Source: an uncultured Planctomycetaceae bacterium (lineage in GTDB: Bacteria; Planctomycetota; UBA1135; GCA-002686595). Taken from it: 64,000 nt of DNA. The stretch spans positions 37,461-101,460 of the forward strand of contig CAYMYN010000005.1 of NCBI GenBank assembly GCA_964394665.1. Reading direction: 5' to 3'. The notes under the pieces were generated by a model. That model ran no database searches and was not told where the DNA came from. It was given only the letters and a program-made list of their open reading frames with translations. Position numbers and translations under genes: made by a program. This document shows positions 1 through 64,000 of the stretch, in pieces; the stretch's first letter is position 1, and each line of letters begins with the position of its first letter.

Positions 1-1301
1 GGACTGGCGGAGGATGGGAACACCCAGTGGATCGTCGGGCCGGCGGCCATCAGCTCCGGGTCCGTCTGGAGATACGCTTCTCGCCCGCTGATGAATTGCT
101 CGAGCCCGGTGATCAACCCACCGGCCAAGCCGGGATAGGGCATGTCCACCCGGACCGTGAAGTTGTTCAGGAAGAGCTCGTGGGAGTAGAGCTTCTTCGG
201 ATCCGCTTGGACCGCCGCGTCGATCAGGTTGCGGTGGGCATCGAGGATCGGTCCGAAGTAGCTCCAGGTCGTGTCCCGCTGGAGCGTTCGGAAGTGGGCC
301 ATGTACCGCTGGCGCAGCTCGGGGTGCGAGAGGATGTGGTAGAGCAGCGGTTTGGTCGGATTCTCGAAGTTCCTGGTGATCGAGAACCAGGGTGTGATGA
401 GTCCCTCGTTGTTGTCCCTCTGCAGCAGGTGCAGGCGACCGTCGAGCGGGTCCGTGTAGGTGACGAAGTCGCAGCCTTTCTTGATGTAGCTGTCGTCGTC
501 GGTCAGCAAGTTCTCGAGCGCCACGGACCAGATCGAGGGATCGATCGCGAAGAGCGCGTCGATGGTGTCGAGCTGGGAGAGATCACCGTGCGTGACGGCG
601 TAGGAAGCAGCCAGCAGCGCCCCCAGCGGATCCGCCAGGCCACCGTCGCTCTCGATCTCGTAGTCCGTGTACAAGCTGGGATCGGTTCCCAGGTACCTCA
701 GGGCCGGTCCGTTGGCGTTCCCGGAGCACTTGACCCGCAGGCCGTCTGCATTGACGAAGTAGTCCCGCAGCATGCGCTTGTTGTGCTGCTGGACGTTGAC
801 GTAGACGCCCCAGTTCTCTCCGTTCAACGTGACCGTGACGTGGTTGGAACGAGCGTTCGGGATGAACCGGGCGACGAAGTTGTTGTGTATGACCTCGCGG
901 CAGAACGTGGGATCGCGGTAGCCGTTGTTCAGGTTGAGCGTCGAGTACCCGAGCAGGTCCTGGCTCGAATGGACGTGGTCGATGTAGATCTTGAGCGAGA
1001 ACTTGAGCGATCCCGGCGGCAGCGCCCAATAAGAGCTGTTGCCGCGGATGCGGACGCCGACGTCCGGGTAACTGACTCCATCGACCATCAGGTCGGCCAG
1101 GATCGGGGTCTCGACGTCGTAGTTGTCCTGCAGGCGCTGCAGCCAGTCGGCGTCGTGGAACGAGAGGTGGAGCGTGCGCAGCACCGAGGTGTCGTACAGG
1201 TCCTGAGCGCACAGCGGCGCGAGACCGGACCCCAACGCGAGGAGCAGCAAGGAGCGGAGTCCTGAGCGGACTCCACGGAAGGGATTCTCGTTCATGTCCA
1301 T
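1..1301 (-). CDS. Secreted CotH kinase-family protein (partial; the C-terminus runs off the window start)
   Basis: Manual minus-strand translation from ATG 1301-1299 gives MDMNENPFRGVRSGLRSLLLLALGSGLAPLCAQD (signal peptide), then ...GVSYPDVGVRIRGNSSYWAL...LNLNNGYRDPTFCREVIY...VTLNGENWGVYVNV, matching the CotH-family DP[ST]xxRE...NGExWGxY signature. The frame is open to position 1. The annotated plus ORF 27..1265 is the antisense frame. Confidence 0.65.
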   Translation of the reverse strand, partial: MDMNENPFRGVRSGLRSLLLLALGSGLAPLCAQDLYDTSVLRTLHLSFHDADWLQRLQDNYDVETPILADLMVDGVSYPDVGVRIRGNSSYWALPPGSLKFSLKIYIDHVHSSQDLLGYSTLNLNNGYRDPTFCREVIHNNFVARFIPNARSNHVTVTLNGENWGVYVNVQQHNKRMLRDYFVNADGLRVKCSGNANGPALRYLGTDPSLYTDYEIESDGGLADPLGALLAASYAVTHGDLSQLDTIDALFAIDPSIWSVALENLLTDDDSYIKKGCDFVTYTDPLDGRLHLLQRDNNEGLITPWFSITRNFENPTKPLLYHILSHPELRQRYMAHFRTLQRDTTWSYFGPILDAHRNLIDAAVQADPKKLYSHELFLNNFTVRVDMPYPGLAGGLITGLEQFISGREAYLQTDPELMAAGPTIHWVFPSSAS

Positions 1302-1582
1302 GCTCCGGGAGACACGGGTGGTGATCGTTGCGGGAACCGCGGGCCCGCGATGGCCCAGGCAGCAGCGGACCTCGCGCCTCCTGGCGATGCTACGCCAGCT
1401 CGCCCGAACTCGGTAGGTGGGCTCCCGGCGGAGAGGACCAGGGCTGCAAACCTGCCGAGGCGCTCCGTGTGTGGAGCGGGTGAACGTCGGCCACCGATGC
1501 CCCGCAGGCCGTGGCGCCCGAGCCCGGTGAAGGCGGGATGGCGAGGTGGCGCCGGCGGGGTGCATCCTGCGAAGATCCACGT

Positions 1583-2167
1583 ATGTCGAACGAGCTCCTT
1601 CCGCGCCTCGAGCGACTCGAGCGCACCGTCGCGCGCCAACGCGTGCTCATGCTCCTGCTCGGTGGTGTCGCACTCGTGGGCACGTTGGGAGCCGCCCTGG
1701 CCCCACAGCTCGGCGAGCGCCTCGTGCAAGCGCGCGAGTTCGCGCTCCTCGACCGCGCCGGTGCCCTGCGCGCACGCCTGGCCCTCACGCCGGGCGAGGA
1801 CCCCAACCCCTTCCTCGAACTGCTCGACGCCCAGGGCCGTTCCTTCGCGCGTCTGGGCGCCCATCCCTTGCTCGGTAGCGAGCCGGCGCTGATCCTGCAC
1901 CACGCCGGCGGTCCCGCCGCGCTCGAGTTGTTGGGCGGCGACAGCGGCCCCGAGCTCGCCCTGCGTGGCGTCGAGGGCCAAGCCAGCGTCTGGCTCTCCG
2001 CTGCCGACCCCGCGAGCCCCCGCATCAGCCTGCACGAAGAATCCGGCGAAGGCCGCGTCGTCCTGGGCGTGACCGAGGGCAGCGGATTCGTCAGCGTGTT
2101 TCGCGAGGTCGAGGACGGTCAGGACCTGCGCGTCGAGTCGAGCTTCCACGTCCCGCCTCGACGTTGA
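1583..2167 (+). CDS. Hypothetical membrane-anchored protein
   Basis: Internal ATG at 1583 gives MSNELLPRLERLERTVARQRVLMLLLGGVALVGTLGAALAP (short coiled N-terminus plus one TM), then a soluble domain. GC3-rich coding frame. The minus ORF 1292..2149 looks like an antisense artefact. Confidence 0.5.
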   Translation: MSNELLPRLERLERTVARQRVLMLLLGGVALVGTLGAALAPQLGERLVQAREFALLDRAGALRARLALTPGEDPNPFLELLDAQGRSFARLGAHPLLGSEPALILHHAGGPAALELLGGDSGPELALRGVEGQASVWLSAADPASPRISLHEESGEGRVVLGVTEGSGFVSVFREVEDGQDLRVESSFHVPPRR

Positions 2168-2565
2168 CCTTCGCGTGCAGGACGGTGGGGAGATCAGCCA
2201 CCGCAGCGGCGCCGGGAGTGGGCTCGGTTGCTGCGCCCATTGGGCGGCGTTCGCGGCGCCGAACTCGACTTCCTCGGCGCACCGCTGCTCCAGCTTCGCG
2301 ACGCAGCCACCTAGCCCGGGTCATTCATGAGCTTCTCGAGCAGACGAGCCCAAGTCGTTGTCTGGTGATGCTTTGCGGGCGCGGGAGCCAGAGGCGACTT
2401 GAACGGGTCGTCGAGGACTCCCGTGGCCGCACAGTGCCGCCAGGCGGCGAAAGGCGGCCGTAGGCCGCCGGTTGGGCCGTCTGGGCGGAAATCTCATGAA
2501 CCATCCTGGCGAGCCTTCGTGCAGGTGGCGGCAGTGGACACGACCCGCGCGAGCGGCCGGAGCCG

Positions 2566-3750
2566 TCAGGCGTGTTGGCCCAGGGGAAAACACTCGAGGT
2601 ACTTGGTGCCGGCTCCCGTGAGCAGGAGAACGATGCGCTGTGAAGGATCGAGGAAGCCCTCGGTGAGGAGGTGACGCGCCGCGGCCACCAAGGCACCGCC
2701 CTCGGGCGCAGTGAAGAGGCCTTCGGCGCGGGCCAGCTCGGCCGTTGCGTGGAGCAGCGTCGGGTCGTCGACCGCCACGGCCGTGCCGCCGCTGGCCCGG
2801 ATGGTGCGCAGCATCCAGCGGTCGCCGATGGGGGCGGGTACGCGCAGGCCCGAGGCACAGGTCGCGGGCTGGGTCGGTGGAGTCGCGCGTTCGGCTCCGG
2901 AGCGGAACGCGTCGACGATCGGCGCGCAACCCGCGGCCTGCACGGCCACCAGGCGCGGCGGTTGGACTCCCGGCGCGAGCCAGCCGAGGTCGCGCAGCTC
3001 GCCGAAGGCCTTCCACAGCCCGACGAGTCCGGTACCGCCGCCCGCGGGGTAGAGGATCACGTCGGGCAGCTCCCAGCCCAGCTCCTGGGCGAGCTCGAAG
3101 CCCATCGTCTTCTTGCCCTCGACCCGGTACGGCTCCTTGAGCGTCGAGAGGTCGAACCAACCCTCGCGGGCGGCGCGCTCGGCGATCCACCGCCCGCAGT
3201 CGGCGATGGTGCCCTCGACGAGCTCGACGCGCGCGCCGCAGACCTCCGCCTCGATGCGGTTGGCGAGCGGCACGTCGCGCGGCATGGCGAGCACGACCGG
3301 CAGGCCGGCCCGGGCTCCATAGGCAGCCAGGGCGCCGCCCGCGTTGCCGGCCGAGGGCGCGGCCAGGGCGCGGGACCCCAGGTGGCGGGCCATCGAGACG
3401 GCGACGGACATGCCCCGCGCCTTGAACGACCCGGTCGGGTTCTGCGCCTCGTCCTTGGCGTAGAGACGGGGCAGCCCGAGGCGCTCGCCGAGGCGCGGCA
3501 GATGCAGGAGGGGCGTGCCGCCCTCGCCCAGGGTGACCGCGTCCCGAGGATCGGGCAGGGGCAGGAGCTCGTGGTAGCGCCAGAGGGTGGCGGGTCGGCG
3601 CGCGAGCTCGTCGCGCGTGACGCGCTCGGCGACCAGGTGGAGGTCGTAGTGCGCCTCGAGCGGCGAGCCGCAGGCGCCGCAGAGCCGGGTCGGGACGCCG
3701 GCGTCGTGGCGCGCGCGGCACTCCGTGCACTGCAGGTGGGTCGGTCGCAC
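2566..3750 (-). CDS. thrC: Threonine synthase (PLP-dependent, with an N-terminal Cys4 zinc ribbon)
   Basis: CTEC...CGAC zinc-ribbon at the N-terminus. NPTGSFKARG contains the PLP-lysine motif. Fold-type II PLP enzyme architecture. 394 aa. Confidence 0.85.
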   Translation of the reverse strand: MRPTHLQCTECRARHDAGVPTRLCGACGSPLEAHYDLHLVAERVTRDELARRPATLWRYHELLPLPDPRDAVTLGEGGTPLLHLPRLGERLGLPRLYAKDEAQNPTGSFKARGMSVAVSMARHLGSRALAAPSAGNAGGALAAYGARAGLPVVLAMPRDVPLANRIEAEVCGARVELVEGTIADCGRWIAERAAREGWFDLSTLKEPYRVEGKKTMGFELAQELGWELPDVILYPAGGGTGLVGLWKAFGELRDLGWLAPGVQPPRLVAVQAAGCAPIVDAFRSGAERATPPTQPATCASGLRVPAPIGDRWMLRTIRASGGTAVAVDDPTLLHATAELARAEGLFTAPEGGALVAAARHLLTEGFLDPSQRIVLLLTGAGTKYLECFPLGQHA

Positions 3751-4049
3751 GCGGCAGAGGGTAGGGCGAGCGGGGCTCGTGTGCGTCGGGTGCGGGGGGC
3801 GCGGCGAGTCTTACCGTCCCCGAACGCAACCGCCCGGCGGGCCATAGGATCGAGCGGTCGGTCGGCGATCGGGTGGGGGAGGGTCCCGAGAGTTGCCGCC
3901 GGCCCGATCGGGGGCCGACCCGATCCGCGGCGAGCTCCGCCGCTCCCCGTCCGCGGCGACGTCACCCACCCGGCCGCAGCGCCGGTCCGTCCGCTCACCC
4001 CCACTCGGAATCCAGTTGGCGCCCAATCGGGGCCCCCAACCCAAGCCTT

Positions 4050-4065
4050 TCAATCAAACGATTGA
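4050..4065. promoter_or_regulatory. Candidate TetR operator: palindrome TCAATCaaacGATTGA (6-bp arms, 4-bp spacer) in an unusually AT-rich patch 34 bp upstream of the TetR start
   Basis: Inverted repeat read directly. It lies in the 348-bp divergent intergenic region between thrC and the TetR gene. Local low GC stands out against a ~72% GC background. Confidence 0.35.
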
Positions 4066-4098
4066 TTCTGGGTCGGTCGCCCCTACGCTTTCCGCCCC

Positions 4099-4836
4099 AT
4101 GTCGGCGGACCGCAACCAGCCCACCCGCGAGGCGCTCCTCGACGCGGCCGAAGAGCTCTTCGCCGCGCGGGGCTACGCGGACGTCGGGAACCGCGAGCTC
4201 GTCGCCCGCGCGGGCGCCAACGTCGCGGCCATCGCCTACCACTTCGGCTCGAAACGCGGCCTCTACCTCGAGACCGTGCGGCGCTCCTGCCTGCGCCCCG
4301 AAGCCCAGGTGGGCTGGGACCTGCTGCGGGCTCCCGCGCCCGATCCCCCCGCGGCGGCGGCGCGCCTGGTGGCGTTCCTGCGCCACTGGATGACCACCAT
4401 CCTGGCGGACAGCGAGCTGGCCTGCGGCGGGGTGCTCCTGCTGCGCGAGGCGATCCGCCCCAGCGAGGCCCTGCCCGAGTTGGTCGAGGGCTTCACCCGA
4501 CCGAACGAGGACCTGCTCGCCCAAGCCCTGGAGCCCCTGATGCCCGATGCCCCGCTCGAGGAGCTGCGTCTGTGCGCGCGCTGCCTCTTCGGGCAGGTCC
4601 TGATCCATCGCATCTACCGCCCATTCTTCGAGCGCCACTCCGCGCCCAACCGCTACGCCGCGGACGAGCTGGTCCACATCGCGGACCACCTCGCGCGCTT
4701 CAGCCTTCGCGGCCTGGCTTGCTCCGAGGAACTCGTCGAGCACGCGCTCACCCACGCGCACCTGCGCCTTCCCACCGAGACCATCGCCCCGACCGCGGGC
4801 GAGGGGCCCGCGTCCACCACCAGCCTCGAGGCGTAG
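4099..4836 (+). CDS. TetR/AcrR-family transcriptional regulator
   Basis: N-terminal TetR HTH (TREALLDAAEELFAARGYADVGNRELVARAGANVAAIAYHFGSKRGLY). Sits immediately upstream of an RND efflux operon. Confidence 0.85.
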   Translation: MSADRNQPTREALLDAAEELFAARGYADVGNRELVARAGANVAAIAYHFGSKRGLYLETVRRSCLRPEAQVGWDLLRAPAPDPPAAAARLVAFLRHWMTTILADSELACGGVLLLREAIRPSEALPELVEGFTRPNEDLLAQALEPLMPDAPLEELRLCARCLFGQVLIHRIYRPFFERHSAPNRYAADELVHIADHLARFSLRGLACSEELVEHALTHAHLRLPTETIAPTAGEGPASTTSLEA

Positions 4837-4884
4837 CCCCCCGAGGTTCCCGTCCTGCTCGCCGACCCGAACCCGAGAGCTCCC

Positions 4885-6021
4885 ATGCCGTCCATCCTCC
4901 GTCCGCTGCAGGCCGCCCTGCTGTCCTTCGCCGCCATCGCGGGCGCGCCGGCGCTCGCCGCCCAGGCCCCGCCGAGCCCCGTGCGGGTGCTCCCGGTCGA
5001 GCAAGGGGAAGTGGCCGACCTGCGGCCGGTGAGCGGCAGCGTGCGCGCCGCGCAGCGCGCGTTGGTCGCGGCCGAGGAGTCGGGCCTGGTGCTCGAGCTC
5101 CGTGCGCGCGAAGGCCAGCGCATCACCAAGGGCGAAGTGCTCGCGCGTCTGGATTCGACGCGCCTCGAGCTCGAGCTGTCCCGCGCGCGGGCCGAGGAGC
5201 GGCTGGCGGCGGCGACGTCCGTCGAGCGCGAGGTGGCCCTCGAACGCGCGCGGCGCGACCTCGCGATCCTCGAGGATCTCGCGCGCCGGGATGCCGGCAA
5301 TGCGCGCGAGTTGGCGGACGCGGCCTCCGACGTGCGCGCGGCCGAGGCACGTCTGGCCCAGGCCGCGGCCGAGCGTGAAGTGGTCGCCGCGCGGCGCGAG
5401 CTGCTCGAGCAGCGCATCGCCGACATGACGCCGCGCGCGCCCTTCGACGGCGTCGTGACGGCGCGCCACACCGAGGCGGGGCAGTGGATCGACGCGGGGG
5501 GCGCGCTCCTCGACCTCGTCTCGAGCGAGCCCGGCGAGATCTGGCTCGACGTTCCCCAGCGCCACTTCGTCGCCCTGCGCGAGTTCAGCGGCTCGCTGCG
5601 CGTGACCGACGACGCGACCGGCACGGCCGTCGAGGTCGGGGCCTGGCGCCTCGTGCCTGACGTCGATCCCCGGGTGCGCACCTTCCGCTTGATCGGGTCG
5701 TTGCCCGCGGCGAGCGCGATCGTCCCGGGCATGTCGGTGCGCGCCGACGTCCCGAGCGGCGAACGCGCGAACCACCTGCTCCTCTCGCCCGACGCGATCC
5801 TGCGCTCGGAAACCGGCCCCTACGTCTACGTCGCCGCCCCCTCGCCCCAGGGTCAGGGCCAGGTGGCGATGATGACGCCGATCGAGGTGCTCTTTTACAG
5901 CGAGGGCCGGGCCGTGGTGCGCTCGCCGCGCCTGGCACCCGGGACCATGGTGGTCGTCGAGGGCAACGAACGCCTCTACCCGATGGCACCCATCGCGCCG
6001 CAGGAGGCGCGAGCGCAATGA
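4885..6021 (+). CDS. RND efflux periplasmic adaptor (membrane fusion protein, HlyD/AcrA family)
   Basis: Signal/TM N-terminus, coiled-coil hairpin region, beta-barrel/lipoyl-like C-terminus (APFDGVVTARHTEAGQWIDAGGALLDL). The stop overlaps the RND start as ATGA at 6018-6021. Confidence 0.85.
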   Translation: MPSILRPLQAALLSFAAIAGAPALAAQAPPSPVRVLPVEQGEVADLRPVSGSVRAAQRALVAAEESGLVLELRAREGQRITKGEVLARLDSTRLELELSRARAEERLAAATSVEREVALERARRDLAILEDLARRDAGNARELADAASDVRAAEARLAQAAAEREVVAARRELLEQRIADMTPRAPFDGVVTARHTEAGQWIDAGGALLDLVSSEPGEIWLDVPQRHFVALREFSGSLRVTDDATGTAVEVGAWRLVPDVDPRVRTFRLIGSLPAASAIVPGMSVRADVPSGERANHLLLSPDAILRSETGPYVYVAAPSPQGQGQVAMMTPIEVLFYSEGRAVVRSPRLAPGTMVVVEGNERLYPMAPIAPQEARAQ

Positions 6022-9000
6022 ACCTCGTCCAACTCGCCGTCCGTCAGCCGGTCACCATCGCGGTCGGGGTCATCCTGATCCTGCTCGCGGGCGTGGTCTC
6101 GCTGCGGCGCATACCGATCCAGCTCACGCCCAACGTCGAGGACACGATCATCGCCGTCACGACGCGTTGGGAAGGCGCCAGCCCCCTGGAGATCGAGCGC
6201 GAAGTCGTCGACCGCCAGGAAGAACGCCTGCAGAGCATCACCAACCTCAAGAGCATCACGTCGGAGAGCCAGCAGGACCTGGGCACGATCCGCCTCGAGT
6301 TCAACGTCGGGACGACCAAGGAGCAGGCGCTGCGCGAGGTCAGCGACAAGCTGCGCGAGGTGCCGCGTTACCCGGAGAACGTGGACGAGCCCGTCATCCA
6401 GGCTTCGGACCCCGAGAACCGGGACTACATCGCTTGGATCGTGCTGCGCAGCGACGACCCGGACTTCGACGTGCGCAGCCTGCAGGACTTCGTCGAGGAT
6501 CGCGTCAAGCCGATCTTCGAGCGAGTGTCCGGCGTCTCGGAGATCAACGTCCTGGGCGGCAACCCGCGCGAAGTCCAGGTGCGCTTCGACCCTGCGCTGC
6601 TCGCCAGCAAGGGCATCACGCCCTCACGCTTCGCGCAGGCGATCCAGGCCCAGAACCGCGACGTATCCGGCGGGCGCCTCGCGGAGTCGAAGGCCGACGT
6701 TCGCGTGCGCCTGGTCGGGCAGTTCTCGAGTGTGGCGGACGTCGAGAACGCGGTGGTCGCCCACTCCGAGGGCGGCCCGATCTACGTCCGCGACCTGGCC
6801 GAGGTCGTGGAGACCTACAAGGAGCCGACGGGGTTCGTGCGTTCGCGCGGCCAGGCGGTGCTGGCCATCAACGCCCAACGGGAAGTAGGGGCCAACGTGA
6901 TGGCGGTCATGGCCGGCATCCGCTCCGCGATCGCGGACCTCAACTCCCCCGGTGGCGTGCTCGACACGCAGGCACGCCGCCTGGGCCTCGAGGGCGCCTT
7001 GCGCCTGGAGCAGGTCTACGACCAGACGATCTACATCGACGACGCCCTGGCCCTGGTGCAGAACAACATCTGGATCGGCGGGGGCCTGGCGATCCTGATC
7101 CTGCTGCTGTTCCTGCGCTCCCTGCGCACGGCCGGCATCATCGCCCTGGCGATTCCGATCTCGGTCGTCGGCGCGGTCGTCGCCATGGTCGGGCTCGGGC
7201 GCTCGATCAACGTCATCAGCCTGGCGGGCATGGCCTTCGCCGTCGGCATGGTGGTCGACAACGCGATCGTGGTGCTCGAGAACGTGTACCGGCACCTCGA
7301 GCTGGGCAAGAACTCCGTGCGCGCCGCCATCGACGGCGGACGTGAGGTGTTCGGCGCCGTGCTCGCCTCCACTCTGACCACGGTGGTCGTGTTCGTCCCG
7401 ATCCTGCTCGTCGAGGAAGAGGCGGGCCAGCTCTTCCGCGACATCTCGCTGGCGATCGTGGCCGCCGTGGCGCTCTCCCTGCTGGTTTCGGTCACGGTCA
7501 TCCCGACGTTGGCCGCGCGCCTGCTCAAGAACAAGGACAAGGCCCTGGCCAAGCCCCGTCGCCGCGGCCCGTTCGCGCGCCTGCCCGAGGCGGTCGCGAA
7601 CCTCATCTACTGGCTCAACGGGAGCTGGGTCCTGCGTACCGTTGTCGTGGTGATCCTGGCCGGCGCTTCGATCTTCGGCACGCTCAAGCTCCTGCCACCC
7701 GCGGACTACCTGCCCCAGGGAAACCGCAACCTGATCTTCGGCCTCCTCATCCCGCCGCCGAGCTACAGCCTCGATCAGCGCAACGTGCTCGCCGAACGCA
7801 TCGAGTCCACGGTGCGTCCCTACTGGGAGGCCGCGCTCACTGAGCCGGGAAGCCCGGAACGGGCCTCCCTGCCCGAGATCGACGTCCACACGCCCGACGG
7901 CCAGCTCCAGCGCACCACGGTGCCGCCGGCGATCATCAACTACTTCCTGGTCAGCTTGACAGGTTTCATGTTCCACGGCGGCATCGCCGAGGAACCCGAG
8001 CGCGTCGCCGACCTGATGCCGCTCTTCGCGCAGGCGACGCGCTCGGACGTCGCCCCGGGAGTCTTCTCCTTCGCCTTCCAGGTGCCGCTCTTCCGCCTCG
8101 GCGGCCGCACCGGTTCGGCGATCAAGATCAACTTCGTCGGCGAGAACCTCGACGAGGTAAGCAGCTCGGCCCTGGCCGTCTTCATGCGCATGATGGGCCT
8201 GTACGGCCCGGGCACGGTGCAGCCCGATCCCAGCAACTTCAACGTGCCCACGCCCGAGGTGCAGCTCGTGCCCGATCGGTTGCGGATGGCCGAGGCGGGG
8301 CTCGACTACGAGGACGTCGCCATCGCCAGCCGGGCCATGGGCGACGGTGCGATCATCGGGGAGTACCGCCTCGAGGGCGAGGCCATCGACCTCAAGATCA
8401 TCTCCAAGGACGCCCTGCTACCCGGCGCCCTGGCGAGCATCGGAGAGAACCCGATCGCCACGCCATCGGGCCAGGTGATCCCGCTGGGCTCCGTGGCGCC
8501 GCCCACGCGGGTCAACGCCGCGCAGCAGATCAACCGCGTCGGCCGCCAGCGCGCGGTGTCGCTGCAGTTCACGCCGCCCGAGGGCATGCCGCTCGAGCGC
8601 GCGGTGTCCGAAGTCTCGAACCTGCTGGAGGAGATGCGCGCCGCCGGCGCGATACCTCAGGACGTCGACACGACGTTCACAGGCTCCGCCAGCAAGCTCG
8701 CCGCGGTGCAGAACGCCCTGCTCGGCGACAAGACCTTGATCGGAACGCTCGGCAGCTCGCTCTTCCTCGCGCTCACGGTCGTGTACCTGATGATGTGCGT
8801 GCTCTTCCAGAGCTTCCTGCGCCCCTTGGTGATCATGGTCAGCGTGCCGCTCGCGACGTTGGGCGGTTTCGCGGCGCTCTCCGCCGTGCACGCTTGGAGC
8901 GTCGCCGATCCCTACATGCCGATCCAGAAGCTCGACGTCCTGACGATGCTCGGGTTCGTGATCCTGATCGGCGTGGTCGTGAACAACGCGATCCTGATCG

Positions 9001-11084
9001 TGCACCAGGCGCTGAACTTCATGCGCGGCAGCGAGGAAGCGGGCGAGTGGGGCGAGGCCGCCATGACGCCCCGCCGAGCCATCTCGGAGGCCGTGCGCAC
9101 CCGCGTGCGGCCGATCTTCATGAGCACGCTGACCTCGGTCGGCGGCATGGCGCCGCTCGTGCTCATGCCGGGCTCGGGCTCGGAGCTCTACCGCGGCCTG
9201 GGCAGCGTGGTCGTCGGCGGCCTGTTGGTCTCGACGGTCTTCACGCTGCTGCTCGTGCCGTTGCTCTTCTCCCTGGTCACCGACATCCAGCAGCGTCTGG
9301 GCATGCTGCGCGAGACGGACGAGGCCCACCAACGCGAGCTGGCCCGCGCCAAGAGCCCGTCGACGGCACAGGTCGCGACGGTGGTCCTCCTTTTGGCGCT
9401 GCTTCCCGGCTGGCTCGGTTCCTGCTCCAGCCCGCGCGCGTCCGATTCGACCTATGCCCAGCTCGCCCGGAGCGCACAGGAACGCCGTGCGGCCGAGGTC
9501 GCGCGCGCGGCCGAGCCGCACAGGACGGCGCAGAGCGAGTCCGCGCTGGGCGAGGAGCTGCGCGGCCGCATGACCGCGCTCGAGCTGATCGGGGGGCGCG
9601 CCTCGTGGCAGGACCTCGAGCCCGATCTGGGCGAAGACCTGCTCGGCGTGGAGCAGGAGCTCGCCCCGATCACGCTCGAACGCGCGGTCCTGCTCGCCGC
9701 CGAGCACAACCTGGGCCTGCGTTTCGCGCGGCTGCGGCCCCAGATCGCCGCCGAGGGCCTCTCGCGCGAGGACTCCGCCTTCGACCCGGTCTTCTTCGCG
9801 GACCTGGAGTACGAGGACTTCGAGCAACCGCGCACCGTCCCGGTGCTCGGTGGCGTGCAGCTCGGCACACCGCTGAGCGCCGCCGAGCGCGCGCGGGCGC
9901 AGCTCGGCGTGCGCCAACTCCTGCACACGGGCGCGACGGTGCAGGCCTCGACCTTCCTCGAGCGCTACGAGAACCAGACCCCGGGCATCGATTACCTGCC
10001 GGATCCCGCTTGGCGCTCGGGCGTGGCGCTCGACGTGGTGCAACCGTTGCTCTCGGGCGCGGGTCGTTCGTTCACCGACGCGGCGCGCGAGTTGGCGCGC
10101 AGCGAGCAGCGCCGCAGCGAGGAGGAACTGCGCGCCGAGCTCCTGATCGTGGCCGCCTTCGTCGAACAGGCCTTCTGGGACCTGCGCGAGGCCCGCGGTC
10201 GCTTGCAGATCCAGCAGCGCCTGACCCAGCAGGGTGCGGAAGTCGAGCGTGTGCTGCGCGAGCGACGCGGCTTCGACGTGCAGCCCGCCGAGTACGCCGA
10301 CGCACTGGCGACCCTCGAGCAGCGCCGCGCGGATCTCGTGCGTGCCCGGGCCCTGCTGCGCGCGGCCTCGGACCGCCTCAAGTCCTTGCTCGACGCGCCG
10401 GGCGTGGGCCTGGACGCCGAGGACCTGCTGCTCGCCGTGGACGACTTCCACACGGAACCGACCCCGATCGACCTGGGTGAGGCGGTCGCGACCGCCCTGG
10501 AGCGCCGCCCCGAGCTGCGCGCCGCGCTCTCTGCGATCGACGACGCCGACCTGCGCGTCGCGGTCGCGCGCAGCCTGCGTCGGCCGCGCCTGGACCTCGT
10601 CGGACGGGTCGAGGTGCTCGGCGAGGACGACTCCTTCGGCGATGGCTACGGCTCCTTGGCCGAGGACGACCTGCTCAGCTACCTGGTCGCGCTGCGCCTC
10701 GAGGTCCCCTTCGGCAACCGCGGGCCGCGCGCCGATCTGCGCCGGGCCGAGCTCGAGGCGCGGGCCGCTTCGCTGCGCCACGAGCAGGAGATGCGCAACG
10801 TGGTGCTCGAGGTCAAGACGGCCCTGCGCGACCTGGTGACGAGCTACGAGCTGATCGGCGCCGCCCGCTCGTTCCGCATCGCCCAGAGCGAGAACCTGCG
10901 CGAGCTGTTGCTCGAGAAGGAGCGACGCCGCAGCCTGACCCCCGAGTTCCTGCGCCTCGAGTTCGACCGCCAGGATCGCCTGGCCCGCGCTCAGCTCGAT
11001 GAGCTGCAGGCCATCGCCAACTACAACCGCGCCCTGGCCGCCTTCCACCGCGCCACCGGCACGGGCCCCCTGCTCGCCCCGTGA
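6018..11084 (+). CDS. RND efflux permease (AcrB/CzcA-like, ~1095 aa) fused in-frame to a TolC-like outer-membrane factor (~590 aa); one 1688-aa ORF
   Basis: Residues 1-~1090 carry the RND hallmarks (12 TM, two large periplasmic loops, FAVGMVVDNAIVVLENV). After the last TM and a ~30-aa tail, the same frame continues with no stop into MLRETDEAHQRELARAKSPSTAQVATVVLLLALLPGWLGSC (signal peptide with lipobox LGSC) and a coiled/beta TolC-like OMF domain. Confidence 0.8.
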   Translation: MNLVQLAVRQPVTIAVGVILILLAGVVSLRRIPIQLTPNVEDTIIAVTTRWEGASPLEIEREVVDRQEERLQSITNLKSITSESQQDLGTIRLEFNVGTTKEQALREVSDKLREVPRYPENVDEPVIQASDPENRDYIAWIVLRSDDPDFDVRSLQDFVEDRVKPIFERVSGVSEINVLGGNPREVQVRFDPALLASKGITPSRFAQAIQAQNRDVSGGRLAESKADVRVRLVGQFSSVADVENAVVAHSEGGPIYVRDLAEVVETYKEPTGFVRSRGQAVLAINAQREVGANVMAVMAGIRSAIADLNSPGGVLDTQARRLGLEGALRLEQVYDQTIYIDDALALVQNNIWIGGGLAILILLLFLRSLRTAGIIALAIPISVVGAVVAMVGLGRSINVISLAGMAFAVGMVVDNAIVVLENVYRHLELGKNSVRAAIDGGREVFGAVLASTLTTVVVFVPILLVEEEAGQLFRDISLAIVAAVALSLLVSVTVIPTLAARLLKNKDKALAKPRRRGPFARLPEAVANLIYWLNGSWVLRTVVVVILAGASIFGTLKLLPPADYLPQGNRNLIFGLLIPPPSYSLDQRNVLAERIESTVRPYWEAALTEPGSPERASLPEIDVHTPDGQLQRTTVPPAIINYFLVSLTGFMFHGGIAEEPERVADLMPLFAQATRSDVAPGVFSFAFQVPLFRLGGRTGSAIKINFVGENLDEVSSSALAVFMRMMGLYGPGTVQPDPSNFNVPTPEVQLVPDRLRMAEAGLDYEDVAIASRAMGDGAIIGEYRLEGEAIDLKIISKDALLPGALASIGENPIATPSGQVIPLGSVAPPTRVNAAQQINRVGRQRAVSLQFTPPEGMPLERAVSEVSNLLEEMRAAGAIPQDVDTTFTGSASKLAAVQNALLGDKTLIGTLGSSLFLALTVVYLMMCVLFQSFLRPLVIMVSVPLATLGGFAALSAVHAWSVADPYMPIQKLDVLTMLGFVILIGVVVNNAILIVHQALNFMRGSEEAGEWGEAAMTPRRAISEAVRTRVRPIFMSTLTSVGGMAPLVLMPGSGSELYRGLGSVVVGGLLVSTVFTLLLVPLLFSLVTDIQQRLGMLRETDEAHQRELARAKSPSTAQVATVVLLLALLPGWLGSCSSPRASDSTYAQLARSAQERRAAEVARAAEPHRTAQSESALGEELRGRMTALELIGGRASWQDLEPDLGEDLLGVEQELAPITLERAVLLAAEHNLGLRFARLRPQIAAEGLSREDSAFDPVFFADLEYEDFEQPRTVPVLGGVQLGTPLSAAERARAQLGVRQLLHTGATVQASTFLERYENQTPGIDYLPDPAWRSGVALDVVQPLLSGAGRSFTDAARELARSEQRRSEEELRAELLIVAAFVEQAFWDLREARGRLQIQQRLTQQGAEVERVLRERRGFDVQPAEYADALATLEQRRADLVRARALLRAASDRLKSLLDAPGVGLDAEDLLLAVDDFHTEPTPIDLGEAVATALERRPELRAALSAIDDADLRVAVARSLRRPRLDLVGRVEVLGEDDSFGDGYGSLAEDDLLSYLVALRLEVPFGNRGPRADLRRAELEARAASLRHEQEMRNVVLEVKTALRDLVTSYELIGAARSFRIAQSENLRELLLEKERRRSLTPEFLRLEFDRQDRLARAQLDELQAIANYNRALAAFHRATGTGPLLAP
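9303..11084 (+). other. Possible internal start (ATG 9303) for an independently translated OMF lipoprotein within the RND-OMF ORF
   Basis: In-frame ATG followed by an n-region, h-region and lipobox (Cys codon at ~9421-9423). Standard OMF length (~593 aa) if initiated here. Confidence 0.4.
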
Positions 11085-11251
11085 ACGCCCGCGCGGGGCC
11101 GCCGACGGATGGAGCAAGGGAGTCGGGAAAAAGCCAACCGCAACGGCTTCCGCGGCGTTGGCTAGGGTGAACCATCCCCGGGGGCGCTTTGCCCATGGGG
11201 TCCGTGCCCGTCCTCGGGCACCCACGCGGTCCCGATCCCGCCCGTCCTGCG

Positions 11252-14200
11252 ATGATCCGTTCCCCGAAGACTCCGCCCGTCCGGCCCTCGCTCCTCGCCG
11301 CCCTCCTGCTCTGCCTCGCCGGCCCGCTCGGCGCCCAGGGGACTCCGATCGGGTTTGCGGAGACCTTCGCCCTGGCCGCCGACCGCGAGCGGGCCCTCGC
11401 GGAGCTCGTGCCGGGCTCGCCCGAGCACTTCTACTACTCCTGTTTGCACGCCCAGCACCTGGGCGAGCTCGGGCGCGTCGACGGGCTCTTGCGCGCTTGG
11501 CGCGAGCGCCACGGCGACTCGGACCCGCGCCAGGATCGGGTCGCGCTGCGCCAGACGTTGCTGCGCGCCTCCCAGGATCCCCAGGGCTCCTACCGCGACC
11601 TCGTGCGGCGCCTGGGGCTGCGCTTCGATCAACGGCCCGCGCTCGGCGAGACGAACCGCGACCTGCCGACGCGCCTCGACTCGAACGAGTTGACCGACGA
11701 GGTCTGGCTGCGGGACGCCCTGAGCCGGCACCCCCGATCCCTGCGCGGCCTCGAGGACGGAGCCCTGACGCGCATGGCCGCGCGCGACCTCACGGCTGGC
11801 GAGCTGCGCGAGCTCCTCGGGCGCTTGCACCGTCCGGACGTGCCCGGGCTGGCGCGCCTGGTCGTGCGCGAGCTGGGCCTGAACGGCAGCCGCGGCTTCG
11901 GTGCCTTCCCGATCCACGGCCGCTTGCTGTTGGCGCAGCTCGAGGAGTGCCTCTCCCTGCGCCCCGAGCTGCTGGCCGACTCGAACTTCGTGCGCACCTA
12001 CCTCGTGCGCCTCACCCCCGGCGCCGACGACGACCCCCGCGACCCCGCGGTGCGCCTGGCCCACATCGAGCGGCTCGAACGCTTCGCCGCGCGCCTGCCC
12101 GCGGCCTTCGACAGCCTGCGGGCCCACGTCCTGTATCACCGCCTGGATCTCGACCTCGACCTCGACCAGCTCGACGCGGAGCGCCTGCTCGCCTACCTGC
12201 GCGTCGCGCGCCAGGCAGCCTACATCGACCCGGTCCAGCGCGAGCAGCCGGCGGTGAGCCTCTCGGAGAACTGGATGACGGGCCTGGCGCCGATCGCCGC
12301 CGACGAGCCGCTGGTGCGCGAGTACCTGGGCCGGCTGTGCGAGCGCCTCGACTCCTTCCAACGCTTCGTCGGAGTCCTGCGCCGCGACTACGTCCAGCGC
12401 ATCTTCGCCGAGGCCAAGATCCTCTCCGGCGCGCCCGATCCCGAACGTTGGTTCGCGCTGCTCGAGGACCCGCGGGTCGTCGAGGAGCTCAAGCGGCGGG
12501 TGGAGCTGCGCCTGCCGCGCGGCCTGGCGCGCAGCTTCGGCCCCGACGAGCCGGTACGCCTCGCCATCGACGTCAAGAACGTCGACACGCTGCTGGTGAA
12601 GGTCTTCGAGATCGACGCGGCGGCCTTCTACATCGCCCAGGGCGCCGCGCCACGCCTGCGCGAGCTCGACGCGACCCTCGACCTCGACGGCCTGGTGGCG
12701 CACGAGGAGCGCGCCCATCGCTACGAGGAGTCGCCGATGCGCCGCGTGCGGCGCACCTTCGACTTCCCCGAGCTCGACGAGCCGGGCGTCTACGTCGTCG
12801 AGTGGATCGGCAACGGGATCGCCAGCCGAGCCGTGATCCGCAAGGGCACCCTGCGCGTCACCGAGCGCGTCGGCGCGGCCGGCCACGTGCTGCGCGTGGT
12901 GGACGAGCAGGGCCAGCCGGCCGTGGGCGCCAGCCTGCTCTACGCCGGGCGCGAGTACGTCCCCGACGAACGCGGCGAGATCGCGATCCCCTTCAGCACC
13001 GATCCGGGCTTGCGGCACCTGGTGTTGCGGCGCGGCAACCTGGCGGTGCTCGAGGAGTTCGAGCACCTGGCGGAGACCTACGCGCTGGAGGCCCCCGTGC
13101 ACGTCGAGCGCGAAGCGCTGCTCGCCGGCGAGCGCGCCACCCTCGTCGTGCGCCCGCGCCTCCAGGTGGCGGGCCGGCCAATCAGCCTGGCGTTGCTGGA
13201 AGGCGCGCGCTTGGAGCTACGCGCCACGGACCTCGACGGTGTCGTCGCCGCATCGACCGTGCGCAACCTCGAGCTGCGCAACGGCGTCGAGTTCGTGCAC
13301 GAGTTCAACGTACCGCCGCGCACCCAGTCCTTCAGCGTGCAGCTCGCCGGCCGCGTGCGAAGCCTCAGCGAGTCCAAGGACGTCGAGCTCGCCGCGAACG
13401 TGGTCCTGTTCCCGCTCAACGGCATCGACGCCACCGACGAGCTGTGGACGCCGCTCCTGGCGCGCGCCGAGGAAGGCTACTGGCTCGAGGTGCGCGGCAA
13501 GAACGGGGAACTCGGGGCCGGCCGCGTCGTGCAGGTGACGCTCCAGCACCGCGACTACACGACCGCGCGTACGTTCCAGCTCCAGAGCGACGCGCAAGGG
13601 CGGATCGGGCTCGGCCCGCTCGAGCACATCTCGCGCCTCGAGGTGGGCGGGATCGGCGAGCGGCCCGCGGCCTGGTGGCTGGCTGCGCCGACGCCCGGCG
13701 GCCGGCCGCGCAAGCTGCACGCCCTCGAAGGTGAAGCGATCCGGGTTCCCTGGGACGGCGCGGACTCCTTCTCGCTCTTCGAGCTGCGCGGCGGCCAGTT
13801 CGCCTTCGAGCGCAGCGAGCGCGGCGCGAGCTGGGGCGGTAGCTACCTCTCGCTCGGCGACCTCGCGGCCGGCGATTACCGCCTGGAGCTGCACGGGATC
13901 GGCCGCGTGTACGACCTGCGCGTGACGCGCGGGCAGCGGGCAGCGGGCCACGCCTGGGGTGCGGTACGACGGCTCGAGCTCTCCCGGCCGCTCGAGCTCA
14001 CGATCCGAGAGGCTTCGGTGCGCGGGGAGGAGCTCGTCGTGCAACTCGCCGGTGCCGGCCCGGATGCGCGGGTCCACGTCAGCGCCCTGCGCTACGTCCC
14101 CGACGTCGACGGCCATCGCCGTCTGGGCCTGGGCCGTCTGCGGAACCTCGACTGGGACGCGCTCCACGCACCGGAGAACCAGTACGAGTCCGGCCGGCGC

Positions 14201-17200
14201 ATCAGCGACGAGTACCGCTACATCCTCGAGCGCCGCTTCGCCCAGCGCTTCCCGGGCAACATGCTGGCGCGTGCGGGGCTGCTCTTGAACCCCTGGGCGA
14301 TCGACGAGGCGACGTCGGACACGAGCGCTGGCGAGGGGGCGTTCGGTGGACGCTTTGGCGGGCGCCGCAGCTCGCGCCACGGCGGCGGGGTGGGGCCTTC
14401 GACGCGCGAGAGCGACGGGATGCCGGGCGCGCGTCCGGGCTTCGCCAACCTCGACTTCCTGGCCGAGCCCGCGCTCTTCCTCGCGAACCTGCGTCCCGAC
14501 GAGCAGGGTTTCGTGCGCCTGCCCCTCGAGCGTCTGGGGGATCGACACCTGGTGCAGGTCGTGGCCGTGGACGGGCACACCACCGTCTCGCGCAACGTCC
14601 TGCGCCCGGCCGCGGCGCCCAAGCTCCGGGATCGGCGCCTGGCCATGTCCCTCGATCCCCAGACGCACCTGGTGGAGGACCGCCGCATCGAGTTCCTCGA
14701 CGCCGGCGCAGCGTCGACCTTCACCGACGCGACGAACGCAGGGGTCGAGGTCTACGACGACCTGGGCGACGTCTACCGCTACTTCCTCACCCACGGCGGC
14801 GCGCCCGAGCTGGAGCGCTTCGAGTTCCTCGTGCGCTGGCCGTCCCTGAGCGCGGAAGAACGCCTCGCGCGCTACTCCGAGTTCGCCGGCCACGAGCTGC
14901 ACGTCTTCCTGCGCCGCAAGGACCCCGAGTTCTTCGAGCGCATCGTGCGCCCCTACCTCGCCCACAAGGCCCACAAGACCTTCCTGGACCATTGGCTCCT
15001 GGGCGCGGACCTCAACGGCTATCTCGAGCCCTGGGCCTTCGCCGAGCTGAACACCTTCGAGCGCATCCTGCTCCTGCGCGAGCTCGAGGGCGGACCGGCG
15101 CGGCACGTGCGCGAGCTGGTCGAGCTCCTGCCGCCGGAGACGTTCGCGTTGCGCACGTACTTCGATCGCCTGCTGGCGGGGAGAGCATTGGACTCGGATC
15201 GGACCCAGCTCGGGTTGTTGCTCGAGGAACGCGCCCGGGCGGAGGAAGAGGCGAAGGTCGCCCTGGTGCAGAAGGCTCCGGCCCCGGGGACGCCTTCGAC
15301 CAGCGCCGCGAGCCGCGCGCGGCGGGAACTCGGGGACGCGCCGATGGAAGGGGCGGTCGAGGAGCAGGCGGAGCTCGACCAGGCCCTCCGGGACCTGGGT
15401 TACGTCTCGGACGAGGTCTCCGACAAGGACCTGGAGCGCCGCCAGGCCCAGCGACCCTTCTTTCAAGACCTGGCCGACACCCGCGAGTTGGCCGAGCGCC
15501 ATTACTGGCGCGTGCTCCGCTCGGCCATGGACGCGGGGCTCGTCACGCCGACACCCTTCTGGCTCGATTTCGCGGAATCGGCCCCGGGCCAGGCCTTCGT
15601 CTCGAGCCGCTTCCCCCTCGCCGCTGGCAATCTGCCCGAGATGTTGCTGGCCTTGGCGCTGCTCGACCTGCCCTTCGTGGCCGAGGCGCACACATCCCAG
15701 GCCAGCCCCGAAGGGGTGGTCTTCACCGCCGGCTCGCGGCTCTTCCTGGCGCGGCGCGGCATGAAGCCGGTCGAGGCGGCGCCCGACGCGCGGCCGATCC
15801 TGGTCGGCCAGGATTTCTTCCGCCTCGACGATCCCTTCGTGTTCGAGCGGGGTCGCCAACGCGACAAGTTCGTCAGCGGCGAGTTCCTCGTCGGCGTGCC
15901 CTACGGCTGCCGCGTGGTGGTCACGAACCCCACCTCCACCCCGGTCGACGTCGAGGTCCTGCTCCAGATCCCCGAGGGCGCCCTGCCCGTACGGCGCGGC
16001 TTCGTGACCCGCGGGCGGAGCGTGACCCTGCCCGGCTACGGCAGCGCATCCATCGAGTACGGCTTCTACTTCCCCGCCGCCGGCACGTTCCGCCACTACC
16101 CGGCGCACGTTGGCGAGGACGGCGCGTTGCTCGCGTTCGCGACCCCCGCAGCGATCCAAGTCCTCGCCGCCCCCAAGGAGCTCGACCGCACCTCTTGGGA
16201 GCATCTCTCCCAGGCCGCTGAGCTCGAAGAACTGCTGGAGCATCTCGAGCGCGAGAACTTGGCCCGCGTCGACCTCTCGCGCCTCGCCTGGCGCATGCGT
16301 GAACGGGGCGCCTACGAGCGCATCCTGACCCTCTTGCGGCGCCACACGACCTTCGACCCGACCCTGTGGTCCTTCGGCCTGCACCACGGCGACGCGCGCA
16401 CGGCCCGCGAGTTCCTCGAGCGCCGCGCCGACCTCGTCGGCGCCGCCGGTCCTTGGTTGCGCTCCGAGCTGCTCACCATCGAGCCCGTCGAGCGAGGCAT
16501 CTACGAGCACCTCGAGTACGACCCGCTGGTCAACGCTCGCGCGCACCGCTTTGGCCAGGAGCGGCGCATCTACAACGAAAGCTTCGCGCGGCAGTACGGC
16601 CGTTTCCTCGAGGTCCTGGCCCACAAGCCTGCCCTCGACGACCTGGACCGCATGGCCCTGGTGCACTACCTGCTCCTGCAGGAGCGCATCGGCGAGGCCC
16701 TCGAGCACTTCGCGCTCATCGATCCCGCGGGCATCGAGGCGCGATTGCAGTACGACTACCTGGCGGCGTACCTCGCCTTCTACTCGCCCGAGCCCGGCGC
16801 CGCGCGCGCCATCGCCGCGCAGTACGCCGAGCATACCGTCCCGCGTTGGCGGGCGCGCTTCGGTGCCGTGCTGGCCCAGCTCGACGAGGCGGAGGGTCGC
16901 GGTCCGGCCGGGGCCAGCGATCCCGAGAGCCGCGACGAGCGCCAGGGCGCCCTGGCCGCCGCCACGGCGGTGCTCGAACTCGCCGTCGAGGCGCGCCGGG
17001 TCACCTTGAGCTACTCGAACCTCGGGCAGGCCGAGATCCGTTACCGGCCGATGAACATCGAGCTGCTCTTCTCGACCAGCCCCTTCCTGCAAGCCGGATC
17101 GGGCGCCTTCGCGGCGGTTCAGCCCCACCGCGTCGATCGGGTCGAGCTGCCCGCCGATCGCGACACGCTGGTCCTCGACCTACCGAAGGAGTTCGCCTCC

Positions 17201-17539
17201 GCGAACGTGCTGGTCGAGGTGCGCGGCGGCGGCCTGGTGCGCACCCAGGCCTACTACGCCCACGACCTGCGCGTGGAAGCCCGCGAGGCCTACGGGCAAC
17301 TCTCCGTGCGCCGCGCTTCCGACGGCGCCCCATTGCCCGCCACCTACGTCAAGGTCTACGCGCGCCTCTCCGACGGCCGCATCCGCTTCCACAAGGACGG
17401 CTACACCGACCTGCGCGGCCGCTTCGACTACGTCTCGGTCTCCGGCCTCGACGCCGCCCCGATCCAGCGCTTCGCCGTGCTGGTCCTGAGCGAGGAGAGC
17501 GGCGCCCTGGTCCGCGAACTCGACCCGCCCCGGCGCTGA
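11252..17539 (+). CDS. Very large secreted protein (2095 aa), function unknown
   Basis: ATG 11252 gives MIRSPKTPPVRPSLLAALLLCLAGPLGAQG (signal peptide). The 6.3-kb frame is uninterrupted, with balanced composition (aromatics, hydrophobic cores) and a helical-repeat-like N-terminal third. No thioester or other recognisable catalytic motif seen. The longer annotated start 11189 is less likely. Confidence 0.7.
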   Translation: MIRSPKTPPVRPSLLAALLLCLAGPLGAQGTPIGFAETFALAADRERALAELVPGSPEHFYYSCLHAQHLGELGRVDGLLRAWRERHGDSDPRQDRVALRQTLLRASQDPQGSYRDLVRRLGLRFDQRPALGETNRDLPTRLDSNELTDEVWLRDALSRHPRSLRGLEDGALTRMAARDLTAGELRELLGRLHRPDVPGLARLVVRELGLNGSRGFGAFPIHGRLLLAQLEECLSLRPELLADSNFVRTYLVRLTPGADDDPRDPAVRLAHIERLERFAARLPAAFDSLRAHVLYHRLDLDLDLDQLDAERLLAYLRVARQAAYIDPVQREQPAVSLSENWMTGLAPIAADEPLVREYLGRLCERLDSFQRFVGVLRRDYVQRIFAEAKILSGAPDPERWFALLEDPRVVEELKRRVELRLPRGLARSFGPDEPVRLAIDVKNVDTLLVKVFEIDAAAFYIAQGAAPRLRELDATLDLDGLVAHEERAHRYEESPMRRVRRTFDFPELDEPGVYVVEWIGNGIASRAVIRKGTLRVTERVGAAGHVLRVVDEQGQPAVGASLLYAGREYVPDERGEIAIPFSTDPGLRHLVLRRGNLAVLEEFEHLAETYALEAPVHVEREALLAGERATLVVRPRLQVAGRPISLALLEGARLELRATDLDGVVAASTVRNLELRNGVEFVHEFNVPPRTQSFSVQLAGRVRSLSESKDVELAANVVLFPLNGIDATDELWTPLLARAEEGYWLEVRGKNGELGAGRVVQVTLQHRDYTTARTFQLQSDAQGRIGLGPLEHISRLEVGGIGERPAAWWLAAPTPGGRPRKLHALEGEAIRVPWDGADSFSLFELRGGQFAFERSERGASWGGSYLSLGDLAAGDYRLELHGIGRVYDLRVTRGQRAAGHAWGAVRRLELSRPLELTIREASVRGEELVVQLAGAGPDARVHVSALRYVPDVDGHRRLGLGRLRNLDWDALHAPENQYESGRRISDEYRYILERRFAQRFPGNMLARAGLLLNPWAIDEATSDTSAGEGAFGGRFGGRRSSRHGGGVGPSTRESDGMPGARPGFANLDFLAEPALFLANLRPDEQGFVRLPLERLGDRHLVQVVAVDGHTTVSRNVLRPAAAPKLRDRRLAMSLDPQTHLVEDRRIEFLDAGAASTFTDATNAGVEVYDDLGDVYRYFLTHGGAPELERFEFLVRWPSLSAEERLARYSEFAGHELHVFLRRKDPEFFERIVRPYLAHKAHKTFLDHWLLGADLNGYLEPWAFAELNTFERILLLRELEGGPARHVRELVELLPPETFALRTYFDRLLAGRALDSDRTQLGLLLEERARAEEEAKVALVQKAPAPGTPSTSAASRARRELGDAPMEGAVEEQAELDQALRDLGYVSDEVSDKDLERRQAQRPFFQDLADTRELAERHYWRVLRSAMDAGLVTPTPFWLDFAESAPGQAFVSSRFPLAAGNLPEMLLALALLDLPFVAEAHTSQASPEGVVFTAGSRLFLARRGMKPVEAAPDARPILVGQDFFRLDDPFVFERGRQRDKFVSGEFLVGVPYGCRVVVTNPTSTPVDVEVLLQIPEGALPVRRGFVTRGRSVTLPGYGSASIEYGFYFPAAGTFRHYPAHVGEDGALLAFATPAAIQVLAAPKELDRTSWEHLSQAAELEELLEHLERENLARVDLSRLAWRMRERGAYERILTLLRRHTTFDPTLWSFGLHHGDARTAREFLERRADLVGAAGPWLRSELLTIEPVERGIYEHLEYDPLVNARAHRFGQERRIYNESFARQYGRFLEVLAHKPALDDLDRMALVHYLLLQERIGEALEHFALIDPAGIEARLQYDYLAAYLAFYSPEPGAARAIAAQYAEHTVPRWRARFGAVLAQLDEAEGRGPAGASDPESRDERQGALAAATAVLELAVEARRVTLSYSNLGQAEIRYRPMNIELLFSTSPFLQAGSGAFAAVQPHRVDRVELPADRDTLVLDLPKEFASANVLVEVRGGGLVRTQAYYAHDLRVEAREAYGQLSVRRASDGAPLPATYVKVYARLSDGRIRFHKDGYTDLRGRFDYVSVSGLDAAPIQRFAVLVLSEESGALVRELDPPRR

Positions 17540-17815
17540 GCTCGTCGGACCGGGCAGCGTGGGGGGCCGGGAGTTGCACGGTCCTTGGTGCGGTGCACCG
17601 ATTCCGTGGCCTATTCCCACCCCTGGGGCGCGGTGCGGTGCACGCACTCGACACCTTGCGCCGGATTTCCGCGGATTCCGCAGCCGGGTCGCCCGCCAGC
17701 CGATACCCTCGGGCCGGGGTCGGCCCCGGCTGCCGACCGGTTCCCTCTGGCCTTGGGGGATCGGACGGTTTGGGTGGCCGAAGTTCGGTGGTCACAGGGC
17801 CGTGGAGAGGTCCCG

Positions 17816-18385
17816 ATGTTTGCAATCCACTCGTCGTCCGTTGCCCGTCCGGTGGAGGCTGGGGTTTCGACGCGCCGCGCGGTCCATGGAGCGGCGTCGG
17901 GGCAGGAGTGCGCGGCGCCGGTCGTGTGGACGCCAGTGGCTTCAGGGCCCGGGACTCTCGGGGGATCCCGGGTCGAGCGGCTTCGCCAGCGGCGGCGTCC
18001 GACGCGCTCCGCGCGGTGGATGGGAGTGCTCCTGGGCCTCGTGCTCGCCGTGGGGTTGGCGCAGAGCGTCTTCGGGCTGCTCGTTTCGGCGAGTTCCTCG
18101 ACCTGGGAGGTCTACGACTCGGACGGCAACTACTCGGGCCTGCTGGTGGCCAAGCGCGAGGAGGGGCAGGACTGGCAGTGGACCTACTACGAGACGAACT
18201 CCGATCCGCCGCCGCAGCACGTCGAGGCCGGGTCGGGGACGGCCAGCGGGGGGCCTGTCCAATACACCTGGACCTCCAGCCACGGGGACTCGGGTACGGT
18301 CACCGCCTCGGATACGGACCCTGACAAAGCCACATGGACGAACGAAACGGCGGGCACGGGGGGGACCCTGCGCAGGCTCCAGTGA
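17816..18385 (+). CDS. Small single-pass membrane protein (alternative start ATG 18020 would give a ~121-aa secreted or anchored protein)
   Basis: GGAGAGG ribosome-binding site 5 nt upstream of ATG 17816. Hydrophobic segment MGVLLGLVLAVGLAQSVFGLLV, then a Ser/Thr/Gly/Trp/Tyr-rich ~95-aa domain. The stop TGA overlaps the next gene's GTG (GTGA at 18382-18385). Confidence 0.45.
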   Translation: MFAIHSSSVARPVEAGVSTRRAVHGAASGQECAAPVVWTPVASGPGTLGGSRVERLRQRRRPTRSARWMGVLLGLVLAVGLAQSVFGLLVSASSSTWEVYDSDGNYSGLLVAKREEGQDWQWTYYETNSDPPPQHVEAGSGTASGGPVQYTWTSSHGDSGTVTASDTDPDKATWTNETAGTGGTLRRLQ

Positions 18386-20502
18386 GGCGCGGGCACGGTT
18401 GGGTCCTGTTCCTGGGCCTGCTCCTCGCGGCGACGATCGGGTGGGGCGTGTCGCGCTCGGAGCGCGGAGACGGTCCGCCTCCGCTCGCCGGCCGACCGGG
18501 TCCGCCCGGCGAGGAACCGTCCGCGCTGGAAGCCGCGGTCGCGGGTCAGCGCATCACGCGCCCCAGCGCACCCGCCTTGCTCGGTCCGTTGCCGATTCGG
18601 AGTGAGGGATTCGTCGACCTCCTCGTGCTGGGATTGCCCGAGGCGCTGCGCGAGCTGGAAGCCCAGGTCCAGCGCCCGCACCCCGAACGGCCCCAGCGGC
18701 ATCTACCTGGGCCGCGCGTGACCTTGGACGTTCGCGAAGGGCGGGCTGCGGGGCGCGTCGTCGTACCCGCCGGCGAACGGATCCACTTCGTGCTCTCCGG
18801 GCGCGGCGTGCGCGCCGTGACGGAGCGCGAGCCGCTCGAGGTGCCGGAGGGCGCCGTGCGCGCGTTCACGGTCGATCTGTCGGCCCTCTGCACGGTGCGG
18901 GGTCGGGTGGTCGACGTGCCCGGAGCGGGGGGGCGCACGGTCACCTTGCGTTACGCGCGGCGCGTGGGCGACGTGGGAGTCCTGCCGCCCCATCCCATCC
19001 CGATGCATCTCGAGACGCGCCTCGACGCGGGGGGCGAGTTCGTCTTCGGCGGCGTTCCGCGCGGCACCTTCGTGCTGGAGCTGCGCACGGCGCGCGGCGA
19101 GGTGCCCCTGGTCGAATGGCCGGCAGGAGACCCATCCCAGCGGGCCGCCTGGATCGCCTGCGAAGCGGCCTGGATCGAAGTCCGGCCGAACGATCCCTTG
19201 GTGGGTCTCGCGCCGGTCGACGGGCGCGGAGATCCGCTCGTGGGCGAGCCCTTCGCCGTGATCGCGAACGCGGGCACGGCTTCCGACGCGTTCGTCCATC
19301 CGAACGGCATCGCGTTGGTGCGCCTGGCGGAAGTGGCCGATCCCATTCGCCTTGGCCTCTTCCTACCGCGGCGCGGCGTCTACCTGCGGGATCCGTCCGC
19401 GCCCGCGCCCGTCGCGGGGGAGCGCCTCGAGATCGTGGTGGGCGAGGGGAACGCGCCCGCGGGCAGCATCCGCGTGGTCAGTGCTGGGCCACTCGACGGA
19501 GGCTTGATCGTGGACTTCGAGCGCCACGGGCCCGGCGGACCGGAACGCCTGCTCGGCCTGCAGGTGCTGCACCTGCGCCGCGGCGAAGGAGCGCTGCGGA
19601 TGGAGCGCCTACCCGACGGAGCGCGGCTGCACGGGCTGCCGGCGGGCACCTATGACCTCGCCTGGTCGTGGGGCGGAAGACGTCCCTTCGCCCAGGGCGT
19701 GGTGGTGGAGGTCGGCGGCGAAACGCTCGTCGAGGTCGACGCGCCGCGCCTGCGGGAGATCGAGATCCAAGTGGCGGAGTGGGACGGGATCCCCGAGCCC
19801 CTGCGGCCGATCGAAGTCTGGAACGAGGGCGTTTCGGCGCCGATCCGCGCGGGGCGCGCGCTCCTGCGGGTGGCCGAGCCCGTCGCCCGCGAAGTGTGGA
19901 TCCGGGGCCGACACGACTTCTGGTGGCCCCAACCGCAACGCTTGCTCCCCGAGGGCGAGGTGTATCGCCTGGAGTTGTCCTACGGACACTTCGTGCAGGT
20001 GCCGCTCGACGTCGAGCCGCTGCTCGGCGGCCGCATCGTGGCCGAGATCGACCAGGACCCGCGCCGCGCAGAGCTCGTCGAGGGCCGCGGCGCCCCGCGC
20101 TGGGTGCAGCCGCAGGCCGACGGGCGCCCGTTGCTCGTCTTCGAGCCCGACGATCCGCCCGCGGGCCGCGTGTTGGAGTTCGGCCAGGGCTTCAAGCTCC
20201 TGCGCGGTTGGTTCGACCTCGCCGCCGCAGCGCCGGTCTCCGTGGGGACCTTCTCCGGCCATTGGTGCGACGTCTCGTTCGAGGCCGGGGGGAGCTTCGT
20301 CGAGGTGTACCTCGAGGGACCCACCCGCAGCGACCAGGCCGCGGCGCGCACGAAGGTCGCGACCCTCGACTCCAGCCTCCCGGCGCGCATCTGGGTGCCC
20401 GACGGAGCGCGAACGCTCCTGGCGCGCGACCCGCTTGGGAACGAGGCCCGCGTCGAGCTCACCGGTGCTCCGGCGTTGCTCGAGATCGACCTCTGGCGCT
20501 GA
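18382..20502 (+). CDS. Membrane-anchored protein with carboxypeptidase-regulatory-like beta-sandwich repeats (anti-sigma-like paralog)
   Basis: GTG 18382 (4-nt overlap with the upstream stop) gives VRRGHGWVLFLGLLLAATIGWGV (TM). Repeats of type TVTLRYAR...GGEFVFGGVPRGTFVLEL. Similar style to the C-terminal parts of the ECF fusion proteins. Confidence 0.6.
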   Translation: MRRGHGWVLFLGLLLAATIGWGVSRSERGDGPPPLAGRPGPPGEEPSALEAAVAGQRITRPSAPALLGPLPIRSEGFVDLLVLGLPEALRELEAQVQRPHPERPQRHLPGPRVTLDVREGRAAGRVVVPAGERIHFVLSGRGVRAVTEREPLEVPEGAVRAFTVDLSALCTVRGRVVDVPGAGGRTVTLRYARRVGDVGVLPPHPIPMHLETRLDAGGEFVFGGVPRGTFVLELRTARGEVPLVEWPAGDPSQRAAWIACEAAWIEVRPNDPLVGLAPVDGRGDPLVGEPFAVIANAGTASDAFVHPNGIALVRLAEVADPIRLGLFLPRRGVYLRDPSAPAPVAGERLEIVVGEGNAPAGSIRVVSAGPLDGGLIVDFERHGPGGPERLLGLQVLHLRRGEGALRMERLPDGARLHGLPAGTYDLAWSWGGRRPFAQGVVVEVGGETLVEVDAPRLREIEIQVAEWDGIPEPLRPIEVWNEGVSAPIRAGRALLRVAEPVAREVWIRGRHDFWWPQPQRLLPEGEVYRLELSYGHFVQVPLDVEPLLGGRIVAEIDQDPRRAELVEGRGAPRWVQPQADGRPLLVFEPDDPPAGRVLEFGQGFKLLRGWFDLAAAAPVSVGTFSGHWCDVSFEAGGSFVEVYLEGPTRSDQAAARTKVATLDSSLPARIWVPDGARTLLARDPLGNEARVELTGAPALLEIDLWR

Positions 20503-20630
20503 CCACCCTGGGTGCCTGCGACGGCCCCCAGGGCCACGGGTTCGACGTGCCCCGGCGCCCAGAGCCCGGCGGACGCCCACGCGCGCCGGATCGGGAACGA
20601 TCGGGCGTGCGCGGTGTTGAATGGGGTGCC

Positions 20631-23600
20631 GTGCAGACACCCGGGGCATCGATCGAGGAGTTGCTGGGCCACGCCGACTTCGTGCGGCGGTTGGCGCGCG
20701 AGCTCGTCGGGGAGGAGACGGGGGCCGAGGATCTCGCGCAGGAGGTCTGGTTGGCGGCCCTGCGGCGGCCGCCGGGGGGAGGGGAACGGTTGCGTGGGTG
20801 GCTGGCGGTCACGGCGCGCAACCTGCTCGCCAACCGCCGGCGCGAGCAGGGTCGACGGGGCGCGCGGGAACGGGACGCGGCGCGCGAGGAGTCGGTGCCT
20901 TCGGCCGAGTCCGTGCTCGAGCGCGAGGAACTCCGCGCCCAGGTCGTGCGAGCCGTGCTCGCCCTCGATGCGCCCCTGCGCGAGGTCTTGCTGCTGCGCT
21001 ACTACGAAGGGCTCGCGCCGCGCGAGGTGGCGCGGCGGCTCGGGGTGCCGGCGGCGACGGTGCGCACGCGCCTGCACCGTGGGTTGCAGCGCTTGCGCGC
21101 CGGGTTGGACGAGCGGAACGGTGGGCGGAGCTGGGCGGTGTTGCTCGCGCCGTGGACGCGGGTGCCGTCTGGGGCGGCTTGGATCCTGGGAGGGATCGCC
21201 ATGAAGAAGATGCTCGCGGCCATCGCGCTGCTCGGGATCGGACTCGTCGCCTGGCGCCTGTCGGGCGGGGAGGCGGAGGTCGAGCCGCGGCCTCCCTCGT
21301 CCGTCGTGGGGCCGAGCGCGGAACGCGCACCGCGGACGGACGGGGAGCCGGCCCCCCAGGAGATCACGGGAGAGCGCGCCGGGGAGATCACTGAGGCCCG
21401 CACGTCGCTCGCCCAAGAGGGCCCGGGAGCGACGGTCGGTCGACGCGTGTTCCCCGCCGACCGTGGGCGCGGCGCGGTGTGGGGCGAGGTCGTGGACGCG
21501 CAGGACCGGCCGCTCGCCGGGGTGCGCGTACGCGGCGCTCCGCACCTTGGGAACCTGCCGCCGGGGCTCGTGATCGACGACGATCGGCGCGCGGTGGTCG
21601 AAGCGCGCAGCGGGATCGACGGCCGGTTCCGCCTGGAGGACCTCGAGGAGGGGCCGGTCCTCGTCGAGGCGCGCTTCGAGGACGGTGGGCGCGCCGCGCG
21701 CGTGGTCGTGCTGGCGCGCGACGGCGAGCAGGGTCCGGTTCGGCTCTCGCCGCCCCACCCCGAGGCCGCGCGCGGGCGCATGACCGTGCGCGTCGTGGAC
21801 GGCGCGGGCGAGGCCGTGGCAGGAGCCCGGGTCGAGGTGTTCGGCTGGTCGCGCCAAAACGTCGAGCCGGACGTGATCGGGACCGCGGACAGGGTGCCGC
21901 TGGCGCGCGGCGACACGGACGGGGAGGGCCGCTTCGGGGCCGAGCTCCCGGGGCTCGAGTCGGGCGTCGCCTTCGCCTCCGGGCCGGACGGGTCTTGCGG
22001 CAGGAGCCGCTTCACCGGCCTCCACGGCGAAGCCTCGGCCCTGGTCGTCGTGCTGGAACCGCCGGCGAGTTTGGTGGGCGAGCTCGTCGGAGCGCGCGCC
22101 GAGGACCTCGTCGGCGCGACGCTCGCGCTGCACGCGCTGGTGGACCTCAACGCCTACTTCTCCTATGCGGGACGGCGCTTCGAGATCGAGCTCAGCGGGC
22201 CGCGGTTCGAGTTCCACGGGCTCCCCGCGGGCACGTTCGGCATCACCCTACGCGCACCGGAGAGTCTGCGCCTGGTCGTCGGTCGCACGCGGGCCGGCGA
22301 GTTCGAGTTCGAGAACTCGGTGGCGATGCCCGAGGTCGTGCTCGTGCCCGGCGAGACGGCCGCGATCGAGCTGCCGGTGGCGCTCGGCGCGCGCCTGGTC
22401 GGCCGCGTGCGGGCCGCGGGCCGGCCGGTGCCCGGCGCGCGGGTCCGCGCTGTGATCGCGCCCCGCACGAGCTTCCACCCGGCCGGGTTCGTGCTCCACG
22501 GCGTCCACGTCTGGCGCCTGGACAGCGCCTACGAGAACGGCCCGCACAACCCGCTCTCGCACGTCACGGGCACGAGCGATGCGCAGGGACGCTACGAACT
22601 CGCCGGACTGCAACCGGGGAGGTATCGCCTCGAAGTCGTGGCGGACGGCCTCTCGCTGGATCGGCGCATGGACCTCGAGCTGAGCGCCGGTGCTTCGCTC
22701 CAGCTCGAACACGACCTGGTCGAGGCCGGCGTGTTGCAGGTCGCGGCCCTCGGTCTCGGGTACCTGGGTCTGATCCCGCAGGGGAGCTCGGCGCCGGAGA
22801 TCCTCGCCATCGTCCGCGACGACTTCGCGACGATCCCGGGATTGCGGCCCGGCCTGTGGAGCGTGGCGCGCTTCCACTCGAACGAGAGTGTCGCTCCGGT
22901 GATCCTGGGCGAGGCGTGGATCGAGGCCGGGCGCACGACCTGGCTCGACCTGCGCGAGAGCAGCGTGCGCGCCCACATCCGCGGCATCGTGCTGGACGGG
23001 GACATGCCCGTCCCGAACGCGGGCGTCCGGATCGGGGCCACCACGGCGCGCACGGACGACGCGGGGTCGTTCCATCTCCAGCTCGGGCACCCACCGCGTT
23101 TCGGGACGGGTTTTGGCGCCAGCATCGAGATTCGCCAGGGCGGCACCGAGTACACCTTCGTGCCCGACGCGCAGGGGCCGGTCGAGCGATTGGACCTGAT
23201 GCTGGATCTGGGGCCCTACCGGGTGCCGATCGAACTCGTCGACGCGACCGGGAGTCGATTGGAAGGTCGAATCGAGTTCCAGCTCGAGGCGGCCGAGCCG
23301 CGCGGGAGCGAGCCCCGTTCGCTGCGCGGCAGCCTGCTCGCGGGTGCCTCGGAGCCCACGTTCGTCGGTCCGCTCCCGGCGGGGACGCTCGTCGGGCGCG
23401 CGGTGCTGGCGGACGGCCTCGTCCTGCCCTTCGAGGCGAGCGTGCCCCGCGATCGACTGGTGCACCTGCAACGCCCGGCGACGGGCACCCTGGAGGTCCA
23501 GGTCCAGCGCGCGGGTGTCCCCGTGGGCGGTGCGCGGGTCTCGGCCTGGGTCTGGCGCGGAGAGGGTGAACCGCCCGACGATGCGTCGGAGTTCGTTGCG

Positions 23601-23771
23601 ACCAGCGATTCCGCCCACGGTCGCACGGACTCCGACGGTCGCCTGCACCTCGTGCTGCGCTCCGGCGCGATCCTGGTCTCGGCCCACCACGGTTTCCTCG
23701 CACCGGCCACGAGCTCCCGCGTGTCGCTCGGCGTCGATGGGCTGGAGCAGATCGTGCTCGAGCTCGAGTGA
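20631..23771 (+). CDS. ECF sigma factor fused to a TM segment and ~800-aa extracytoplasmic carboxypeptidase-regulatory-like repeat region (single-chain sigma/anti-sigma-like protein)
   Basis: Sigma-70 region 2 (DLAQEVWLAALRRP) and region 4 (LLLRYYEGLAPREVARRLGVPAATVRTRLHRGLQRL). Then, with no stop, MKKMLAAIALLGIGLVAWRL (TM) and repeats such as GVRVRGAPH / GRYELAGLQPGRYRLEV. Probable GTG start at 20631 (alt. 20607). The N-terminus aligns with the paralog at 33491-36544. Confidence 0.7.
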   Translation: MQTPGASIEELLGHADFVRRLARELVGEETGAEDLAQEVWLAALRRPPGGGERLRGWLAVTARNLLANRRREQGRRGARERDAAREESVPSAESVLEREELRAQVVRAVLALDAPLREVLLLRYYEGLAPREVARRLGVPAATVRTRLHRGLQRLRAGLDERNGGRSWAVLLAPWTRVPSGAAWILGGIAMKKMLAAIALLGIGLVAWRLSGGEAEVEPRPPSSVVGPSAERAPRTDGEPAPQEITGERAGEITEARTSLAQEGPGATVGRRVFPADRGRGAVWGEVVDAQDRPLAGVRVRGAPHLGNLPPGLVIDDDRRAVVEARSGIDGRFRLEDLEEGPVLVEARFEDGGRAARVVVLARDGEQGPVRLSPPHPEAARGRMTVRVVDGAGEAVAGARVEVFGWSRQNVEPDVIGTADRVPLARGDTDGEGRFGAELPGLESGVAFASGPDGSCGRSRFTGLHGEASALVVVLEPPASLVGELVGARAEDLVGATLALHALVDLNAYFSYAGRRFEIELSGPRFEFHGLPAGTFGITLRAPESLRLVVGRTRAGEFEFENSVAMPEVVLVPGETAAIELPVALGARLVGRVRAAGRPVPGARVRAVIAPRTSFHPAGFVLHGVHVWRLDSAYENGPHNPLSHVTGTSDAQGRYELAGLQPGRYRLEVVADGLSLDRRMDLELSAGASLQLEHDLVEAGVLQVAALGLGYLGLIPQGSSAPEILAIVRDDFATIPGLRPGLWSVARFHSNESVAPVILGEAWIEAGRTTWLDLRESSVRAHIRGIVLDGDMPVPNAGVRIGATTARTDDAGSFHLQLGHPPRFGTGFGASIEIRQGGTEYTFVPDAQGPVERLDLMLDLGPYRVPIELVDATGSRLEGRIEFQLEAAEPRGSEPRSLRGSLLAGASEPTFVGPLPAGTLVGRAVLADGLVLPFEASVPRDRLVHLQRPATGTLEVQVQRAGVPVGGARVSAWVWRGEGEPPDDASEFVATSDSAHGRTDSDGRLHLVLRSGAILVSAHHGFLAPATSSRVSLGVDGLEQIVLELE

Positions 23772-23786
23772 GGGTTGTTGCCCGTG

Positions 23787-25106
23787 TCAGGGCGTGCCCT
23801 TGGGCTTGCGCAGGGTCAATCGGGCGGGGCCGGTGCCGCGCCAGTCGGCCTTGGCGAGGGCTTGCTCGAGCGCGCGGGCGAAGCTCGATTCGACCGGGCC
23901 CGAGTGGACGCTGCGTTCGTTCCAGACGACTTCGATCGGCGCGTCGAGGTCGAGCAATTCGGCGGCGAGGGAGAGCTCCAGCGCCAGGATCCCGCGCGAC
24001 TCGATGGTGATCGTCTGGCCCTCCACGCGCCCGTCGAGGTGGGCGACGGGCGGTGTCTGGGCGCGACCGTCGCCCTCGCGCTCGAGCTGGGTGACGCGCA
24101 GCCAGTAGGCATGGGGGTTCTGCGTCGTGAGCAGGGCGCGCCGGACGCGTTTGGGCCAAGGGTCGCGCGCGGTCTGGGCCAGGGCGCCGAGGGCCTCGCC
24201 CAGGCGGCCGAAGACCGGGCCGCCGTGCTCGGCGCCGGGCAGCTCGACGTAGGTCACGGCGAAGCCCGCCTTGCGCAGCAGCTCGCTCGTGCGGCGCGGC
24301 ATCTCGACCTTGCAGATGGGATCTTTCTCGCCGTGCACGACGTACACCGGCAGGTTCGCGTAACACTCGAGGTACGGATCGACGTGCCAGGTCACGGCGG
24401 CGATCGGTGCGATCCCGGCGAAGCGGTCCGCGCGCGCGCGACCGAGGTACCAGGACCAGAAGCCGGTCTGCGAGATGCCCGCGGCGTAGATCCGGTCCAG
24501 GTCGATCGCGAAGCGCGAGGCGAGATCCCGGACGAGGTCGTCGAAGACCGCGGCCACGGCTTCCTCGGGTTGGGCTCCGCGCCGGCCGTCGGCGCCGATC
24601 TCCTCGATGATCTCGCTGCGCACGACGAGCGCGGACTCGAGGCCCGCCCGATCCGCCGCGCCGCGGAAGTAGGGCACGAAGTCGGCCTTCTCGCGCAGCG
24701 ACTTGCCCGCGCCCGAGCCGTGGCCGGGATCGAGCACGAGCGGTGCCGGACTCCCGGCGTCGTAGCCCTTGGGCAACGAGACGAGGTAGCCATACGTCTC
24801 GCCGCCGCTCTCGAAGGTGAAGCCGGCGATCACGTCGCCGATGCGCTCGAGCTTCTCCTTTTTGCGCCCGGTGCCGCGCGGCTTGGGCTCGCCCGCGGGC
24901 AGGCGCGGGCCCGCGCGCAGGGCCTCGAGCAGGCTCTCCTCCGAGTAGCGCGCTTCGAGGCGCTGAGCTTCGGCGACGAGCTTCTTGGCCTTCGCCCCGT
25001 CGACCAGCGCCTCGGCGAAGGAGGCGCGCAGGCGGTTCGCCTCCGCGCTGGGCAAGGCCGGTTTGGGAGCGGCCTGCAGGGCCAACAACAGGATCGTGAT
25101 CCACAT
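23787..25106 (-). CDS. Secreted alpha/beta-hydrolase (esterase / depolymerase-like serine hydrolase)
   Basis: N-terminal signal peptide ([14 protein letters not shown]). GISQTG (GxSxG nucleophile elbow), downstream Asp/His region ([11 protein letters not shown]...AEHGG). Confidence 0.7.
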
Positions 25107-25344
25107 CGGGCGGTTCCCCCGCGCGCTGGGCGCGCGCCGATCGGTGTCCGGCCATTCCTACCACGCGCCCCCGACGGCGCGAGGCTCGGGCCCGCAGGGA
25201 GCCCCGCGGCCCGCGGATCCAGCCGCCGGGGACGCACGCTTCCGGGCCGCGGGCCCGGGGGCCTACGATGGGGGGTCCGACGGCCGGCGGCGAGCCCGGC
25301 CCTGGCCCGAGCCCGACCGCGCCCCAGAGCTCCCGAACCCAGCG

Positions 25345-26610
25345 ATGCCGATCAGCCCCATCCCCGAGATCCTCGAAGACCTGAAACGAGGGAAGATGGT
25401 CATCCTGGTCGACGACCCCTCGCGCGAGAACGAGGGCGACCTCGCCATGCTGGCCGAGAGGGTCACCCCGGCGGCCATCAACTTCATGGCGCGCGAGGCC
25501 CGCGGGCTGATCTGCATGCCCATGTCCGAGGAGCTCTGCGAGCGACTCGAGCTCGAGCCCCAGGTGCCGAAGAACACCAGCAAGCTCGGCACGGGCTTCA
25601 CCGTCTCGATCGAGGCCGCCGAGGGCGTCACGACCGGCATCAGCGCCGCCGATCGGGCGCACACGATCCTGACCGCGGTGCGACCCGGCGCCCAGGGCTC
25701 CGATCTGGCTCGACCGGGGCACGTCTTCCCCCTGCGGGCGCGGGAGGGCGGCGTGCTCGTGCGCGGCGGTCAGACCGAGGGCATGGTCGACCTGGCGCGC
25801 CTGTGCGGGGCGCGACCGGCGGGCGTGATCTGCGAGATCATGAACGAGGACGGGACCATGGCGCGCATGGGCGACCTCGAGCGCTTCGCCGAGCGCCATG
25901 GGCTCAGGATCTGCACGATCGAGGACCTGATCGCCTACCGCCGCCAGCACGAGCGCCTGGTCGAGCCGGTCGAGATGGACATCCCGATTCCGACCCCCTT
26001 CGGTGTGTTCCAGGCGCACCTGTTCCGCTCCAAGGTCGACGGCAAGGAACACCTCGCGCTCACCCGCGGCATGCCCGGTCCGGGTCTGGACGGGCCGCGC
26101 GAGGGGGTCGAGGAGCCGGTCGTGGTGCGGGTGCACTCCGAGTGCTTGACCGGGGACGTATTCCGCTCCCTGCGCTGCGACTGCGGTCCGCAGCTCGATC
26201 GGGCCCTGGAGGCCCTGGGGCAGGAGCCGCGGGCGGTCCTGGTGTACATGCGCCAGGAGGGGCGTGGGATCGGCCTGGCCAACAAGCTCAAGGCCTACCG
26301 CCTGCAGGACGAAGGGCTGGACACCGTGGAAGCCAACACCGCCCTGGGGTTCGCGGCCGACCTGCGCGAGTACGGGCTGGGGGCCCAGATCCTCCACTAC
26401 CTGGGGGTGCGCCGGATGCGGCTCCTGACCAACAACCCCAAGAAGATCGCCGGGCTGAACGGCTACGGGCTGGAAGTGCTCGACCAGGTGCCCCTGCACA
26501 CCACGCCTAACCCCAGGAACCTGGGGTACTTACGGACGAAGCGCGAGAAGCTCGGGCACCTCCTGGGCGGGCTCGAGGGGGCGCCCCCGGCGGCCGAGGG
26601 GCGGGAATAG
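25345..26610 (+). CDS. ribBA: Bifunctional 3,4-dihydroxy-2-butanone-4-phosphate synthase / GTP cyclohydrolase II
   Basis: RibB N-half ([12 protein letters not shown]...[10 protein letters not shown]) and RibA C-half ([18 protein letters not shown], zinc-binding cysteines). 421 aa. Confidence 0.9.
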
Positions 26611-26639
26611 GGCCCCGGGAGCGGCGTCGGACCGCCGCC

Positions 26640-27233
26640 ATGGGACTTCGGGCGATGGAACCGGCACGCGACGACACCGACCTGGTCGAGGCCACCCTGG
26701 CCGGCGACCAGGACGCCTTTCGGCGCCTGGTCGAGCGCTATCAGGACCGCCTCTTCGCCCTGGCCCGGAACTACACCCGCAGCGCGGTCGAGATCGAGGA
26801 CATCGTCCAGGACGCCTTCCTGAAGGCCTTCCGGCGCCTGGACACCTTCAACCACGAGTCCTCCTTCTACACCTGGCTGTATCGGATCACGCTGAACACG
26901 GCCCTCGACTTCCTCAAGCGCCGCAGCCGGTCGCCGGTCCACGCGGTCGAAGACCCCGAGCTGGGCGCTCCGCCCTCCCCCCAGGAGGGCTTCGCGCCCC
27001 AGGCGCGCCTCGAACGCGAGGAGATCGCCACGATCACGCGCGCGGCCCTCGACGAGCTGCCGGAGATCTTCCGCACGGTGCTCGTGATGCGCGAGTTCGA
27101 AGGCCGCGCCTACCAGGAGATCGCCGACGTGCTCGGCATCTCGATCGGCACGGTCGAGTCGCGCCTCTTCCGCGCCCGCGCCCGCTTCAAGGACCGCATC
27201 CTGGCCCGCTTCCCCGAGTACGGACAGGCGTAG
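26640..27233 (+). CDS. ECF sigma factor (RpoE / sigma-24-like)
   Basis: Region 2 (LVERYQDRLFALARNYTRSAVEIEDIVQDAFLKAFRRL) and region 4 (LVMREFEGRAYQEIADVLGISIGTVESRLFRAR). Confidence 0.85.
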   Translation: MGLRAMEPARDDTDLVEATLAGDQDAFRRLVERYQDRLFALARNYTRSAVEIEDIVQDAFLKAFRRLDTFNHESSFYTWLYRITLNTALDFLKRRSRSPVHAVEDPELGAPPSPQEGFAPQARLEREEIATITRAALDELPEIFRTVLVMREFEGRAYQEIADVLGISIGTVESRLFRARARFKDRILARFPEYGQA

Positions 27234-27248
27234 TCCGCCGAGTCGATC

Positions 27249-27773
27249 ATGAACACCACCTGCAAACCCTTCGCGCCCCTGATCCCGGCCTACCTCGATG
27301 GCGAGCTGAGCGACGCCCAGGCCGGGCCCCTGCGGCGCCACCTGCTCGAGTGCCCGGCCTGTCGGCGCGAGGTCGCGGGTGAGAAGGCGCTCAAGCGCTG
27401 GTTCGTGGCCGAGCCGGTCCCGGCGGTGCCGGTCGGATTCGCCGACCGCGTCGCGCGCCGGGCCTTCGCGGGCGACCCGGGCCTCGAAGCCAGCGCGCCG
27501 AGGAGCGCCGACGAGGGACGGATCCTGCCCTTCGTGCTCACGCTGACCGCCGCGGCGGCGGCCTTGCTGCTCATCGTCGCCGGCTCGATCCACGGCCTGA
27601 TCGTGCCCGCGGGCGGGACCCTGGGCGCCGAGGACGACGTGCCGATGAAGCTGGAGCAGGTCCTGGGCGAGCTCGAGCGCCTGGAGCGCGCCGAAGCCTC
27701 CGGCGCGGGCGTGAAGGACGCGGCCGAGGAACGCTCCGAGCCGACCCGACCCCGCGGGACCCCCGGCCGGTGA
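27249..27773 (+). CDS. Zinc-finger (ZAS-type) transmembrane anti-sigma factor
   Basis: HLLECPAC (H-x3-C-x2-C) motif, central TM (ILPFVLTLTAAAAALLLIVAG). Immediately downstream of the ECF sigma gene. Confidence 0.7.
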   Translation: MNTTCKPFAPLIPAYLDGELSDAQAGPLRRHLLECPACRREVAGEKALKRWFVAEPVPAVPVGFADRVARRAFAGDPGLEASAPRSADEGRILPFVLTLTAAAAALLLIVAGSIHGLIVPAGGTLGAEDDVPMKLEQVLGELERLERAEASGAGVKDAAEERSEPTRPRGTPGR

Positions 27774-28156
27774 CGAACCTACGGTTCTGGATCGTGCTGC
27801 TCGGCCTGGTCGCCTTCCTGGGTGGCCTGGCCGGCGGCCTGTTGGTGGGGGAGTTGCGCCACCGCCAGACCGCGACCCGGGGCGCCTTCGACGACTATCG
27901 CGAGCTGTTCGTCGACCGACTGGAGCTCGACCCGGCTCGCGAGCGACTGCTGCGCGAGCTGCTCCGCAACTACGAGAACGACGTCAAGCGGGTTCGCGAC
28001 CGGCACTCGGCCGAGTTGCTCGCCGCCATGGAGCCGGAGCTGCGCGAGCTGGGCGAGCGCTACCGGGGCTTGATCCGCAACCGTCTGCTCGACCCCCAAC
28101 GGCGCGATGCCTACGATCGCCTCGTCGCCCTGAACCAACGCACCCTAGCGGAGTGA
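27770..28156 (+). CDS. Membrane-anchored periplasmic Spy/CpxP/heavy-metal-sensor-like helical protein
   Basis: GTG start overlapping the anti-sigma stop (GTGA). N-terminal TM, then repeated LDPxRxxLLxEL / LLDPQRRDAYDRL helical motifs. Confidence 0.45.
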   Translation: MTNLRFWIVLLGLVAFLGGLAGGLLVGELRHRQTATRGAFDDYRELFVDRLELDPARERLLRELLRNYENDVKRVRDRHSAELLAAMEPELRELGERYRGLIRNRLLDPQRRDAYDRLVALNQRTLAE

Positions 28157-28178
28157 TCGGAACCTCTCCGGAAATCTG

Positions 28179-29900
28179 ATGGCCAAGTCCTGCGGCATTC
28201 GCATCGGCGCCGGCGCCTTCGAGCTGGTCGTGCTCGAGGGGAGCGCGAAGAAACACCGCGTGGTGCACGCGGTCTCGGGGACCTTCGCCGGCGAGGGCCT
28301 GGCGGACCCCAAGGCCGCGGGCAGCGCGTTGAAGACGGCCATGAAGGGGCTCGGTGTCCCGACCGAGAACCTTGGCCTGGCGATGGACTCGCGCCACGCC
28401 GCCTTCCGCAAGCTCAAGCTGCCCTTCACCGACCGCGCCAAGATCGAATCGGTGCTCAAGTACGAGGTCGAGGGCGAGCTGCCGCAGTTCTCGATCGACG
28501 ACGTGGTGGTGGACTTCCTGGTCCTCTCCCAGGGCGCCGACGGCGTGCAGCTCCTGACGAGCGCGGTACCGAAGGCCGAGATCCAGCGTGCCCTGGGGGC
28601 GCTCAGATCCGCGGGCTTGGAACCCCTGGAGGTCGAGCTCGAGGTGACCGCGATGGTGAACGCCGCCCACGCGGCCGGGCTCACCCAGGCCGACAGCGCG
28701 GTCGTGCTCGTGCACGTGGGCGAGGAATCGACCTCGGTCGTGACCGTCGACGGCGGGTCGGCCAACGAGATGCGCGTGATCCACCTGGGCGCGGGGAGCC
28801 CGGTGCCGCCCGAGACCGGGGAGAGCGCGGCGGAGGACGGCGACGAGCCGGGCACGGTGCCCGCCGCGGGCACCTCGCCGGTCGAACGCGAGCGGAACCT
28901 CGAGCAAGCCGCCCAACGCATTCGACGCGAGCTCTCGCGCACGATCTCCGGGGCCCGCACCGCGCACGAGCTCGCCTCGGTCTACGTGTGTGGCCGCGAG
29001 CTGCCGGGCCTCGTGGGTAGCGAGCTGATGGGCCTTTCGGTCGAGCGCCTCGCGGTCGGCCTGGACGGCGGCGAGGGATTGGCGCAGGGGACCGAGATCG
29101 CCTACGGCGTGGCGCTGCGCCAGCTCGGGGGCGGCGTGCTCTCGCCGTCCTTGCGCCGCGAGGAGCTGCGCTTCACCGGGGCCTTCGAGCGCCTGGAGCT
29201 GCCCCTGGCCGTCGCCGCGCTGATGCTCGTGACCCTCGTGGGGGTCTGGAACATCTTCCTCTCGAAGGAGGTCCAGCTCCAGCGCGAATCGTTGGCCAAT
29301 TGGTGGCGGAGCTCCAACAACTTCATGCTCACCAACCTGCAAGCCGGTTCGCGGGGCAACCTCGAGTTCCCTTCCGAGAACCTGGAGAAATACGTCCGCG
29401 CCGTCGAAGCGGCGACCGGCGAGACCGGGTCCGCCGCCTTCGCCAACGAGCTCAGCCGCTACGACTCCCTCAATCGGGTACGGGCCCTGATCGAGGCGGA
29501 CATCCGCGAGATGCGCAAGCAGCTCGGCCGCGACACGGAAATCAAGCACCCGCAGTCGGCGCTCAAGGGCATGGCTCTGGTGCTCGAGGTCTTCAGCGAG
29601 TTGGGCGACGAGATCGGACGGTTCTCGATCCGCCAGGTCGACGCCCGCCAGCAGCGCCCCAGCCAGCGCACTCCCGAACACGTGCGCGTCACCATGGACG
29701 TCGCGTTCTTCGCCAACTCGCCCGCCCAGGCCACCGAGAACTACGAGCGCCTGGTGGCCGCCTTCAACGCCAAGCCCTGGCGCATGAACTTCACGTCCAA
29801 GGAGAACACGCCGCTGGACGACAGCCGGGGCATCTATCTGCAAGGCATCGTGTTCGAGGTCGACCTCGCCAAGGCCGTCGGTGACCAGGTGTGGAACTGA
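28179..29900 (+). CDS. GspL-like (PilM+PilN-like) bitopic protein: cytoplasmic actin-like domain, one TM, periplasmic domain
   Basis: N-terminus CGIRIGAGAFELVVLEG resembles the PilM/GspL actin-like fold start. TM (LAVAALMLVTLVGVWNIFL) at ~aa 330, periplasmic C-domain. 573 aa. Confidence 0.45.
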   Translation: MAKSCGIRIGAGAFELVVLEGSAKKHRVVHAVSGTFAGEGLADPKAAGSALKTAMKGLGVPTENLGLAMDSRHAAFRKLKLPFTDRAKIESVLKYEVEGELPQFSIDDVVVDFLVLSQGADGVQLLTSAVPKAEIQRALGALRSAGLEPLEVELEVTAMVNAAHAAGLTQADSAVVLVHVGEESTSVVTVDGGSANEMRVIHLGAGSPVPPETGESAAEDGDEPGTVPAAGTSPVERERNLEQAAQRIRRELSRTISGARTAHELASVYVCGRELPGLVGSELMGLSVERLAVGLDGGEGLAQGTEIAYGVALRQLGGGVLSPSLRREELRFTGAFERLELPLAVAALMLVTLVGVWNIFLSKEVQLQRESLANWWRSSNNFMLTNLQAGSRGNLEFPSENLEKYVRAVEAATGETGSAAFANELSRYDSLNRVRALIEADIREMRKQLGRDTEIKHPQSALKGMALVLEVFSELGDEIGRFSIRQVDARQQRPSQRTPEHVRVTMDVAFFANSPAQATENYERLVAAFNAKPWRMNFTSKENTPLDDSRGIYLQGIVFEVDLAKAVGDQVWN

Positions 29901-30454
29901 TGAACTTCTTCAAGCAGATGAACCTGGCCCGCGCCATCCTCCTCTTGGCGTTGCTCGGCTCGGCGGTGCTCGGCTACACGGGCTGGAAACAATCGAGCCT
30001 GCGGGCCGAGCTGCAGCGCGCCAACGACGTGCAGGCTCCGCTGCTGGTCCAGCAGGTCCAGCAGCTCTCGATCGAGCACACGCGCCTCTCGCGCGAGCTG
30101 ACCGGGGACCAGTGGATCAAGGAGACCAGCCCCAACAGCTACATCTATCGCAGCGGGGACGCCGTGGGCATGGGCGACATGGTCTTCAACGACAGTCGCA
30201 CGGACTCCGGGGTCGGCCGGAACATCATGGACCTCAAGACCCGCATCCGCCCGAACGACGCCCGGCGCCCGTTCGACCGCCACCGCATCGCCCAGTTCAT
30301 GCACCGGCTCGAGGCCAACAGCCAGCGCGTGCGCGTGACCCACGCCAAGTTGGCGCTGATCGAGCGCGTGCGCAACACCAGCGAGCCTCCCGAGGACAAG
30401 TGGACCTACGAGATCGAGATCACCACCCGCGTCCGTGAAGAGGATGCGCGCTGA
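29900..30454 (+). CDS. GspM/PilO-like small bitopic protein
   Basis: ATG overlapping the upstream stop (TGATG). N-terminal TM (ARAILLLALLGSAVLGYTGW), then a ~150-aa periplasmic domain. An alternative GTG start at 29891 is possible. Confidence 0.35.
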   Translation: MNFFKQMNLARAILLLALLGSAVLGYTGWKQSSLRAELQRANDVQAPLLVQQVQQLSIEHTRLSRELTGDQWIKETSPNSYIYRSGDAVGMGDMVFNDSRTDSGVGRNIMDLKTRIRPNDARRPFDRHRIAQFMHRLEANSQRVRVTHAKLALIERVRNTSEPPEDKWTYEIEITTRVREEDAR

Positions 30455-30598
30455 GGGGATCCCACCGCACGGAATCCTGGAGCCGATCCCGGCCCCGCGG
30501 AGCGCCCCGGCGATCCGCGGGGCCGGATCGTTGGGTGGCGATCGGGCGCTCCCCAATCCAGTCCCTCGACGCTACCCTCTGACGCCCAGGGAGGAACC

Positions 30599-31165
30599 AT
30601 GCCGGACTGGATCCCGCGCGAGTGGAACATGCAGATGGCCTACGCGGCCTGCGCGGCCCTGGGCGGCGCGGTCGTGGTGCTCCAGCTCGTGCTGGGGTTG
30701 TTCGGCGGGGACGACGCCGAGGGCGACGTCGACCTCGACCTCGAGACCGACGCGGGCCTGCACCTGTTCTCGGTGCGCACCGTCGCCGCCTTCCTCACGG
30801 TCTTCGGCCTGGTGGGCTGGATCGGGACCCTGGAGGGCTGGTCGCGGGCCGTGACCTTCGTCGCCGCGTTTCTTTCGGGGAGCTCGGTGTTGCTCCTGGT
30901 CGCCTTCCTGCTGCGCATGCAGCGCCGGCTGCACAGCAGCGGCAACATGAATGCGCAGAACGCCGTCGGCCAGGTGGCGAGGGTGTACCTCTCGATCCCC
31001 GCCGCGGGCGCCGGGAACGGCAAGATCACCGTCGTGGCCCAGGGCCGCACGAACGAGTACGCGGCCTTCACGCGTGGCGCAGCGCTGCCCACCGGCAGCG
31101 AGGTGCGCGTGCTGCGGATGACAACCCCGGGCACCTTCGAGGTCGCCAAGCTGGAGCAGACCTGA
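30599..31165 (+). CDS. NfeD-family membrane protein (flotillin-associated, C-terminal OB-fold)
   Basis: AGGGAGG ribosome-binding site 4 nt upstream. TM helices, then a C-terminal NfeD beta-barrel (GQVARVYLSIPAAGAGNGKITVVAQGRTNEYAAFTRG...EVRVLRMTTPGTFEV). Confidence 0.7.
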   Translation: MPDWIPREWNMQMAYAACAALGGAVVVLQLVLGLFGGDDAEGDVDLDLETDAGLHLFSVRTVAAFLTVFGLVGWIGTLEGWSRAVTFVAAFLSGSSVLLLVAFLLRMQRRLHSSGNMNAQNAVGQVARVYLSIPAAGAGNGKITVVAQGRTNEYAAFTRGAALPTGSEVRVLRMTTPGTFEVAKLEQT

Positions 31166-31168
31166 ATC

Positions 31169-32833
31169 ATGATCGCCCCGACCCTCGCGCAGTTCTCGCT
31201 CAACGACTCCGGACCGCTCTGGATCGCCCTCGCGGCGGCGGTGGTCCTGATCTTCTTCGGGCTCTCCGTCGTGCTCGTGCGGCGCTACAAGCGCTGCCCC
31301 AGCAACCGCATCCTGGTGGTCTACGGCCGATCCTCGACCGGGCAGGTGGCCAAGACCATGCACGGCGGCGGCACGCTCGTGCTGCCCCTGATCCAGGACT
31401 ACGCCTACCTGGCGCTGGACCCGATCCAGATCGAGGTCGACCTGGCGGGCGCCCTGTCGATGGAGAACATCCGCATCTCGGTGCCGAGCGTGTTCACCGT
31501 CGCGATCGGGACCGAGCCCGAGATCATGAACAACGCGGCCATCCGCCTGCTCGGGCTCTCGACGCGCGACATCGCCAAGCAGGCCGAGGACATCATCTTC
31601 GGCCAGCTCCGCCAGGTGATCGCCTCGATGTTGATCGAGGACATCAACCGGGATCGTGAGCAGTTCCTGCACAACATCCAGCAGTCCCTGGAGCCCGAGC
31701 TGGCGAAGATCGGCCTCGTCTTGATCAACGTCAACATCAAGGACATCACCGACGAGTCGGGCTACATCGAGGCCATCGGGCGCAAGGCGGCCGCGCAGGC
31801 CATCCAGCAGGCCCTCATCGACGTGGCCGAGCAGGAGAAGAGCGGCGCGATCGGGGTCGCCGCGGCCGACCGCGAGCGGGCCGTGCAGGTGGCGAACGCC
31901 GACAAGCTGCGCTCGATCGGGACCTCGGAGGCCGAGCGCGAACGCGCCGTGCGGATCGCGGAACTCGAGCGCGAACGCACCGTCGGCGAGCAGCAGGCGG
32001 CCCTCCAGCGCGATGCCGAGGTCAAGGACGCCGAACGCGAGATGCGCATCCGGGTGGCCGAGGCCAACGCCAAGGCGGTCGAGGGCGAGAACCTGAGCAA
32101 GGCGCGCGTCGTGCAGGCCGAGGCGGAGCTCCGCATCCGCGAGGCCGAGGCCTACCAGGCCGCCGAGACCCGCAAGCGTCAAGCGGACGCCGCCGTGCGC
32201 GAGGCGCAGTTCCTGGCCGAGGCCCGGGCCTCCGAGGCCGAGGCGATCAAGCGCGAGGCCGAGAAACGCGCCGAGGTCGAGGCCGTGGCCAAGGCCATGA
32301 AGGCCCAGACCATCGTCGACGCCGAGGCCGAGGCCGAGCAGCGCCGCATCGCAGCCGAAGCCGAAGCCGCGGCGAACTTCGCGTTGCTCGAGGCCGAGGC
32401 CCGTGGTCAGTACGAGATCCTGGCCAAGAAGGGCGAGGGCCTCAAGCGCATCGTCGAGAGCTGCGGCGGCGCGCAGCAGGCCTTCCAGATGCTGATGCTC
32501 GAGCACATCGAGCAGCTCTCGGAGAACGCCGCCAAGGCGATCTCCAACATCAAGTTCGACAAGGTCGTCGTCTGGGACGGCGCGGGCGGCGGAGCGAACG
32601 GCGACGGCAAGAGCTCCACGGCCCGTTTCGTCCAGTCCTTGGGCGGCGTGATCCCGCCCGTGCTGCAGATCATGCGCGACATCGGCGGGGTCGAGATGCC
32701 CGAGACGTTCGGCCGCCTGCTGGGCGAGGACGCCCAGGAGGCCCAGGCCGAGGGTCCGCCCCCCAAGGCGCCCGGCAAGGGTTCGCCGAAGGCGGGGGTG
32801 GCTCCCGAGGGCGACGGTCACGCGCAGGCCTGA
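31169..32833 (+). CDS. Flotillin-family (SPFH/band-7) protein
   Basis: N-terminal membrane hairpin, SPFH domain, long Glu/Ala-rich coiled-coil (EA repeats), flotillin C-tail. 554 aa. Follows the NfeD gene by 3 nt. Confidence 0.85.
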   Translation: MIAPTLAQFSLNDSGPLWIALAAAVVLIFFGLSVVLVRRYKRCPSNRILVVYGRSSTGQVAKTMHGGGTLVLPLIQDYAYLALDPIQIEVDLAGALSMENIRISVPSVFTVAIGTEPEIMNNAAIRLLGLSTRDIAKQAEDIIFGQLRQVIASMLIEDINRDREQFLHNIQQSLEPELAKIGLVLINVNIKDITDESGYIEAIGRKAAAQAIQQALIDVAEQEKSGAIGVAAADRERAVQVANADKLRSIGTSEAERERAVRIAELERERTVGEQQAALQRDAEVKDAEREMRIRVAEANAKAVEGENLSKARVVQAEAELRIREAEAYQAAETRKRQADAAVREAQFLAEARASEAEAIKREAEKRAEVEAVAKAMKAQTIVDAEAEAEQRRIAAEAEAAANFALLEAEARGQYEILAKKGEGLKRIVESCGGAQQAFQMLMLEHIEQLSENAAKAISNIKFDKVVVWDGAGGGANGDGKSSTARFVQSLGGVIPPVLQIMRDIGGVEMPETFGRLLGEDAQEAQAEGPPPKAPGKGSPKAGVAPEGDGHAQA

Positions 32834-33106
32834 GCAGCCCGGAGCCACGGAGATGCTCCGGCTCCCTGGCCGGCGCCGTGACGCGGCTGAGACGGTTTCT
32901 CAGGCCGACCCCGCGCGCCCCGGTGGGATCCGCGCCGCCGCGGCTTCCCGGAGGCGGGCACGGGCTTGCGCCCCGCCCGCCGCGCCGTAAAGGGGATCGC
33001 ACTCCCCAGGTCGGGGATGCGTCCGCCCTTCCCGTTCACTACCCTGTCGCGCCTGGGTAGCGAGTTCCCGCGCCCTCCCATCACGAAACCTTCTGGAGTC
33101 CCACGG

Positions 33107-33385
33107 ATGAAGAAACTCCTCCTGGCCGCCGTCCTGGCCCTGGGCGTCTCGAGCACGAGCTGCCTCGGCCCCGACCACATGTACAACAAGGTCAAGAACT
33201 GGAACGCCGAGCTCTCCGACGTCGATGCCGTCAACGAGATCGTGTTCCTGGGCCTGCACATCATCCCGGTCTACGGGATCTCGCTCTGGATCGACATCCT
33301 GATCCTCAACACGATCAACTACTGGAGCGGCGAGAACCCCGTCAGCGCCCCGGGTCCCTTCCCCGGCTTCACCCGCGCCGACTGA
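33107..33385 (+). CDS. Small lipoprotein
   Basis: GGAG ribosome-binding site. MKKLLLAAVLALGVSSTSC lipobox. Tyr/Asn/Trp-rich ~70-aa mature region. Confidence 0.5.
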   Translation: MKKLLLAAVLALGVSSTSCLGPDHMYNKVKNWNAELSDVDAVNEIVFLGLHIIPVYGISLWIDILILNTINYWSGENPVSAPGPFPGFTRAD

Positions 33386-33405
33386 GCTCGACTGCGATTC
33401 GGTCC

Positions 33406-33445
33406 ACACGGCCCCGCGGGCGCACCAGCGTCCGCGGGGCCGTGT
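33406..33445. terminator. Bidirectional intrinsic-terminator-like hairpin between convergent genes (14-bp perfect stem ACACGGCCCCGCGG / CCGCGGGGCCGTGT, 12-nt loop)
   Basis: Inverted repeat read directly from sequence. Lies in the 105-bp gap between the lipoprotein gene (+) and the ECF fusion gene (-). A weak T-run follows. Confidence 0.5.
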
Positions 33446-33490
33446 CGTTCGTGCGCGCCTGCGCATCGCAGCGCGCCGCCGAGCGGCGGA

Positions 33491-36400
33491 TCAGGGCAGC
33501 CTCGCGCGCAGGAGCCCGCCCTCGGGGAGCTCGAGCCGCTCGAGGCTGGGCCAGGCGCGCGGATCCTCGCCCGCGAGCGCCGCCCGCTCCCCCGGCGCCG
33601 GCGGCCGCACGACGCGCAACGAGCCGGCGGGAACCGGGTCGGGCGCCGCGCGGCCCTCGCCGTCGGGAAGCAGCGGGACCAGCGCGAAGCAGGTCCCGGA
33701 TCCCTCCCAGACCACGAACGGCACGCGACCGGGCTCCACGGCTGGGACGTTGGTGAGCTCGAGCCTGCCGACGGGGAGGCGCTGGCGCCACTCGAGCGCG
33801 CCGCCATCGGCCTCGATCTCGTCGAGCAGGCGCAGGCCGCGCGGGCAGGTGATGTCCAGGAGGTAGGTGCCCGGGACCTCGAGCTCGAAGGCGAAGCGGC
33901 CATCGGCGTCCAGGCGCGTCTCCTGGAAGGTGGCGGGCCCGGCGACTGCCAGCGGCACCAGCTCGACGTGCCAACCCTCGCGCTCGACGCCCTCGGCCTC
34001 GAGGTGGCCCGAGAGCCGGCCCGCGCGCCGCTCGCCGGCCAGGTCGAAGCGCGTCACGGCGCCCTCGAAGACCTCGCAGTTCCAGGGGAGCTCGGCGTGC
34101 GGCGGGCGCGAGCCGTCCACGCTGAGGTCGTTCCCGCCCCCGGGCGACCGGTCGTCGATGGGACACACCAGCCAGCGCCCCGGGGTCAGGTTCGCCAGCC
34201 CATAGCGGCCGTCCGGGCCCGCGCGGGCGGTGCGCAACTGTCCGTCGCCGCGCGAGGCCGCCACCACCCGCCCGACCGCGGGCCGACCGTCCGCGTGCTC
34301 CACGCGGCCCTCGATCGAGCCCCCCGCGCCGAGCTCGAGCTCGAGCCCCGAGAGACCGACGCCGGGCTCGAGCTCGAAGGGGCCGAGCTCCGCCGGCGCG
34401 CGGCCCGCGACCTGCGCCCGCACGACGTAGCGTCCGCCGGCGCGCAGCGTGAGCTCGAAGCGCCCGTCCGCGTCCGTGCGGGCGCGGACCTCGGGGTCGG
34501 GCTCGATCCAGATCGGGAAGCCGCCCCGCGTCGCCCGCGTCGTGAGGAGCGCATGGAGGCCGACCTCGACGTCCGCCGCGGGCGCACCGGCCTCGCTCAC
34601 ACGGCCGCGCACGCCGGGCAGCGGGTTCAAGGTGCAGTCCAGCACCTGCGCGTCGACGAGCTGTCCCGGGTCGAACGGGCCGAGCTCGCGCTGGTCGAAG
34701 CCCGGGGCGACCACGAGCAGCGTGAAGGGCCGCGTGGGCAGGCGCAGCGGACCTGGGACGAGCCGCTCGACCGAAGCCCCGGCGTCCTCGACGCGCAGCT
34801 CCCCCGTCCAGTCCTCGATCGGAGAGCCGTCCGCCGCGAGCACCCGCAGGCGCGCGTGCCGGGGCGGCTCGAAGCGCAGCACGAGTCCGCGCGTCCCTCC
34901 GCGGACCCCGCGCCGCTCGACCTGGGCGAAGCGGTCGTGCGGATCGCGGGCCGTGAGGTCCCAGGTGCCGGTCCATTGCAGGCGCACGCGGAAGTTCCCC
35001 TGCGCGTCGGCCACGGCCAGGGAGCTCGAGCTGCGCCAGAGGGTCTTGCCGCGCACGAAGATCGGCGCATGGGGCACGGGTACGCCCTCGGGATCGACCA
35101 CGGAACCCACGATGCGGCGCTCGGCCTCGAGCTCGGTGACGACGATCCGCACGCCGCGGGTCCCATGGTTCGGGCGGATCTCGACTCCGTCGCGTCCCCC
35201 GCTCCACATCCTGTCGTCGGACTCGGCGCTCAGGGACACGTTGCCCGCCAGCAGGCCCTCCAGCCGGAAGCGACCGAGCTCGTCCGTGCGCGCCTCGCTC
35301 GCGCCGAGGGCGGTCGTCTCGCTCAGGCGCATCGACCCGCCGGGCAGCACGCGCTGCGCCCCCGCGACCCGCACGCGCACCCCGGCGACGGGCTCCCCCC
35401 GCCCGTCGACCACGACCCCCTCGGCCGCGCCCCCCGCCCGCAGCACCACGTCGCCCAGGTCGATGGGCTCGCCCGCCCGCGCGCTGACGCGCAGGGAATC
35501 GTTGGCGAAGCCCGCGCGGCGGAAGGACAGGGTGTGGTGCCCCGGACCGGGGAGCGGCCGCACGGCGAGCTCGGCGCGCCCGTCGGCGCCCGTGTGCGTG
35601 CCCTGCGCGATGCTCCCCGGCGAGACGTCGACGCGCGCACCCCCGATGGGGGCCCCTTGCCCGTCGACCAGGCGCAGCCGCAGGCGGGCCAGGGGCTCGG
35701 CCGCGGATCCGCCGGCCTCCCCAGCGGGTTCCGGCTCGCGCGCGACGAGCGCCGTGCGGAGCGAGCCCTGCGCCGGATCGTCGGCCGCGTCGACGGCAGC
35801 GGAACCCGACGCGGCGGGCAGGGGCAGGAAGGCCAGGTCCTGCGCCGGGGCGTCGGCGCGCTCGCCCCCGCCCAGGAGGCGCACGCCCAGCAGCACGAGG
35901 CACAACGAACCGGCCAGGGCCGACGTCAGCACGAGGGTCTTCATCGCGAGGGCTCCGAGGATGGGGATGGGAAGACCTCCCGCGCCGGCGAGTTGGGCCC
36001 GCGGGCCGAGGAGCGGCGCCAGGGCCGCGCACCAGCCCCCACGGCCCCCGCCCTTGCGGCGCTCCAGGTGTGCGCGCAGCTCGGCCAGGGCGCTGTGCAG
36101 CCGCCAGCGCACGGTGCCCGCCGGGACGCCGCTGCGGCGCGCGATCTCGGCGCCGGTGAGGCCCTCGAAGTAGCGCAACAGCAGCGTCTCGCGCAGGGGC
36201 TCGTCGAGCGCCAGGACGGCCTCGATCAGCAGCCCCTGCGATTCGGCCCGCGCCGCCAGCTCGGCGGCCGAGGGCAGGGCCTCGTCGCGCGCCGCCGCGG
36301 CTTCGCGGGCCTCGACGCGCCGCCGGCGCCGGGCCCGCTGGCGCGCCGCGCTGCCGAGCACGCGCCCGAGCCAGGGCCGCGGGTCGCCCCCCGCGCGCGG

Positions 36401-36544
36401 AGGGCGGCGCAGGGCCGCCAGCCAGGTCTCCTGCAGCACCTCGTCCGCCTCGCCCTCGCCGACCAGGCGCCGGGCCAGGTCCCGGGCCCACGCGGAGTGG
36501 GCCAGCAGGGCTTCGATGGGGACGGGCGGGAGGGCGTCGCTCAT
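33491..36544 (-). CDS. ECF sigma factor fused to a TM segment and ~800-aa extracytoplasmic carboxypeptidase-regulatory-like repeat region (paralog of 20631-23771)
   Basis: N-terminal sigma regions 2 and 4 (VLQETWLAALRRPP...LLLRYFEGLTGAEIARRSGVPAGTVRWRLHSALAELR). Then, in-frame, MKTLVLTSALAGSLCLVLLGVRLL (TM) and repeats (GVRVRVAGAQ..., GRFELTLRAGGRYVVRAQV). 1017 aa uninterrupted. Confidence 0.7.
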   Translation of the reverse strand: MSDALPPVPIEALLAHSAWARDLARRLVGEGEADEVLQETWLAALRRPPRAGGDPRPWLGRVLGSAARQRARRRRRVEAREAAAARDEALPSAAELAARAESQGLLIEAVLALDEPLRETLLLRYFEGLTGAEIARRSGVPAGTVRWRLHSALAELRAHLERRKGGGRGGWCAALAPLLGPRAQLAGAGGLPIPILGALAMKTLVLTSALAGSLCLVLLGVRLLGGGERADAPAQDLAFLPLPAASGSAAVDAADDPAQGSLRTALVAREPEPAGEAGGSAAEPLARLRLRLVDGQGAPIGGARVDVSPGSIAQGTHTGADGRAELAVRPLPGPGHHTLSFRRAGFANDSLRVSARAGEPIDLGDVVLRAGGAAEGVVVDGRGEPVAGVRVRVAGAQRVLPGGSMRLSETTALGASEARTDELGRFRLEGLLAGNVSLSAESDDRMWSGGRDGVEIRPNHGTRGVRIVVTELEAERRIVGSVVDPEGVPVPHAPIFVRGKTLWRSSSSLAVADAQGNFRVRLQWTGTWDLTARDPHDRFAQVERRGVRGGTRGLVLRFEPPRHARLRVLAADGSPIEDWTGELRVEDAGASVERLVPGPLRLPTRPFTLLVVAPGFDQRELGPFDPGQLVDAQVLDCTLNPLPGVRGRVSEAGAPAADVEVGLHALLTTRATRGGFPIWIEPDPEVRARTDADGRFELTLRAGGRYVVRAQVAGRAPAELGPFELEPGVGLSGLELELGAGGSIEGRVEHADGRPAVGRVVAASRGDGQLRTARAGPDGRYGLANLTPGRWLVCPIDDRSPGGGNDLSVDGSRPPHAELPWNCEVFEGAVTRFDLAGERRAGRLSGHLEAEGVEREGWHVELVPLAVAGPATFQETRLDADGRFAFELEVPGTYLLDITCPRGLRLLDEIEADGGALEWRQRLPVGRLELTNVPAVEPGRVPFVVWEGSGTCFALVPLLPDGEGRAAPDPVPAGSLRVVRPPAPGERAALAGEDPRAWPSLERLELPEGGLLRARLP

Positions 36545-36704
36545 GGGTCTTCGACCCGTTCCATGCCGCGGGAGCCCGAAGCGTTGGCGTTTCCTCTCAC
36601 TTTCCGCCCCCCGCGGTCGGGCCCTGTTCCGGCCGCCCGGGGAACGGGCGCTCCGCCGACGGCCGCCGGACCCGATCCTACCCCGGGTGCCCCGGGCGCG
36701 GGGC

Positions 36705-37442
36705 CTACTCGAGGCGTGCGCCCTTGGCGGTGTAGAAGGCGAGCAGGTCCTCCCGGGCGGCGCGCGTGAACTTGCGCCAGACGCCGCCGGACCAGTCGCG
36801 GCCCGCGAGGCCTCGCTCGTCGTAGTGCTGGGCGGCTACGCGGTCGAAGGCGTCGATCTCGGCCAGCAGGGCGTCGTCGTCGAGGTAGCGCTCGCGCATC
36901 CACAGCGCGGCGAGCGGCAAGCGCGGGCGCCGAGCGGTCGGGATGGCGGGGTCGGGTGCGCCGGCGCACAGGCCGAAGAGCGGCCACACGCCCGCGGGCA
37001 ACTCGAGCAGGGCGTCGACCTCGATCAGGCGGTTGCGCAGGGCGCCGATGTAGCAGGTGCCGTAGCCCAGTGCCTCGAGGGCCAGGGTCAGATTCTGCGC
37101 GAAGAGACACGCGTCGACGACGGCCAGGAGGAAGGTCTCGAAGTTCGAGACGTAGCTCGCGCCGGCGCGCTCGGCCAGCAGGCGGTGACGGCGCGTGTCG
37201 CCGCAGACCACGAAGAACGCGCCGGCGGTCTCGACCTGGGTCTGGTCGGCGCACAGGTGCGCCAATCGCGAGCGCACGGCGGGCTCGCTGATCTGGATCA
37301 GGGAGTAGGCGTGGATCCAGCTCGACGTGGCTGCCTGGCGGGCGGCCGTGATCGCGTCGCGGAGCTGCTCTTCGGGGACCGGCTCGGGAAGGAAGGAGCG
37401 CACCGAGCGGTGGGCGGCCATGAGCTCCAACAGGGGGTGCAT
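36705..37442 (-). CDS. Oxygen-insensitive NAD(P)H nitroreductase (NfsA-like)
   Basis: N-terminus HRSVRSF, nitroreductase fold motifs. 245 aa. Confidence 0.75.
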   Translation of the reverse strand: MHPLLELMAAHRSVRSFLPEPVPEEQLRDAITAARQAATSSWIHAYSLIQISEPAVRSRLAHLCADQTQVETAGAFFVVCGDTRRHRLLAERAGASYVSNFETFLLAVVDACLFAQNLTLALEALGYGTCYIGALRNRLIEVDALLELPAGVWPLFGLCAGAPDPAIPTARRPRLPLAALWMRERYLDDDALLAEIDAFDRVAAQHYDERGLAGRDWSGGVWRKFTRAAREDLLAFYTAKGARLE

Positions 37443-37534
37443 GGGTACAGGATAGGCGCCGCGAGCGGCTGGAGCTCCCCGCTGGCGCGACCTGCGAGGC
37501 CCTCGGGACCCGGAGGCGAGGTAGCATCGGGGAG

Positions 37535-40504
37535 ATGGTGGTGCCGCCCGATCCCGCCGGACCCGAAGCGCAGACGCGCTGGGCCCGCGTGCGAGCGCTG
37601 GTCGAGGCTGCGCTCGACGTGCCGGCCACCGAGCAGCGGGCCATGCTCGCCGGACTCGAGCGAGATCCGGAGCTGGTCGAGGAGGCGCTCGGGTTGCTCG
37701 GGGCGGGCGAGGGCCCCGATCCGCCGCCGATGCCGGCGGTCGCGGGGATGTGGGACGGGCCGCGATCGGAGGAGGACGAGGAAGCGCCGGCGCGCCTGGG
37801 TCCCTATCGCGTGCTCCAGCGCATCGGCGCGGGCGGGATGGGCACCGTGCACCTGGCGCTGCGCGACGATGGGGAGTTCGCCAAGCGCGTGGCGGTCAAG
37901 ATCGTCAAGCGCGGCATGGACACCGAGGAGGTGCTGCGGCGTTTCGAGCAAGAGCGTCAAGTGCTCGCCTCCCTCGACCACCCGGGCATCGCGCGCGTGC
38001 TCGACGGCGGTCGGTGCCCCGACGGGCGTCCGTACCTGGTGATGGAGCTGGTCGAGGGACTGCCCATCGATCAGTGGTGCGACCACGAACGCCTGGGCGT
38101 GCGCGAGCGCATCGAGCTGTTCATCCAGGTCTGCGACGCCGTGGCCGACGCCCATCGCAGCCTGGTGGTCCACCGCGACATCAAGCCCTCCAACGTGCTC
38201 GTGACGCGCGATGGTCGGCCCAAGCTGCTCGACTTCGGCATCGCCAAGGTGCTCGACGCTCGCCAGGGCTTCGCGACGATCGACTGGACGATTTCGCCAC
38301 TCAAGCTCCTGACTCCCGCTTACGCCAGCCCCGAGCAGGTGCGCGGGGACCCGGTGACCACCGCCAGCGACGTGTACTCGCTGGGTGTCGTGCTCTACCT
38401 GCTCCTGACGGGCCGCACGCCGTTGCGCTTCGAGACCGGTTCGCCGGCCGAGATCGAGCGCGTCGTGTGCCGGGTCGAGCCCGAACGGCCGAGCACGAGC
38501 CTGATCACGACCGCGCGCCGCGTCGGCGTGGCTCCGGAGGCGCGCGATGCGGCGACGGGCGACCAGACGCGCGAGCTGGCGACGCTCCGCTCCACGACCC
38601 CCAAGTCGCTGCGCCGCGCGCTGAGCGGGGACCTCGACACGATCGTCCTGGAAGCGCTGCGCAAGGAGCCCCGACGGCGCTATGCCTCGGCCGCGGAGCT
38701 CGCCGCCGACCTGCGTCGTCACCTGCGCGGGCTGCCGGTGCTGGCGCGGCCCGACAGCCTCGCGTACCGCAGCTCGCGTTTCGTGCGGCGCAATCGCCTG
38801 GCGGTCGCCGCCGCCGCGCTGGTGCTCGGCTCGCTCGTGGGCGGCCTGGCGTTGGCGCGGACGCAGTACGCGCGCGCCGAGCGGGCGCGCTTGGCCCTCG
38901 CCGAGCAGCTCGAGATCGACCGGGCGCGGGCGCTCGAGCTGGAGCGCCTGGCGGAGGACCTCGGGGAACAACGCGCCCTGGCCGTGGACGCGCGCTCGGA
39001 GGCCGAGCGCCGACTGGCGGAGGTCGAGCGGCTCAACGAGGAACTCGAGCATCAAAGGGGCCTCGCGCTCCAGCGCCTGGCGGACGTGCGCAGCTTCGCC
39101 ACGGACCTGGCTTTCCGCGTCCACGGAGAGCTGGTCCCCATCGAGAACACCGAGAAGGCGCGCGCGCTGGTCGTCGGCCTGGGACTGGGCTTCCTCGACC
39201 GTCTGTCGCGCGACGTGGGCGACGACCCCTCGTTCCAACGCCTGTTGGTCGGTTCGCACCTGCGCATGGTGGAGGTGCAGCTCCAGGAGCCCGGGCCCCA
39301 GGACGAGCGCCAGCGCGCGGCGCTCGTCAGCGCGGAGCGCGCGGTGGCGCTCGGGGAGGCGCTCCACGCGACCGACTCGGCATCGATCCCCAACCGGTTC
39401 GCGCTCGCCTCGGCGTGCTTCCATCAGGGGCGTCTGTTGTCCTGGCTCGGCCGACGTGCCGAAGCCCGCGAAGCCCTCGAGCGGGCGCGGGAGCTGGGCG
39501 AAGCCGACGGGGGAGCGCTCCAGACGCACAACGGGCTCGCGATCTACCTCGGATCGGCCCTCGGCGAGCTGGCCGCGCTCCTGGCGGACTCGGGCGACGT
39601 GAGCGGAGCGCTCGAGCGTGTCGACGAGGCCATCCGTCAGATGGAGGCCCTGGCCGAGCGCATGCCCAGCACCGCCGAGACCCTCGCGGGGCTCGTGCGC
39701 CAGCGCGCCCAACTGCTCGCTGCCCGTGGCGAGCTCGAACACAGCGTTGCGGAGCTCGAGCGCGCGGCCGAGCTGCTCGCCGAGCTCCTGCGCTCCGATC
39801 CGACGCACCACATTCGCCGCCAGAACCTGCGCGCGATGAACGAGGAGCTGGCCGCGCTGTTGCCGCGGGTCGGGCGCGATGGGGACGCGTTGGAGCTCGT
39901 CGAGAGTCTGCTCGACTCGGCCGAGCAACGGCTCGCCACCGAGGGCCGAGGCCGCGGCACGCTGGTGGACCAGTTCACGGCCCTGCGGCTGCGGGCGGAC
40001 CTGCTCGGGCGTGCGCGTCGCTGGGACGAGGCCCACGGCGCCGCACGGGTCCTCCTGGCGGTGGCGCGCGAGCTACGCGACCTCGATCCGAGCGGGTTCG
40101 GGGCCCGCGGCGACCTCGGGCTGACCCTCGCGCGCACGGCGGAGGCCGCGCTGGCCGTGGGCGCGCTCGAGGATGCCTCCCACGCGATCCACGAGGCGCA
40201 GCGTCTGTTCGAGGGCCTTCGGCGCGAGGAGTCCGAGTCACCGCGCGTCCGCCAGGGGCTGCTGGTGATCCACGCGCTGCGGGCCGAGGTGGCCGAGACG
40301 TTGGCCGGTGCCGCCGACGGTCCAGCGCGCCGCGACCAGTGGCGGAACGCGCTGGCGGCCTGGAACGAAGCCGAGGACTTGATGCGCTTCCACGCGCCGG
40401 TCGATCGTTGGGGCGCGCCCGATCCCTCCTTCGCGCGCCGCGTCGCCGAGGGCCGGCAGCGCTGCGCCGCGGCCCTCTCGGACTCCGAGGCCAAGGAGCG
40501 TTGA
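37535..40504 (+). CDS. Ser/Thr protein kinase with an N-terminal ECF-sigma-associated domain and a C-terminal TM plus TPR-like helical region
   Basis: Hanks kinase motifs (GAGGMGTVHLA, VAVK, HRDIKPSNVL, DFG, SPE). N-terminal RWARVRALVEAALDVP...ERDPELVEEALGLL. TM (LAVAAAALVLGSLVGGLALA) then a long helical C-terminus. 989 aa. Confidence 0.85.
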   Translation: MVVPPDPAGPEAQTRWARVRALVEAALDVPATEQRAMLAGLERDPELVEEALGLLGAGEGPDPPPMPAVAGMWDGPRSEEDEEAPARLGPYRVLQRIGAGGMGTVHLALRDDGEFAKRVAVKIVKRGMDTEEVLRRFEQERQVLASLDHPGIARVLDGGRCPDGRPYLVMELVEGLPIDQWCDHERLGVRERIELFIQVCDAVADAHRSLVVHRDIKPSNVLVTRDGRPKLLDFGIAKVLDARQGFATIDWTISPLKLLTPAYASPEQVRGDPVTTASDVYSLGVVLYLLLTGRTPLRFETGSPAEIERVVCRVEPERPSTSLITTARRVGVAPEARDAATGDQTRELATLRSTTPKSLRRALSGDLDTIVLEALRKEPRRRYASAAELAADLRRHLRGLPVLARPDSLAYRSSRFVRRNRLAVAAAALVLGSLVGGLALARTQYARAERARLALAEQLEIDRARALELERLAEDLGEQRALAVDARSEAERRLAEVERLNEELEHQRGLALQRLADVRSFATDLAFRVHGELVPIENTEKARALVVGLGLGFLDRLSRDVGDDPSFQRLLVGSHLRMVEVQLQEPGPQDERQRAALVSAERAVALGEALHATDSASIPNRFALASACFHQGRLLSWLGRRAEAREALERARELGEADGGALQTHNGLAIYLGSALGELAALLADSGDVSGALERVDEAIRQMEALAERMPSTAETLAGLVRQRAQLLAARGELEHSVAELERAAELLAELLRSDPTHHIRRQNLRAMNEELAALLPRVGRDGDALELVESLLDSAEQRLATEGRGRGTLVDQFTALRLRADLLGRARRWDEAHGAARVLLAVARELRDLDPSGFGARGDLGLTLARTAEAALAVGALEDASHAIHEAQRLFEGLRREESESPRVRQGLLVIHALRAEVAETLAGAADGPARRDQWRNALAAWNEAEDLMRFHAPVDRWGAPDPSFARRVAEGRQRCAAALSDSEAKER

Positions 40505-40513
40505 GCGCGGCGC

Positions 40514-40771
40514 TCAGCGCCGATCCCGCGGCTCCCGGTCCTCCGCGCCCTCCCCGGGGCCGGATGGGCGCAACCAGGGCAGCCCCAATCCGGTGGGAGG
40601 CTCGAGGGTGTCCTCGGCCCCCTCCTCCAGCCGCAGCAGGGCGCTCAGCTCGCGCGCGAGCTCGGGATCCTGTCGCTCGAGATCTCGCCAGTGAGCGTGC
40701 CGTTCCTCCGGCTCCAGCCACAGCAACGCCTCGAGCGCGGGACGAACGCGCATCCAGTGCCCATCCTCCAT
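40514..40771 (-). CDS. Orphan 85-aa ORF resembling only the N-terminal (sigma-associated) domain of the ECF-linked Ser/Thr kinases; possible standalone anti-sigma-like peptide or kinase gene remnant
   Basis: GGAGG ribosome-binding site 6 nt upstream of ATG 40771, 43 nt downstream of the ECF sigma gene. Protein MEDGHWMRVRPALEALLWLEPEERHAHWRDLERQDPELARELSALLRLEEG parallels the kinase N-termini (RWARVRALVEAALDVPATEQRAMLAGLERDPELVEEALGLL at 37535; RHRRVKELFLAACDLGVDERSAFLAREC at 51504). Confidence 0.45.
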   Translation of the reverse strand: MEDGHWMRVRPALEALLWLEPEERHAHWRDLERQDPELARELSALLRLEEGAEDTLEPPTGLGLPWLRPSGPGEGAEDREPRDRR

Positions 40772-40814
40772 CGAAGCCTCCAGGTAGGAAGGCGAGGAAT
40801 CGGCGCGTCGTCCC

Positions 40815-41393
40815 TCACGATTCCGCGCCGTCGTCGGAGCCCGGACCGAGCTCGCGTCGCAGCCACAAGCGCGCCACGCGCCAGTGTCGCTCGACCGTCG
40901 CGGTCGAGATCTCGAGCACCCTCGCGGTCTCCTCGATCGACAAGCCGGCGAAGAAACGCAGCTCGACCAGCCGCGCGAGGGGCTCGTCCACGGCGTGCAG
41001 GCGCTCGAGGGCGTCGTGCACGGCGAGCACGTCGAGGTGGCGCTCCTCGTAGGCGGCGAGAACCCCGTCGAGGGCCGCCCGATCCCGTCCCTGGCCGCGC
41101 TTGTCGGTGCGCCGCGCGCGGGCGTGGTCGACGAGCACGTTGCGCATGGCGCGCGCCGCCACGCGCACGAAGTGGGCGCGGCTCTCCCAGCGCACCTGGG
41201 AGCCCACCAGACGCAGGTAGGCCTCGTGCACGAGCGCCGTGGGTTGCAGGGTGTGGTCGCCGCGCTCGCCGTCCATCGCGCGCCCGGCCTGGCGGCGCAG
41301 CTCGGCGTAGACCAGCGGCAGGAGCTCCTGGGCCGCGGCGCCATCCCCGGCCGACATGCGGTCCAGCAGGCGCGTGGCCTCGCTCGGTTCCAT
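40815..41393 (-). CDS. ECF-like sigma factor of the Ser/Thr-kinase-associated type
   Basis: MEPSEATRLLDRMSAGDGAAAQELLPLVYAELRRQAGRAMDGERGDHTLQPTALVHEAYLRL ... VELRFFAGLSIEETARVLEISTATVERHWRVARLWL. The annotated 970-aa extension of this frame is rejected because it runs antisense through the signal-peptide gene at 41622. Confidence 0.8.
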   Translation of the reverse strand: MEPSEATRLLDRMSAGDGAAAQELLPLVYAELRRQAGRAMDGERGDHTLQPTALVHEAYLRLVGSQVRWESRAHFVRVAARAMRNVLVDHARARRTDKRGQGRDRAALDGVLAAYEERHLDVLAVHDALERLHAVDEPLARLVELRFFAGLSIEETARVLEISTATVERHWRVARLWLRRELGPGSDDGAES

Positions 41394-41621
41394 GGGCCGA
41401 TTGTCGCATCCGCTGGCGGGGATGCGAAGCCCAGCGGCGTCGCCGAGCTCCAACGGCCTCCCGCGCCCCCGCGGGCCGGGCCACGTCGGTGTTCCGGAGA
41501 ACTTTCGCCCGCTGCGTGATGGGCAGCGCGGCCCGATCTCGCCGACCCCTGGCGGAGCGTGGGTTCCAAGGCACGGCCCGCTCCCGACCGAGACGATCCC
41601 GTGCGACGAGGAGATGACGAC

Positions 41622-43847
41622 ATGATGTGGAAGAAGACGGCTACGACCCTGTTCCTGGGCGGCCTGGCGTTCGCCGGCACCGCCCGCGATCCCCAGAACC
41701 CGTTCCCCGCGCCGAGCAACGATCCGGCCGCCGACGCGCGTTGGTCCACCTTCTGGTGGGCGGAGTTCGACGGCGACGGCGCCCCCGACGTGCTGGTCCT
41801 GCACCCCAACGCTCCCCTGCGCCTCTACCGCGGAACCGGCCGCGGCGAGCTCGCCGAGGTGACCCAGACCGCGGGCCTGGCGGGCGTGCTCGGCGCGCGG
41901 CAGGCGCTGTGGTTCGACTACGACGGCGATGGGCGCACCGATCTGTTCCTGACCGTCCCGGGCGGGCGCAGTCGCCTGCTGCGCAACGTCGAGGGCCAGA
42001 GCTTCGAGGACGTCGGCGCGACCAGCGGACTGGCGCTCGAGTCGAGGGTGCTGCGCGCCGAGGTCCTCGACTACGACGGCGATGGTGCGCCCGACCTGCT
42101 GTTCGTCGGGCCCGACCGCGAACGCCTGTTCCGCAACCTGGGCGCCGGTTCCTTCGAGGAACTCGTCCTGGAGCTCCCCGAGCGCGCGCCGATCGTGCAC
42201 ATGGACGTGCTGGCTCCCGCTCGCCGCGCGCCGCTGCCGCAAGACGAGCAACCCGAGCTCGACGCGCGCGTGGCGCCGCGCCCCGGCAACGCGGCCTCCG
42301 CGCCGGCGGGTTCCTCGCAGCTCTTCGGTCCCACGACGGGGCCGACCGTGACCGCAACGCCCCTCGGTCCCCAGGTGCCGGCCTCCGCGCAGCTCGTGTG
42401 CGCGGGCTCGGTCGAGGACTTCGTCAACCCCGGCACCTGCATGAACGCCTCCAGCGTGCCGACGCTGGGCATGCTGTTCCCGATCAGTCCGGAGTGGTTC
42501 GTGGACCCCTCCGGGCGCGTGGGCCTGGGCACGACCTCGCCCAGCGAGCGCTTGCACGTGGCCGGACGGATCCTGGCGTCGGACCAGATCCGAACCACGC
42601 TCCCGACCGGCACCGCGCCCTTCCAGGTCGCGTCCACCACGTTGGTGACCAACCTGAACGCCGATCTGCTCGACGGCCTCCATGCGAACGCCTTCCGCCT
42701 CACGGCGAACCCGATCGGGACCGCCGACCTGGCCAACGCCGCGGTGACCGCGGCCAAGCTGGCGAGCGGCGCGGTGAACAGCGCCGCGATCCTCGACGGA
42801 TCGATCGTGAACGCGGACGTCTCGGCCTCGGCGGCCGTCGCGGGGACCAAGATCGTGCCGAGCTTCGGCGCGCAGAACGTCGTCACGACCGGCCGCGGAG
42901 GCTTCGGGACGACCGGTCCGAACTCGACCCTGCACGTCAACGCCCCCGCGGGCGACGACGCCTTCCGGGTGCAGAGCGCGGGAGCGACGAAGTTGCTCGT
43001 GGCCCAAGGCGGAGGCGTCTCGATCGGCACGAACCTCCTGACGCCGCCGCCGAACGGGCTCTACGTCCACGGCAACCTCGGCGTCGGCAACACCGCGCCG
43101 ACCTTCAAGCTCGACGTCACCGGAGACGTGAACGCGAGCGGCACCATTCGCCAGGGCGGCTCGGTCGTGGTCGGGGCGACGGGCCTGTTCTTCGGCAAGG
43201 ACACCGGTTGGCCGAACCTCGCCTACAACCTCGGCACGTCGGGGCTGGGCATGGGCAGCCCGTCGGCCAACAACCTGGCCTTCCAGACCCTCGGGCTCGA
43301 GCGCCTGCGGATCACGAACTCGGGACGCGTCGGCATCGGCGTGTCGACTCCCGGGTTCCGTCTGGACCTGCCCAACATCGCCAGCGTCGACGGTCAGGGG
43401 CGCGCGAACGCCTGGACCACCTACTCCTCGCGGCGTTGGAAGGAGAACGTGCAGACGATCCCGGGCGCCCTCGAGCTCGTGCTGCGCCTGCGCGGCGTGA
43501 CCTTCGACTGGACCGCGGAGAGCGGTGGCGGCAAGGACGACGTCGGGTTCATCGCCGAGGAGGTCGGCGCCGTGGTGCCCCAGCTCGTCGCGTGGGAAGA
43601 GGACGGCGTGAATGCCAAGAGCCTCAAGTACGACCGCATCTCGGCCCTGACCGTCGAGGCCATCAAGAGCCAGCAGGTGCTGATCGAGGAGCTGCGGGGC
43701 GAGCTCGAGCTCGAGCGGGAGCGGCACCTGGCCGAGATGGCGCTCGCCGAAGGCCGCGTGGCCGAGCTCGAGCGCCAGGTGGCCGAGCAGGGCCAGCGCC
43801 TCGAGCGCGTGATCGCGGCCCTCGCGGCGGTGATCGAGGCGCGCTGA
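41622..43847 (+). CDS. Secreted FG-GAP/VCBS-repeat protein with a tail-fibre-like domain and a C-terminal peptidase-S74 intramolecular chaperone domain
   Basis: GAGGAG ribosome-binding site 8 nt upstream. MMWKKTATTLFLGGLAFAGTA signal peptide. DYDGDGRTDL / DYDGDGAPDL calcium-binding-like repeats. GLGTTSPSERLHVAGRI...ANAAVTAAKLASGAVNSAAILDGSIVNADV is a tail-fibre motif. C-terminal RRWKENVQTIPGALELVLRLRGVTFDW...DVGFIAEEVGAVVPQLV...KSLKYDRISALTVEAIKSQQ is S74/endosialidase-chaperone-like. Coiled-coil tail. Confidence 0.7.
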   Translation: MMWKKTATTLFLGGLAFAGTARDPQNPFPAPSNDPAADARWSTFWWAEFDGDGAPDVLVLHPNAPLRLYRGTGRGELAEVTQTAGLAGVLGARQALWFDYDGDGRTDLFLTVPGGRSRLLRNVEGQSFEDVGATSGLALESRVLRAEVLDYDGDGAPDLLFVGPDRERLFRNLGAGSFEELVLELPERAPIVHMDVLAPARRAPLPQDEQPELDARVAPRPGNAASAPAGSSQLFGPTTGPTVTATPLGPQVPASAQLVCAGSVEDFVNPGTCMNASSVPTLGMLFPISPEWFVDPSGRVGLGTTSPSERLHVAGRILASDQIRTTLPTGTAPFQVASTTLVTNLNADLLDGLHANAFRLTANPIGTADLANAAVTAAKLASGAVNSAAILDGSIVNADVSASAAVAGTKIVPSFGAQNVVTTGRGGFGTTGPNSTLHVNAPAGDDAFRVQSAGATKLLVAQGGGVSIGTNLLTPPPNGLYVHGNLGVGNTAPTFKLDVTGDVNASGTIRQGGSVVVGATGLFFGKDTGWPNLAYNLGTSGLGMGSPSANNLAFQTLGLERLRITNSGRVGIGVSTPGFRLDLPNIASVDGQGRANAWTTYSSRRWKENVQTIPGALELVLRLRGVTFDWTAESGGGKDDVGFIAEEVGAVVPQLVAWEEDGVNAKSLKYDRISALTVEAIKSQQVLIEELRGELELERERHLAEMALAEGRVAELERQVAEQGQRLERVIAALAAVIEAR

Positions 43848-43877
43848 ACCGAGGATCTCGGTTCGGAGCCCGAGGAC

Positions 43878-43908
43878 GGAGCGCGGAGGGCTCGGCTCTC
43901 CGCGCTCC
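43878..43908. terminator. Bidirectional terminator-like hairpin (11-bp stem GGAGCGCGGAG / CTCCGCGCTCC, 9-nt loop) between convergent genes
   Basis: Perfect inverted repeat read from sequence, in the 70-bp gap between the tail-fibre-like gene (+) and gnd (-). Confidence 0.5.
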
Positions 43909-43917
43909 GCTCGCCCC

Positions 43918-45336
43918 TCAGCCCTGCGAACGCGGCCACTCGGTGTGCTGCGCGACGCCCGGTTCGTCCGCGCGTTCGTAGGTGTGGCTGCCGAAGTAGT
44001 CGCGTTGGGCTTGGATCAGGGCCGCGCTGCCGCGGGCGGTGGTCAGCGTGTCGAACCAGGCGAGGGACGTGGCCAGGCCCGGGACGGGCAGGCCCGCGCG
44101 CGCGGCCGCGGCCACGACGCGGCGCCAAGCGGGAAGGCGCTGGCCGAGGCGCGCGACGAAGGCCGGGGCGAGGACCAGGGACTCGAGCTCCGGATCGGCG
44201 CGGAAGGCGGAGGCGACGTCGCCCAGGAAACGCGCGCGGATGATGCAGCCGGCGGTCCAGATGCGCGCCATCTCCGCCAGGTCGGTGCCGTAGCCGTAGG
44301 CCCGGTCGGCCGCGCGCAGGAGCGCGAAGCCCTGCGTGTAGCTCGCGATCTTGGCCGCGTAGAGCGCGGCTTCCAGGTCGGCCGGCGTGAGGTCGCCCAG
44401 CTCCGCCGAGGGCCGCTCGAAGCGCGGCTCGGCGCGTTCGCGCAGCGCTTTCTGCGCGCTCAGGGCGCGCGCGTCGACCGCCGCCGCGAGCGTCGGGACG
44501 ACCACCCCCAGCTCGAGGGCGCTGGCCACCGTCCAGCGCCCCGTGCCCTTCTGCTGCGCGCTGTCCAGGATCGCGTCCACGAGCAGGCCCTCGCCCCGCG
44601 GGTCGCGCGCGCGGAAGATGTCGGCCGTGATCGCCACGAGGAAGCTGTCGAGCTCGCCTCGGTTCCACTCCGCGAAGACGTCGGCCACGGCGGCGCCACC
44701 GAGGCCCAGGCCGCGACGCAGGAGCAACGCCACCTCGGCGATGAGCTGCATGTCCCCGTACTCGATGCCGTTGTGCACCATCTTCACGAAGTGCCCGGCC
44801 GAGCCGCGGCCGCAGTACGCGACGCAGGGGCCGTGCTCGCCCGTGGCGGCGATCGCCACGAGCAGCGGGTGCAGCAGCTCCCAGGCTTGCCAGTCCCCAC
44901 CGGGCATGATCGAAGGCCCGAGCAGCGCGCCCTCGGCTCCGCCCGAGACCCCCATGCCGACGAAGCGCCAGGGCCGGGAGCGCGCGCGTTCCTCGCGCCG
45001 ATCGGTGTCGCGGAAGTGGCTGTTGCCCGCGTCCACCACGACGTCGTCGCGCTCGAGGAAGGGATCGAGCCCGTCCAGCACCGCGTCGACCGGCGCTCCC
45101 GCGGGCACCATCAGCACGATGCGGCGCGGCCGGGCCAGCTTGGCCACGAGTTCCTTCAGGCTCGGCGCCGCGTCGAATCCCGCCTCGGGGTGCGCGGCGC
45201 ACAGCTCGGCGGTGACCTCCGGACTGCGATTGTGGACGGCGACCGCGAATCCGCGCCGCGCGAGGTTGCGCGCGAGGTTCGCGCCCATCACGCCCAGGCC
45301 GACGACGGCCACGTCGTTGTCGCGTCGTGCGTTCAT
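43918..45336 (-). CDS. gnd: 6-phosphogluconate dehydrogenase (decarboxylating)
   Basis: MNARRDNDVAVVGLGVMGANLARN Rossmann N-terminus, GHFVKMVHNGIEYGDMQLIAE signature. 472 aa. The start overlaps the pgl stop by 4 nt. Confidence 0.9.
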   Translation of the reverse strand: MNARRDNDVAVVGLGVMGANLARNLARRGFAVAVHNRSPEVTAELCAAHPEAGFDAAPSLKELVAKLARPRRIVLMVPAGAPVDAVLDGLDPFLERDDVVVDAGNSHFRDTDRREERARSRPWRFVGMGVSGGAEGALLGPSIMPGGDWQAWELLHPLLVAIAATGEHGPCVAYCGRGSAGHFVKMVHNGIEYGDMQLIAEVALLLRRGLGLGGAAVADVFAEWNRGELDSFLVAITADIFRARDPRGEGLLVDAILDSAQQKGTGRWTVASALELGVVVPTLAAAVDARALSAQKALRERAEPRFERPSAELGDLTPADLEAALYAAKIASYTQGFALLRAADRAYGYGTDLAEMARIWTAGCIIRARFLGDVASAFRADPELESLVLAPAFVARLGQRLPAWRRVVAAAARAGLPVPGLATSLAWFDTLTTARGSAALIQAQRDYFGSHTYERADEPGVAQHTEWPRSQG

Positions 45337-46019
45337 GCGATCGATCCGGGGTGCCTGTCGGTGACGACGACCAGGCCGGGGAGGCCCGCGGCGGGGTGCT
45401 CGGGATCGCCCGCCAAGAGGCGCGCGAGGGCCGCGCGTTTGTCGACACCGACGGCGACGAGCAGGCAGCGCCGCGCCGTGTCCAGGATGGCGCGCGTGAG
45501 GGTGATGCGCTCGGCGGGCGGCTTGGGCGCGTCGGGGACGTGGGCCACCGGGCCCGCGTAGCGCGGGTGTCCGGGGAACAGGGACGCGATGTGCCCATCG
45601 CCCCCCATGCCGAGCAACACCACGTCGAGCGCGCCCGCGAAATCGGCGGCGAGCGCCTCGCGCACGCGGACCAGGGCGCTCTCCATGGAGTCCTCCTCGA
45701 CCCACAGCCGCAGGACGCTGCCCGGTTCCCCGCGGTCGAACAGCCCCGCGCGGCCGGCGTCGCCCGCGTTGGAGTCGGCGTGGGCGAGCGGGACCCGACG
45801 TTCGTCCACGAAGGTCAGCCGCAGGCGGCGCCAGAGCCCGTCGTCGAGCCGCTCGCGGGCCCGTACGGCGACCGCCAGCGCGAACCCGCCGGGGATCGCG
45901 AGCCGCGCCCCCGCGGCGCCCCGCGCGCGATCGGCCTCCTCGAGGGCCGCGCACAGCAGCTCCGCCGCCCGCGCGACCGGATGGTCGTCGACGATCAGCT
46001 CGGGAAGGCGATCAGCCAC
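45333..46019 (-). CDS. pgl: 6-phosphogluconolactonase
   Basis: LAIPGG...VDERRVP and LLGMGGDGHIASLFPG motifs. 228 aa. Overlaps the zwf stop by 8 nt. Confidence 0.85.
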   Translation of the reverse strand: MADRLPELIVDDHPVARAAELLCAALEEADRARGAAGARLAIPGGFALAVAVRARERLDDGLWRRLRLTFVDERRVPLAHADSNAGDAGRAGLFDRGEPGSVLRLWVEEDSMESALVRVREALAADFAGALDVVLLGMGGDGHIASLFPGHPRYAGPVAHVPDAPKPPAERITLTRAILDTARRCLLVAVGVDKRAALARLLAGDPEHPAAGLPGLVVVTDRHPGSIA

Positions 46020-47523
46020 GCGACCAACCTCCCTCGCAACCGAAGAAGAGCTCCTGCGCCTGGGGCGGGCCCCAGCTCCCGGCGGGATAGGCGCGCAGCG
46101 GCGCTTCGCTCCACACGCTGCGCACCTCGTCGGCGTAGCGCCAGGCGGCCTCGATCTCGTCGCTGCGCAGGAAGAGCGTGGGATCGCCCTGCAGCGCGTC
46201 GAGCAACAGGCGTTCGTAGCCCGAGGCGCCGTTGGGACCGAACCGGTCGCGGTAGTCGAAGGAGAGCTCCGCGGGCGCCATGAGCATGTCGTTCCCGGGT
46301 CGCTTGACGCCGAAGGAGAGATGGATCGCCTCGCGCGGCTGGATGCTGAGCGTCAGCACGTTGGGCCGGATCTGGCACAGGTTTCCGGAGCGCAGGGCGC
46401 GCCGGAACTCGCGCTCGGTCATGTCCCCCGGGCGGTTGAAGAGTTGCACGGGCGGTGTGCGGAACTGGATCTGGACCTCGGTGAAGCGCTCGGGCAGACG
46501 TTTGCCGTGGCGCAGCAGGAAGGGCACGCCGTGCCAGCGCCAGTTGTCGATCTCGGCCCGCAGCGCGACGAAGGTCTCGGCCTGCGAGCCGGGCGGCACG
46601 CCCTCCTCCTGGAGGTAGCCGCGCACCGCGCTCCCGTCCACGACGCCTTCCGAGTACCGCGCCCGGACGCAGGATCGTTCGGGCTCGAGCGGATCGGGCA
46701 GGGCCAGGGAGCGCAGCACCTGGACCTTCTGATCGCGCACGGCCTCGGGCTCGAGGCTCACCGGCGGCTCCATCGCGATCAGGGCCAGGATCTGCAGCAT
46801 GTGGTTCTGCAGCACGTCGCGCAGCGCGCCGGTCGAGTCGTAGGAGCGGGCGCGGCCGCGCTCCACACCGATCGACTCGGCCACGGTGATCTGCACCAGC
46901 TCGACGTGGCGCCGATTCCAGAGCGGCTCGAAGATCGCGTTGTGGAAGCGCAGGCCGAGCAGGTTCTGGACGGTCTCCTTCCCGAGGTAATGGTCGATGC
47001 GATAGATCTGGTCCTCGCGCAGGAGCCCGTGCAGCTCGGAGTTGAGCGCGCGGGCGCTCGCCAGGTCCTGCCCGAAGGGTTTTTCGATCACCACGCGCCG
47101 GAAGGCTGGCTGGGGACCGACGCGGCGCTCGACGATGCCGGCTTCGGCGAGGGCGCGCAGGGCCGGCGCGAACAGCTCGGGGGCCAGGGCCAGGTAGACG
47201 AGTCGTCCAGCCTGCGCCCCGCCCGGCAAGGCGTCGAGCCGCGCGGCGAGCCGGCGCACGCTGGCGGGGTCCGAGACGTCCGCGGCCTGATAGTGGATGT
47301 CGGGGGCGAGCTCGTCGAAGCTCGGCCTCCTCGTCTCGTCGAGCAACTCGCGCAGGTTCGCGCGGAACCCATCCTCCGCCAGCTCCCGACGGGCCACGCC
47401 CAGCACCGAGGTCGCTTCGGGCAGTTGCCCTCCAGCCCGCAGATTGGCGAGCGCGGGCACGAGCTTGCGCCCGGTCAGATCGCCGCTGGCCCCCAGGATC
47501 ACGATCTGCGTCGCGCGCGACAT
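46012..47523 (-). CDS. zwf: Glucose-6-phosphate 1-dehydrogenase
   Basis: N-terminus IVILGASGDLTGRKL, EKPFGQDL, RIDHYLGKE signature. 503 aa. Confidence 0.9.
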   Translation of the reverse strand: MSRATQIVILGASGDLTGRKLVPALANLRAGGQLPEATSVLGVARRELAEDGFRANLRELLDETRRPSFDELAPDIHYQAADVSDPASVRRLAARLDALPGGAQAGRLVYLALAPELFAPALRALAEAGIVERRVGPQPAFRRVVIEKPFGQDLASARALNSELHGLLREDQIYRIDHYLGKETVQNLLGLRFHNAIFEPLWNRRHVELVQITVAESIGVERGRARSYDSTGALRDVLQNHMLQILALIAMEPPVSLEPEAVRDQKVQVLRSLALPDPLEPERSCVRARYSEGVVDGSAVRGYLQEEGVPPGSQAETFVALRAEIDNWRWHGVPFLLRHGKRLPERFTEVQIQFRTPPVQLFNRPGDMTEREFRRALRSGNLCQIRPNVLTLSIQPREAIHLSFGVKRPGNDMLMAPAELSFDYRDRFGPNGASGYERLLLDALQGDPTLFLRSDEIEAAWRYADEVRSVWSEAPLRAYPAGSWGPPQAQELFFGCEGGWSRG

Positions 47524-47594
47524 AGGCCGCGAAGCTACCCCGCCCGACCCCCGGCGAAAAGGTGCTCTGGGGCCAGGTCGCTAGGATGGCCCCG

Positions 47595-48218
47595 ATGAAG
47601 CTGCACGCGGGTTCGGGTCGGTGGTGGAGGGCGACGGCGGTCGGCCTCGTGGCGTTGGGCGTTCTCTCATGCGGGGCACGGGAGGAGACTCCCGCTGTCG
47701 ACGCCGCGCGTCTCGCCGAGGCGCGCGCGCGGGCGGAGCGCGCCTGCGACGAGCTGGGCCAACGCCTTCTCGCCGAGCTGACCGCGGCCCTGGCAGCGGG
47801 CTCCACCCTCGAGGGCCTCGAGGTGTGCGCGCGGGTCGCGCAGGGCGTCGGAGACGAGCTGCGCTCCGCCTCCGGAGTCGAGGTCGGTCGCACCTCGCTG
47901 CGCGTGCGCAACCCCGCGAACGCCCCGGACGCCTTCGAGCGCGCGCAGCTCGAACGCTGGGAGACCGCGGCGCGCGCGGGCGAGCCCATCGACCCTTGGG
48001 TCGGGCCCGTCCCCGCCGCGGACGGCGCGCACGAGCTGCGCTACCTGCGCCCGATCCGTCTGGTCGAGCTGTGCACGCGCTGCCACGGCCGTCCCGAGGA
48101 CCTGGAGCCCGAGGTCCGCTCGGCCCTCGCGCGCCTCTACCCCGCGGACCAGGCCACGGGCTACGCCCCCGGCGAGCTGCGCGGCGCGTTCAGCGCGCGC
48201 GTGCCGCTCGGTCCGTGA
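47595..48218 (+). CDS. DUF3365-type lipoprotein with a CxxCH c-type haem motif (candidate redox/ligand sensor accessory)
   Basis: MKLHAGSGRWWRATAVGLVALGVLSCG lipoprotein signal. CTRCHG haem-binding motif near the C-terminus. Immediately upstream of a RegB-like histidine kinase (9-nt gap). Confidence 0.55.
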   Translation: MKLHAGSGRWWRATAVGLVALGVLSCGAREETPAVDAARLAEARARAERACDELGQRLLAELTAALAAGSTLEGLEVCARVAQGVGDELRSASGVEVGRTSLRVRNPANAPDAFERAQLERWETAARAGEPIDPWVGPVPAADGAHELRYLRPIRLVELCTRCHGRPEDLEPEVRSALARLYPADQATGYAPGELRGAFSARVPLGP

Positions 48219-48227
48219 GACCAGGCC

Positions 48228-49646
48228 ATGGCCCGACGCAATCCAGGCCTGACTCCCGCGCTCGGCCGTCCGGCGCCGCCCGACGACCTGACCCTGGGCG
48301 AGGCCGCGTCGATCAACCTGTTCTGGTTGATCCGCCTGCGTTGGGCGGCGGTCGTCGGGCAGCTCTCGACGATCCTGTTCGTGCGCCATGCGCTGGGCGT
48401 CGAGCTGCCGTTCGTGCCGCTGATGGCGGTGCTCGTGCTCGAGGTCGCGACGAACGCCGTGCTCGCGGACTGGCAGCGCCGGATCGGGCCGCGCGGCTGG
48501 ACGGGCGAGCTCGCCTCACGCGTCGAGCGCGTGCAGGGCCTGGTGATGGGCGCGGACACCCTGTTGCTCGGCGTGATGCTCTACCTGACGGGCGGCATCA
48601 CCAACCCCTTCGCGGCCTTCTTCTTCGTGCACGTCGTGCTCGCGGCGGTGCTGCTCGAGGCGCGCTACGCCTACGTCGGCACGGGCGTCGCGTTCGGGTG
48701 CTTGGTGCTGCTCTACTTCCACTACCGGCCGCTGCGCGAGCTCGAGGGCACATTGCACCTGGTCGGCCTCGTGGTGGCCCTGGGCATGACGGCGGCCATC
48801 ACGGTGTTCTTCGTGACGCGCGTCACCGGCGCCCTGCACCGGCGCTCCGAGGAGCTGTCCGCGCAGCGCGAGCACCAGGCGCGCGCCGAACGGCTCGAGG
48901 CCCTGGGCACCTTGGCGGCCGGCGCGGCGCACGAGCTCGCGAGCCCGCTCTCGACCATCGCGGTCGTGGCGAAGGAGCTCGAGCGCCGCCTGGCGCGCGA
49001 GGGGGCCTCCGAGGAGGTCGTGGGCGACGCGCGGCTGGTGCGCGAGGAGGTCGCGCGTTGCCGGCGCATCCTCGATCGCATGACCCTGCACTCGGGGGAA
49101 TCGGTGGGCGAGGGGCTCACGGCGCTGACGGTGGAGCAGCTCCTGCGCGAGACGCTCGCCGAGCTCCCCGAGCGGGCCCGGGTGCGGGTCGAGATCGACG
49201 CGAGCGCGGCCGAGCTCGAGCTCGAGGCCCCGCGCACCGCGCTGGCCATGACCCTGCGCGCCGTGCTCTCGAACGCCCTGGATGCCTCGGCGCCCGAGCA
49301 GTCGGTGGACCTCGCGGCCCGGGTCCGCGGGGCGCGCCTCGAGCTCATCGTCCTCGACCGGGGCGAGGGCATGGACCCCGAGCGCCTGCGCCGCGCCCAG
49401 GATCCCTTCTTCACGACCAAGGAACCCGGGCGGGGAATGGGCCTGGGCCTGTACCTCTCGACCAGCGTGGTCGAGCGCCTGGGCGGGCGGCTGGAGCTCG
49501 ACTCGAGCCCCGGTCGGGGCACCCGCGCCCGGATCGTCCTGCCCCTCGAGCGACTGCGGCACCGCCCCGGCCCGGGCGGCGAATCCCCGGCACAGGAACG
49601 CGGAAACCGCCCGGAGGATGCTCCTCCGGCTCACACCGCCGACTAG
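48228..49646 (+). CDS. Membrane-embedded sensor histidine kinase (RegB/PrrB/ActS-like, no periplasmic domain)
   Basis: Six-TM N-terminal region with short loops. HisKA (AAGAAHELASPLSTI) and HATPase_c (DRGEGMDPERL...GRGMGLGL) boxes. Confidence 0.8.
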   Translation: MARRNPGLTPALGRPAPPDDLTLGEAASINLFWLIRLRWAAVVGQLSTILFVRHALGVELPFVPLMAVLVLEVATNAVLADWQRRIGPRGWTGELASRVERVQGLVMGADTLLLGVMLYLTGGITNPFAAFFFVHVVLAAVLLEARYAYVGTGVAFGCLVLLYFHYRPLRELEGTLHLVGLVVALGMTAAITVFFVTRVTGALHRRSEELSAQREHQARAERLEALGTLAAGAAHELASPLSTIAVVAKELERRLAREGASEEVVGDARLVREEVARCRRILDRMTLHSGESVGEGLTALTVEQLLRETLAELPERARVRVEIDASAAELELEAPRTALAMTLRAVLSNALDASAPEQSVDLAARVRGARLELIVLDRGEGMDPERLRRAQDPFFTTKEPGRGMGLGLYLSTSVVERLGGRLELDSSPGRGTRARIVLPLERLRHRPGPGGESPAQERGNRPEDAPPAHTAD

Positions 49647-49650
49647 AGTC

Positions 49651-50238
49651 ATGCCCCTGACCATGACCGAACCCACCCGCAACGACGACGCGGCCGACGG
49701 CACGCGCCCGGCCCTGCTCCTGGTCGACGACGACGAGGTGCTGCGCGAGCGGCTCGCGCGCGCCTTCCGCGAACGCGACTACGAAGTGCGGACCGCGGCC
49801 GGCTTCGACGAGGCCCTGGCCCTGGCGCGCCAGGACACGCCCGAGTTCGCGGTCGTGGACCTGCGCATGCCTGGCCGTTCCGGGCTCGAGCTGGTCGGCG
49901 CGCTGAAGGAGCTCGACCCCTCGACGCGCATCCTCGTGCTCACCGGCTACGGCAGCATCGCCACCGCCGTCGACGCGATCCGCCTGGGCGCGGCGAACTA
50001 CGTCCCCAAGCCCGCCGACGTCGACGACCTGATCGCGGCCTTCGAGCGCGTCGAGGCGAGCGATCCGAGCCAGCCCACGCGCGGCTATCGCGCGCCGAGT
50101 CTGGCCCGCGCCGAGTGGGAGCACATCCAGCGCGTGCTCGCCGACTGCGGCGGCAACATCAGCGAAGCCTCCCGGCGCCTGGGCATCCACCGCCGCTCCT
50201 TGCAGCGCAAGCTCCAGCGCCGCCCCCCGGGCGAATGA
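49651..50238 (+). CDS. Response regulator (RegA/PrrA/ActR-like; REC + Fis-type HTH)
   Basis: ALLLVDDDEVLRERLARAF...VVDLRMPGRSG (REC domain with phospho-acceptor Asp). C-terminal HIQRVLADCGGNISEASRRLGIHRRSLQRKL (Fis HTH). Confidence 0.85.
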   Translation: MPLTMTEPTRNDDAADGTRPALLLVDDDEVLRERLARAFRERDYEVRTAAGFDEALALARQDTPEFAVVDLRMPGRSGLELVGALKELDPSTRILVLTGYGSIATAVDAIRLGAANYVPKPADVDDLIAAFERVEASDPSQPTRGYRAPSLARAEWEHIQRVLADCGGNISEASRRLGIHRRSLQRKLQRRPPGE

Positions 50239-50834
50239 GGCCCTTGGAACAGGATGCGGGTCCGCGGCGCGGGCGCTTCGATGCAGCCAACACGCCCGAC
50301 CCGCATCCGGACCCCGGGAGCGGCGCCGCGCTGGGCATGACGCTCTTCCTGGCCTCCCTGGCGATGCTGTTCGTCGCGGCGGCGGCGGCTTTCCTGTGGA
50401 CGCGCCTGCACGGCGAAGCCTGGCGGGCGGGCCTGGCCCGCGAGCAGCTCGTCGGTCTGGGCGCGGCCAGCGTGTGTCTGTTGGCCGCCGATGCCTGGGT
50501 GGCCCGCGCCCGCCGCGCGACGCGAGCCCCGAAAACGCTCCGCGGTGCGCTCTTCTGGGCGCTCGTCGCCGGCCTGCTGTACGCCGCCGTGCAGGGCTGG
50601 AACTGGCTCGTGCTGGCTCCCCTGCTGCGCGGCGAGCGCGCCCTGGAGGCCTTCACCTTCGTCGTGCTGACGGGCCTGCACGCCGCGCACGTCCTGGGCG
50701 GCCTCGCGTACCTCGCCTTCCTCATCCGCCGCCGCGCCGCACCGACCCCGACCGAGCTGCGCCTCACCGCCCGCTACTGGCGCTTCCTCACCTGCGTCTG
50801 GGCGGCCCTGCTCGTGGTGTTGCTGGTCTCCTGA
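50235..50834 (+). CDS. Haem-copper oxidase subunit III-family membrane protein (CoxIII/NorE-like), standalone
   Basis: ATGA overlap with the response-regulator stop. Five predicted TMs. LTGLHAAHVLGGLAYLAFL and C-terminal RYWRFLTCVWAALLVVLLV resemble CoxIII FTGxHGxHV and WYWHFVDVVWLFLF signatures. Confidence 0.45.
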   Translation: MRPLEQDAGPRRGRFDAANTPDPHPDPGSGAALGMTLFLASLAMLFVAAAAAFLWTRLHGEAWRAGLAREQLVGLGAASVCLLAADAWVARARRATRAPKTLRGALFWALVAGLLYAAVQGWNWLVLAPLLRGERALEAFTFVVLTGLHAAHVLGGLAYLAFLIRRRAAPTPTELRLTARYWRFLTCVWAALLVVLLVS

Positions 50835-50913
50835 CGAGTGCGGGGCGCGGGAGCCTGGGGGCGACCCTCGGCCAGGCTGATAGACTCTCCCCGCACTCGC
50901 GGGTGTCTTCGGA

Positions 50914-51507
50914 ATGGCCGATCCCTCCGCTCCCGACCCCTTCGCCGACGTGACCCAGGCGCTCCACGGCCTGCGAGCCGGAGGCCCGCAGGTGTCGAGC
51001 GAACTCCTGGCGGCCCTCGTCGCCGAGCTGCGCTCGATCGCGCGCGGGTACCTGGGCGCGCAGGGAGCGAATCACACCCTGCAGCCGACGGCCCTCGTCA
51101 ACGAGGCCTTCCTCAAGCTCTTCGGCAGCGCGTCCCTGCAGAACGTGCACGATCGCGGGCACTTCTTCGCCCTGGCGGCGCGCGTCATGCGCCAGATTCT
51201 CGTCGACCACGCGCGCCAGCGCCGGGCGGCCAAGCGCGATGGAGGCGGCGTTCAGGTGACCCTGGGCGAGGACCTCGGCGTGGATGTCGTGGGGGACGGG
51301 GAGTTGCTCGACGTCGACGCGGCCCTGTCGGAGCTGGCGGAGCTCGACCCGCGCCAGGCGCGCGTCGTGGAGCTGCGCTTCTTCGCCGGGCTCGAGGTGG
51401 GCGAGGTCGCGGCGGCGCTGGGGCTCTCCGTCTCGACCGTCGAGCGCGAATGGCGCGCGGCCCGCGCGTGGCTCGGTCGGCGCATGACGGACCGGCGTTC
51501 GCCATGA
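50914..51507 (+). CDS. ECF-like sigma factor of the Ser/Thr-kinase-associated type
   Basis: SSELLAALVAELRSIARGYLGAQGANHTLQPTALVNEAFLKL ... VELRFFAGLEVGEVAAALGLSVSTVEREWRAARAWL. The stop overlaps the kinase start (ATGA). Confidence 0.8.
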   Translation: MADPSAPDPFADVTQALHGLRAGGPQVSSELLAALVAELRSIARGYLGAQGANHTLQPTALVNEAFLKLFGSASLQNVHDRGHFFALAARVMRQILVDHARQRRAAKRDGGGVQVTLGEDLGVDVVGDGELLDVDAALSELAELDPRQARVVELRFFAGLEVGEVAAALGLSVSTVEREWRAARAWLGRRMTDRRSP

Positions 51508-54131
51508 GCGCCGAGCGCCATCGACGGGTCAAGGAGCTGTTCCTGGCCGCCTGCGACCTCGGGGTCGACGAACGCAGCGCGTTCCTCGCGCGCGAGTGCG
51601 GCGCGGACGGCGAGCTGCGCCGCGAAGTCGAGGAGCTCCTCGGCGTGGACGCGGGCGGGGTGTCGGTGCTCGAGCGACAGGCCCTGGGAACGGGCCCCGG
51701 GGGCGAGCCTCGAGCCGAGGCCATCGCCGAGCACGAGATCCAACGCCTCGCCGAGCGCGCGCGAGCGCGCTGCTACGAACTCGGAGACGAGCTCGGCCGC
51801 GGCGGAATGGGGCGCATCCTGCGCATCCGCGACCTGGATCTGCGCCGCGAGCTGGCCATGAAGGTCAGCCTGGGTTGGCTGCGCGGTCAGGCCGGCCCGA
51901 GCCCGGACACGGCGCGTTTCCTGGATGAGGCGCGCATCACCGCGCGCCTCGATCACCCGGGCATCGTGCCCGTGCACGACCTCGGCGTCGACGGCGAGGG
52001 GCGCCTGTTCTTCACCATGAAGCTGGTCCAGGGGCGCGAGCTGGGTCGCGTGCTGGAGCTGGCGCGGCAGGGCGCCGAGGGTTGGAACACGACGCGCGTG
52101 GTGGGCGTCCTGCTGCAGGTGTGCGAGGCCGTCGCCTACGCGCACTCCAAGGGCGTCGTGCACCGCGACCTCAAGCCGGCCAACGTGATGGTCGGTGAGT
52201 TCGGCGAGGTCTACGTAATGGACTGGGGCATCTCGCGAGTGCTGGGCGCTGCCGCGGACAGCGTCGAGCCGCGCGGCGAGCCGTCGCCCGACTCACGCTC
52301 GGCCGCGGACTCCGCGGGCCGTACCCGCGTCGGCTCGATCCTCGGCACGCCGTACTCGATGCCCCCCGAGCAAGCGCGCGGCGAGCCGGTCGGGCCGGCT
52401 GCCGACATCTATGCCGTCGGGGCGATGCTCTACCAGGCGCTCGCCGGACGACGGCCGTACGAAGGCGATTCCGGTCGCGAGCCCGCGCAGGCGGTGCTGC
52501 AGCGCATTCTCGCGGGGCCCCCGAGGTCCTTGCGTGGACTCGCGCCGAAGGCTCCGCCCGAGCTGATCGCCATCAGCGAACGCGCCATGGCACGCGAGGC
52601 GCGCGATCGCTACGCCGACCTGCGCACGCTGGCGCAGGACCTGCGCGCCTACCTCGAGGGCCGCGTCGTGCGCGCCTATCGCACGGGCGCCCTGGCCGAG
52701 CTCAAGAAGTGGATCGCGCGCAATCGACTGGCGGCGAGCGGGATCGCGATCGCGTTGCTCGCGATCCTGGGCGGACTCGCTTGGAGCCGCCAGATCGAGG
52801 TGGAGAGCCGCCGCGAGATCGACCTCGCCTCCGACTACTTCCGGGCGCGCGTCGTTCGGGACTCCGCGGACGAGCTGTGGCCGGCGGCGCCCGCGAGCAT
52901 CCCGCGCCTCGAGGACTGGACTGCACGCGCCGAGCGTTTGCTCGCGCGTCGGAAGGTGCACGTCGAGCGCCTGCGGAGCCTCGCGGACCAGCCCGCCGCC
53001 GACCCCACCGAGCTGGGGCGCCAGCGGGCGCTCGTCGCGTACCTCGACGAGCTCGACGGCGGCGGCCGGGAAGCGGCGGGCCTGCTCGAGACCGTGCGGG
53101 CGCGTCTCGCCTTCGCGCGCAGCATCGAGGAGCGCAGCCTCACCGGTCCCGAGGTCGCACGACGCTGGCGCGACGCGATCGCGGCGAGCCGAGCGCTCCC
53201 GATCTACGCCGGGCTCGACCTCGAGCCGCAGCTCGGCTTGGTCCCGCTGGGGCCCGACCCCGTGAGCGGGCTGCTCGAGTTCGCCCACCTCGAGACCGGC
53301 GAGCCCGCGCAGCGCGACGGCGAAGGCCGGCTCGAGATGAAGCCCGAGACGGGACTGGTGTTCGTGCTCGTGCCCGGCGGGAGCTTCCACCTGGGTGCCG
53401 ACCGCGATCCGGACGGGCCCAATCACGACCCGGCCGCGGACCAGAACGAGCAGCCCGTGCGCGAAGTGACGCTGCGAGCCTTCCTGCTCTCGAAGTTCGA
53501 GCTGACCCAGGCCCAGTGGTCGCGCGTCTCCGGCCGCAACCCGAGCCGCTGGACCCCGGACAGCCGGCCCGGGGTCACCTGGACCAACCCCGTCGAGCAG
53601 GTCGACTGGAACGAGGCGACGCGCGTGCTCGAGCGCATGGGCCTGGTCCTGCCCACCGAGGCGCGCTGGGAGTACGCCTGCCGCGCGGGGACCGACACGC
53701 CTTTCTGCGTCCCGCCCGAGGAGCTCGGCCGCGTCGCCAACGTGGCCGACCGCAGCTACCAGGCCGAGTTCGCTCCCACCTACGAGGTCGAGGCCTTCGA
53801 CGACGGCTTCGCCTGCCACGGGCCCGTCGGCAGCCTGGACCCCAACGCCTTGGGCCTGCACGACATGCACGGCAACGTCTTCGAGTGGACTCGCGACGTC
53901 TACGGCAGCCACGCCCATCCCCGCGCCGCGACCGACGGCGCCAGCCTGGGGCCCGAGGAGGGGTCGCGCGGCTACTGGAGCCTCGACTACCGCGTGATCC
54001 GCGGGGGCTGCTTCGAGATCCCTGCCCATTTCGCGCGCTCCAGCCACCGCGTGAACTTCGGGCTGACGACGATCAGCCATGCGGTGGGCCTGCGCCCCGC
54101 TCGCGAGCTGGAGCGCTCCGAGCGGCGCTGA
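51504..54131 (+). CDS. Ser/Thr protein kinase with an N-terminal sigma-associated domain, one TM and a C-terminal formylglycine-generating-enzyme (SUMF1/FGE-sulfatase)-like domain
   Basis: Kinase motifs (GRGGMGRILRI, AMK, HRDLKPANVMV, DWG, PPE). TM (LAASGIAIALLAILGGLAW). C-terminal LRAFLLSKFELTQAQW...WEYACRAGTDTPF...GLHDMHGNVFEWTRD...RVIRGGCF is FGE-like. 875 aa. Confidence 0.85.
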   Translation: MSAERHRRVKELFLAACDLGVDERSAFLARECGADGELRREVEELLGVDAGGVSVLERQALGTGPGGEPRAEAIAEHEIQRLAERARARCYELGDELGRGGMGRILRIRDLDLRRELAMKVSLGWLRGQAGPSPDTARFLDEARITARLDHPGIVPVHDLGVDGEGRLFFTMKLVQGRELGRVLELARQGAEGWNTTRVVGVLLQVCEAVAYAHSKGVVHRDLKPANVMVGEFGEVYVMDWGISRVLGAAADSVEPRGEPSPDSRSAADSAGRTRVGSILGTPYSMPPEQARGEPVGPAADIYAVGAMLYQALAGRRPYEGDSGREPAQAVLQRILAGPPRSLRGLAPKAPPELIAISERAMAREARDRYADLRTLAQDLRAYLEGRVVRAYRTGALAELKKWIARNRLAASGIAIALLAILGGLAWSRQIEVESRREIDLASDYFRARVVRDSADELWPAAPASIPRLEDWTARAERLLARRKVHVERLRSLADQPAADPTELGRQRALVAYLDELDGGGREAAGLLETVRARLAFARSIEERSLTGPEVARRWRDAIAASRALPIYAGLDLEPQLGLVPLGPDPVSGLLEFAHLETGEPAQRDGEGRLEMKPETGLVFVLVPGGSFHLGADRDPDGPNHDPAADQNEQPVREVTLRAFLLSKFELTQAQWSRVSGRNPSRWTPDSRPGVTWTNPVEQVDWNEATRVLERMGLVLPTEARWEYACRAGTDTPFCVPPEELGRVANVADRSYQAEFAPTYEVEAFDDGFACHGPVGSLDPNALGLHDMHGNVFEWTRDVYGSHAHPRAATDGASLGPEEGSRGYWSLDYRVIRGGCFEIPAHFARSSHRVNFGLTTISHAVGLRPARELERSERR

Positions 54132-54207
54132 CGAGGCGCCGCTCGAACGCGGCGGACCCGCGACGCCGGGCGCCGCGGGTCCGCCGACCGTGGGTCGAGC
54201 CTCGCGA

Positions 54208-56280
54208 TCAGTTCAACTGCGTCACGTTGCCGGTGTGGACGTCGATCACCTGCGTCGCGGCTTCCAGGACGAAGGTGGCGGCCTCGGCGACCGTCGTCGA
54301 GCGCGAGAGGCGGCGGCCCTGGTCGGCCCACTCGGCGGCGATGTCGATCCCGCCGCCGTTGCCGGAGATGTCGATGCTGAAGGCGAAGTCGCGGTTCTTC
54401 TGACGGCGATCCTGCAGCTCCATGCCGACCTCGAAGGTGCCCACGCTCTCCATCAGGGTCTCGAGCGATGAGATCGACTCGAGGCCGCCGCCGGCGAGGA
54501 GCATCTCGTCCGACAGGCTCACGGACCAGGCGCGGCCGACGCCCTGCTCGACCTGGTAGCCCAGCCCGACGCTCGTCAGCGCGTGGGCGTCGACGGCCCA
54601 GCTCAGGCTGCTGTTGGCGGCCTGCCAACCCGAGACGCCGCGCTCGAAGGTCTGGGCGATCTCGATCGTGCGCGTCCGGGCGAGCTCGACGCCGGCGATG
54701 CTGGCGCCGACCAGCTCGAGGCTCTTCTGCGTGCTGCCGATCAAGGTCACGCGCAGGGGACGGTCGCCCTTCTCGCGTTCGATGCGGGCGTGCACGCCCT
54801 TCTCGACCGTCCCGGTCACGCTGGACTCGAGCCCCTTCACGTCGACGAAGGGCAGGCCGAGCTTGGCCTCGAGCTCGAGGGCCTGCGTGCCCCGCAGCTC
54901 CTCGCCGTCGAAGTGCTCGACGGTGTAGGGGCGGAGCTGGGCGACCGCCGTGGCGATTCGGCCGAAGCGCGCCAGCCCCTGGACCACGGCGTCGACCTCG
55001 GCGCGTTTGGCCTCGAGGTTGGCGCGGACCTGATCCAGCGCCTGTTGGGCCTTGGCCCGCGCGTTGGTCGCCACCTTCACCGCCGCCGACGAGGCCGCGA
55101 CGATGGCCTTCTGGATCGCGACCTGGGCCACGCGAACGGGGACCTGGTGCCAGGCCGCGTTCTTCAGCGCCGTCTGGGCCGTGGCCAGGTTCTTCAGCGC
55201 TTGGGAGTGCAGCGTCTGGAGCTTGGCGACCTGCGCGTCGGCGACCCCGAACAGGAAGGCCTCCAGCTCGATCGAGTGCGCCTCGAGCTCGTTCAGCAGG
55301 CCGTAGATCCCGGCCAGGTGCTCGAGGGCCTGTTGGGCCACGTCCGAGTCCAGCCAGTCGCCGCCGGGCGAGAAGGCCGGGAAAGCGAGGGCCAGGCCCA
55401 TGCCGAGCACGCCGCGCGCGGCACCGGGAGCCGAGTGGAAGTGGTAGATGGCCGTGGCGCCCAGACCCTGGGAACCCTCGGCTCCGGCCTCGACGCCCGT
55501 GCCGACGCTCGCGCCGGCCAACAGGGCGAGGTCGGCGCCCACGGCGACCTCGTACAGGTCCTGCTCGGTGCGCGTGACGGTGAACTCGACGGCGATCTTG
55601 GCGCCGACCTTCACGTCCGCCACCTCGATGCCGAGGCCGACGCTGCCGTCGATCTCGATCGCCAGGCGCAGGGAGTCGCGCTCCGAGTCGAGGGCTCCCT
55701 GGATGAGCTCGGCCAGGCCTTCGAAGCCGGCGAGCTCGCGGTCGTCGGGCAGGTGCGGCAGGAGGTCGTCGAAGCCCAGCGGATCCGTCTGCTCGACGCG
55801 GCGCGCGAGCTCGATGCCGTGGGAGGCCTGGACCAGCGGGCCGTCGAGGAACTGCAGCAGGCCGGTGTGCACGCCCTGGGCGTAGACGCGGCCTTCGTCG
55901 GACAGGTCGGCGAGCCCCGCGAGCGGCACCTCGAAGATGCCGCGGCCGTCGAAGCTGCCCTCGATCGTGTGCACGACGGGACCGACCAGGAACCGGGTGT
56001 TGCGCGGTCCCGCGACCGGCGCGTCCGAGCGCTGGGTCGAGACGAGCAGGGTCGCGGGGTGGCCGGGAGCTCCGCCGAACAGGCGCAGGCGCGGCTCCGC
56101 GGCCTGACCGTCGACGAGCTCGAGCACCAGGCCGAGCCCCGGCAGGGGGACGTCCCCGCTGGCGCTGCCGAAGGTCTCGGCCCGCAGGGCCGCGCCCTGC
56201 TGGGCGGTGGCGGCCGGGGCCAACAGGGCCAGGCCGGCCAGGAGGGACAGGAAACGTCGAGTGGATGAGTTGGATTGCAT
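54208..56280 (-). CDS. Secreted 690-aa protein of unknown function
   Basis: Signal peptide (MQSNSSTRRFLSLLAGLALLAPAATAQQ), Ala/Gln-rich central coiled region, beta-rich ends. No recognisable motif. Confidence 0.6.
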   Translation of the reverse strand: MQSNSSTRRFLSLLAGLALLAPAATAQQGAALRAETFGSASGDVPLPGLGLVLELVDGQAAEPRLRLFGGAPGHPATLLVSTQRSDAPVAGPRNTRFLVGPVVHTIEGSFDGRGIFEVPLAGLADLSDEGRVYAQGVHTGLLQFLDGPLVQASHGIELARRVEQTDPLGFDDLLPHLPDDRELAGFEGLAELIQGALDSERDSLRLAIEIDGSVGLGIEVADVKVGAKIAVEFTVTRTEQDLYEVAVGADLALLAGASVGTGVEAGAEGSQGLGATAIYHFHSAPGAARGVLGMGLALAFPAFSPGGDWLDSDVAQQALEHLAGIYGLLNELEAHSIELEAFLFGVADAQVAKLQTLHSQALKNLATAQTALKNAAWHQVPVRVAQVAIQKAIVAASSAAVKVATNARAKAQQALDQVRANLEAKRAEVDAVVQGLARFGRIATAVAQLRPYTVEHFDGEELRGTQALELEAKLGLPFVDVKGLESSVTGTVEKGVHARIEREKGDRPLRVTLIGSTQKSLELVGASIAGVELARTRTIEIAQTFERGVSGWQAANSSLSWAVDAHALTSVGLGYQVEQGVGRAWSVSLSDEMLLAGGGLESISSLETLMESVGTFEVGMELQDRRQKNRDFAFSIDISGNGGGIDIAAEWADQGRRLSRSTTVAEAATFVLEAATQVIDVHTGNVTQLN

Positions 56281-56468
56281 GGTCTGCCTCGTGGGTCGGG
56301 GGGCCGTCGGCCCCGGTCAATCCACCCACGCAGACCCCGCCCGTCGGCCTTCACGGTTTCGGTGGAATCCCGCCGACCCCCTCCCGCGGGGTCCCCAGGG
56401 CCGTTCCGGGGACCTCCGCGGCGCGCGGGACCCCCCGCCGGCCCGCCCCCCGCGCGGAGGGGCCCCCC

Positions 56469-58106
56469 TCAGGGGGCGCCGGTCCGTAGCTCGACCGAGG
56501 TCAGCGCGCCGGAGCGCACCTCGAAGGTGCTCGTGCGGTCGTCCGGGCCGGGGGGACCCGGGCCGCCGGGGGAGGCGAAGGCGTGCCAGGTCCCGGCGGG
56601 GAGCGCGGGGATCCAGGCGGGGGAGCGCTCGAAGGACCAGGTCGTGTGCACGGGGAGCGCGCCGTGCTCGCGCAGGTAGAGCACGAAGGGGCCGTCGAGT
56701 TCTTGGCCGAGGGCGTCGAGCACGGCGAGCCGGAGCGCGCCCGCTCCCGCGGGCCAGGGAAGCTCGACGGTGTCGCGCGGGCCGCGCAGCTCCACGCGCA
56801 TGGGCTGCGTGCGGGGGAGGTTCGCCAGGCCCGGCCCGCCCAGGGCGATCTCGTAGCTCCCGGTCGGCACGCGGTGGGCCACGTCGCCCTCCGGTCCCAG
56901 GGCCCACAGGCGCAGGCCGTAGCGCCGGCCGTCGGCGCGCTCGAGGCCCAGCTCGACGGCGCGCGAGGGTTCGTCCAGGGGGCCTTCGATCGCGGGCGCG
57001 CCCACGGGGCGCACGACGAGCTCGGTCCACCCGCCGCCCTCGGGCGTCAGCGGGAGCTCGTTCACCACCAACGCGCCGCGCACCCGCGGCAGCGCCAGCC
57101 CGGTGGTGAGCGGGTGGTAGCCCGGGACGACGTAGCGCTGCATCATCGGCTTCAAGGCCTCGACGTCGGCGGCGGCGCAGAAGAGCAGCGCGTGCTCGTA
57201 GGGACCTTCGAGGGCTTGCGCGAGCGGGATGCCCGCCGCGAGGAAGTCCACCCGCCGTTGGGGCGCGAACTTGGCCGCGGGATCGAGGGCGAGGGGGGCG
57301 GTGGCGTCGCGCGGGGCGAGGTGCGCCGCGGTCCTGGGCGCGCCGCCCTCCTTGTCCAAGAGGCGTACGAAGCAGCCGAAGAGCGGCAGGACCTCGAGCT
57401 CGAGGTCGTCGCTCGGCGCTTCGATCGGGACGTACCGCAGGGTGAGCAGGCCGCTCGCCCCCGCGCTGACGTGATACGTCCGGCCGGCGACGAGGGAGCC
57501 GAGCTCGAAGTACCCATCGTCCTCGGTCCGCGCCAGGTGCAGGGCGGGATCCGCGTCGGCCGCGAAGGCTGCTTCGCTCGGTCGGGGCGTGTGGTGCGCG
57601 GCGTGCGCGACCACCCGGGCGCCGCGTCCCACGGGGCTGCCGTCGGCTCGGCGCACGATGCCGCGCAGGTACGCGCCCGGACCGAGATCGAACTCCAGGG
57701 TCGGGGGTGGGTCGTTCGGAATCAGGAACTCGGTCTGGGCGTGCGCGGGATGGCGCAGGGCGAGCCGGCGCCCCGCGAGCCCGCCCGCCGTGCCGCTCCA
57801 CTCGCCCGCGGCGTCCGTGCGACCGAGCTCCCGCGCCGACTCCGGCCCGCCCACGAGGATCCGACAGCCCTCCAGCGCGCCGCCCCCCGCGCCGCGCACG
57901 CGCAGCGTCACGCGCAGGGCGGGATCCGCGGGCCCGGGCTCCCGCGGCGCTCCGGCCGGAGCGCTCGGCCGCGCGCGCTCCCCGGCGAACCACCGACCGC
58001 CCACCGCGAGCAGGGCGAGCGCGAGCACCACGAGCGCGACCGGGGCCACCCAGCGCGCCGCGCCGCGGCGCGCCGAGCACTCTCTCACGAGCCTGAGTCC
58101 GATCAT
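56469..58106 (-). CDS. Membrane-anchored protein with carboxypeptidase-regulatory-like beta-sandwich repeats (paralog family of 18382-20502)
   Basis: N-terminal TM (WVAPVALVVLALALLAVGG), repeated TLRVRGAGGGALEGCRILVG / GYFELGSLVAGRTYHVSA-type modules. 12-nt gap after the radical-SAM gene. Confidence 0.6.
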   Translation of the reverse strand: MIGLRLVRECSARRGAARWVAPVALVVLALALLAVGGRWFAGERARPSAPAGAPREPGPADPALRVTLRVRGAGGGALEGCRILVGGPESARELGRTDAAGEWSGTAGGLAGRRLALRHPAHAQTEFLIPNDPPPTLEFDLGPGAYLRGIVRRADGSPVGRGARVVAHAAHHTPRPSEAAFAADADPALHLARTEDDGYFELGSLVAGRTYHVSAGASGLLTLRYVPIEAPSDDLELEVLPLFGCFVRLLDKEGGAPRTAAHLAPRDATAPLALDPAAKFAPQRRVDFLAAGIPLAQALEGPYEHALLFCAAADVEALKPMMQRYVVPGYHPLTTGLALPRVRGALVVNELPLTPEGGGWTELVVRPVGAPAIEGPLDEPSRAVELGLERADGRRYGLRLWALGPEGDVAHRVPTGSYEIALGGPGLANLPRTQPMRVELRGPRDTVELPWPAGAGALRLAVLDALGQELDGPFVLYLREHGALPVHTTWSFERSPAWIPALPAGTWHAFASPGGPGPPGPDDRTSTFEVRSGALTSVELRTGAP

Positions 58107-58118
58107 GCTCGCCCCAGC

Positions 58119-59501
58119 TCACACGTTGCGCGCCAGGAGCGCCAGTCCCTCGCGGAGCTGGGCGCGCAGCTCGTGCAGGCTGGTGAGCGAGCGCAGGCGG
58201 CGCAGGAGGTAGCTCGGGCGCAGGTAGAAGCGGCGCACGGCGCGTTTCTTCAAGGCCAACATCTGGCCGCGGTCGAGCGTCGCCGTGGGCAAGAAGGCGC
58301 TCGCGCCGCCCTGATCCATGACGAGGTCCTCGGGAGCCGCCAGGCCCAGCGCGAGGGCGCGCACTCGGAAGGGCGTGCCGAAGCGCGGCACGGCCATGTT
58401 GAGGCTCAGGAAGTCGAGCTCGAGCTCGAGCGCCAGGTCGAGGGTCGCGCGCAAGGACGCCTCGGATTCCTCGGGCAGGCCGATGATGAAGGTGCCGACG
58501 GTCCGCAGGCCGGCGGCGCGCGCGCGGGCGAAGGCCGAGCGCACGACCTCGACGCGATAACCCTTCTGGTAGGCGGCGAGCAATTCGTCCGCGGCGCTCT
58601 CCACCCCCAGGATCAGGGTGTGGCAGCCGGCGCGGCGCATGGCCGCGAGCAGCTCCGCGTCGGCTCGGTCGGGTCGCGTGAACGCGGTCCAGGAGAGATC
58701 CCCGCGGGCCTCGAGGGCGGCGCACAGCTCGAACGCGCGCTCGCGCTGCACGCCGAAGGTTTGGTCCATGACGAAGAGCTCGCGCACGCCGTCCGCGCGC
58801 AGGGCGTCGACCTCCTCCAACACGTCCGCCACGGGGCGCACCCGGAAACCGAGCGTGCCGATCACGCAGAACGTGCACGGATAGGGGCAGCCGTAATCGG
58901 TCAGGACGGTGGCGAAGCGCGCCGCGCGGGCGAAGGAGAAGCGGTAGCCGCGGCGGGGGAAGAGCTCGTGTCGCGGGCGCGGCACGCGGAAGGGGCGCCC
59001 GGCGCGCGAACGGTCGGCGGGGCGCGCTTCGATCGCGCCGTCCGCCCGGCGCAGCGTCATCGCGCGCACGCCTTCGAGCCGACCTTCGAGGTAGAGCGCC
59101 AGGTCCTCACCGGAGAAGTCGTGCAGGGCGGCCTCGAGCCAGGGCTCGGCCACGAGGCGTTCGGGCGCGCCCTCGTGCAGCACGTCGCCGATCGCGATCA
59201 CGCGCCGGCCGCGGGCGTGCTGCTCGGCGAGGAAGGCGCGATCCTCGGGCCAGGAGACCGAGCCCACGAGCGAGACCAGCACGTCGGGCGCGAAGGCGTC
59301 GATGCGCGCGCGGGCGGCGGCGGGGGAGAGGCGTTCGGCGATGCAGTCGAGCACCGCGATCTCGAAGCGCTCGGCCAGCGTGCCCGAGAGCACCACCAGG
59401 TCGATCGGATGGAAGAGGTAGTTCGACTTGGTGGTCTTCGAGCAGAGGTAGTCGCGGATGTAGATCCGCTCCCCCGGCGGGTTCAGCAGGAGGACGCGCA
59501 T
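58119..59501 (-). CDS. B12-binding (class B) radical SAM enzyme
   Basis: Start ATG 59501 gives MRVLLLNPPGERIYIRDY... (B12-binding-like N-domain: IAVLDC...VLVSLVGSVS...VIAIGDV). Radical SAM cluster motif DYGCPYPCTFC (CxxxCxxC). ~460 aa. The annotated longer start 59681 is less likely. Confidence 0.8.
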   Translation of the reverse strand: MRVLLLNPPGERIYIRDYLCSKTTKSNYLFHPIDLVVLSGTLAERFEIAVLDCIAERLSPAAARARIDAFAPDVLVSLVGSVSWPEDRAFLAEQHARGRRVIAIGDVLHEGAPERLVAEPWLEAALHDFSGEDLALYLEGRLEGVRAMTLRRADGAIEARPADRSRAGRPFRVPRPRHELFPRRGYRFSFARAARFATVLTDYGCPYPCTFCVIGTLGFRVRPVADVLEEVDALRADGVRELFVMDQTFGVQRERAFELCAALEARGDLSWTAFTRPDRADAELLAAMRRAGCHTLILGVESAADELLAAYQKGYRVEVVRSAFARARAAGLRTVGTFIIGLPEESEASLRATLDLALELELDFLSLNMAVPRFGTPFRVRALALGLAAPEDLVMDQGGASAFLPTATLDRGQMLALKKRAVRRFYLRPSYLLRRLRSLTSLHELRAQLREGLALLARNV

Positions 59502-60745
59502 CCCGGATCGAAGGCCCGCGCGCTCGCGGGGTGGCGGTGGATCGGGGCGACGCCGGAGCGCGAGAGGTAGGGCCGCAAGGCTGCGAGCACCTCGTCGACT
59601 CCGATCGCAACCAGGCATTCGGGCCGGCCGTGGATGCAGGTGCTGAGCTTGTTGTCGTGCACGTTGATGCACGGGCTGCAAACCGGCGGCCGGTAGAGCG
59701 CGCGCGCCTCGGAGCCCAACGGTCGGTACATCAGCGGCGTCTCGGGCCCGAACAGGCCGACCGTCGGCGCGCCCAGGGCCGCGGCGAGGTGCATCGGTCC
59801 GCTGTCGTTCGAGACCACCGCGTCGGCGTCCGCGAGCAACGCCCCGAGCTCACCGATCGTGAGCGCGCCCGAGAGGTCGAGCAGACGGCCCGCGGGCAGC
59901 GCTCCGGCGCGGGCGGCGAGCTCGCCGACGTACGCGCGCTCGGCCGGCGCGCCGATCAGCGCCACGTCGCTGTCCTGCTCGAGCACCAGCCGCCGCGCGA
60001 GCTGGGCGAAGTTGGGCGCCGGCCAGCGCCGCTCGAGGGAGAGCCCGCCGGCGTTGGGGTTCAGCACGACGAGCGGGCGCGCGACGGTCCTGCCCGCGGC
60101 GGCCAGCAGATCCCCGACCCGCGCGCGCTGTGCCGCGCTCGGCCGGAGCGGCGTCACCTCGGCAACGCCGACCTCGTGGCCGTCCTCGCCGCCGGCCAAC
60201 GCGCGGAAGTTGCGCGCCACGTGCCAGTAGCGGTTGAAGGGCACTTCCTCGGTGTGCAAGCCGCCGCGCGGGACGCTGGGGGCGGCGAAGCCCACGACCT
60301 CGGGCGCGCCGGTCGAGAAGGCCACCACGGCCGAGAAACGGGTGAAGAACTCGAAGTCGTAGACGCGGTCGAAGCGCGCCCGCCGCAGGCGTGCCAGCAG
60401 GGCCAGGATGCGCGCGAAGACCTCGGTCCAGGCGCGGCACTCGACGTCGAGGGTCCAGACCGCGTCGAAGACGCCCAGTTCGCGGGCGAGCTCGGCGTTG
60501 CCGCGCAGGGTCAGGAGCGAGAGGCGCGCCCCGGGGTGCCGGCGCCGCAGGGCCGCGACCGCGGGGGTCAGGAGCTGCAGGCTGCCCAGGCCCCAGAACT
60601 TGATCAGCAGGATCTCGCGCGGCGCACCCCGCGCCCGGCGCCGACCCAGGGCGCGCAGCGGCGCAAGTCCCGCGCACACGATCCGGCCCAGGCGCTGGTC
60701 GACGGCCTGCAGGCGCTGGATCGGGATCGCGGGGCCGGGGACCAT
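59483..60745 (-). CDS. Glycosyltransferase family 9 (ADP-heptose:LPS heptosyltransferase-like)
   Basis: ILLIKFWGLGSLQLLTPAVAAL (GT9 N-terminal motif), C-terminal sugar-donor domain (VVSNDSGPMHLAAALGAPTVGLFGP). The stop overlaps the radical-SAM start by 19 nt. Confidence 0.8.
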   Translation of the reverse strand: MVPGPAIPIQRLQAVDQRLGRIVCAGLAPLRALGRRRARGAPREILLIKFWGLGSLQLLTPAVAALRRRHPGARLSLLTLRGNAELARELGVFDAVWTLDVECRAWTEVFARILALLARLRRARFDRVYDFEFFTRFSAVVAFSTGAPEVVGFAAPSVPRGGLHTEEVPFNRYWHVARNFRALAGGEDGHEVGVAEVTPLRPSAAQRARVGDLLAAAGRTVARPLVVLNPNAGGLSLERRWPAPNFAQLARRLVLEQDSDVALIGAPAERAYVGELAARAGALPAGRLLDLSGALTIGELGALLADADAVVSNDSGPMHLAAALGAPTVGLFGPETPLMYRPLGSEARALYRPPVCSPCINVHDNKLSTCIHGRPECLVAIGVDEVLAALRPYLSRSGVAPIHRHPASARAFDPGCASSC

Positions 60746-60940
60746 GCCAGGGACGAGTATAGGGACGGTATCCGGCGCCCGCCCGTGGTCGAGGCGCGGG
60801 GATCGACCACCCACGCTCCCCCGCGGGACCGAAGGGTCCGCTCGGCCCCCTTGGCAGCGCCTAGGCCGACCCTACAGTGTGGCCCGACGAGGCACCTTCC
60901 TCCGCTGCGCGCCCGACCGACACGTCCGCGGATCAGAAGA

Positions 60941-61867
60941 ATGCTCGCCGAGCTGCTCACGCCCAAGTTCCTCGTGCTCTACGGCTACCTCGGCGCCGTG
61001 CTGTACGTGCACCGGCGCGGCAAGGTCCGCCTGCGCTTCGAGCGCCAGCTCACCGAGCACTCCGGGCTCTTCGCGCCCTTCAACGCCCTGCTCTACCTCT
61101 TCTCGGCGGTCCCCAAGGATCCGTTCCTGGACCCCGCCCGCTTCCCGGCCCTCGAGTCCCTCAAGCGCAATTGGCGCACGATCCGCGAGGAGGCGCTGGC
61201 CCTCTACGCCGACGGCAAGATCGACTACAACGCCGGGCAACAGGACCTGGCCTTCGTCTCGTTCAAGAAGCTCGGCTGGAAGCGCTTCCACATGAAGTGG
61301 TATGGCGACTTCCTGCCTTCCGCCCTGGAACGCTGCCCGCGCACGGTCGAGCTCCTGCGCGCCATCCCCGAGGTCAACTCGGCCGCCTTCACCCTGCTCC
61401 CACCGGGCGGCAAGCTCGGCCGGCACCGCGACCCCTTCGCCAGCTCCCTGCGCTACCACCTGGGCCTGGTCTGCCCGAGCCAACCCGGTTGCCGCATCTG
61501 GGTCGACGGCGAGGAGTACTCCTGGCGCGAGGGCGAGGACGTGGTCTTCGACGAGACCTACGTGCACTGGGCCGAGAACACGACCGACGAGACGCGCCTG
61601 ATCCTGTTCGCGGACATCACGCGGCCGCTGCGCACCCCGCTGATGCGCGGCATCAACCAGTTCCTGATCGACCGCGTCTACCGCATCACCGCCAGCCACA
61701 ACGAGCCCGACGAGAAGCCCGGCGCCCTGAACCGCTTCACGCCGATCTTCTTCCATCTCAAGGCCTTCTTCCGCGGCCTCAAGCAGCGCACGAATCGCAA
61801 GCTCTACTACGCCGGCAAGTACACCCTCGCCGCGGCGCTGCTGTGGATGATCTGGGTCGTGTTCTGA
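60941..61867 (+). CDS. Aspartyl/asparaginyl beta-hydroxylase-family (LpxO-like) Fe/2-oxoglutarate dioxygenase
   Basis: FTLLPPGGKLGRHRDPF...HLGL...DETYVHWAEN (HxD...H facial triad pattern of the AspH/LpxO family). Hydrophobic N- and C-termini. 308 aa. Confidence 0.7.
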   Translation: MLAELLTPKFLVLYGYLGAVLYVHRRGKVRLRFERQLTEHSGLFAPFNALLYLFSAVPKDPFLDPARFPALESLKRNWRTIREEALALYADGKIDYNAGQQDLAFVSFKKLGWKRFHMKWYGDFLPSALERCPRTVELLRAIPEVNSAAFTLLPPGGKLGRHRDPFASSLRYHLGLVCPSQPGCRIWVDGEEYSWREGEDVVFDETYVHWAENTTDETRLILFADITRPLRTPLMRGINQFLIDRVYRITASHNEPDEKPGALNRFTPIFFHLKAFFRGLKQRTNRKLYYAGKYTLAAALLWMIWVVF

Positions 61868-61884
61868 ACCACGCCCGACGTCGT

Positions 61885-62328
61885 TCAAGGCTGCGCGCTG
61901 GGCGCATCTCCCCGGGGTAGGGTCAGCGGGGGGCGGCCGGCGAGGCGCCGGATCCAGTTGAGGTGGCGGTGGATCGCCGGGCGGGCGATCAGTTTCTGCT
62001 CGAGGCGGCGCTTGCCGGGGAACTCGAGCAGCATCAGGCCCACGAGAAGGGTCAGCAGGCCTTGGCCCGGCGTCACCAGCATCACCAGGCCGAGCAAGAC
62101 CATCAGAGCCCCTAGCCCGTTGCGCAGCACGCGCCAGGTCCAGCGCAGGGCGGGGTGCTGGCGCGCGAAGAGGGCCGGGGGCGCCTTCTCCCCCGCGAAG
62201 TAGTCGCGCGGGATCGCCATGACCAGCAGCGGCAGGACGATCAGGCTGGCGGCGAAGAAGACCACCGCGCTGGTCACGGCCCAGCGCAGGAGCTCGGGGG
62301 AGAGGTCGAGTCGCTCGAGGAGCTGCAT
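61885..62328 (-). CDS. Small PGPGW-type transmembrane protein
   Basis: GGGAGGG ribosome-binding site upstream of ATG 62328. Two TM helices and a VTPGQGLLTLLVGLMLLEFPGKRR motif typical of the PGPGW family. 147 aa. Confidence 0.55.
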   Translation of the reverse strand: MQLLERLDLSPELLRWAVTSAVVFFAASLIVLPLLVMAIPRDYFAGEKAPPALFARQHPALRWTWRVLRNGLGALMVLLGLVMLVTPGQGLLTLLVGLMLLEFPGKRRLEQKLIARPAIHRHLNWIRRLAGRPPLTLPRGDAPSAQP

Positions 62329-62538
62329 GGCCGCTTCGCCCTCCCGTGGTGGCCCGGGCGACGCATGGGAGGGGAGCACTAGAGCGCCGGGGAGCGCCGC
62401 CGTCGAGCCTGGAACCGCGACCCGGGGCTCCTTCTCTCCTGCCCCGGACCCTGCCCCCGACCCCCCTCCGTGCCTAGAATGGCCCCCTTCGTCCGGGCGC
62501 GCCCCCGGCCGTCCCCAGGCACCTCCCGGCCCTCCCCC

Positions 62539-64000
62539 ATGTGCGGATTCATCGGCATCTACGGCCCCGACGGCACCGACGTCGCCCCCGAGATCTACGA
62601 GGGCCTGCTGGCCGTCCAGCACCGCGGCCAGGACGCGGCCGGGATCATCACCTTCACCGACTCCTTCCACGTGAAGAAGGGCCTCGGCCTGGTGCTCGAG
62701 ATCTTCGACGAGAAGAACATGTCGCGCCTGCGCGGCAACCTCGGCGTGGGGCACGTGCGCTACCCCACGGTGGGCGGCAACCAGGGCGAGGACGCCCAGC
62801 CCTTCCACCTGACCTTCCCGATCGGCGTGGCGATGGCGCACAACGGGAACGTGTCCAACTACGCGGAGCTCGTCGAGCGCTACTTCCGCAACGGCGGCAC
62901 GCGCCTCAACAGCTCCTGCGACCTCGAGGTCGTGCTCTTCGTCTTCGCGCGCGCCCTCTCCCAGCGCCTGCGCCCCGGCCACCCGATCGCGGCCGAGGAC
63001 GTCTTCCACGCGGTGCAGGCGGTCTACGAGCAGGTCCAGGGGGCCTACTCGGTGGTCGCGACCCTGGCGGACGGGGGCCTGGTGGCCTTCCGCGATCCCT
63101 TCGGCATCAAGCCGATCGTGTTCGGCGAGAAGACCACCGAGGAGGGCAAGTGGTACGCCTGCGCCAGCGAGAGCGTGGTGCTCGACGTCAACGGCTACGA
63201 GCGCAGCTTCGACCTGGCCGCCGGCGAGGCGCTCTTCGTCGGCTCCGACCGCAAGGTGGTCAAGAAGCAGATCGGCGACAAGCCGCACCGCCCGTGCATC
63301 TTCGAGCTGGTCTACTTCGCGCGCCCCGACTCGTTCCTGGACGACGTCTCGGTCTACAAGACCCGTCAGCGCTTCGGCGCGGCGCTCGCCGAGCAGTGGA
63401 AACGCGAGGGCGCGCCCATGCCGGACGTCGTGATCCCGATCCCCGACAGCTCGCGCGACGCGGCCCTGCAAATGGCCCAGGGCCTGGGCGTGCCCTTCGC
63501 CGAGGGCCTGGTGAAGAACCGCTACATCGGCCGCACCTTCATCATGCCCAACCAATCGAGCCGCTCGCGCTCGGTGCGCCGCAAGCTGAACCCGATCCCG
63601 ATCGAGTTCGAGGGCAAGAAGGTACTCTTGGTCGACGACTCGATCGTGCGCGGGACGACCTCGCGCCGCATCGTGCGCATGGCCCGCGAGGCGGGCGCGA
63701 CCGAGGTCTACCTCGCTTCGTGCAGCCCGCCCCTCAAGGCGCCCTGCCCCTACGGCATCGACATGGCGACCAAGACCGAGTTCGTCGCCACCGACCGCAC
63801 GACGTCCGAGATCGCCGCCGAGATCGGCGCCGATCACCTCGTCTACCTCGACCTCGAAGCCATGAACGCCGCCGCCCGCCGCGGCAACCCCAAGATCGAG
63901 CGCTTCTGCAACGCCTGCTTCACCGGCGAGTACCCCACCGGCGACATCACCCTCGAACGCCTCCAAGCCATCGCCGGCGACGCCCTGCTCCACCGCCGCG
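62539..64000 (+). CDS. purF: Amidophosphoribosyltransferase (partial; the C-terminus runs beyond the window end)
   Basis: MCGFIGIYG (Ntn Cys1). Glutamine amidotransferase class II domain and PRTase motif VLLVDDSIVRGTTS. The frame is open to the window end. Confidence 0.9.
   Translation, partial: MCGFIGIYGPDGTDVAPEIYEGLLAVQHRGQDAAGIITFTDSFHVKKGLGLVLEIFDEKNMSRLRGNLGVGHVRYPTVGGNQGEDAQPFHLTFPIGVAMAHNGNVSNYAELVERYFRNGGTRLNSSCDLEVVLFVFARALSQRLRPGHPIAAEDVFHAVQAVYEQVQGAYSVVATLADGGLVAFRDPFGIKPIVFGEKTTEEGKWYACASESVVLDVNGYERSFDLAAGEALFVGSDRKVVKKQIGDKPHRPCIFELVYFARPDSFLDDVSVYKTRQRFGAALAEQWKREGAPMPDVVIPIPDSSRDAALQMAQGLGVPFAEGLVKNRYIGRTFIMPNQSSRSRSVRRKLNPIPIEFEGKKVLLVDDSIVRGTTSRRIVRMAREAGATEVYLASCSPPLKAPCPYGIDMATKTEFVATDRTTSEIAAEIGADHLVYLDLEAMNAAARRGNPKIERFCNACFTGEYPTGDITLERLQAIAGDALLHRR

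Follow-up and report, generated by a model that had tools for sequence, protein, structure and literature searches.

Gram-negative bacteria owe their intrinsic multidrug efflux mainly to tripartite pumps of the RND type. Debate continues over how the inner-membrane pump recruits the outer-membrane channel, and over the ratio of the two. AcrAB-TolC, MexAB-OprM, and MdtABC-TolC consist of a periplasmic adaptor (MFP), an HAE1-type RND permease with 12 transmembrane (TM) helices, and an outer membrane factor (OMF) of the trimeric type. OMFs of the OprM/NodT/CusC type have two OEP repeats and carry a lipobox Cys directly after the hydrophobic signal segment. In Bradyrhizobium japonicum, FbcH is a cytochrome b-c1 polyprotein, in which a polytopic inner-membrane protein with a cytoplasmic end is fused to a periplasm-facing partner via the signal peptide of that partner. 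The retained signal peptide is cleaved by type I signal peptidase after insertion, yielding two subunits at 1:1 that both remain in the inner membrane. ABC importers such as Lactococcus OpuABC and GlnPQ combine permease and substrate-binding lipoprotein in one fused chain, in which what was once the signal peptide acts as an extra TM helix. Fusions of this type stay uncleaved and are not known to keep the lipobox Cys.

A locus encoding the same modules as the AcrAB-TolC-type pumps, in the order TetR-MFP-RND-OMF, was identified in the window, a 64,000-nt stretch of DNA from an uncultured Planctomycetaceae bacterium. Unlike in these pumps, RND and OMF are encoded by a single ORF with a predicted internal signal peptide between them. 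No description of a natural RND-OMF fusion was found in the literature on RND pumps, a much-studied class, and the available part of a 2021 comprehensive review of tripartite RND systems mentions no such fusion. The features of the locus are as follows.

4099..4836, + strand: gene of a TetR-family regulator, first in the operon (Pfam TetR_N, E 1e-13; CecR_C, E 1e-16)
4885..6021, + strand: MFP (periplasmic adaptor) gene (TIGR01730 RND_mfp, 165.9 bits, cutoff 94.9; Pfam HlyD_3 and HlyD_D23)
6018..11084, + strand: fused RND-OMF ORF, 1688 aa, ATG start, coordinates including the stop codon
6018..9281, + strand: RND permease module, aa 1-1088 (end approximate), 12 TM, HAE1/AcrB-MdtB-like, ACR_tran
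9282..9371, + strand: cytoplasmic linker, aa 1089-1118 (30 aa), from the alignment of homologues
9303..9305, + strand: ATG of Met1096, a candidate internal start in the preliminary description, not conserved
9372..9422, + strand: hydrophobic segment, aa 1119-1135, VATVVLLLALLPGWLGS, internal signal-peptide h-region and putative TM13 (Kyte-Doolittle)
9414..9425, + strand: lipobox L-G-S-C, aa 1133-1136, with Cys1136 (9423-9425) as the predicted lipidation site
9423..11081, + strand: predicted mature OMF, aa 1136-1688, 553 aa, two Pfam OEP matches, TolC/OprM-type protomer

Domain architecture of the fused ORF

ORF listing, translation and Pfam searches confirmed the uninterrupted 1688-aa ORF joining RND and OMF that the preliminary description had reported. 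The translated junction reads through without a stop as ...LFSLVTDIQQRLG-MLRETDEAHQRELARAKSPSTAQ-VATVVLLLALLPGWLGS-C-SSPRASDS..., and both Pfam domains lie in the same frame, ACR_tran at the N-terminus (E 7e-187) and OEP in two stretches at the C-terminus (E 1e-21). The ATG of the fused ORF overlaps the MFP stop codon by 4 nt (ATGA, 6018-6021). The MFP starts with an SPI-like signal peptide (MPSILRPLQAALLSFAAIAGAPALAAQ...) that has no Cys, and is therefore not a lipoprotein. The TetR gene matches NCBIfam TetR-type repressor models, all under their curated cutoffs. The G+C content is about 72%, and the window holds many overlapping long ORFs. As long chance ORFs are common at this G+C content, the length of the fused ORF is by itself weak proof. 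The ORF goes beyond chance because strong domain matches share one frame and because it is continuous in about 70 diverged homologue clusters and 22 species representatives.

The RND module matches ACR_tran with 623.6 bits in two stretches, the best of which covers profile positions 2-588 of 1021. It can be aligned end to end with AcrB and MdtB, and query aa 9-1087 correspond to AcrB 7-1029, reaching the end of TM12. With a crude Kyte-Doolittle window, peaks were assigned to TM1 (aa 11-29), TM2-6 (several, 351-494), TM7 (541-559), and TM8-12 (several, 911-1087), giving 12 TM helices in a 1+5/1+5 pattern with two large periplasmic loops. The C-terminus of AcrB is cytoplasmic. The proton-relay residues D407 and R971 of AcrB are retained, whereas the positions of D408 (TM4, VVDNAIVV) and K940 (TM10, VVNNAIL) are both occupied by Asn, so that the canonical set of four residues is incomplete. 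Both substitutions are invariant in all 121 of 121 relatives, fused and unfused, and the module therefore belongs to a divergent subfamily. Scores against NCBIfam RND_permease_1, RND_permease_2, and TIGR00915 (549.7, 403, and 346 bits) are far under the cutoffs (1250, 1250, and 940).

The C-terminal module was described as TolC-like, and this identity is borne out by two OEP repeats and by its predicted fold. The two OEP stretches score 77.8-83 bits (cutoff 22). The AF2 monomer model (pLDDT 86, pTM 0.80) has the long alpha-hairpins and barrel beta-strands of a predicted TolC fold. Its best Foldseek matches are TolC, CusC, OprM, MtrE, OprN, CmeC, and SilC (E ~1e-16 to 1e-14), with a probability of 1.00 and target-normalised TM scores of 0.62-0.77 for TolC, CusC, OprM, MtrE, OprN, and TOprJ1. 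By sequence, the solved structures matched by the OMF profile include CusC, SilC, an OprJ-like protein, and CmeC. CusC, SilC, and CmeC are lipoproteins, in line with the depositors' molecule names. Compared to OprM/NodT/CusC-type OMFs, the predicted signal peptide lies at about residues 1119-1135 of the precursor instead of the N-terminus, and the channel is preceded by an N-terminal extension of about 84 aa, which is common to stand-alone planctomycete orthologues. The modelled strands are 4+2, not 2+2, with the two extra strands in repeat 1. Among 12 diverse members, 57 OMF columns are invariant, a clear sign of purifying selection on this half.

Distribution and origin of the fusion

Fused homologues were retrieved from NCBI, JGI, ENA, and Logan assemblies as 68 full-length clusters (P0001-P0068) and two partial ones, sharing 53-66% identity with the query. 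Query coverage is 98-100% in 65 of the 68 full-length homologues, and several clusters are present on 2 to 26 contigs from different samples. The fused ORF is also uninterrupted in 22 GTDB species representatives. Nearly all carriers, clusters and species representatives alike, are labelled Planctomycetota. In neighbor-joining trees of both halves, the fused sequences form one group. The stand-alone OMF orthologues, found in 56 species, are lipoproteins, and their Cys shares an alignment column with that of the fused proteins. The close OMFs that appear to stand alone are truncated fused genes. For example, contig L088 opens with a Nextera adapter, followed by an in-frame RND tail (EAQERLGLLRE).

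We consider it negligibly probable that the fusion stems from an error in sequencing or assembly that deleted a stop codon or shifted the frame, or that the OMF half is a decaying remnant. High G+C content makes stops rare and long ORFs easily obtained, and one relative (L032) has separate RND and OMF genes, arranged in the same frame as RND-TGA-12 nt-ATG-OMF. However, the same architecture recurs in the independent assemblies, which excludes the error that the preliminary description had considered, and the OMF half keeps its invariant columns and a confident fold. Separate genes in close relatives had been named there as evidence against the fusion; the L032 RND and OMF both cluster with unfused and stand-alone sequences, outside the fused clade. 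The fusion probably arose when an RND gene that lay in frame with an OMF lipoprotein gene downstream of it lost its stop codon. The lipoprotein nature of the stand-alone orthologues and the gene arrangement in L032 support this origin. A stop lost in this lineage had also been proposed. This is probably correct, but as an old event that is fixed across the clade.

The junction lipobox and predicted processing

The single hydrophobic segment past the RND module has a Kyte-Doolittle peak of 1.89 at aa 1119-1137; none was found further downstream. A hydrophobic run is present in 69/69 fused proteins, and so is the lipobox Cys, consistent with the internal lipoprotein signal peptide noticed in the preliminary description. 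Between aa 1092 and 1180, no column except that of Cys1136 is invariant, all others being conserved at 0.78 or less (69 sequences). The lipobox Cys of the 56 stand-alone orthologues falls at the same alignment position. The residue at -1 is G in 55, S in 11, and A in 3 fused proteins, which matches the spectrum in the N-terminal lipoprotein signal peptides of the 56 stand-alone orthologues (G43/S10/A3). At -3, L (40) and F (7) occur. The invariant Cys and the strict G/S/A at -1 indicate that selection acts on the lipobox of the fused proteins. OpuABC and GlnPQ, by contrast, are not known to keep the Cys.

The query sequence LALLPGWLGS-C fits the core pattern of PROSITE PS51257, {DERK}(6)-[LIVMFWSTAG](2)-[LIVMFYSTAGCQ]-[AGS]-C. 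The pattern is found at the junction of 44/69 fused proteins overall, most of the others reading LPGC, and has only two other matches elsewhere in the 69 proteins. Lipoproteins usually have their Cys within the first ~15-35 residues after a basic N-terminus, whereas here it is residue 1136. Pro occupies position -2 in 22/69 fused but only 2/56 stand-alone proteins, so that some members of the clade have departed from the canonical lipobox. C-x-x-P after the Cys is kept in 21/69 fused versus 56/57 stand-alone proteins; processing or sorting may therefore differ.

The S1135/C1136 bond is the predicted cleavage site of LspA, and the chain is most likely cut internally at the preserved lipoprotein signal peptide. 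We regard it as fairly probable that the product of the fused ORF is a polyprotein, from which LspA cleavage releases two components of a tripartite RND pump. The 12 TM helices of the RND module would insert into the cytoplasmic membrane, leaving the C-terminus of the module in the cytoplasm. Beyond a short cytoplasmic linker that varies among homologues, the OMF signal peptide, retained in the fusion, would insert N-in/C-out as a 13th TM helix, and the ~550-aa OMF module would be translocated via Sec, much as TM1 and TM7 export the two large periplasmic loops of RND. Lgt would add diacylglycerol to Cys1136, and LspA would then cut. The products would be an RND permease that keeps the signal peptide as an extra C-terminal helix, and a mature OMF, lipidated at its N-terminus, that would move to the outer membrane and trimerise. 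Together with the MFP, which has its own gene, they would assemble into an MFP-RND-OMF pump of the usual kind, controlled by TetR. The RND:OMF ratio would be fixed at 1:1 (3:3 per pump), and each channel would be released beside its own pump. We infer TM13 insertion, lipidation, cleavage, and pump function from the sequence.

The layout corresponds to that of FbcH, with an upstream end that is cytoplasmic by homology to AcrB, a hydrophobic signal segment, and a predicted exported module. In contrast to FbcH, the predicted cut is made by LspA at a lipobox, and the OMF product must reach the outer membrane. No documented case of LspA cleavage at an internal signal peptide was found.

Alternatives to cleavage at the junction

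The 69 fused proteins vary in linker length and sequence, with column conservation of 0.2-0.6, and the distance from the end of TM12 to the Cys is 33-66 aa. One alternative is that one ORF yields two proteins, with the OMF made as a normal lipoprotein precursor from the ATG at 9303 or another start and the RND read-through incidental. That ATG is in frame and would yield a 40-aa signal peptide, and 24/69 fused proteins have a Met somewhere in the linker. Met1096 itself is not conserved; Leu is the commonest residue of its column (25% of 69 sequences), and the rest is mixed. At the DNA level, in the window and 17 other fused loci, ATG, GTG, and TTG are all missing from the linker in 4/18 sequences (L008, L017, L022, and L071), and an SD-like site was found in 0/18. 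The frame is preserved across linker indels in all ~70 clusters. Moreover, as RND lacks a stop codon, translation would yield the full-length chain whatever internal starts do. We thus consider the independent start at 9303, raised in the preliminary description, very improbable.

The main alternative is an uncleaved tether, with the segment as a permanent 13th TM helix, the Cys lipidated by Lgt or not, and the OMF held covalently to RND. Each chain would then link the inner membrane with the outer-membrane barrel via the ~84-aa extension, which by our own arithmetic could in principle reach ~170-200 Å if largely extended. The uncharged run is longer in the fused proteins than in stand-alone signal peptides (20.4 ± 4.3 vs. 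16.9 ± 3.8 aa) and the mean net charge of the 10 aa ahead of it is lower (+1.1 vs. +2.1), making the segment more TM-like. The enrichment of Pro at -2 and the relaxation of C-x-x-P could reflect relaxed LspA or sorting constraints, and OpuABC offers a precedent for a former signal peptide acting as an anchor. However, an anchor needs neither the invariant Cys nor the obligatory G/S/A at -1. The median distance from the Cys to a conserved FD motif is 122 aa in the fused proteins against 123 aa in the stand-alone ones, so that the extension is no longer in the former and nothing points to its having adapted to a tethering role. Much of the extension is predicted helical with high confidence, with pLDDT ~90 at model residues 11-30, and is therefore not a free linker, and the chain would have to run outside the MFP sheath. 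The comparative data thus favour the main reading of the preliminary description, a fusion with a signal-like 13th TM helix and predicted release at the lipobox, and we consider a permanent tether unlikely. Quite unlikely, too, is a pump of uncut chains, each with 13 TM helices and outer-membrane barrel strands, whose trimer would form a covalently closed conduit across both membranes, Cys1136 being lipidated in place or otherwise used.

Should the favoured LspA cleavage hold, the fused ORF would provide a natural example of signal peptidase II acting internally, at a signal peptide within a 12-TM protein, and the 180-kDa precursor would split in a globomycin-sensitive manner into products of ~120 and ~60 kDa. 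A natural fusion across a whole clade shows that evolution can hard-wire 1:1 RND:OMF stoichiometry and co-delivery. According to one idea, the planctomycete periplasm is unusually large. The fusion may bear on the assembly of trans-envelope machines in planctomycetes, the link to a large periplasm being speculative. In public annotation, the fused genes are named 'efflux RND transporter permease subunit' only and the OMF part is unnamed; genome surveys of OMFs in Planctomycetota will therefore undercount them.

Conservation of the RND-OMF fusion

The pump operon contains three genes in the same orientation.

4099-4836, (+), TetR/CecR-type regulator, directly upstream in the operon
4885-6021, (+), RND-type periplasmic adaptor (TIGR01730, 165.9 bits; cutoff, 94.9)
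6018-11084, (+), single 1688-aa ORF encoding an inner-membrane RND permease and a TolC-like outer-membrane factor (OMF)

The adaptor gene and the fused ORF overlap, the stop codon of the one sharing nucleotides with the ATG of the other. Translation and ORF listing gave a frame that is free of stops through the junction, and Pfam assigned its N-terminal two-thirds to ACR_tran (E 7e-187) and its C-terminal third to OEP, in two stretches. The preliminary description of one ORF with RND and OMF domains in one frame is accurate. The window has a G+C content of approximately 72% and many long ORFs were listed; at this composition long ORFs occur by chance, so the evidence lies in conservation and not in ORF length alone. 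No sigma-70-like sites were found in a promoter scan, and the only plus-strand terminator-like match (9371-9386) is weak and lies within the fused ORF. Directly downstream of the operon, a 2116-aa ORF (11189-17539, +) has no Pfam match and competes with long ORFs on both strands.

A whole-protein search retrieved 68 full-length fused clusters (1671-1737 aa, 53-66% identity) and two partial ones, with a query coverage of 98-100% in 65 of the 68, and all RND-only relatives scored below them. Looking up the window protein in public assemblies gave no exact match, and its nearest relatives are 65% identical. Several fused clusters occur on many contigs from different sources (26 for P0049, 7 for P0004 and, among the contigs read, 7 for P0023). 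A GTDB scan, with one genome per species and a profile of the OMF half, returned 80 OMF loci, nearly all labelled as Planctomycetota or Phycisphaerae MAGs. In 22 of these loci, two of which are cut by contig ends, the OMF follows the RND within one ORF without an intervening stop. Homologous fused ORFs, for which the preliminary description had suggested searching related genomes, are therefore present in about 70 clusters and 22 species representatives. This recurrence rules out a sequencing or assembly error, and we give an artefact practically no credence.

Six apparently close stand-alone OMFs from an exhaustive 50% representative search (clusters P0121, P0122, P0124, P0126, P0129 and P0145) are truncated fused genes that start within or just after the RND tail. 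The contig of P0121 (L088, a public Logan contig) opens with Nextera transposase adapter sequence (positions 1-22, …AGATGTGTATAAGAGACAG), followed by the in-frame RND tail EAQERLGLLRE. Truncated in this way, the fused gene passed for a stand-alone OMF of 591 aa in protein collections. Fused proteins are publicly annotated as 'efflux RND transporter permease subunit', apart from a JGI entry named 'AcrB/outer membrane protein TolC'.

The fused system is expected to work like the AcrAB-TolC or MexAB-OprM pump. Its RND part belongs to PF00873, with a score below the NCBIfam subfamily cutoffs, and its OMF part to PF02321. The RND proton-relay motifs are VVDNAIVV in TM4 (7251-7274, aa 412-419) and VVNNAIL in TM10 (8976-8996, aa 987-993), against VVDDAIVV and (A/K)KNAIL in solved HAE1 pumps. 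AcrB D408 and K940 are thus both replaced by Asn, while D407 and R971 are kept. Asn at both positions is invariant in the planctomycete relatives, fused and unfused (121/121), and from these alignments the salt-bridge pair looks to have been replaced by a neutral pair. A comprehensive review of tripartite systems from 2021 names SecDF and ABC-domain fusions in the first 300,000 of its 747,799 characters, and an RND-OMF fusion is absent from that part. Full-text literature searches retrieved no account of a natural RND-OMF fusion or of an internal lipobox; TCDB, InterPro and subscription journals may hold a mention. The fused sequences are already in databases, and their architecture, as far as we can tell, has gone undiscussed.

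The junction and the OMF half

The RND module aligns with AcrB (residues 7-1029) as far as TM12, and established AcrB structures such as 1IWG place the C-terminus in the cytoplasm. Hydropathy followed the expected RND pattern, with exactly one extra hydrophobic segment (aa 1119-1137) and none after it. Across 69 aligned fused proteins, 33 to 66 poorly conserved residues separate the end of TM12 from the lipobox Cys (Cys1136 in the window protein). The hydrophobic run is always present and always followed by the Cys (69/69), which is the sole invariant column between aa 1092 and 1180. The residue at -1 is Gly in 55 proteins, Ser in 11 and Ala in three, and position -3 is mostly Leu or Phe. The PROSITE lipobox core pattern fits the window segment and 44 of the 69 junctions, with only two matches elsewhere in all 69 proteins. 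The conserved fusion, the topology and the invariant Cys uphold the main interpretation of the preliminary description, an RND-OMF fusion with a signal-like thirteenth hydrophobic segment (TM13) and a lipobox, at which cleavage is predicted.

These features suggest that the product is probably a polyprotein cleaved at the junction, which is also the most economical reading. TM13 would be a retained lipoprotein signal peptide; with the end of the RND on the cytoplasmic side, it would have the ordinary signal-peptide orientation. The OMF module would be exported by Sec, as the two ~300-aa periplasmic loops after TM1 and TM7 already are, and the lipobox would be processed by Lgt and LspA. The lipidated OMF would then move to the outer membrane, and the RND would end in one additional helix, the former signal peptide. 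A known analogue is the Bradyrhizobium FbcH cytochrome b-c1 precursor, in which cleavage also takes place at an internal signal peptide.

An uncleaved tether, with the OMF staying attached through TM13, is unlikely, though some features of the lipobox region speak for it. Pro occupies position -2 in 22 of 69 fused proteins versus 2 of 56 stand-alone OMFs, and the C-x-x-P motif (Pro at C+3), present in 56/57 stand-alone proteins, is kept in only 21/69 fused ones. The hydrophobic run is also slightly longer, and the preceding positive charge weaker, than in stand-alone OMFs. The differences at position -2 and C+3 (9417-9434, aa 1134-1139) may reflect different sorting or processing. A mere anchor, however, could do without the invariant Cys and without a small residue at -1, and this is the strongest argument for processing. 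The preliminary description also considered independent translation of the OMF from ATG 9303 (Met1096), and this did not hold up. This Met is not conserved: Leu is the most frequent residue in that column (25% of the 69 fused proteins), and only 24 of the 69 have a Met anywhere in the linker. At the DNA level (the window and 17 loci), 4 of 18 linkers lack any ATG, GTG or TTG and none of the 18 has a Shine-Dalgarno-like motif. The RND lacks its own stop in every case, so the full chain is translated regardless, and internal initiation is very improbable as the main route to the OMF. The prediction made by the polyprotein reading is sharp and cheap to test.

Among proteins of solved structure, a profile of 12 OMF sequences matches CusC, SilC, an OprJ-like protein and CmeC. 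For the predicted mature OMF, AF2 gave a confident model (pLDDT 86, pTM 0.80), which matches TolC, CusC, OprM, MtrE, OprN and others in structure comparison. An N-terminal extension of ~84 aa precedes the canonical OMF fold and is common to stand-alone orthologues. Lengthening of this extension as a tether adaptation was not borne out, the median distance from the Cys to a conserved FD motif being 122 aa in fused versus 123 aa in stand-alone proteins. TolC has two beta-strands in each repeat. The model has four strands in the first OMF repeat (model 123-134, 153-166, 172-184 and 197-208; window 9789-10046) and two in the second, suggesting that OMFs of this planctomycete family have either an additional hairpin or a larger barrel.

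Stand-alone orthologues and the origin of the fusion

Stand-alone OMF orthologues (33-44% identity, best segment) were found in the other 57 GTDB loci and in L032, a locus on contig CAZLXE010000047.1. All 56 with the N-terminus present carry an ordinary N-terminal lipoprotein signal peptide, whose Cys aligns with the fused Cys. The -1 residue (Gly 43, Ser 10, Ala 3) has the same spectrum as in fused proteins. At least one stand-alone gene, in locus L045, is an orphan OMF amid housekeeping genes.

L032, from a MAG of 58% GC, was initially taken as fused when tblastn ran across a stop. Its RND actually ends in TGA; after a further 12 nt, and without a change of frame, comes the ATG of the OMF lipoprotein (5731-5748; MSRPYFNFITPALLMVALPLGC followed by QSPF). 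Judging from this sequence, one substitution would give the fused architecture. In neighbour-joining trees, which are distance-based and without outgroups, both L032 genes fall among unfused or stand-alone sequences. L032 thus illustrates a possible pre-fusion state and is not a direct ancestor or sister of the fused clade.

A split in the RND tree places all fused RND parts on the same side as four unfused RNDs (clusters P0077, P0081, P0085 and P0088) and one fused fragment earlier scored as unfused. In the OMF tree, the clade formed by all fused OMF parts includes no stand-alone OMF. Within the limits of distance trees without outgroups, this pattern fits one old fusion event. Either the four unfused RNDs in the fused group have lost the OMF half, or their position is noise in the tree. 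A tblastn search detected no OMF downstream of P0077, P0085 and P0088 at the three loci examined (L083, L085 and L087), which speaks against secondary fission there; secondary loss of the OMF half may be the explanation. In two of these three loci the genes that follow, of 406 aa and 338 aa, gave no Pfam match, and the 338-aa gene starts with a lipoprotein-like signal peptide (MKIRGLTAVVLALAAC).

Other long ORFs in the window

Four further long ORFs combine or contain recognizable domains.

33491-36544, (-), ECF sigma-70 regions 2 and 4, CarboxypepD_reg repeats and DUF4198
19668-23771, (+), the same domain set
50838-54131, (+), Ser/Thr protein kinase
37535-40504, (+), Ser/Thr protein kinase

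The two sigma-70/CarboxypepD_reg ORFs may be true fusions, or neighbouring genes joined where the called ORF runs too long, as can happen at high GC. One of the two kinase ORFs carries a C-terminal FGE-sulfatase (SUMF1-like) domain.

Follow-up and report, generated by a model that had tools for sequence, protein, structure and literature searches.

A planctomycetal family of ECF sigma factors fused in a single chain to a transmembrane helix and a predicted extracytoplasmic beta-sandwich array

Introduction

Among the modes of signal transduction in bacteria, ECF sigma factors are counted as the third major one, and the genomes of Planctomycetota encode dozens of them each. In a stretch of 64,000 nucleotides from an uncultured Planctomycetaceae bacterium (the window, by which we mean the whole stretch of DNA that was analysed), one gene was predicted to encode an ECF sigma factor, a membrane-spanning helix and a long extracytoplasmic region in a single polypeptide, and a paralogous gene was reported farther along. 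This locus raises the questions of (i) whether the fusion is real; (ii) whether its N-terminal part is likely to work as a sigma factor; and (iii) how a sigma factor that is covalently attached to the membrane might be controlled.

Results

The gene referred to here as copy 1 is an uninterrupted ORF of 1046 aa on the plus strand of the window (20631-23771), with a GTG start at 20631 and a stop codon at 23769-23771. The features assigned to this gene, and to its paralog, copy 2, are listed below in window coordinates.

20594..20626, plus strand: conserved putative ECF-type promoter of copy 1 (motif in the same register in orthologs)
20631..23771, plus strand: copy 1, fused ECF sigma/TM/beta-sandwich protein (ORF, domain searches, GC3, homologs, AF2)
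20652..20882, plus strand: sigma region 2, aa 8-84 (Pfam Sigma70_r2; AF2 helices 8-84, pLDDT ~90)
20904..21119, plus strand: sigma region 4, aa 92-163 (Pfam Sigma70_r4_2 and r4 over cut-offs; AF2 pLDDT >90)
21120..21173, plus strand: short cytoplasmic tether, aa 164-181 (family alignment; no anti-sigma Pfam match; AF2 confidence low to medium)
21174..21263, plus strand: single TM helix, aa 182-211, hydrophobic core aa 194-211 (Kyte-Doolittle scan, ~aa 182-212, nt ~21174-21266; AF2 helix 182-211)
21264..21431, plus strand: disordered Pro/Ala/Gly/Ser/Glu-rich juxtamembrane linker, aa 212-267, ~55 aa (AF2 pLDDT <50 for aa 211-267)
21432..23768, plus strand: ~8 CarboxypepD_reg/transthyretin-like beta-sandwich domains, aa 268-1046, ~780 aa, predicted extracytoplasmic (Pfam, AF2, Foldseek)
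33491..36544, minus strand: copy 2, paralogous fused protein of 1017 aa (same Pfam matches as copy 1; alignment; hydropathy)
36561..36585, minus strand: conserved putative ECF-type promoter of copy 2, AACG-N14-GGCATGG (common to orthologs L079, L080 and L081)

An architecture of this kind could be produced by an assembly or sequencing error that removes a stop codon between a sigma factor gene and a downstream membrane-protein gene, and the residues AMKK ahead of the copy 1 helix do resemble the start of a signal-anchored protein. However, the frame is open between region 4 (~21110) and the TM codons (~21200), the very place where a stop codon had been named as the finding that would speak against a fusion. 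GC3 in this single frame is 0.8-0.98 from ~20600 through 23771, the frame runs unchanged across the sigma/TM junction, and its composition before ~20570 is non-coding. Moreover, the sigma/TM/beta-sandwich plan is present in 120 of 120 homologs among the matches listed in a database protein search, including some on Mb-scale contigs (3.4, 6.6 and 8.1 Mb), which excludes a junction stop codon or an assembly error, and two independent copies lie inside the window. A separate membrane protein starting internally at Met191 was also rejected, as this methionine is kept in only 43 of 122 sequences. The artefact explanation, whose probability we put close to nil, is already refuted. The original prediction was thus correct in calling a single polypeptide, which the Pfam and TIGRFAM domains, the helix and the AF2 model support in addition to the frame itself, and in finding the fusion genuine.

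The N-terminal part of copy 1 is a canonical ECF sigma factor, as had been claimed. Sigma70_r2 matches aa 14-76 with 41.8 bits (Pfam cut-off 24), Sigma70_r4_2 matches aa 104-155 with 49 bits (cut-off 25.7) and the ECF profile TIGR02937 scores 80.2 bits (cut-off 42.9); no match to sigma r3 or r1 was obtained in the profile search. Copy 2 gives the same result, and both have the features of an ECF (group 4) sigma factor. The cut-offs of two planctomycete ECF subfamilies in NCBIfam are not reached (TIGR02984, 47.5 vs 183.75; TIGR02989, 51.7 vs 124.55). Region 2 contains the family-wide motifs DAEDLxQExWLAAL and WLxxVxRN, and across sets of 122 and 51 sequences the RNAP- and DNA-binding motifs of the sigma part are strongly conserved, which indicates selection for sigma function. 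The nearest solved ECFs are SigE and SigL of M. tuberculosis (sequence E values of 2e-14 and 2e-13 over aa 10-161; Foldseek probability 1.0, 28-32% identity), the structures of which are RNA-polymerase initiation complexes. Motif conservation and the similarity to SigE and SigL together suggest that the sigma domain would bind core RNAP and support transcription.

Region 4 extends to ~aa 160 and the helix begins at ~aa 182, and the tether between them, at ~25 aa, is too short for an anti-sigma domain. It carries a motif conserved throughout the family, GG-x-(A)W-xx-(A)L-x-P-(L)A, in which W168 is found in 115 of 122 sequences. In copy 1, KK comes just ahead of the helix and the conserved W208 lies close to its end. 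Of 122 family members, 120 have one TM helix, which begins at aa 176-246, and the mean net charge in the family falls from +1.07 on the N-terminal side of the helix to -0.09 on the C-terminal side, a positive-inside bias. The postulated hydrophobic helix is therefore supported by the Kyte-Doolittle scan, by AF2 and by this bias, and the predicted topology of copy 1 is N-in, C-out. The juxtamembrane linker has a P/A/G/S/E fraction of 0.59 against a background of 0.43, its identity between orthologs is 2-34%, and it may be regarded as a candidate site-1 cleavage region.

The long extracytoplasmic region of carboxypeptidase-regulatory-like repeats was recovered as well: ~835 aa follow the helix, and CarboxypepD_reg (PF13620) matches copy 1 with 90.2 bits (1.1e-25; cut-off 32.3), accompanied by DUF4198-like matches. 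Sigma-2, sigma-4 and the beta array are confident in the AF2 model, in which residues 211-267 are disordered; the array is an all-beta fold (pLDDT >90, pTM 0.73). Its analogues in a Foldseek search against the PDB are tandem beta-sandwich proteins, e.g., pilins, SdrD, alpha-2-macroglobulin and teneurin TTR. These are generic matches with low TM-scores, and the search revealed no specific functional fold, no enzyme fold and no clue to a ligand in the extension.

Copy 2 has the same layout, with sigma r2 at aa 15-76, r4 at aa 105-158, a TM helix at ~aa 203-221 and CarboxypepD_reg in five stretches (PF13620, 148.7 bits, cut-off 32.3). It is, as originally proposed, a diverged paralog: its identity to copy 1 is 47% over aa 4-202 and only ~17% in the extension. 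Between the paralogs the sigma/TM module is thus kept, while the extensions and the -10 motifs are very different. The copy 1 extension is 36-72% identical to those of its orthologs, and the best protein match to copy 1 is 72% identical; the copy 2 orthologs are 61% (P0021) or ~35% (P0085, P0094 and P0072) identical.

When the sigma+TM module alone was used as the query, 2,471 cluster representatives were retrieved at E<=1e-30; the family comprises at least ~2,400 clusters at 50% identity. CarboxypepD_reg was detected in 49 of 51 members sampled without bias from these matches. Named homologs belong to Planctomycetota and, in a few cases, Myxococcota, and thousands of family members are annotated in the databases as sigma-70 family proteins. 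Apparent relatives of ~245 aa that consist of sigma factor and TM helix only are also present; these short forms may be contig-end fragments. No experimental studies of extension-bearing planctomycetal ECF types were found in the literature consulted, and this is a very large planctomycetal family without experimental study.

Both copies are preceded by group-specific putative promoters. In copy 1, a GGAAC -35 element (20594-20598) is separated by a 14-nt gap from a GGTGTT -10 region (20613-18), which is followed by the conserved GAATGGGG (20619-26). The group 1 promoter takes the form GGAAC-N15/16-GTGTTGAATGGGG, and GGAAC-N15/16-GTGTT is found at seven of seven loci (copy 1 and the six orthologs L073-L078); the group 2 promoter, AACG-N13/14-GGCATGG, is found at four of four. 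The flanks of these seven and four loci are otherwise unalignable. Across both orthologous groups the promoter ends 12-20 nt ahead of the start codon. The block in copy 1, taken through GAATGGGG, stops 4 nt ahead of the GTG, which implies a very short leader, and that of copy 2 stops 16 nt ahead of the ATG.

Within the window, GGAAC-N14-19-GTGTT has two matches (0.12 expected), the strict copy 1 form one (0.03 expected) and the copy 2 motif two (0.23 expected), the second of which is intragenic; no promoters of either type were identified in the window beyond the two self-promoters. A possible internal promoter at the sigma/TM junction (21115-21142, GGAAC-N18-GTGTT) was taken as a chance occurrence, because its spacing departs from that of the conserved promoters and no ortholog has it, not even the one with 72% identity. 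The predicted promoters of both groups combine an AAC-containing -35 element with a conserved -10 element before the gene itself, as expected for ECF sigma factors, and a group-specific promoter of this kind argues for a working, probably self-activating sigma factor. As the -10 element of copy 1 lies only ~12 nt ahead of the GTG, the assignment of promoter and transcription start is a provisional one.

In one respect the original prediction found no support, namely in taking the part downstream of the sigma factor as typical of separate anti-sigma factors. Neither copy has a Pfam match to zf-HC2, RskA or FecR, and anti-sigma families are absent among the 25 Pfam families matched by the most members in the set of 51 relatives. 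The window does encode a canonical anti-sigma factor (27249-27773), but this short protein has zf-HC2 and no beta-sandwich repeats. No conserved partner, anti-sigma or target gene was found beside the orthologs, as the neighbourhoods differ at every locus compared, with the exception of the nearest relative, which has the same 2,100-aa upstream gene; this lack of conservation indicates that no trans-acting partner is encoded nearby. No protease gene for site-1 and site-2 release was seen in the window, the annotated ORFs of which include no site-2 protease gene, and no protease cleavage site is visible there.

Discussion

The novelty implied for this architecture was overstated, since there are published descriptions of sigma factors that carry a membrane-spanning extension of their own, namely IutY, ECF48/52/53 (including SCO4117) and planctomycetal ECFs (PMC8999054, PMC5826349, PMC7671368, PMC7826278). 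The copy 1 family is a beta-sandwich-array variant of these known fusions: it has the sigma factor, the TM helix and the extracytoplasmic module, and lacks the fused anti-sigma domain of IutY/ECF243 and ECF48/52/53. As the concept of a sigma/TM fusion is not new, the value of the present finding is incremental.

IutY of Pseudomonas putida (ECF243) is a sigma/anti-sigma hybrid from which proteolysis by Prc and then RseP frees the sigma domain (PMC8999054). Like copies 1 and 2, it is a single polypeptide that begins with an ECF sigma factor, crosses the membrane once and has its C-terminal part in the periplasm. However, IutY has a FecR-type anti-sigma domain and a TonB-dependent transducer and serves iron signalling, whereas our two copies have no anti-sigma/FecR domain and no adjacent receptor, and their periplasmic part is a ~780-aa beta-sandwich array. 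Proposals for ECF52 (SCO4117 of Streptomyces coelicolor) and its relatives ECF48 and ECF53 include positive autoregulation and excision by proteolysis (PMC5826349, PMC8999054). ECF52 resembles copy 1 in its order of sigma factor, TM helix, proline-rich linker and outside beta-rich binding module; it differs in having zf-HC2 between sigma-4 and the membrane, where the copy 1 family has only its short tether, and in being confined to Actinobacteria. Planctomycetal ECFs with large C-terminal extensions (ECF57/'ECF01-Gob'; Pinto & da Fonseca 2020; PMC7671368, PMC7826278) share with the present family the phylum, the occurrence of several paralogs per genome, a conserved sigma core and long, highly divergent extensions. 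ECF57 proteins have WD40-like repeats and two conserved cysteines that link sigma-2 and sigma-4 (PMC8999054). Judged by this published description, copies 1 and 2 are set apart: they have CarboxypepD_reg extensions, the family gives no WD40 match, aa 1-180 of copy 1 contain no cysteine at all, and no cysteine column is conserved across 122 sequences.

The promoters of the SigE/SigL branch have the form GGAAC...GTT, and the predicted copy 1 promoter, GGAAC-N17-GTT, is similar; unlike the copies described here, SigE and SigL are soluble proteins of ~180-260 aa under the control of separate anti-sigma factors. In B. subtilis, S2P acts on a sigma factor directly, namely pro-sigma-K, although this has a short N-terminal pro-peptide rather than a C-terminal TM helix and sensor. 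In the sigma-E/RseA system, the protein that is cut is a separate anti-sigma factor. Regulated intramembrane proteolysis there takes two steps, with site-1 cleavage on the outer side of the membrane and site-2 (RseP/S2P) cleavage within it (PMC8103513). What both would have in common with copy 1 is the release of a sigma activity held at the membrane.

That a covalent tether implies membrane sequestration or regulated proteolysis is the natural mechanistic reading of this architecture, and to this extent the original prediction stands; proteolytic release itself is an inference, which the sequence does not show directly. We consider the most likely mechanism to be a membrane-held sigma factor that is freed by cleavage in the linker and then within the membrane, and assign a probability of roughly 0.5 to this model as a whole. 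Each gene would encode a one-polypeptide transmembrane signalling device, composed of a functional ECF sigma factor, the tether, the helix, a flexible linker and a rigid periplasmic stalk. In the anchored state, membrane sequestration would keep the sigma factor from productive use. A periplasmic or envelope cue acting on the beta-sandwich array would make the disordered linker accessible to site-1 proteolysis, and the shortened stub would then be cut within the membrane by a site-2 protease of the RseP type. Once free, the sigma domain (~20 kDa) could associate with core RNA polymerase and direct it to promoters of the GGAAC-N17-GTT type, its own among them, which would generate positive feedback. 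With a shared sigma/TM module, differing extensions and differing -10 motifs, each paralog might constitute a separate input-output channel.

The precedents of IutY (Prc, RseP) and SCO4117/ECF52, the latter resembling copy 1 in its Pro-rich linker and in a binding module on the outside, count for the release model (PMC8999054, PMC5826349). Against it counts that the characterised fused sigma factors have an anti-sigma domain in the extension, so that silencing by tethering alone, as required here, is without precedent; the failure to see a cleavage site, a site-2 protease gene or a processing product in the window, the lack of further promoters of either type there that would point to a regulon, and an array that offers no hint of its ligand count against it as well.

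With no anti-sigma domain to keep it inactive, the sigma factor might instead act while anchored, in the manner of ToxR, CadC and TcpP, recruiting RNA polymerase to membrane-proximal DNA, with the array modulating its activity through conformation or oligomerisation rather than cleavage. The conserved tether motif around W168 hints that the tether does something more specific than spacing, ECF41 and ECF42 are functional even though they carry large C-terminal domains (PMC7826278, PMC8999054), and planctomycetal ECFs have been recovered from membrane and detergent fractions (PMC8567305). However, this mode of action is not known for any membrane-tethered sigma factor, IutY, the only fused ECF dissected experimentally, requires proteolytic release (PMC8999054), and with a tether of 25 aa the promoter DNA and a polymerase of 400 kDa would be pressed onto the membrane; we consider activity in the anchored state unlikely. 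It is also doubtful, to a similar degree, that anchor and extension receive no signal at all, control being exerted mainly through the gene's own transcription and through turnover, with the stalk serving a structural or envelope function (e.g., as a periplasmic spacer) and the sigma factor being shed constitutively or during turnover. The conserved promoter would fit such strong transcriptional control, as would an extension made up of generic transthyretin-like domains only, with analogues among pilins, the transthyretin-like beta-sandwiches of EMC7 and NOMO, and macroglobulins, and the ~245-aa relatives appear to do without an extension. Yet these short forms may be fragments, the sigma clade is tightly coupled to one extension type, and identities of 36-43% between orthologs over ~780 extension residues, as opposed to ~17% between paralogs, are the pattern expected of input-specific sensors. 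A PhyR-like sigma mimic that does not bind RNA polymerase and titrates another regulator is far less probable still: weak PhyR_sigma2 matches do occur (E=0.076 in copy 1; 5 of 51 relatives), but the sigma regions exceed the Pfam and TIGR02937 cut-offs, ECF-type promoters specific to each group lie directly upstream, and there is neither a receiver domain nor a NepR-like partner nearby.

The release model and its alternatives can be addressed in a small system, in which a single protein has neither an anti-sigma domain nor a partner gene and its own promoter can be clearly predicted. This family makes testable whether tethering alone is enough to silence a sigma factor, and whether a sigma factor can be a direct substrate of intramembrane proteolysis. 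Speculatively, and at rather low odds, the clade may represent ECF sigma factors wired to the membrane without an anti-sigma domain in a mode undemonstrated for sigma factors, either through anchored recruitment of RNAP, with the stalk as an envelope ruler or mechanosensor, or through tethering alone as the off-state, the sigma factor itself being an obligatory intramembrane-protease substrate. The conserved sigma/TM module, combined with varied extensions and paralog-specific -10 motifs, could also supply orthogonal sensor-promoter pairs for synthetic biology.

A degenerate sigma domain 5' of the gene for a neighbouring 722-aa TM protein was considered and rejected, since a six-frame search with the family profile was empty and phmmer detected no similarity to the family. 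The N-terminus of this neighbour, MDERNGG, echoes the copy 1 junction.

Architecture of the fused sigma factors

Two ORFs of the same architecture are encoded in the window, whose G+C content is about 72%:

20631 (GTG) to 23771, + strand: copy 1, the fused ECF sigma/TM/beta-sandwich protein, 1046 aa
33491–36544, − strand: copy 2, its paralog, 1017 aa, with the domain set of copy 1

Third-position G+C is 0.8–0.98, unbroken in the frame of copy 1 between about 20600 and the stop (23771), and further 5' this frame looks non-coding. Copy 1 fits the definition of an ECF sigma factor: Pfam places Sigma70_r2 at aa 14–76 and Sigma70_r4_2 at aa 104–155, both above gathering scores, and the general ECF model TIGR02937 (NCBIfam) gives 80 bits (cut-off 42.9). 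No named NCBIfam subfamily matched at its cut-off, the planctomycete subfamily models scoring far under theirs. There is only one hydrophobic stretch (aa ~183–212), and CarboxypepD_reg (PF13620) matches at 1.1e-25. The original prediction, made from the sequence alone, was thus accurate in its coordinates and in describing an uninterrupted fusion of sigma domains, helix and CarboxypepD_reg repeats, and profile searches recovered each domain it had named.

Predicted anatomy of copy 1 (AF2 model from 60 sequences; mean pLDDT 88, pTM 0.73)
aa 8–84: sigma-2 helices
connecting sigma-2 to sigma-4: short flexible linker
aa 92–163: sigma-4
aa 168–176: two tiny helices
aa 182–211: single long helix
aa 211–267: disordered segment
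aa 270–1046: all-beta region, confident

The strand pattern of the model and a repeating family motif (GxVxDxxGxPxxGAxV...TDxxGxF) point to some eight predicted beta-sandwich domains. In Foldseek searches of the PDB, the N-terminus matched ECF sigma factors of M. tuberculosis within initiation complexes, in agreement with a sequence search of the sigma part (SigE, 2e-14; SigL, 2e-13), and the beta region matched only generic tandem beta-sandwich proteins (Gram-positive pilins, SdrD, alpha-2-macroglobulin and teneurin TTR).

In an alignment of 122 family members, conservation of the sigma motifs is strong. Sigma-4 is followed by a conserved tether motif, GG-x-A-W-xx-A-L-x-P-L-A (W168 in 115/122), then by about 10 variable residues, a Gly and Lys/Lys; next comes the helix, which has a Trp at its outer end. 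A topology check found one TM helix in 120 of the 122, and the mean flanking charges (+1.07 inside, −0.09 outside) fit the predicted N-in, C-out orientation. The 50 residues past the helix have a P/A/G/S/E fraction of 0.59, against a background of 0.43.

Distribution and paralogy

Searching about 5.8 billion proteins yielded 251 matches; each of the 120 listed has a domain of sigma region 2, of region 4 or of both, PF13620 is missing from just one of them, and lengths range from 626 to 1477 aa. The named ones are almost all annotated as 'sigma-70 family RNA polymerase sigma factor' from Planctomycetota MAGs, the exceptions being one Kofleriaceae MAG and one unclassified bacterium, and several lie on 3–8 Mb contigs. 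This recurrence refutes the reading of the fusion as an artefact, to which we attach practically no weight. At least 19 of the homologs are full-length copy-1 orthologs (33–72% identity).

When only the first 215 aa of copy 1 (sigma, tether and helix) were searched against 1.84 billion cluster representatives, 2,471 proteins were found at E<=1e-30, and 123 of the best 150 are at least 600 aa long. CarboxypepD_reg is present in 49 of 51 relatives sampled from these matches irrespective of their extension. The sigma clade and its extension type are thus tightly linked, a coupling that Casas-Pastor et al. describe for other extension-bearing ECF groups (PMC7826278). Four relatives of about 245 aa (P0197, P0206, P0218, P0256) have nothing beyond the sigma domain, tether and TM helix except a short tail; either a contig end or a frameshift has truncated them, or they represent true minimal 'sigma + anchor' proteins.

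Identity among copy-1 orthologs is 47–88% in sigma-2, 57–89% in sigma-4, 30–72% in the beta array and 2–34% in the juxtamembrane linker. The second copy of the original prediction is borne out: the two copies share 47% identity across the sigma–tether–helix part and are essentially unalignable past it. Since their sigma regions are still 48–57% identical but their arrays only 17%, and since copy 2 has orthologs of its own (P0021 at 61%; P0085, P0094 and P0072 at ~35%), they are old paralogs. The two extensions are constrained separately, which is what one would expect of distinct sensor modules; Pinto and da Fonseca likewise reported conserved sigma cores joined to unrelated extensions in planctomycetal ECFs (PMC7671368).

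Group-specific upstream motifs

Directly upstream of copy 1 lies the motif GGAACG-N13-GGTGTTGAATGGGG, which stops 4 nt short of the start codon, a geometry from which a very short leader may be inferred. It recurs in the same register before six of six orthologs examined, in flanking DNA that is otherwise unalignable. The loose motif occurs twice in the window (0.12 expected) and the strict one once (0.03 expected). Copy 2 and its three orthologs share another motif, AACG-N13/14-GGCATGG(G/A)A, whose end lies 13–16 nt before the start. Promoter prediction gave no sigma-70-type promoter in the 128-bp gap that precedes copy 1, and the window holds no further intergenic copy of either motif. Read as GGAAC-N17-GTT, the copy-1 motif resembles SigE/SigH-branch promoters. 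Both motifs contain the AAC in the −35 element that is the ECF promoter hallmark (PMC8103513). We take these group-specific motifs as good evidence, at the sequence level, that the fused sigma domains work, activate their own genes and differ between paralogs in −10 specificity.

A further match, GGAAC-N18-GTGTT at 21115–21142 (+), falls within copy 1, precisely where sigma-4 and TM parts join and some 60 nt upstream of Met191; it is probably a chance occurrence, having a spacing unlike that of the real promoters and being absent from all orthologs. A GC-rich hairpin (CCCTGGG…CCCAGGG, 20506–20533, +) without a T-tract comes right behind the stop codon of the preceding gene, ahead of the copy-1 promoter; its folding z-score is only −2.07.

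Mode of control

The original prediction likened the downstream part to anti-sigma factors, which our results do not support. No anti-sigma Pfam family was found in either copy or among the 25 families most often matched in the 51 sampled relatives. Moreover, an anti-sigma domain takes up roughly 60–80 aa; since the stretch from sigma-4 to the helix is only about 25 residues long, one cannot be present. Nor did nine ortholog neighbourhoods contain a consistently adjacent anti-sigma factor, protease or receptor. These neighbourhoods share no gene content with the window or each other, except that the closest relative keeps a 2,100-aa gene upstream of its copy-1 ortholog; in L078, another ortholog locus, a second fused paralog adjoins the first. 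Copy 1 is an ECF sigma factor anchored in the membrane; it has a long domain on the outside and neither an anti-sigma domain nor a conserved partner.

The best-supported working model, to which we give a probability of about 0.5, is membrane sequestration with later release by regulated proteolysis, a reading of the original prediction that is reasonable but unproven. The sigma factor would be sequestered at the membrane, a first cut would fall in the exposed, poorly conserved linker, and an intramembrane cut would then release it, in the order of the canonical RseA pathway (PMC8103513). IutY, the one fused ECF dissected experimentally, is released by Prc and then RseP (PMC8999054), and the same release model was proposed for SCO4117/ECF52 (PMC5826349). 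Copy 1 is probably autoregulated; that control is mainly transcriptional, the stalk having a structural role, seems to us unlikely, and we rate as equally doubtful a sigma factor active while tethered, as in ToxR. A sigma mimic, against which the group-specific motifs argue, is far less probable still.

SCO4117/ECF52 has a closely analogous layout of sigma, TM, proline-rich linker and outside binding module (PMC5826349). Judged by domain features and published descriptions, copy 1 is not of the IutY, ECF48, ECF52 or ECF53 type, because it lacks their FecR or zf-HC2 anti-sigma domain, and it departs from the description of ECF57 in PMC8999054, lacking both WD40 repeats and the conserved cysteine pair. 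A full-text literature search found no paper describing the ECF/'carboxypeptidase regulatory' combination. The novelty originally implied was overrated: sigma/TM/sensor fusions are already established, and databases contain this family in abundance. It stands out in that an anti-sigma domain is lacking altogether and the beta-sandwich array is uniform, and also by the clade size and the clean group-specific self-promoters.

Neighbouring genes and other ECF systems in the window

5661–11084, + strand: uninterrupted high-GC3 ORF, 1807 aa, AcrB-type RND pump (PF00873) and TolC/OEP-type outer-membrane factor (PF02321, aa 1607–1800)
11171–17539, + strand: 2122-aa protein, signal peptide, no Pfam match
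18334–20502, + strand: 722-aa protein directly upstream of copy 1, N-terminal TM helix, beta-rich body, weak CarboxypepD_reg match
26640–27233 and 27249–27773, + strand: ECF sigma factor, then 174-aa zf-HC2 (ZAS) anti-sigma factor, a canonical pair
36705–37442, − strand: nitroreductase gene just upstream of copy 2, same strand
37424–40504, + strand: Ser/Thr protein kinase, ~1000 aa, divergent to the nitroreductase gene
50884–51507, + strand: Sigma70_ECF (PF07638) sigma factor
51510–54131, + strand: immediately 3' of the latter, Ser/Thr kinase fused to FGE-sulfatase domain

The 2122-aa protein is a possible target gene product; in the nearest relative, a homolog of 89% identity is encoded right next to the copy-1 ortholog, on its upstream side (L073, 1599–7889). 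The 722-aa protein begins with MDERNGG (compare LDERNGG at the copy-1 junction), shows no further similarity to the fused sigma family and has no sigma remnant upstream of its gene. In the 1807-aa ORF, a lipoprotein-like signal (…LLPGWLGSCSS…) lies near aa 1240 and no stop codon separates the pump and OEP parts; either the fusion is real or a stop has been lost. With the pair at 26640–27773, the organism has the classical sigma/anti-sigma arrangement as well, and 50884–54131 is a kinase-linked ECF arrangement as known from Planctomycetes; together with the fused type, three ECF control modes are therefore present within 64 kb.

Follow-up and report, generated by a model that had tools for sequence, protein, structure and literature searches.

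A family of membrane-tethered ECF sigma factors in Planctomycetota with a promoter-like element and a conserved internal start signature

Among bacterial signal transducers, ECF sigma factors rank as the third major class, and almost every mechanism known to control them requires either an anti-sigma domain or a second, partner protein. Almost no ECF sigma factor of Planctomycetota has been studied experimentally. The stretch of DNA analysed here (64,000 nucleotides from an uncultured Planctomycetaceae bacterium, called hereafter the window) contains two genes, A and B, of a type in which the sigma factor is wired straight to a membrane helix, with nothing resembling an anti-sigma module. How could such a protein be controlled, and does its gene encode a single product? 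Positions of the features considered are given in Table 1.

Table 1. Features of genes A and B and of their surroundings (positions in the window; aa, residues of the gene A protein unless stated otherwise)
Feature	Position	Strand	Evidence or remark
Gene A, full-length ORF of 1017 aa: ECF sigma, transmembrane helix, beta-sandwich array	33491..36544	-	
Sigma region 2, aa 10-84	36293..36517	-	PF04542; model helices; DDVVQETW and RPWL..V.RN motifs conserved
Sigma region 4, aa 93-163, HTH with conserved PAGTVRWRL	36056..36268	-	PF08281, PF04545; model
Conserved helix after sigma4, G-D-R-x-x-W-x-x-x-L-x-P-L	36005..36055	-	conservation; model
Internal Shine-Dalgarno-like GGAG (rare Gly197 codon GGA and G of the next codon)	35953..35956	-	
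In-frame ATG (Met201), 8 nt past GGAG; candidate internal start	35942..35944	-	codon and alignment evidence
Single transmembrane helix, ~aa 203-223	35876..35938	-	hydropathy; model helix 208-223
Low-confidence extracytoplasmic linker, aa 224-285, conserved V-A-F-x-P-L strand	35690..35875	-	model; conservation
~8 tandem transthyretin/prealbumin-like beta-sandwich domains, aa 286-1017	33494..35689	-	PF13620 x5; model; fold matches
Bipartite CCAACGC-N14-GCATGG, ends 16 nt before ATG; candidate autoregulated ECF-type promoter	36561..36587	-	
Hairpin, 18-bp stem, between convergent 32966-33385 (+) and gene A	33406..33445	.	fold computation
Gene B, paralogous fusion of 1046 aa, GTG start, domain order as gene A	20631..23771	+	
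Promoter-like element of B type, GGGAACGATC-N6-GCGCGGTGTTGAAT	20593..20622	+	L088 ortholog comparison
Internal GGGAGGG (21188-21194) and in-frame ATG (21201-21203) of gene B, ahead of transmembrane helix	21188..21203	+	
F2, free-standing, N-terminally anchored	56469..58106	-	A-profile match 8e-14; PF13620 sub-threshold
Canonical ECF sigma and single-pass anti-sigma pair	26511-27233 and 27249-27773		

Gene A starts with ATG and has no internal stop over its whole length. Its GC3 of 0.92 indicates a genuine coding frame and, since no stop codon lies in that frame, the fusion protein must be made. Pfam matches were found, in order, to Sigma70_r2 (aa 15-76), Sigma70_r4_2 (aa 105-156), five stretches of CarboxypepD_reg (PF13620, E 6e-44, 148.7 bits for a gathering score of 32.3) and a DUF4198-like C-terminal module. 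The sigma matches were limited to PF04542 and PF08281/PF04545, regions 1 and 3 being absent, and the NCBIfam model TIGR02937 (sigma70-ECF, cutoff 42.9 bits) was exceeded by both gene A (55.8 bits) and gene B (80.2 bits). The gene A sigma factor is therefore a member of the ECF group (group 4) of the sigma-70 family; its closest relatives in the PDB are SigL, SigK, SigE and SigH. An AlphaFold2 model (pLDDT 85.7) comprised sigma2, sigma4, an extra helix (168-179), a transmembrane helix (208-223) and about eight beta-sandwich domains (aa 286-1017), which together with the five CarboxypepD_reg stretches agrees with the beta-sandwich C-terminus given in the preliminary description of this DNA. By their Pfam matches and modelled fold, the repeats belong to the transthyretin-like/CarboxypepD_reg group. 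Fold matches included TIE protein, pilins, alpha2-macroglobulin MG, teneurin TTR and NOMO arrays, and extended to tandem prealbumin, CnaB and MG arrays. It contains a conserved SRGDG motif (aa 764-768).

The segment that joins sigma4 to the membrane is short. Between the end of sigma4, near aa 163, and the start of the transmembrane helix, near aa 203, lie some 40 residues, in which the model has one helix (168-179). This Trp helix, with which the cytoplasmic part after sigma4 is exhausted, is conserved (W171 in 78 of 81 family members, P177 in 66 of 81). One transmembrane helix at about aa 200-230 was predicted by hydropathy in 59 of 60 homologues among the matches listed, gene A included; the N-terminal flank of the helix carries a net positive charge. 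On the other side of the membrane, P241 of the linker strand is present in 75 of the 81 members. The preliminary description had called the two proteins fused sigma/anti-sigma factors. This term does not hold: Pfam gave no anti-sigma match at E <= 0.1, be it to zf-HC2, RskA or FecR, and the anti-sigma domain of at least three helices that such a fusion has before its transmembrane helix is missing. In gene A, a single polypeptide continues from sigma4 through a transmembrane helix into an extracytoplasmic C-terminal part, with only some 40 residues and one helix before the membrane; the gene encodes a directly tethered sigma factor. A literature search on membrane-tethered sigma factors returned nothing relevant.

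Assignment to a described ECF class was considered as well. For the NCBIfam ECF subfamilies (SigE-fam_strep, Sig-70_plancto1, Sig-70_gvs1 and others), every score was far under its cutoff (for instance 59.6 versus 141.6 for TIGR02983 and 33.4 versus 183.8 for TIGR02984). The main text of the Casas-Pastor 2021 classification describes no group with a transmembrane helix and a CarboxypepD_reg extension. Membership of ECF57 was ruled out, as Pfam gave no WD40 match and the sigma part of gene A has no Cys; the first 165 aa are likewise Cys-free in 65 of 81 family members. The groups associated with Ser/Thr kinases (ECF43, 59-62, 217) were also rejected: PF07638 scored 14.4 and 20.8 in the two fusions, under the cutoff of 21.1, and kinase neighbours occur at background density. 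A Ser/Thr kinase gene is adjacent in the window and at orthologous loci L001 and L091, and one lies within ~8 kb in about 7 of 14 loci, which, with two kinases in the 64 kb of the window, corresponds to the background. A kinase association of the fusion genes was therefore not retained.

Comparison of A with B, which had been described as sharing one domain order and alignable N-termini, supported both points. The order of Pfam domains is identical, and BLASTP aligned the two proteins over aa 6-398 (38% identity, E 5e-40), so that similarity takes in the sigma part, the transmembrane helix and the modules that come first. Later modules of B were matched as well by a profile built from A-type orthologs (7e-21 and 2e-9), out of register. 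On these alignments, A and B are diverged paralogs of one superfamily, and both are true fusions. An ortholog, P0071, is 72% identical to gene B. Two free-standing relatives had also been proposed. One of them, F2, matched the A-type profile in the region of the first ectodomain modules; the other, F1 (18334-20502, +), had no detectable match to the A family by BLAST or profile.

The family extends far beyond this organism. In metagenomes, A-type orthologs form at least 150 clusters at 50% identity, all with end-to-end matches (over 796 bits) and lengths of 1000-1070 aa. Orthologs are only 28-62% identical. They occur mainly in Planctomycetota MAGs, and relatives sharing the sigma/transmembrane core are present in Myxococcota. 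Beyond these clusters, many more proteins share the core of sigma, Trp helix and transmembrane helix, which recurs with many different ectodomains. The expansion that had been suggested for the host organism is thus not peculiar to it. Several copies per locus are typical, loci L001 and L085 each having two fusions within 10 kb. Judged from sequence comparison, the A family is large, conserved and uncharacterised in Planctomycetota.

Inspection of the genes around A revealed no constant companion. The gene upstream (36705-37442, -) is a nitroreductase (PF00881), as had been noted, and among 13 orthologous loci a nitroreductase recurred once (L091, 4.6 kb away). FG-GAP genes recurred inconsistently, in 3 of the 13. 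Protease genes were found near single orthologs only (Peptidase_S41 at L085, Peptidase_S26 and HtrA-like genes at L003), a point against release of sigma by proteolysis. As the 13 neighbourhoods differ, a conserved partner gene was rejected, which fits a self-contained system. Downstream of gene A, the hairpin consists of two arms of 18 nt (33406-33423 and 33428-33445) around a 4-nt loop, and it lies in an intergenic stretch of 105 nt that folds with -70 kcal/mol (z = -4.3). It is not a repeated element, no second copy being present in the window. The strong hairpin of the preliminary description is thus present. Since it lacks a U tract and was not picked up by the terminator scan, it is taken here as a probable bidirectional terminator.

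A consensus promoter and terminator scan of 33200-37700 found nothing, as expected at 72.6% GC. Upstream of gene A, a CCAACG element was first spotted by eye and was afterwards tested separately. A family consensus, CCAAC(G/A)-N13-15-GCAYKG, lies directly upstream of A-type genes, and all ten A-type genes first examined have CCAACG[CG] 35-50 nt ahead of their start. In the whole window the bipartite pattern has a single match, at gene A, for 0.08 expected. Across 334 kb of related loci, seven out of ten matches were directly upstream of fusion-gene starts, whereas shuffled sequence of the same length gave 1-8 matches, randomly placed. Additional promoter-like cases include L090, after correction of its start. 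When bipartite k-mers were enumerated blindly over 20 upstream regions, none stood out above shuffled sequence. Both halves of the B-type element are kept in the L088 ortholog, with a different spacer and different upstream sequence. These data suggest that the CCAACG element is a dedicated, probably autoregulated promoter. Two traits count against this: the -10 part (GCAYKG) is atypical, and the short distance to the ATG would leave the mRNA with almost no leader. The conserved motif offers a direct handle for a regulon search in Planctomycetota.

A second signature was found inside the gene, immediately before the transmembrane helix. The family pattern is aGGAg placed 8-9 nt before an in-frame ATG or GTG at the start of that helix; of 19 aligned sequences, 15 have ATG there and one has GTG. 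Four codons ahead of the juxtamembrane Met stands a Gly, encoded by GGA in 13 of 16 sequences, and the runner-up among 47 conserved Gly columns reaches 5 of 17. In an independent metagenome set the same position is GGA in 27 of 30 (p ~5e-22), for a background of 11-12% of Gly codons. The codon preceding Gly ends in A in 15 of 37 cases versus 6.8% in the background. Conservation of Gly and Met may partly reflect the protein level, so that the synonymous choice of GGA is the independent part of the signal. An accidental alignment of the internal 'MK' was ruled out by this codon analysis. In the related loci, SD-like motifs precede 33% of annotated starts versus 10% of internal ATGs. Not all members have the signature; it is absent, for instance, from L003, L091 and L012 of Saltatorellus ferox, where the codon is GGC.

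A selected internal Shine-Dalgarno sequence and ATG at the start of the transmembrane helix point to a second product from the gene A frame, a signal-anchored, sigma-less isoform of 817 aa (35944 down to 33491); the corresponding candidate of gene B has 856 aa. The locus therefore probably makes this isoform, which is likely the more abundant product. The downstream part had earlier been considered as a possible independent gene, as the alternative to a fusion. The uninterrupted frame settles that a fusion is made, and the conserved internal start suggests that the downstream part is translated separately too. We found no report in the literature of an internal translation start in a sigma factor or sigma fusion; if the proposal is true, this would apparently be the first case in which an isoform devoid of sigma is encoded within a sigma gene.

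With architecture, conservation, promoter-like element and internal start signature observed directly, the joint explanation that we favour on balance is a self-contained tethered sigma factor that is released by proteolysis, acts at its own promoter and is accompanied by a sigma-less isoform. We infer topology, release, autoregulation and use of the internal start from these features. The gene A product would be a single-pass membrane protein with its ECF sigma domain facing the cytoplasm (N-in), and the Trp helix and the transmembrane helix would link this domain to a rod outside the cytoplasm that consists of about eight transthyretin-like domains; most likely, it is a one-component transmembrane signalling device. 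In the tethered state, sigma would be held away from productive transcription. Regulated proteolysis most likely sets it free: an event at the ectodomain would trigger a first cut, then an intramembrane cleavage as for IutY, and the freed sigma would act on its own promoter (CCAACG-N14-GCATGG) and on a further regulon. From the same frame, the internal SD and ATG would provide the sigma-less, signal-anchored isoform.

A more elaborate reading, which we consider possible yet tentative, makes the gene a self-reporting circuit. The internal start would yield the bulk of the product, a sigma-less, membrane-anchored beta-sandwich protein serving as an envelope component, and a weak upstream start would add a minority of molecules with sigma as built-in sentinels. 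Once envelope proteases damage the array or turn it over, they would cut the sentinels too, and the freed sigma would re-induce the gene via the CCAACG promoter. If this is true, the protein sets its own level without an anti-sigma factor or partner gene.

The sigma factor of gene A could equally be active while tethered. Such a sigma would work in the manner of ToxR/CadC, recruiting RNAP core at the membrane under a ligand or oligomerisation switch and with no proteolysis. Neither an anti-sigma domain (by Pfam) nor a conserved protease partner (in the orthologous neighbourhoods) was found, which speaks for this reading, and in the model the partly disordered linker of ~40 residues could give the sigma domain reach. 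This alternative is nonetheless unlikely: no membrane-bound sigma factor has been demonstrated active, IutY, the one characterised fusion, requires cleavage (PMC8999054), and a membrane-fixed holoenzyme would need to reach promoters chromosome-wide. The two-product part of the favoured explanation has a competitor of its own, in which gene A has a single product and the internal GGAG and ATG are the relic RBS of an ancestral downstream gene, or cause a translational pause before the transmembrane helix. In its favour, some members have no internal SD/ATG, and the motif does code for conserved G197, M201 and K202, so that the signal lies partly at the protein level. However, a neutral relic should have decayed between orthologs of such low identity; GGA, in both sequence sets, and the wobble A before it are synonymous choices made against a GC3 above 90%; a pause leaves an ATG or GTG at the canonical spacing unexplained; and the downstream MK..K with its hydrophobic stretch resembles an ordinary signal-anchor N-terminus. 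We therefore find a single product doubtful.

It has also to be asked whether the fusion is fortuitous, a duplicated sigma2/sigma4 cassette having landed before an exported beta-sandwich gene, with no sensory role and an ectodomain of unrelated function. Such a route has been described for planctomycetal C-terminal extensions (Pinto et al. 2020, PMC7671368); the retained internal start would suit capture of a downstream gene, and A and B share sigma and transmembrane helix while their ectodomains diverged. What makes this origin improbable as a full account is the end-to-end conservation of the A type, at constant length in all its clusters, together with the recurrence of the sigma, Trp-helix and transmembrane core on many ectodomains. 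Both argue for long-term selection on the fused state.

The sole experimentally characterised sigma/anti-sigma fusion is IutY of Pseudomonas putida (ECF243), in which cleavage by Prc and RseP frees the sigma domain (PMC8999054). IutY and gene A alike consist of an N-terminal ECF sigma, one transmembrane helix and a periplasmic or extracytoplasmic C-terminal part on one polypeptide. IutY contains an anti-sigma domain of FecR type and works with a TonB-dependent transducer. In contrast, gene A has neither an anti-sigma nor a FecR domain, no transducer gene nearby and an ectodomain of eight transthyretin-like domains. The actinobacterial groups ECF48, ECF52 and ECF53 (e.g. SCO4117) show the same succession of sigma, one or two transmembrane helices and extracytoplasmic domain, and proteolytic release has been proposed for them. 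They belong to another phylum, their ectodomains are Pro-rich or carbohydrate-binding, and they carry a ZAS-like zinc-finger anti-sigma segment before the membrane, whereas gene A has no zf-HC2 match.

Closer by phylum are the planctomycetal groups ECF57 and ECF01-Gob, which are multicopy like the A family and have long, diverse C-terminal extensions, thought to stem from duplication and insertion (Pinto et al. 2020, PMC7671368). ECF57 is set apart by its described features, WD40-like repeats and a conserved pair of Cys linking sigma2 and sigma4; the extension of gene A is a transmembrane helix with CarboxypepD_reg domains, and most of the family is Cys-free in the sigma part. The canonical pair of the window, an ECF sigma with its co-transcribed single-pass anti-sigma factor, also couples a cytoplasmic sigma to a membrane protein that extends beyond the cytoplasm. 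There, the genes are kept apart by a stop codon and the anti-sigma factor opens with zf-HC2; A and B have neither the stop codon nor an anti-sigma domain. The internal SD and ATG of gene A sit where the second gene of a canonical sigma/anti-sigma operon would begin.

Conserved internal starts that give two isoforms are known from CheA (CheA-L/CheA-S), IF2 (alpha/beta) and ClpB. As in gene A, an in-frame SD and start inside the ORF lead there to a full-length and an N-terminally truncated product; unlike in those genes, the candidate short form of gene A would drop an entire sigma domain. If the tether alone controls the activity of the long form, gene A would encode the simplest transmembrane sigma switch known, and an attractive part for synthetic biology.

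Because the window has a G+C content of 72.6%, at which long spurious ORFs are common, the choice of frame was checked by codon-position GC. Gene A starts with ATG and runs for 1017 codons without a stop (GC3 of 0.92), and all its Pfam domains fall in one and the same frame, sigma2 and sigma4 together with CarboxypepD_reg, as the fusion architecture claimed in the preliminary description predicts. The proposed paralog, gene B, has the same domain order. By BLASTP the two proteins are 38% identical (aa 6-398, E 5e-40), and this similarity, which reaches past the sigma domain through the TM helix and into the first modules, bears out the proposed paralogy; later B modules were also matched, out of register, by the profile of A-type orthologs. 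Both passed the curated threshold of TIGR02937, the model for the ECF superfamily, and fell below those of all curated ECF subfamily models. The closest solved structures were mycobacterial SigL, SigK, SigE and SigH (E ~1e-8). The gene beside A is indeed a nitroreductase (PF00881). The hairpin said to terminate A is present, in a single copy in the window (18-nt arms, z = -4.3), but has no U tract.

Features of protein A, sites associated with genes A and B, and other genes of the window
Feature	Position	Strand	Source
Gene A	33491..36544	-	Codon-position GC
Sigma70_r2	A aa 15-76	-	Pfam
Sigma70_r4_2	A aa 105-156	-	Pfam
CarboxypepD_reg, five stretches	A	-	Pfam, E 6e-44
DUF4198-like module	A C-terminus	-	Pfam
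Sigma2 helices	A aa 10-84		AlphaFold2 model
Sigma4 helices	A aa 93-163		AlphaFold2 model
One extra helix after sigma4	A aa 168-179		AlphaFold2 model
Low-confidence stretch	A, between helix 168-179 and TM helix		AlphaFold2 model
TM helix	A aa 208-223		AlphaFold2 model
Disordered linker with one short strand	A, after TM helix		AlphaFold2 model
~8 beta-sandwich domains	A aa 286 to end		AlphaFold2 model
S-R-G-D-G motif, sixth beta-sandwich domain	A aa 764-768 (~34241-34255)	-	
Predicted internal SD of A	35956-35953	-	
Predicted internal ATG of A	35944-35942	-	
Bipartite element of A	36561-36587		
Hairpin	33406-33445		
Gene B	20631..23771	+	Pfam
Predicted internal SD of B	21188-21194	+	
Predicted internal ATG of B	21201-21203	+	
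F1	18334-20502	+	
F2	56469-58106	-	
ECF sigma (Sigma70_r2/r4_2)	26511-27233	+	
zf-HC2 (ZAS-type) anti-sigma	27249-27773	+	
PF07638-type ECF sigma	50884-51507	+	E 6e-53
Ser/Thr kinase/FGE-sulfatase fusion	51510-54131	+	
Ser/Thr kinase, 989 aa	37535-40504	+	
FG-GAP repeat/Peptidase_S74 protein	41520-43847	+	
Lone CCAACGG	41450		
CotH kinase-family protein	3-1646	-	
HlyD-type adaptor	4837-6021		
RND-OEP frame	5661-11084	+	ACR_tran, E 9e-187
2116-aa protein	11189-17539	+	

The AlphaFold2 model of A was built on 81 family sequences (mean pLDDT 85.7). Its ectodomain fold, as modelled, is a rod of beta-sandwiches that gives no hint of an enzymatic function, and a Foldseek comparison with the PDB returned generic tandem prealbumin/CnaB/MG arrays only (TIE protein, Gram-positive pilins, alpha2-macroglobulins, the teneurin TTR domain, NOMO). 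The S-R-G-D-G motif, nearly invariant among A-type orthologs (R765, G766, D767), might bind a ligand or a metal. Of the 60 homologs listed, 59 have a single TM helix by hydropathy, at aa 200-230. Since its N-terminal flank carries a net positive charge, and since the sigma must meet RNAP, we infer an N-in/C-out topology.

The ECF core is canonical in 70 aligned N-termini (DDVVQETW, RPWL..V.RN, PAGTVRWRL) and is followed by a conserved G-D-R-x-x-W-x-x-x-L-x-P-L motif (W171 in 78/81, P177 in 66/81). The distance from sigma4 to the membrane is only about 40 residues, and no zf-HC2, RskA or FecR domain was matched in Pfam at E <= 0.1. The label "sigma/anti-sigma fusion" is therefore unsupported: the sigma is tethered directly, with the Trp helix as the sole additional cytoplasmic element. 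The window also holds a canonical pair in which a stop codon separates the sigma and anti-sigma genes, whereas the A and B fusions have none. The PF07638-type sigma, with a kinase/sulfatase fusion directly 3' of it, is the fourth ECF sigma, so that the 64-kb window contains four ECF sigmas of three differing regulatory designs.

A word-indexed search found 180 relatives of A, nearly all 850-1450 aa long and of equal Pfam content, named "sigma-70 family RNA polymerase sigma factor" and coming from MAGs of Planctomycetota, Kofleriaceae and other Myxococcota; about 25 aligned with A over the full length (28-62% identity). When 1.84 billion cluster representatives were searched exhaustively with a profile, at least 150 matched. 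Among those listed, scores were 796-1300 bits, about nine in ten spanned the profile almost entirely (966-1118 aa), eleven shorter proteins (850-924 aa) covered its first 840-930 positions, and all matched in essentially one unbroken stretch except P0198, a multi-repeat protein of 6305 residues. P0071 is a full-length B ortholog (72% identity). In metagenomes, the seed PAGTVRWR[LI] led to 80 loci with a common sigma/Trp-helix/TM core and extensions of widely varying length (~400 to 1260 aa), and one family member is cultured (Saltatorellus ferox Poly30). Given this breadth, the sigma-TM-ectodomain fusion is ancient and selected, neither an assembly artefact nor peculiar to the source organism, of which an expanded family had been thought a feature. 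The suggestion of free-standing ectodomain relatives held for F2, whose match to the A-type profile (8e-14) lies in the first modules of the ectodomain, but not for F1, which gave no match.

Immediately 5' of the TM helix lies a family motif, G-x-x-x-(M/V)-K. Its Gly codon is GGA, which these genomes seldom use, and the codon after it begins with G, so that the DNA reads GGAG or GGAGG 8-9 nt before an in-frame ATG. Among 19 sequences with DNA, GGA was used at this column in 13/16, versus 10.9% of all Gly codons (binomial p ~1e-10); the next-highest use among 47 conserved Gly columns was 5/17. An independent de-replicated metagenome set gave GGA in 27/30 and GGC, which makes up 59% of Gly codons, in 0/30 (p ~5e-22). 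The codon before the Gly had A at its wobble position in 15/37, versus a 6.8% background, and the consensus at the site is aGGAg-N8-ATG/GTG. In related loci, SD-like motifs were found at 33% of annotated starts versus 10% of internal in-frame ATGs; at the juxtamembrane site the figure was 51% for all members with ATG/GTG there and ~90% for those with the Gly motif. The residues after the internal start, MK..K and then about 20 hydrophobic ones, resemble an ordinary signal-anchor N-terminus. In the aligned DNA of members, the signal was absent from L003, L091 and S. ferox.

The heptamer CCAACG[CG] was present 35-50 nt 5' of the start codon in 10/10 A-type genes first examined, with flanks otherwise unconserved and differing upstream genes; the heptamer has a background of 0.1-0.4 per kb on each strand. 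It is followed 13-15 nt later by another block, GCAYKG. This bipartite pattern has one match in the window, directly 5' of A (0.08 expected). Related loci totalling 334 kb had 10 matches, 7 of them at fusion-gene starts, whereas Markov-shuffled sequence gave 1-8 matches without positional preference. Variants occupy an equal position in L089, L091 and L092, and in metagenome loci including L095, L101 and L107. In L090 the variant CCAACAC-N13-GCATTG is in place once an over-long annotated start is corrected: the deposited start of P0014 (L090 6001-6066) is probably 22 codons too far 5', and the ATG at 6067 suits both the family N-terminus and the element. B and its L088 ortholog share a different element, GGGAACGATC-N6-GCGCGGTGTTGAAT, with diverged spacer and upstream sequence. 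ECF promoters are marked by an "AAC"-containing -35 and a spacing of ~17 nt, and ECFs are usually autoregulated; on these grounds the A-type and B-type elements are read as the genes' own putative sigma-dependent promoters. No second conserved target was found within +/-8 kb. The -10-like block ends just 9-16 nt before the ATG, so that the leader would be very short or absent.

In the product of gene A, a complete ECF sigma is thus joined covalently to a single-pass membrane protein whose large ectodomain is conserved, and the A family has a dedicated conserved promoter-like element and a selected internal SD and start. The tether, possibly aided by the Trp helix, would keep the sigma inactive until an event at the ectodomain triggered juxtamembrane and intramembrane cleavage, as proposed for ECF48/52/53 and demonstrated for the sigma/anti-sigma fusion IutY of Pseudomonas putida (PMC8999054). 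The freed sigma might then switch on its own promoter and a further regulon. Alternatively, the sigma could act while tethered, in a ToxR-like manner. It could also be that the fusion arose fortuitously and has no sensory meaning (the scenario of Pinto et al. 2020, PMC7671368), which accounts well for its origin but not for why at least 150 clusters conserve it from end to end.

As to the internal signal, the gene might make one product only, the signal being a relic or a pause signal. However, with orthologs only ~30-60% identical, synonymous sites are saturated, and a relic that evolved neutrally would have been lost. The codon data are most economically read as a functional site of internal initiation, a reading we consider fairly probable. 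Sigma-less isoforms of 817 aa (A) and 856 aa (B) would start there. As the upstream start has no SD and would have a minimal leader, and the internal start has a strong SD, the sigma-less form is probably the more abundant product; it may act on the sigma-bearing form as a modulator or buffer.

No partner gene was common to the 13 orthologous loci compared, which fits a self-contained device. Ser/Thr kinase genes adjoin the fusion gene region in the window, L001 and L091, and about half of the loci have one within 8 kb; this matches background density, the window holding two kinases in 64 kb. One, with a long helical/TPR-like C-terminal part, is divergent to the nitroreductase-A pair. The window encodes an FG-GAP repeat protein with a C-terminal Peptidase_S74 (intramolecular chaperone) domain, and FG-GAP proteins also occur near A orthologs in L001, L087 and L090; the lone CCAACGG lacks the motif's second half. 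Two fusion genes within 10 kb are also found in L001 and L085. Envelope protease genes lie beside single orthologs only: Peptidase_S26 and HtrA-like genes near that of L003, and a Peptidase_S41 gene directly downstream of the fusion in L085, the sole locus with an adjacent candidate site-1 protease (Prc/CtpA-type). L085 (683-12504, one MAG) also carries a free-standing CarboxypepD_reg protein of 1136 aa and two tandem sigma fusions with near-identical promoters. The 2116-aa protein encoded upstream of F1 and B had no Pfam match; a 2096-aa protein has an equal position directly 5' of the B ortholog (L088 1599-7889), where F1 is absent. Elsewhere in the window, a stop-free frame of 1807 codons, downstream of an HlyD-type adaptor gene, combines an AcrB-type RND domain with a C-terminal OEP domain; this may be an unusual RND-OMF fusion or a pair of genes. 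A CotH kinase-family gene lies at the window edge.

In the open-access literature searched, we found neither a TM plus CarboxypepD_reg extension nor the A-type promoter motif described, and no sigma gene for which an internal start had been reported. A known class of ECFs, with 19 groups, carries regulatory C-terminal extensions (Casas-Pastor et al. 2021, PMC7826278), and planctomycetal ECFs with large, diverse extensions have been described (PMC7671368). A differs from the sigma/anti-sigma fusion types, being without their defining anti-sigma domain, and from ECF57, whose WD40 repeats and Cys pair it lacks. It is a real feature, and what makes it of interest is how minimal the tether is, together with a gene that probably yields two products, rather than the occurrence of two paralogs.
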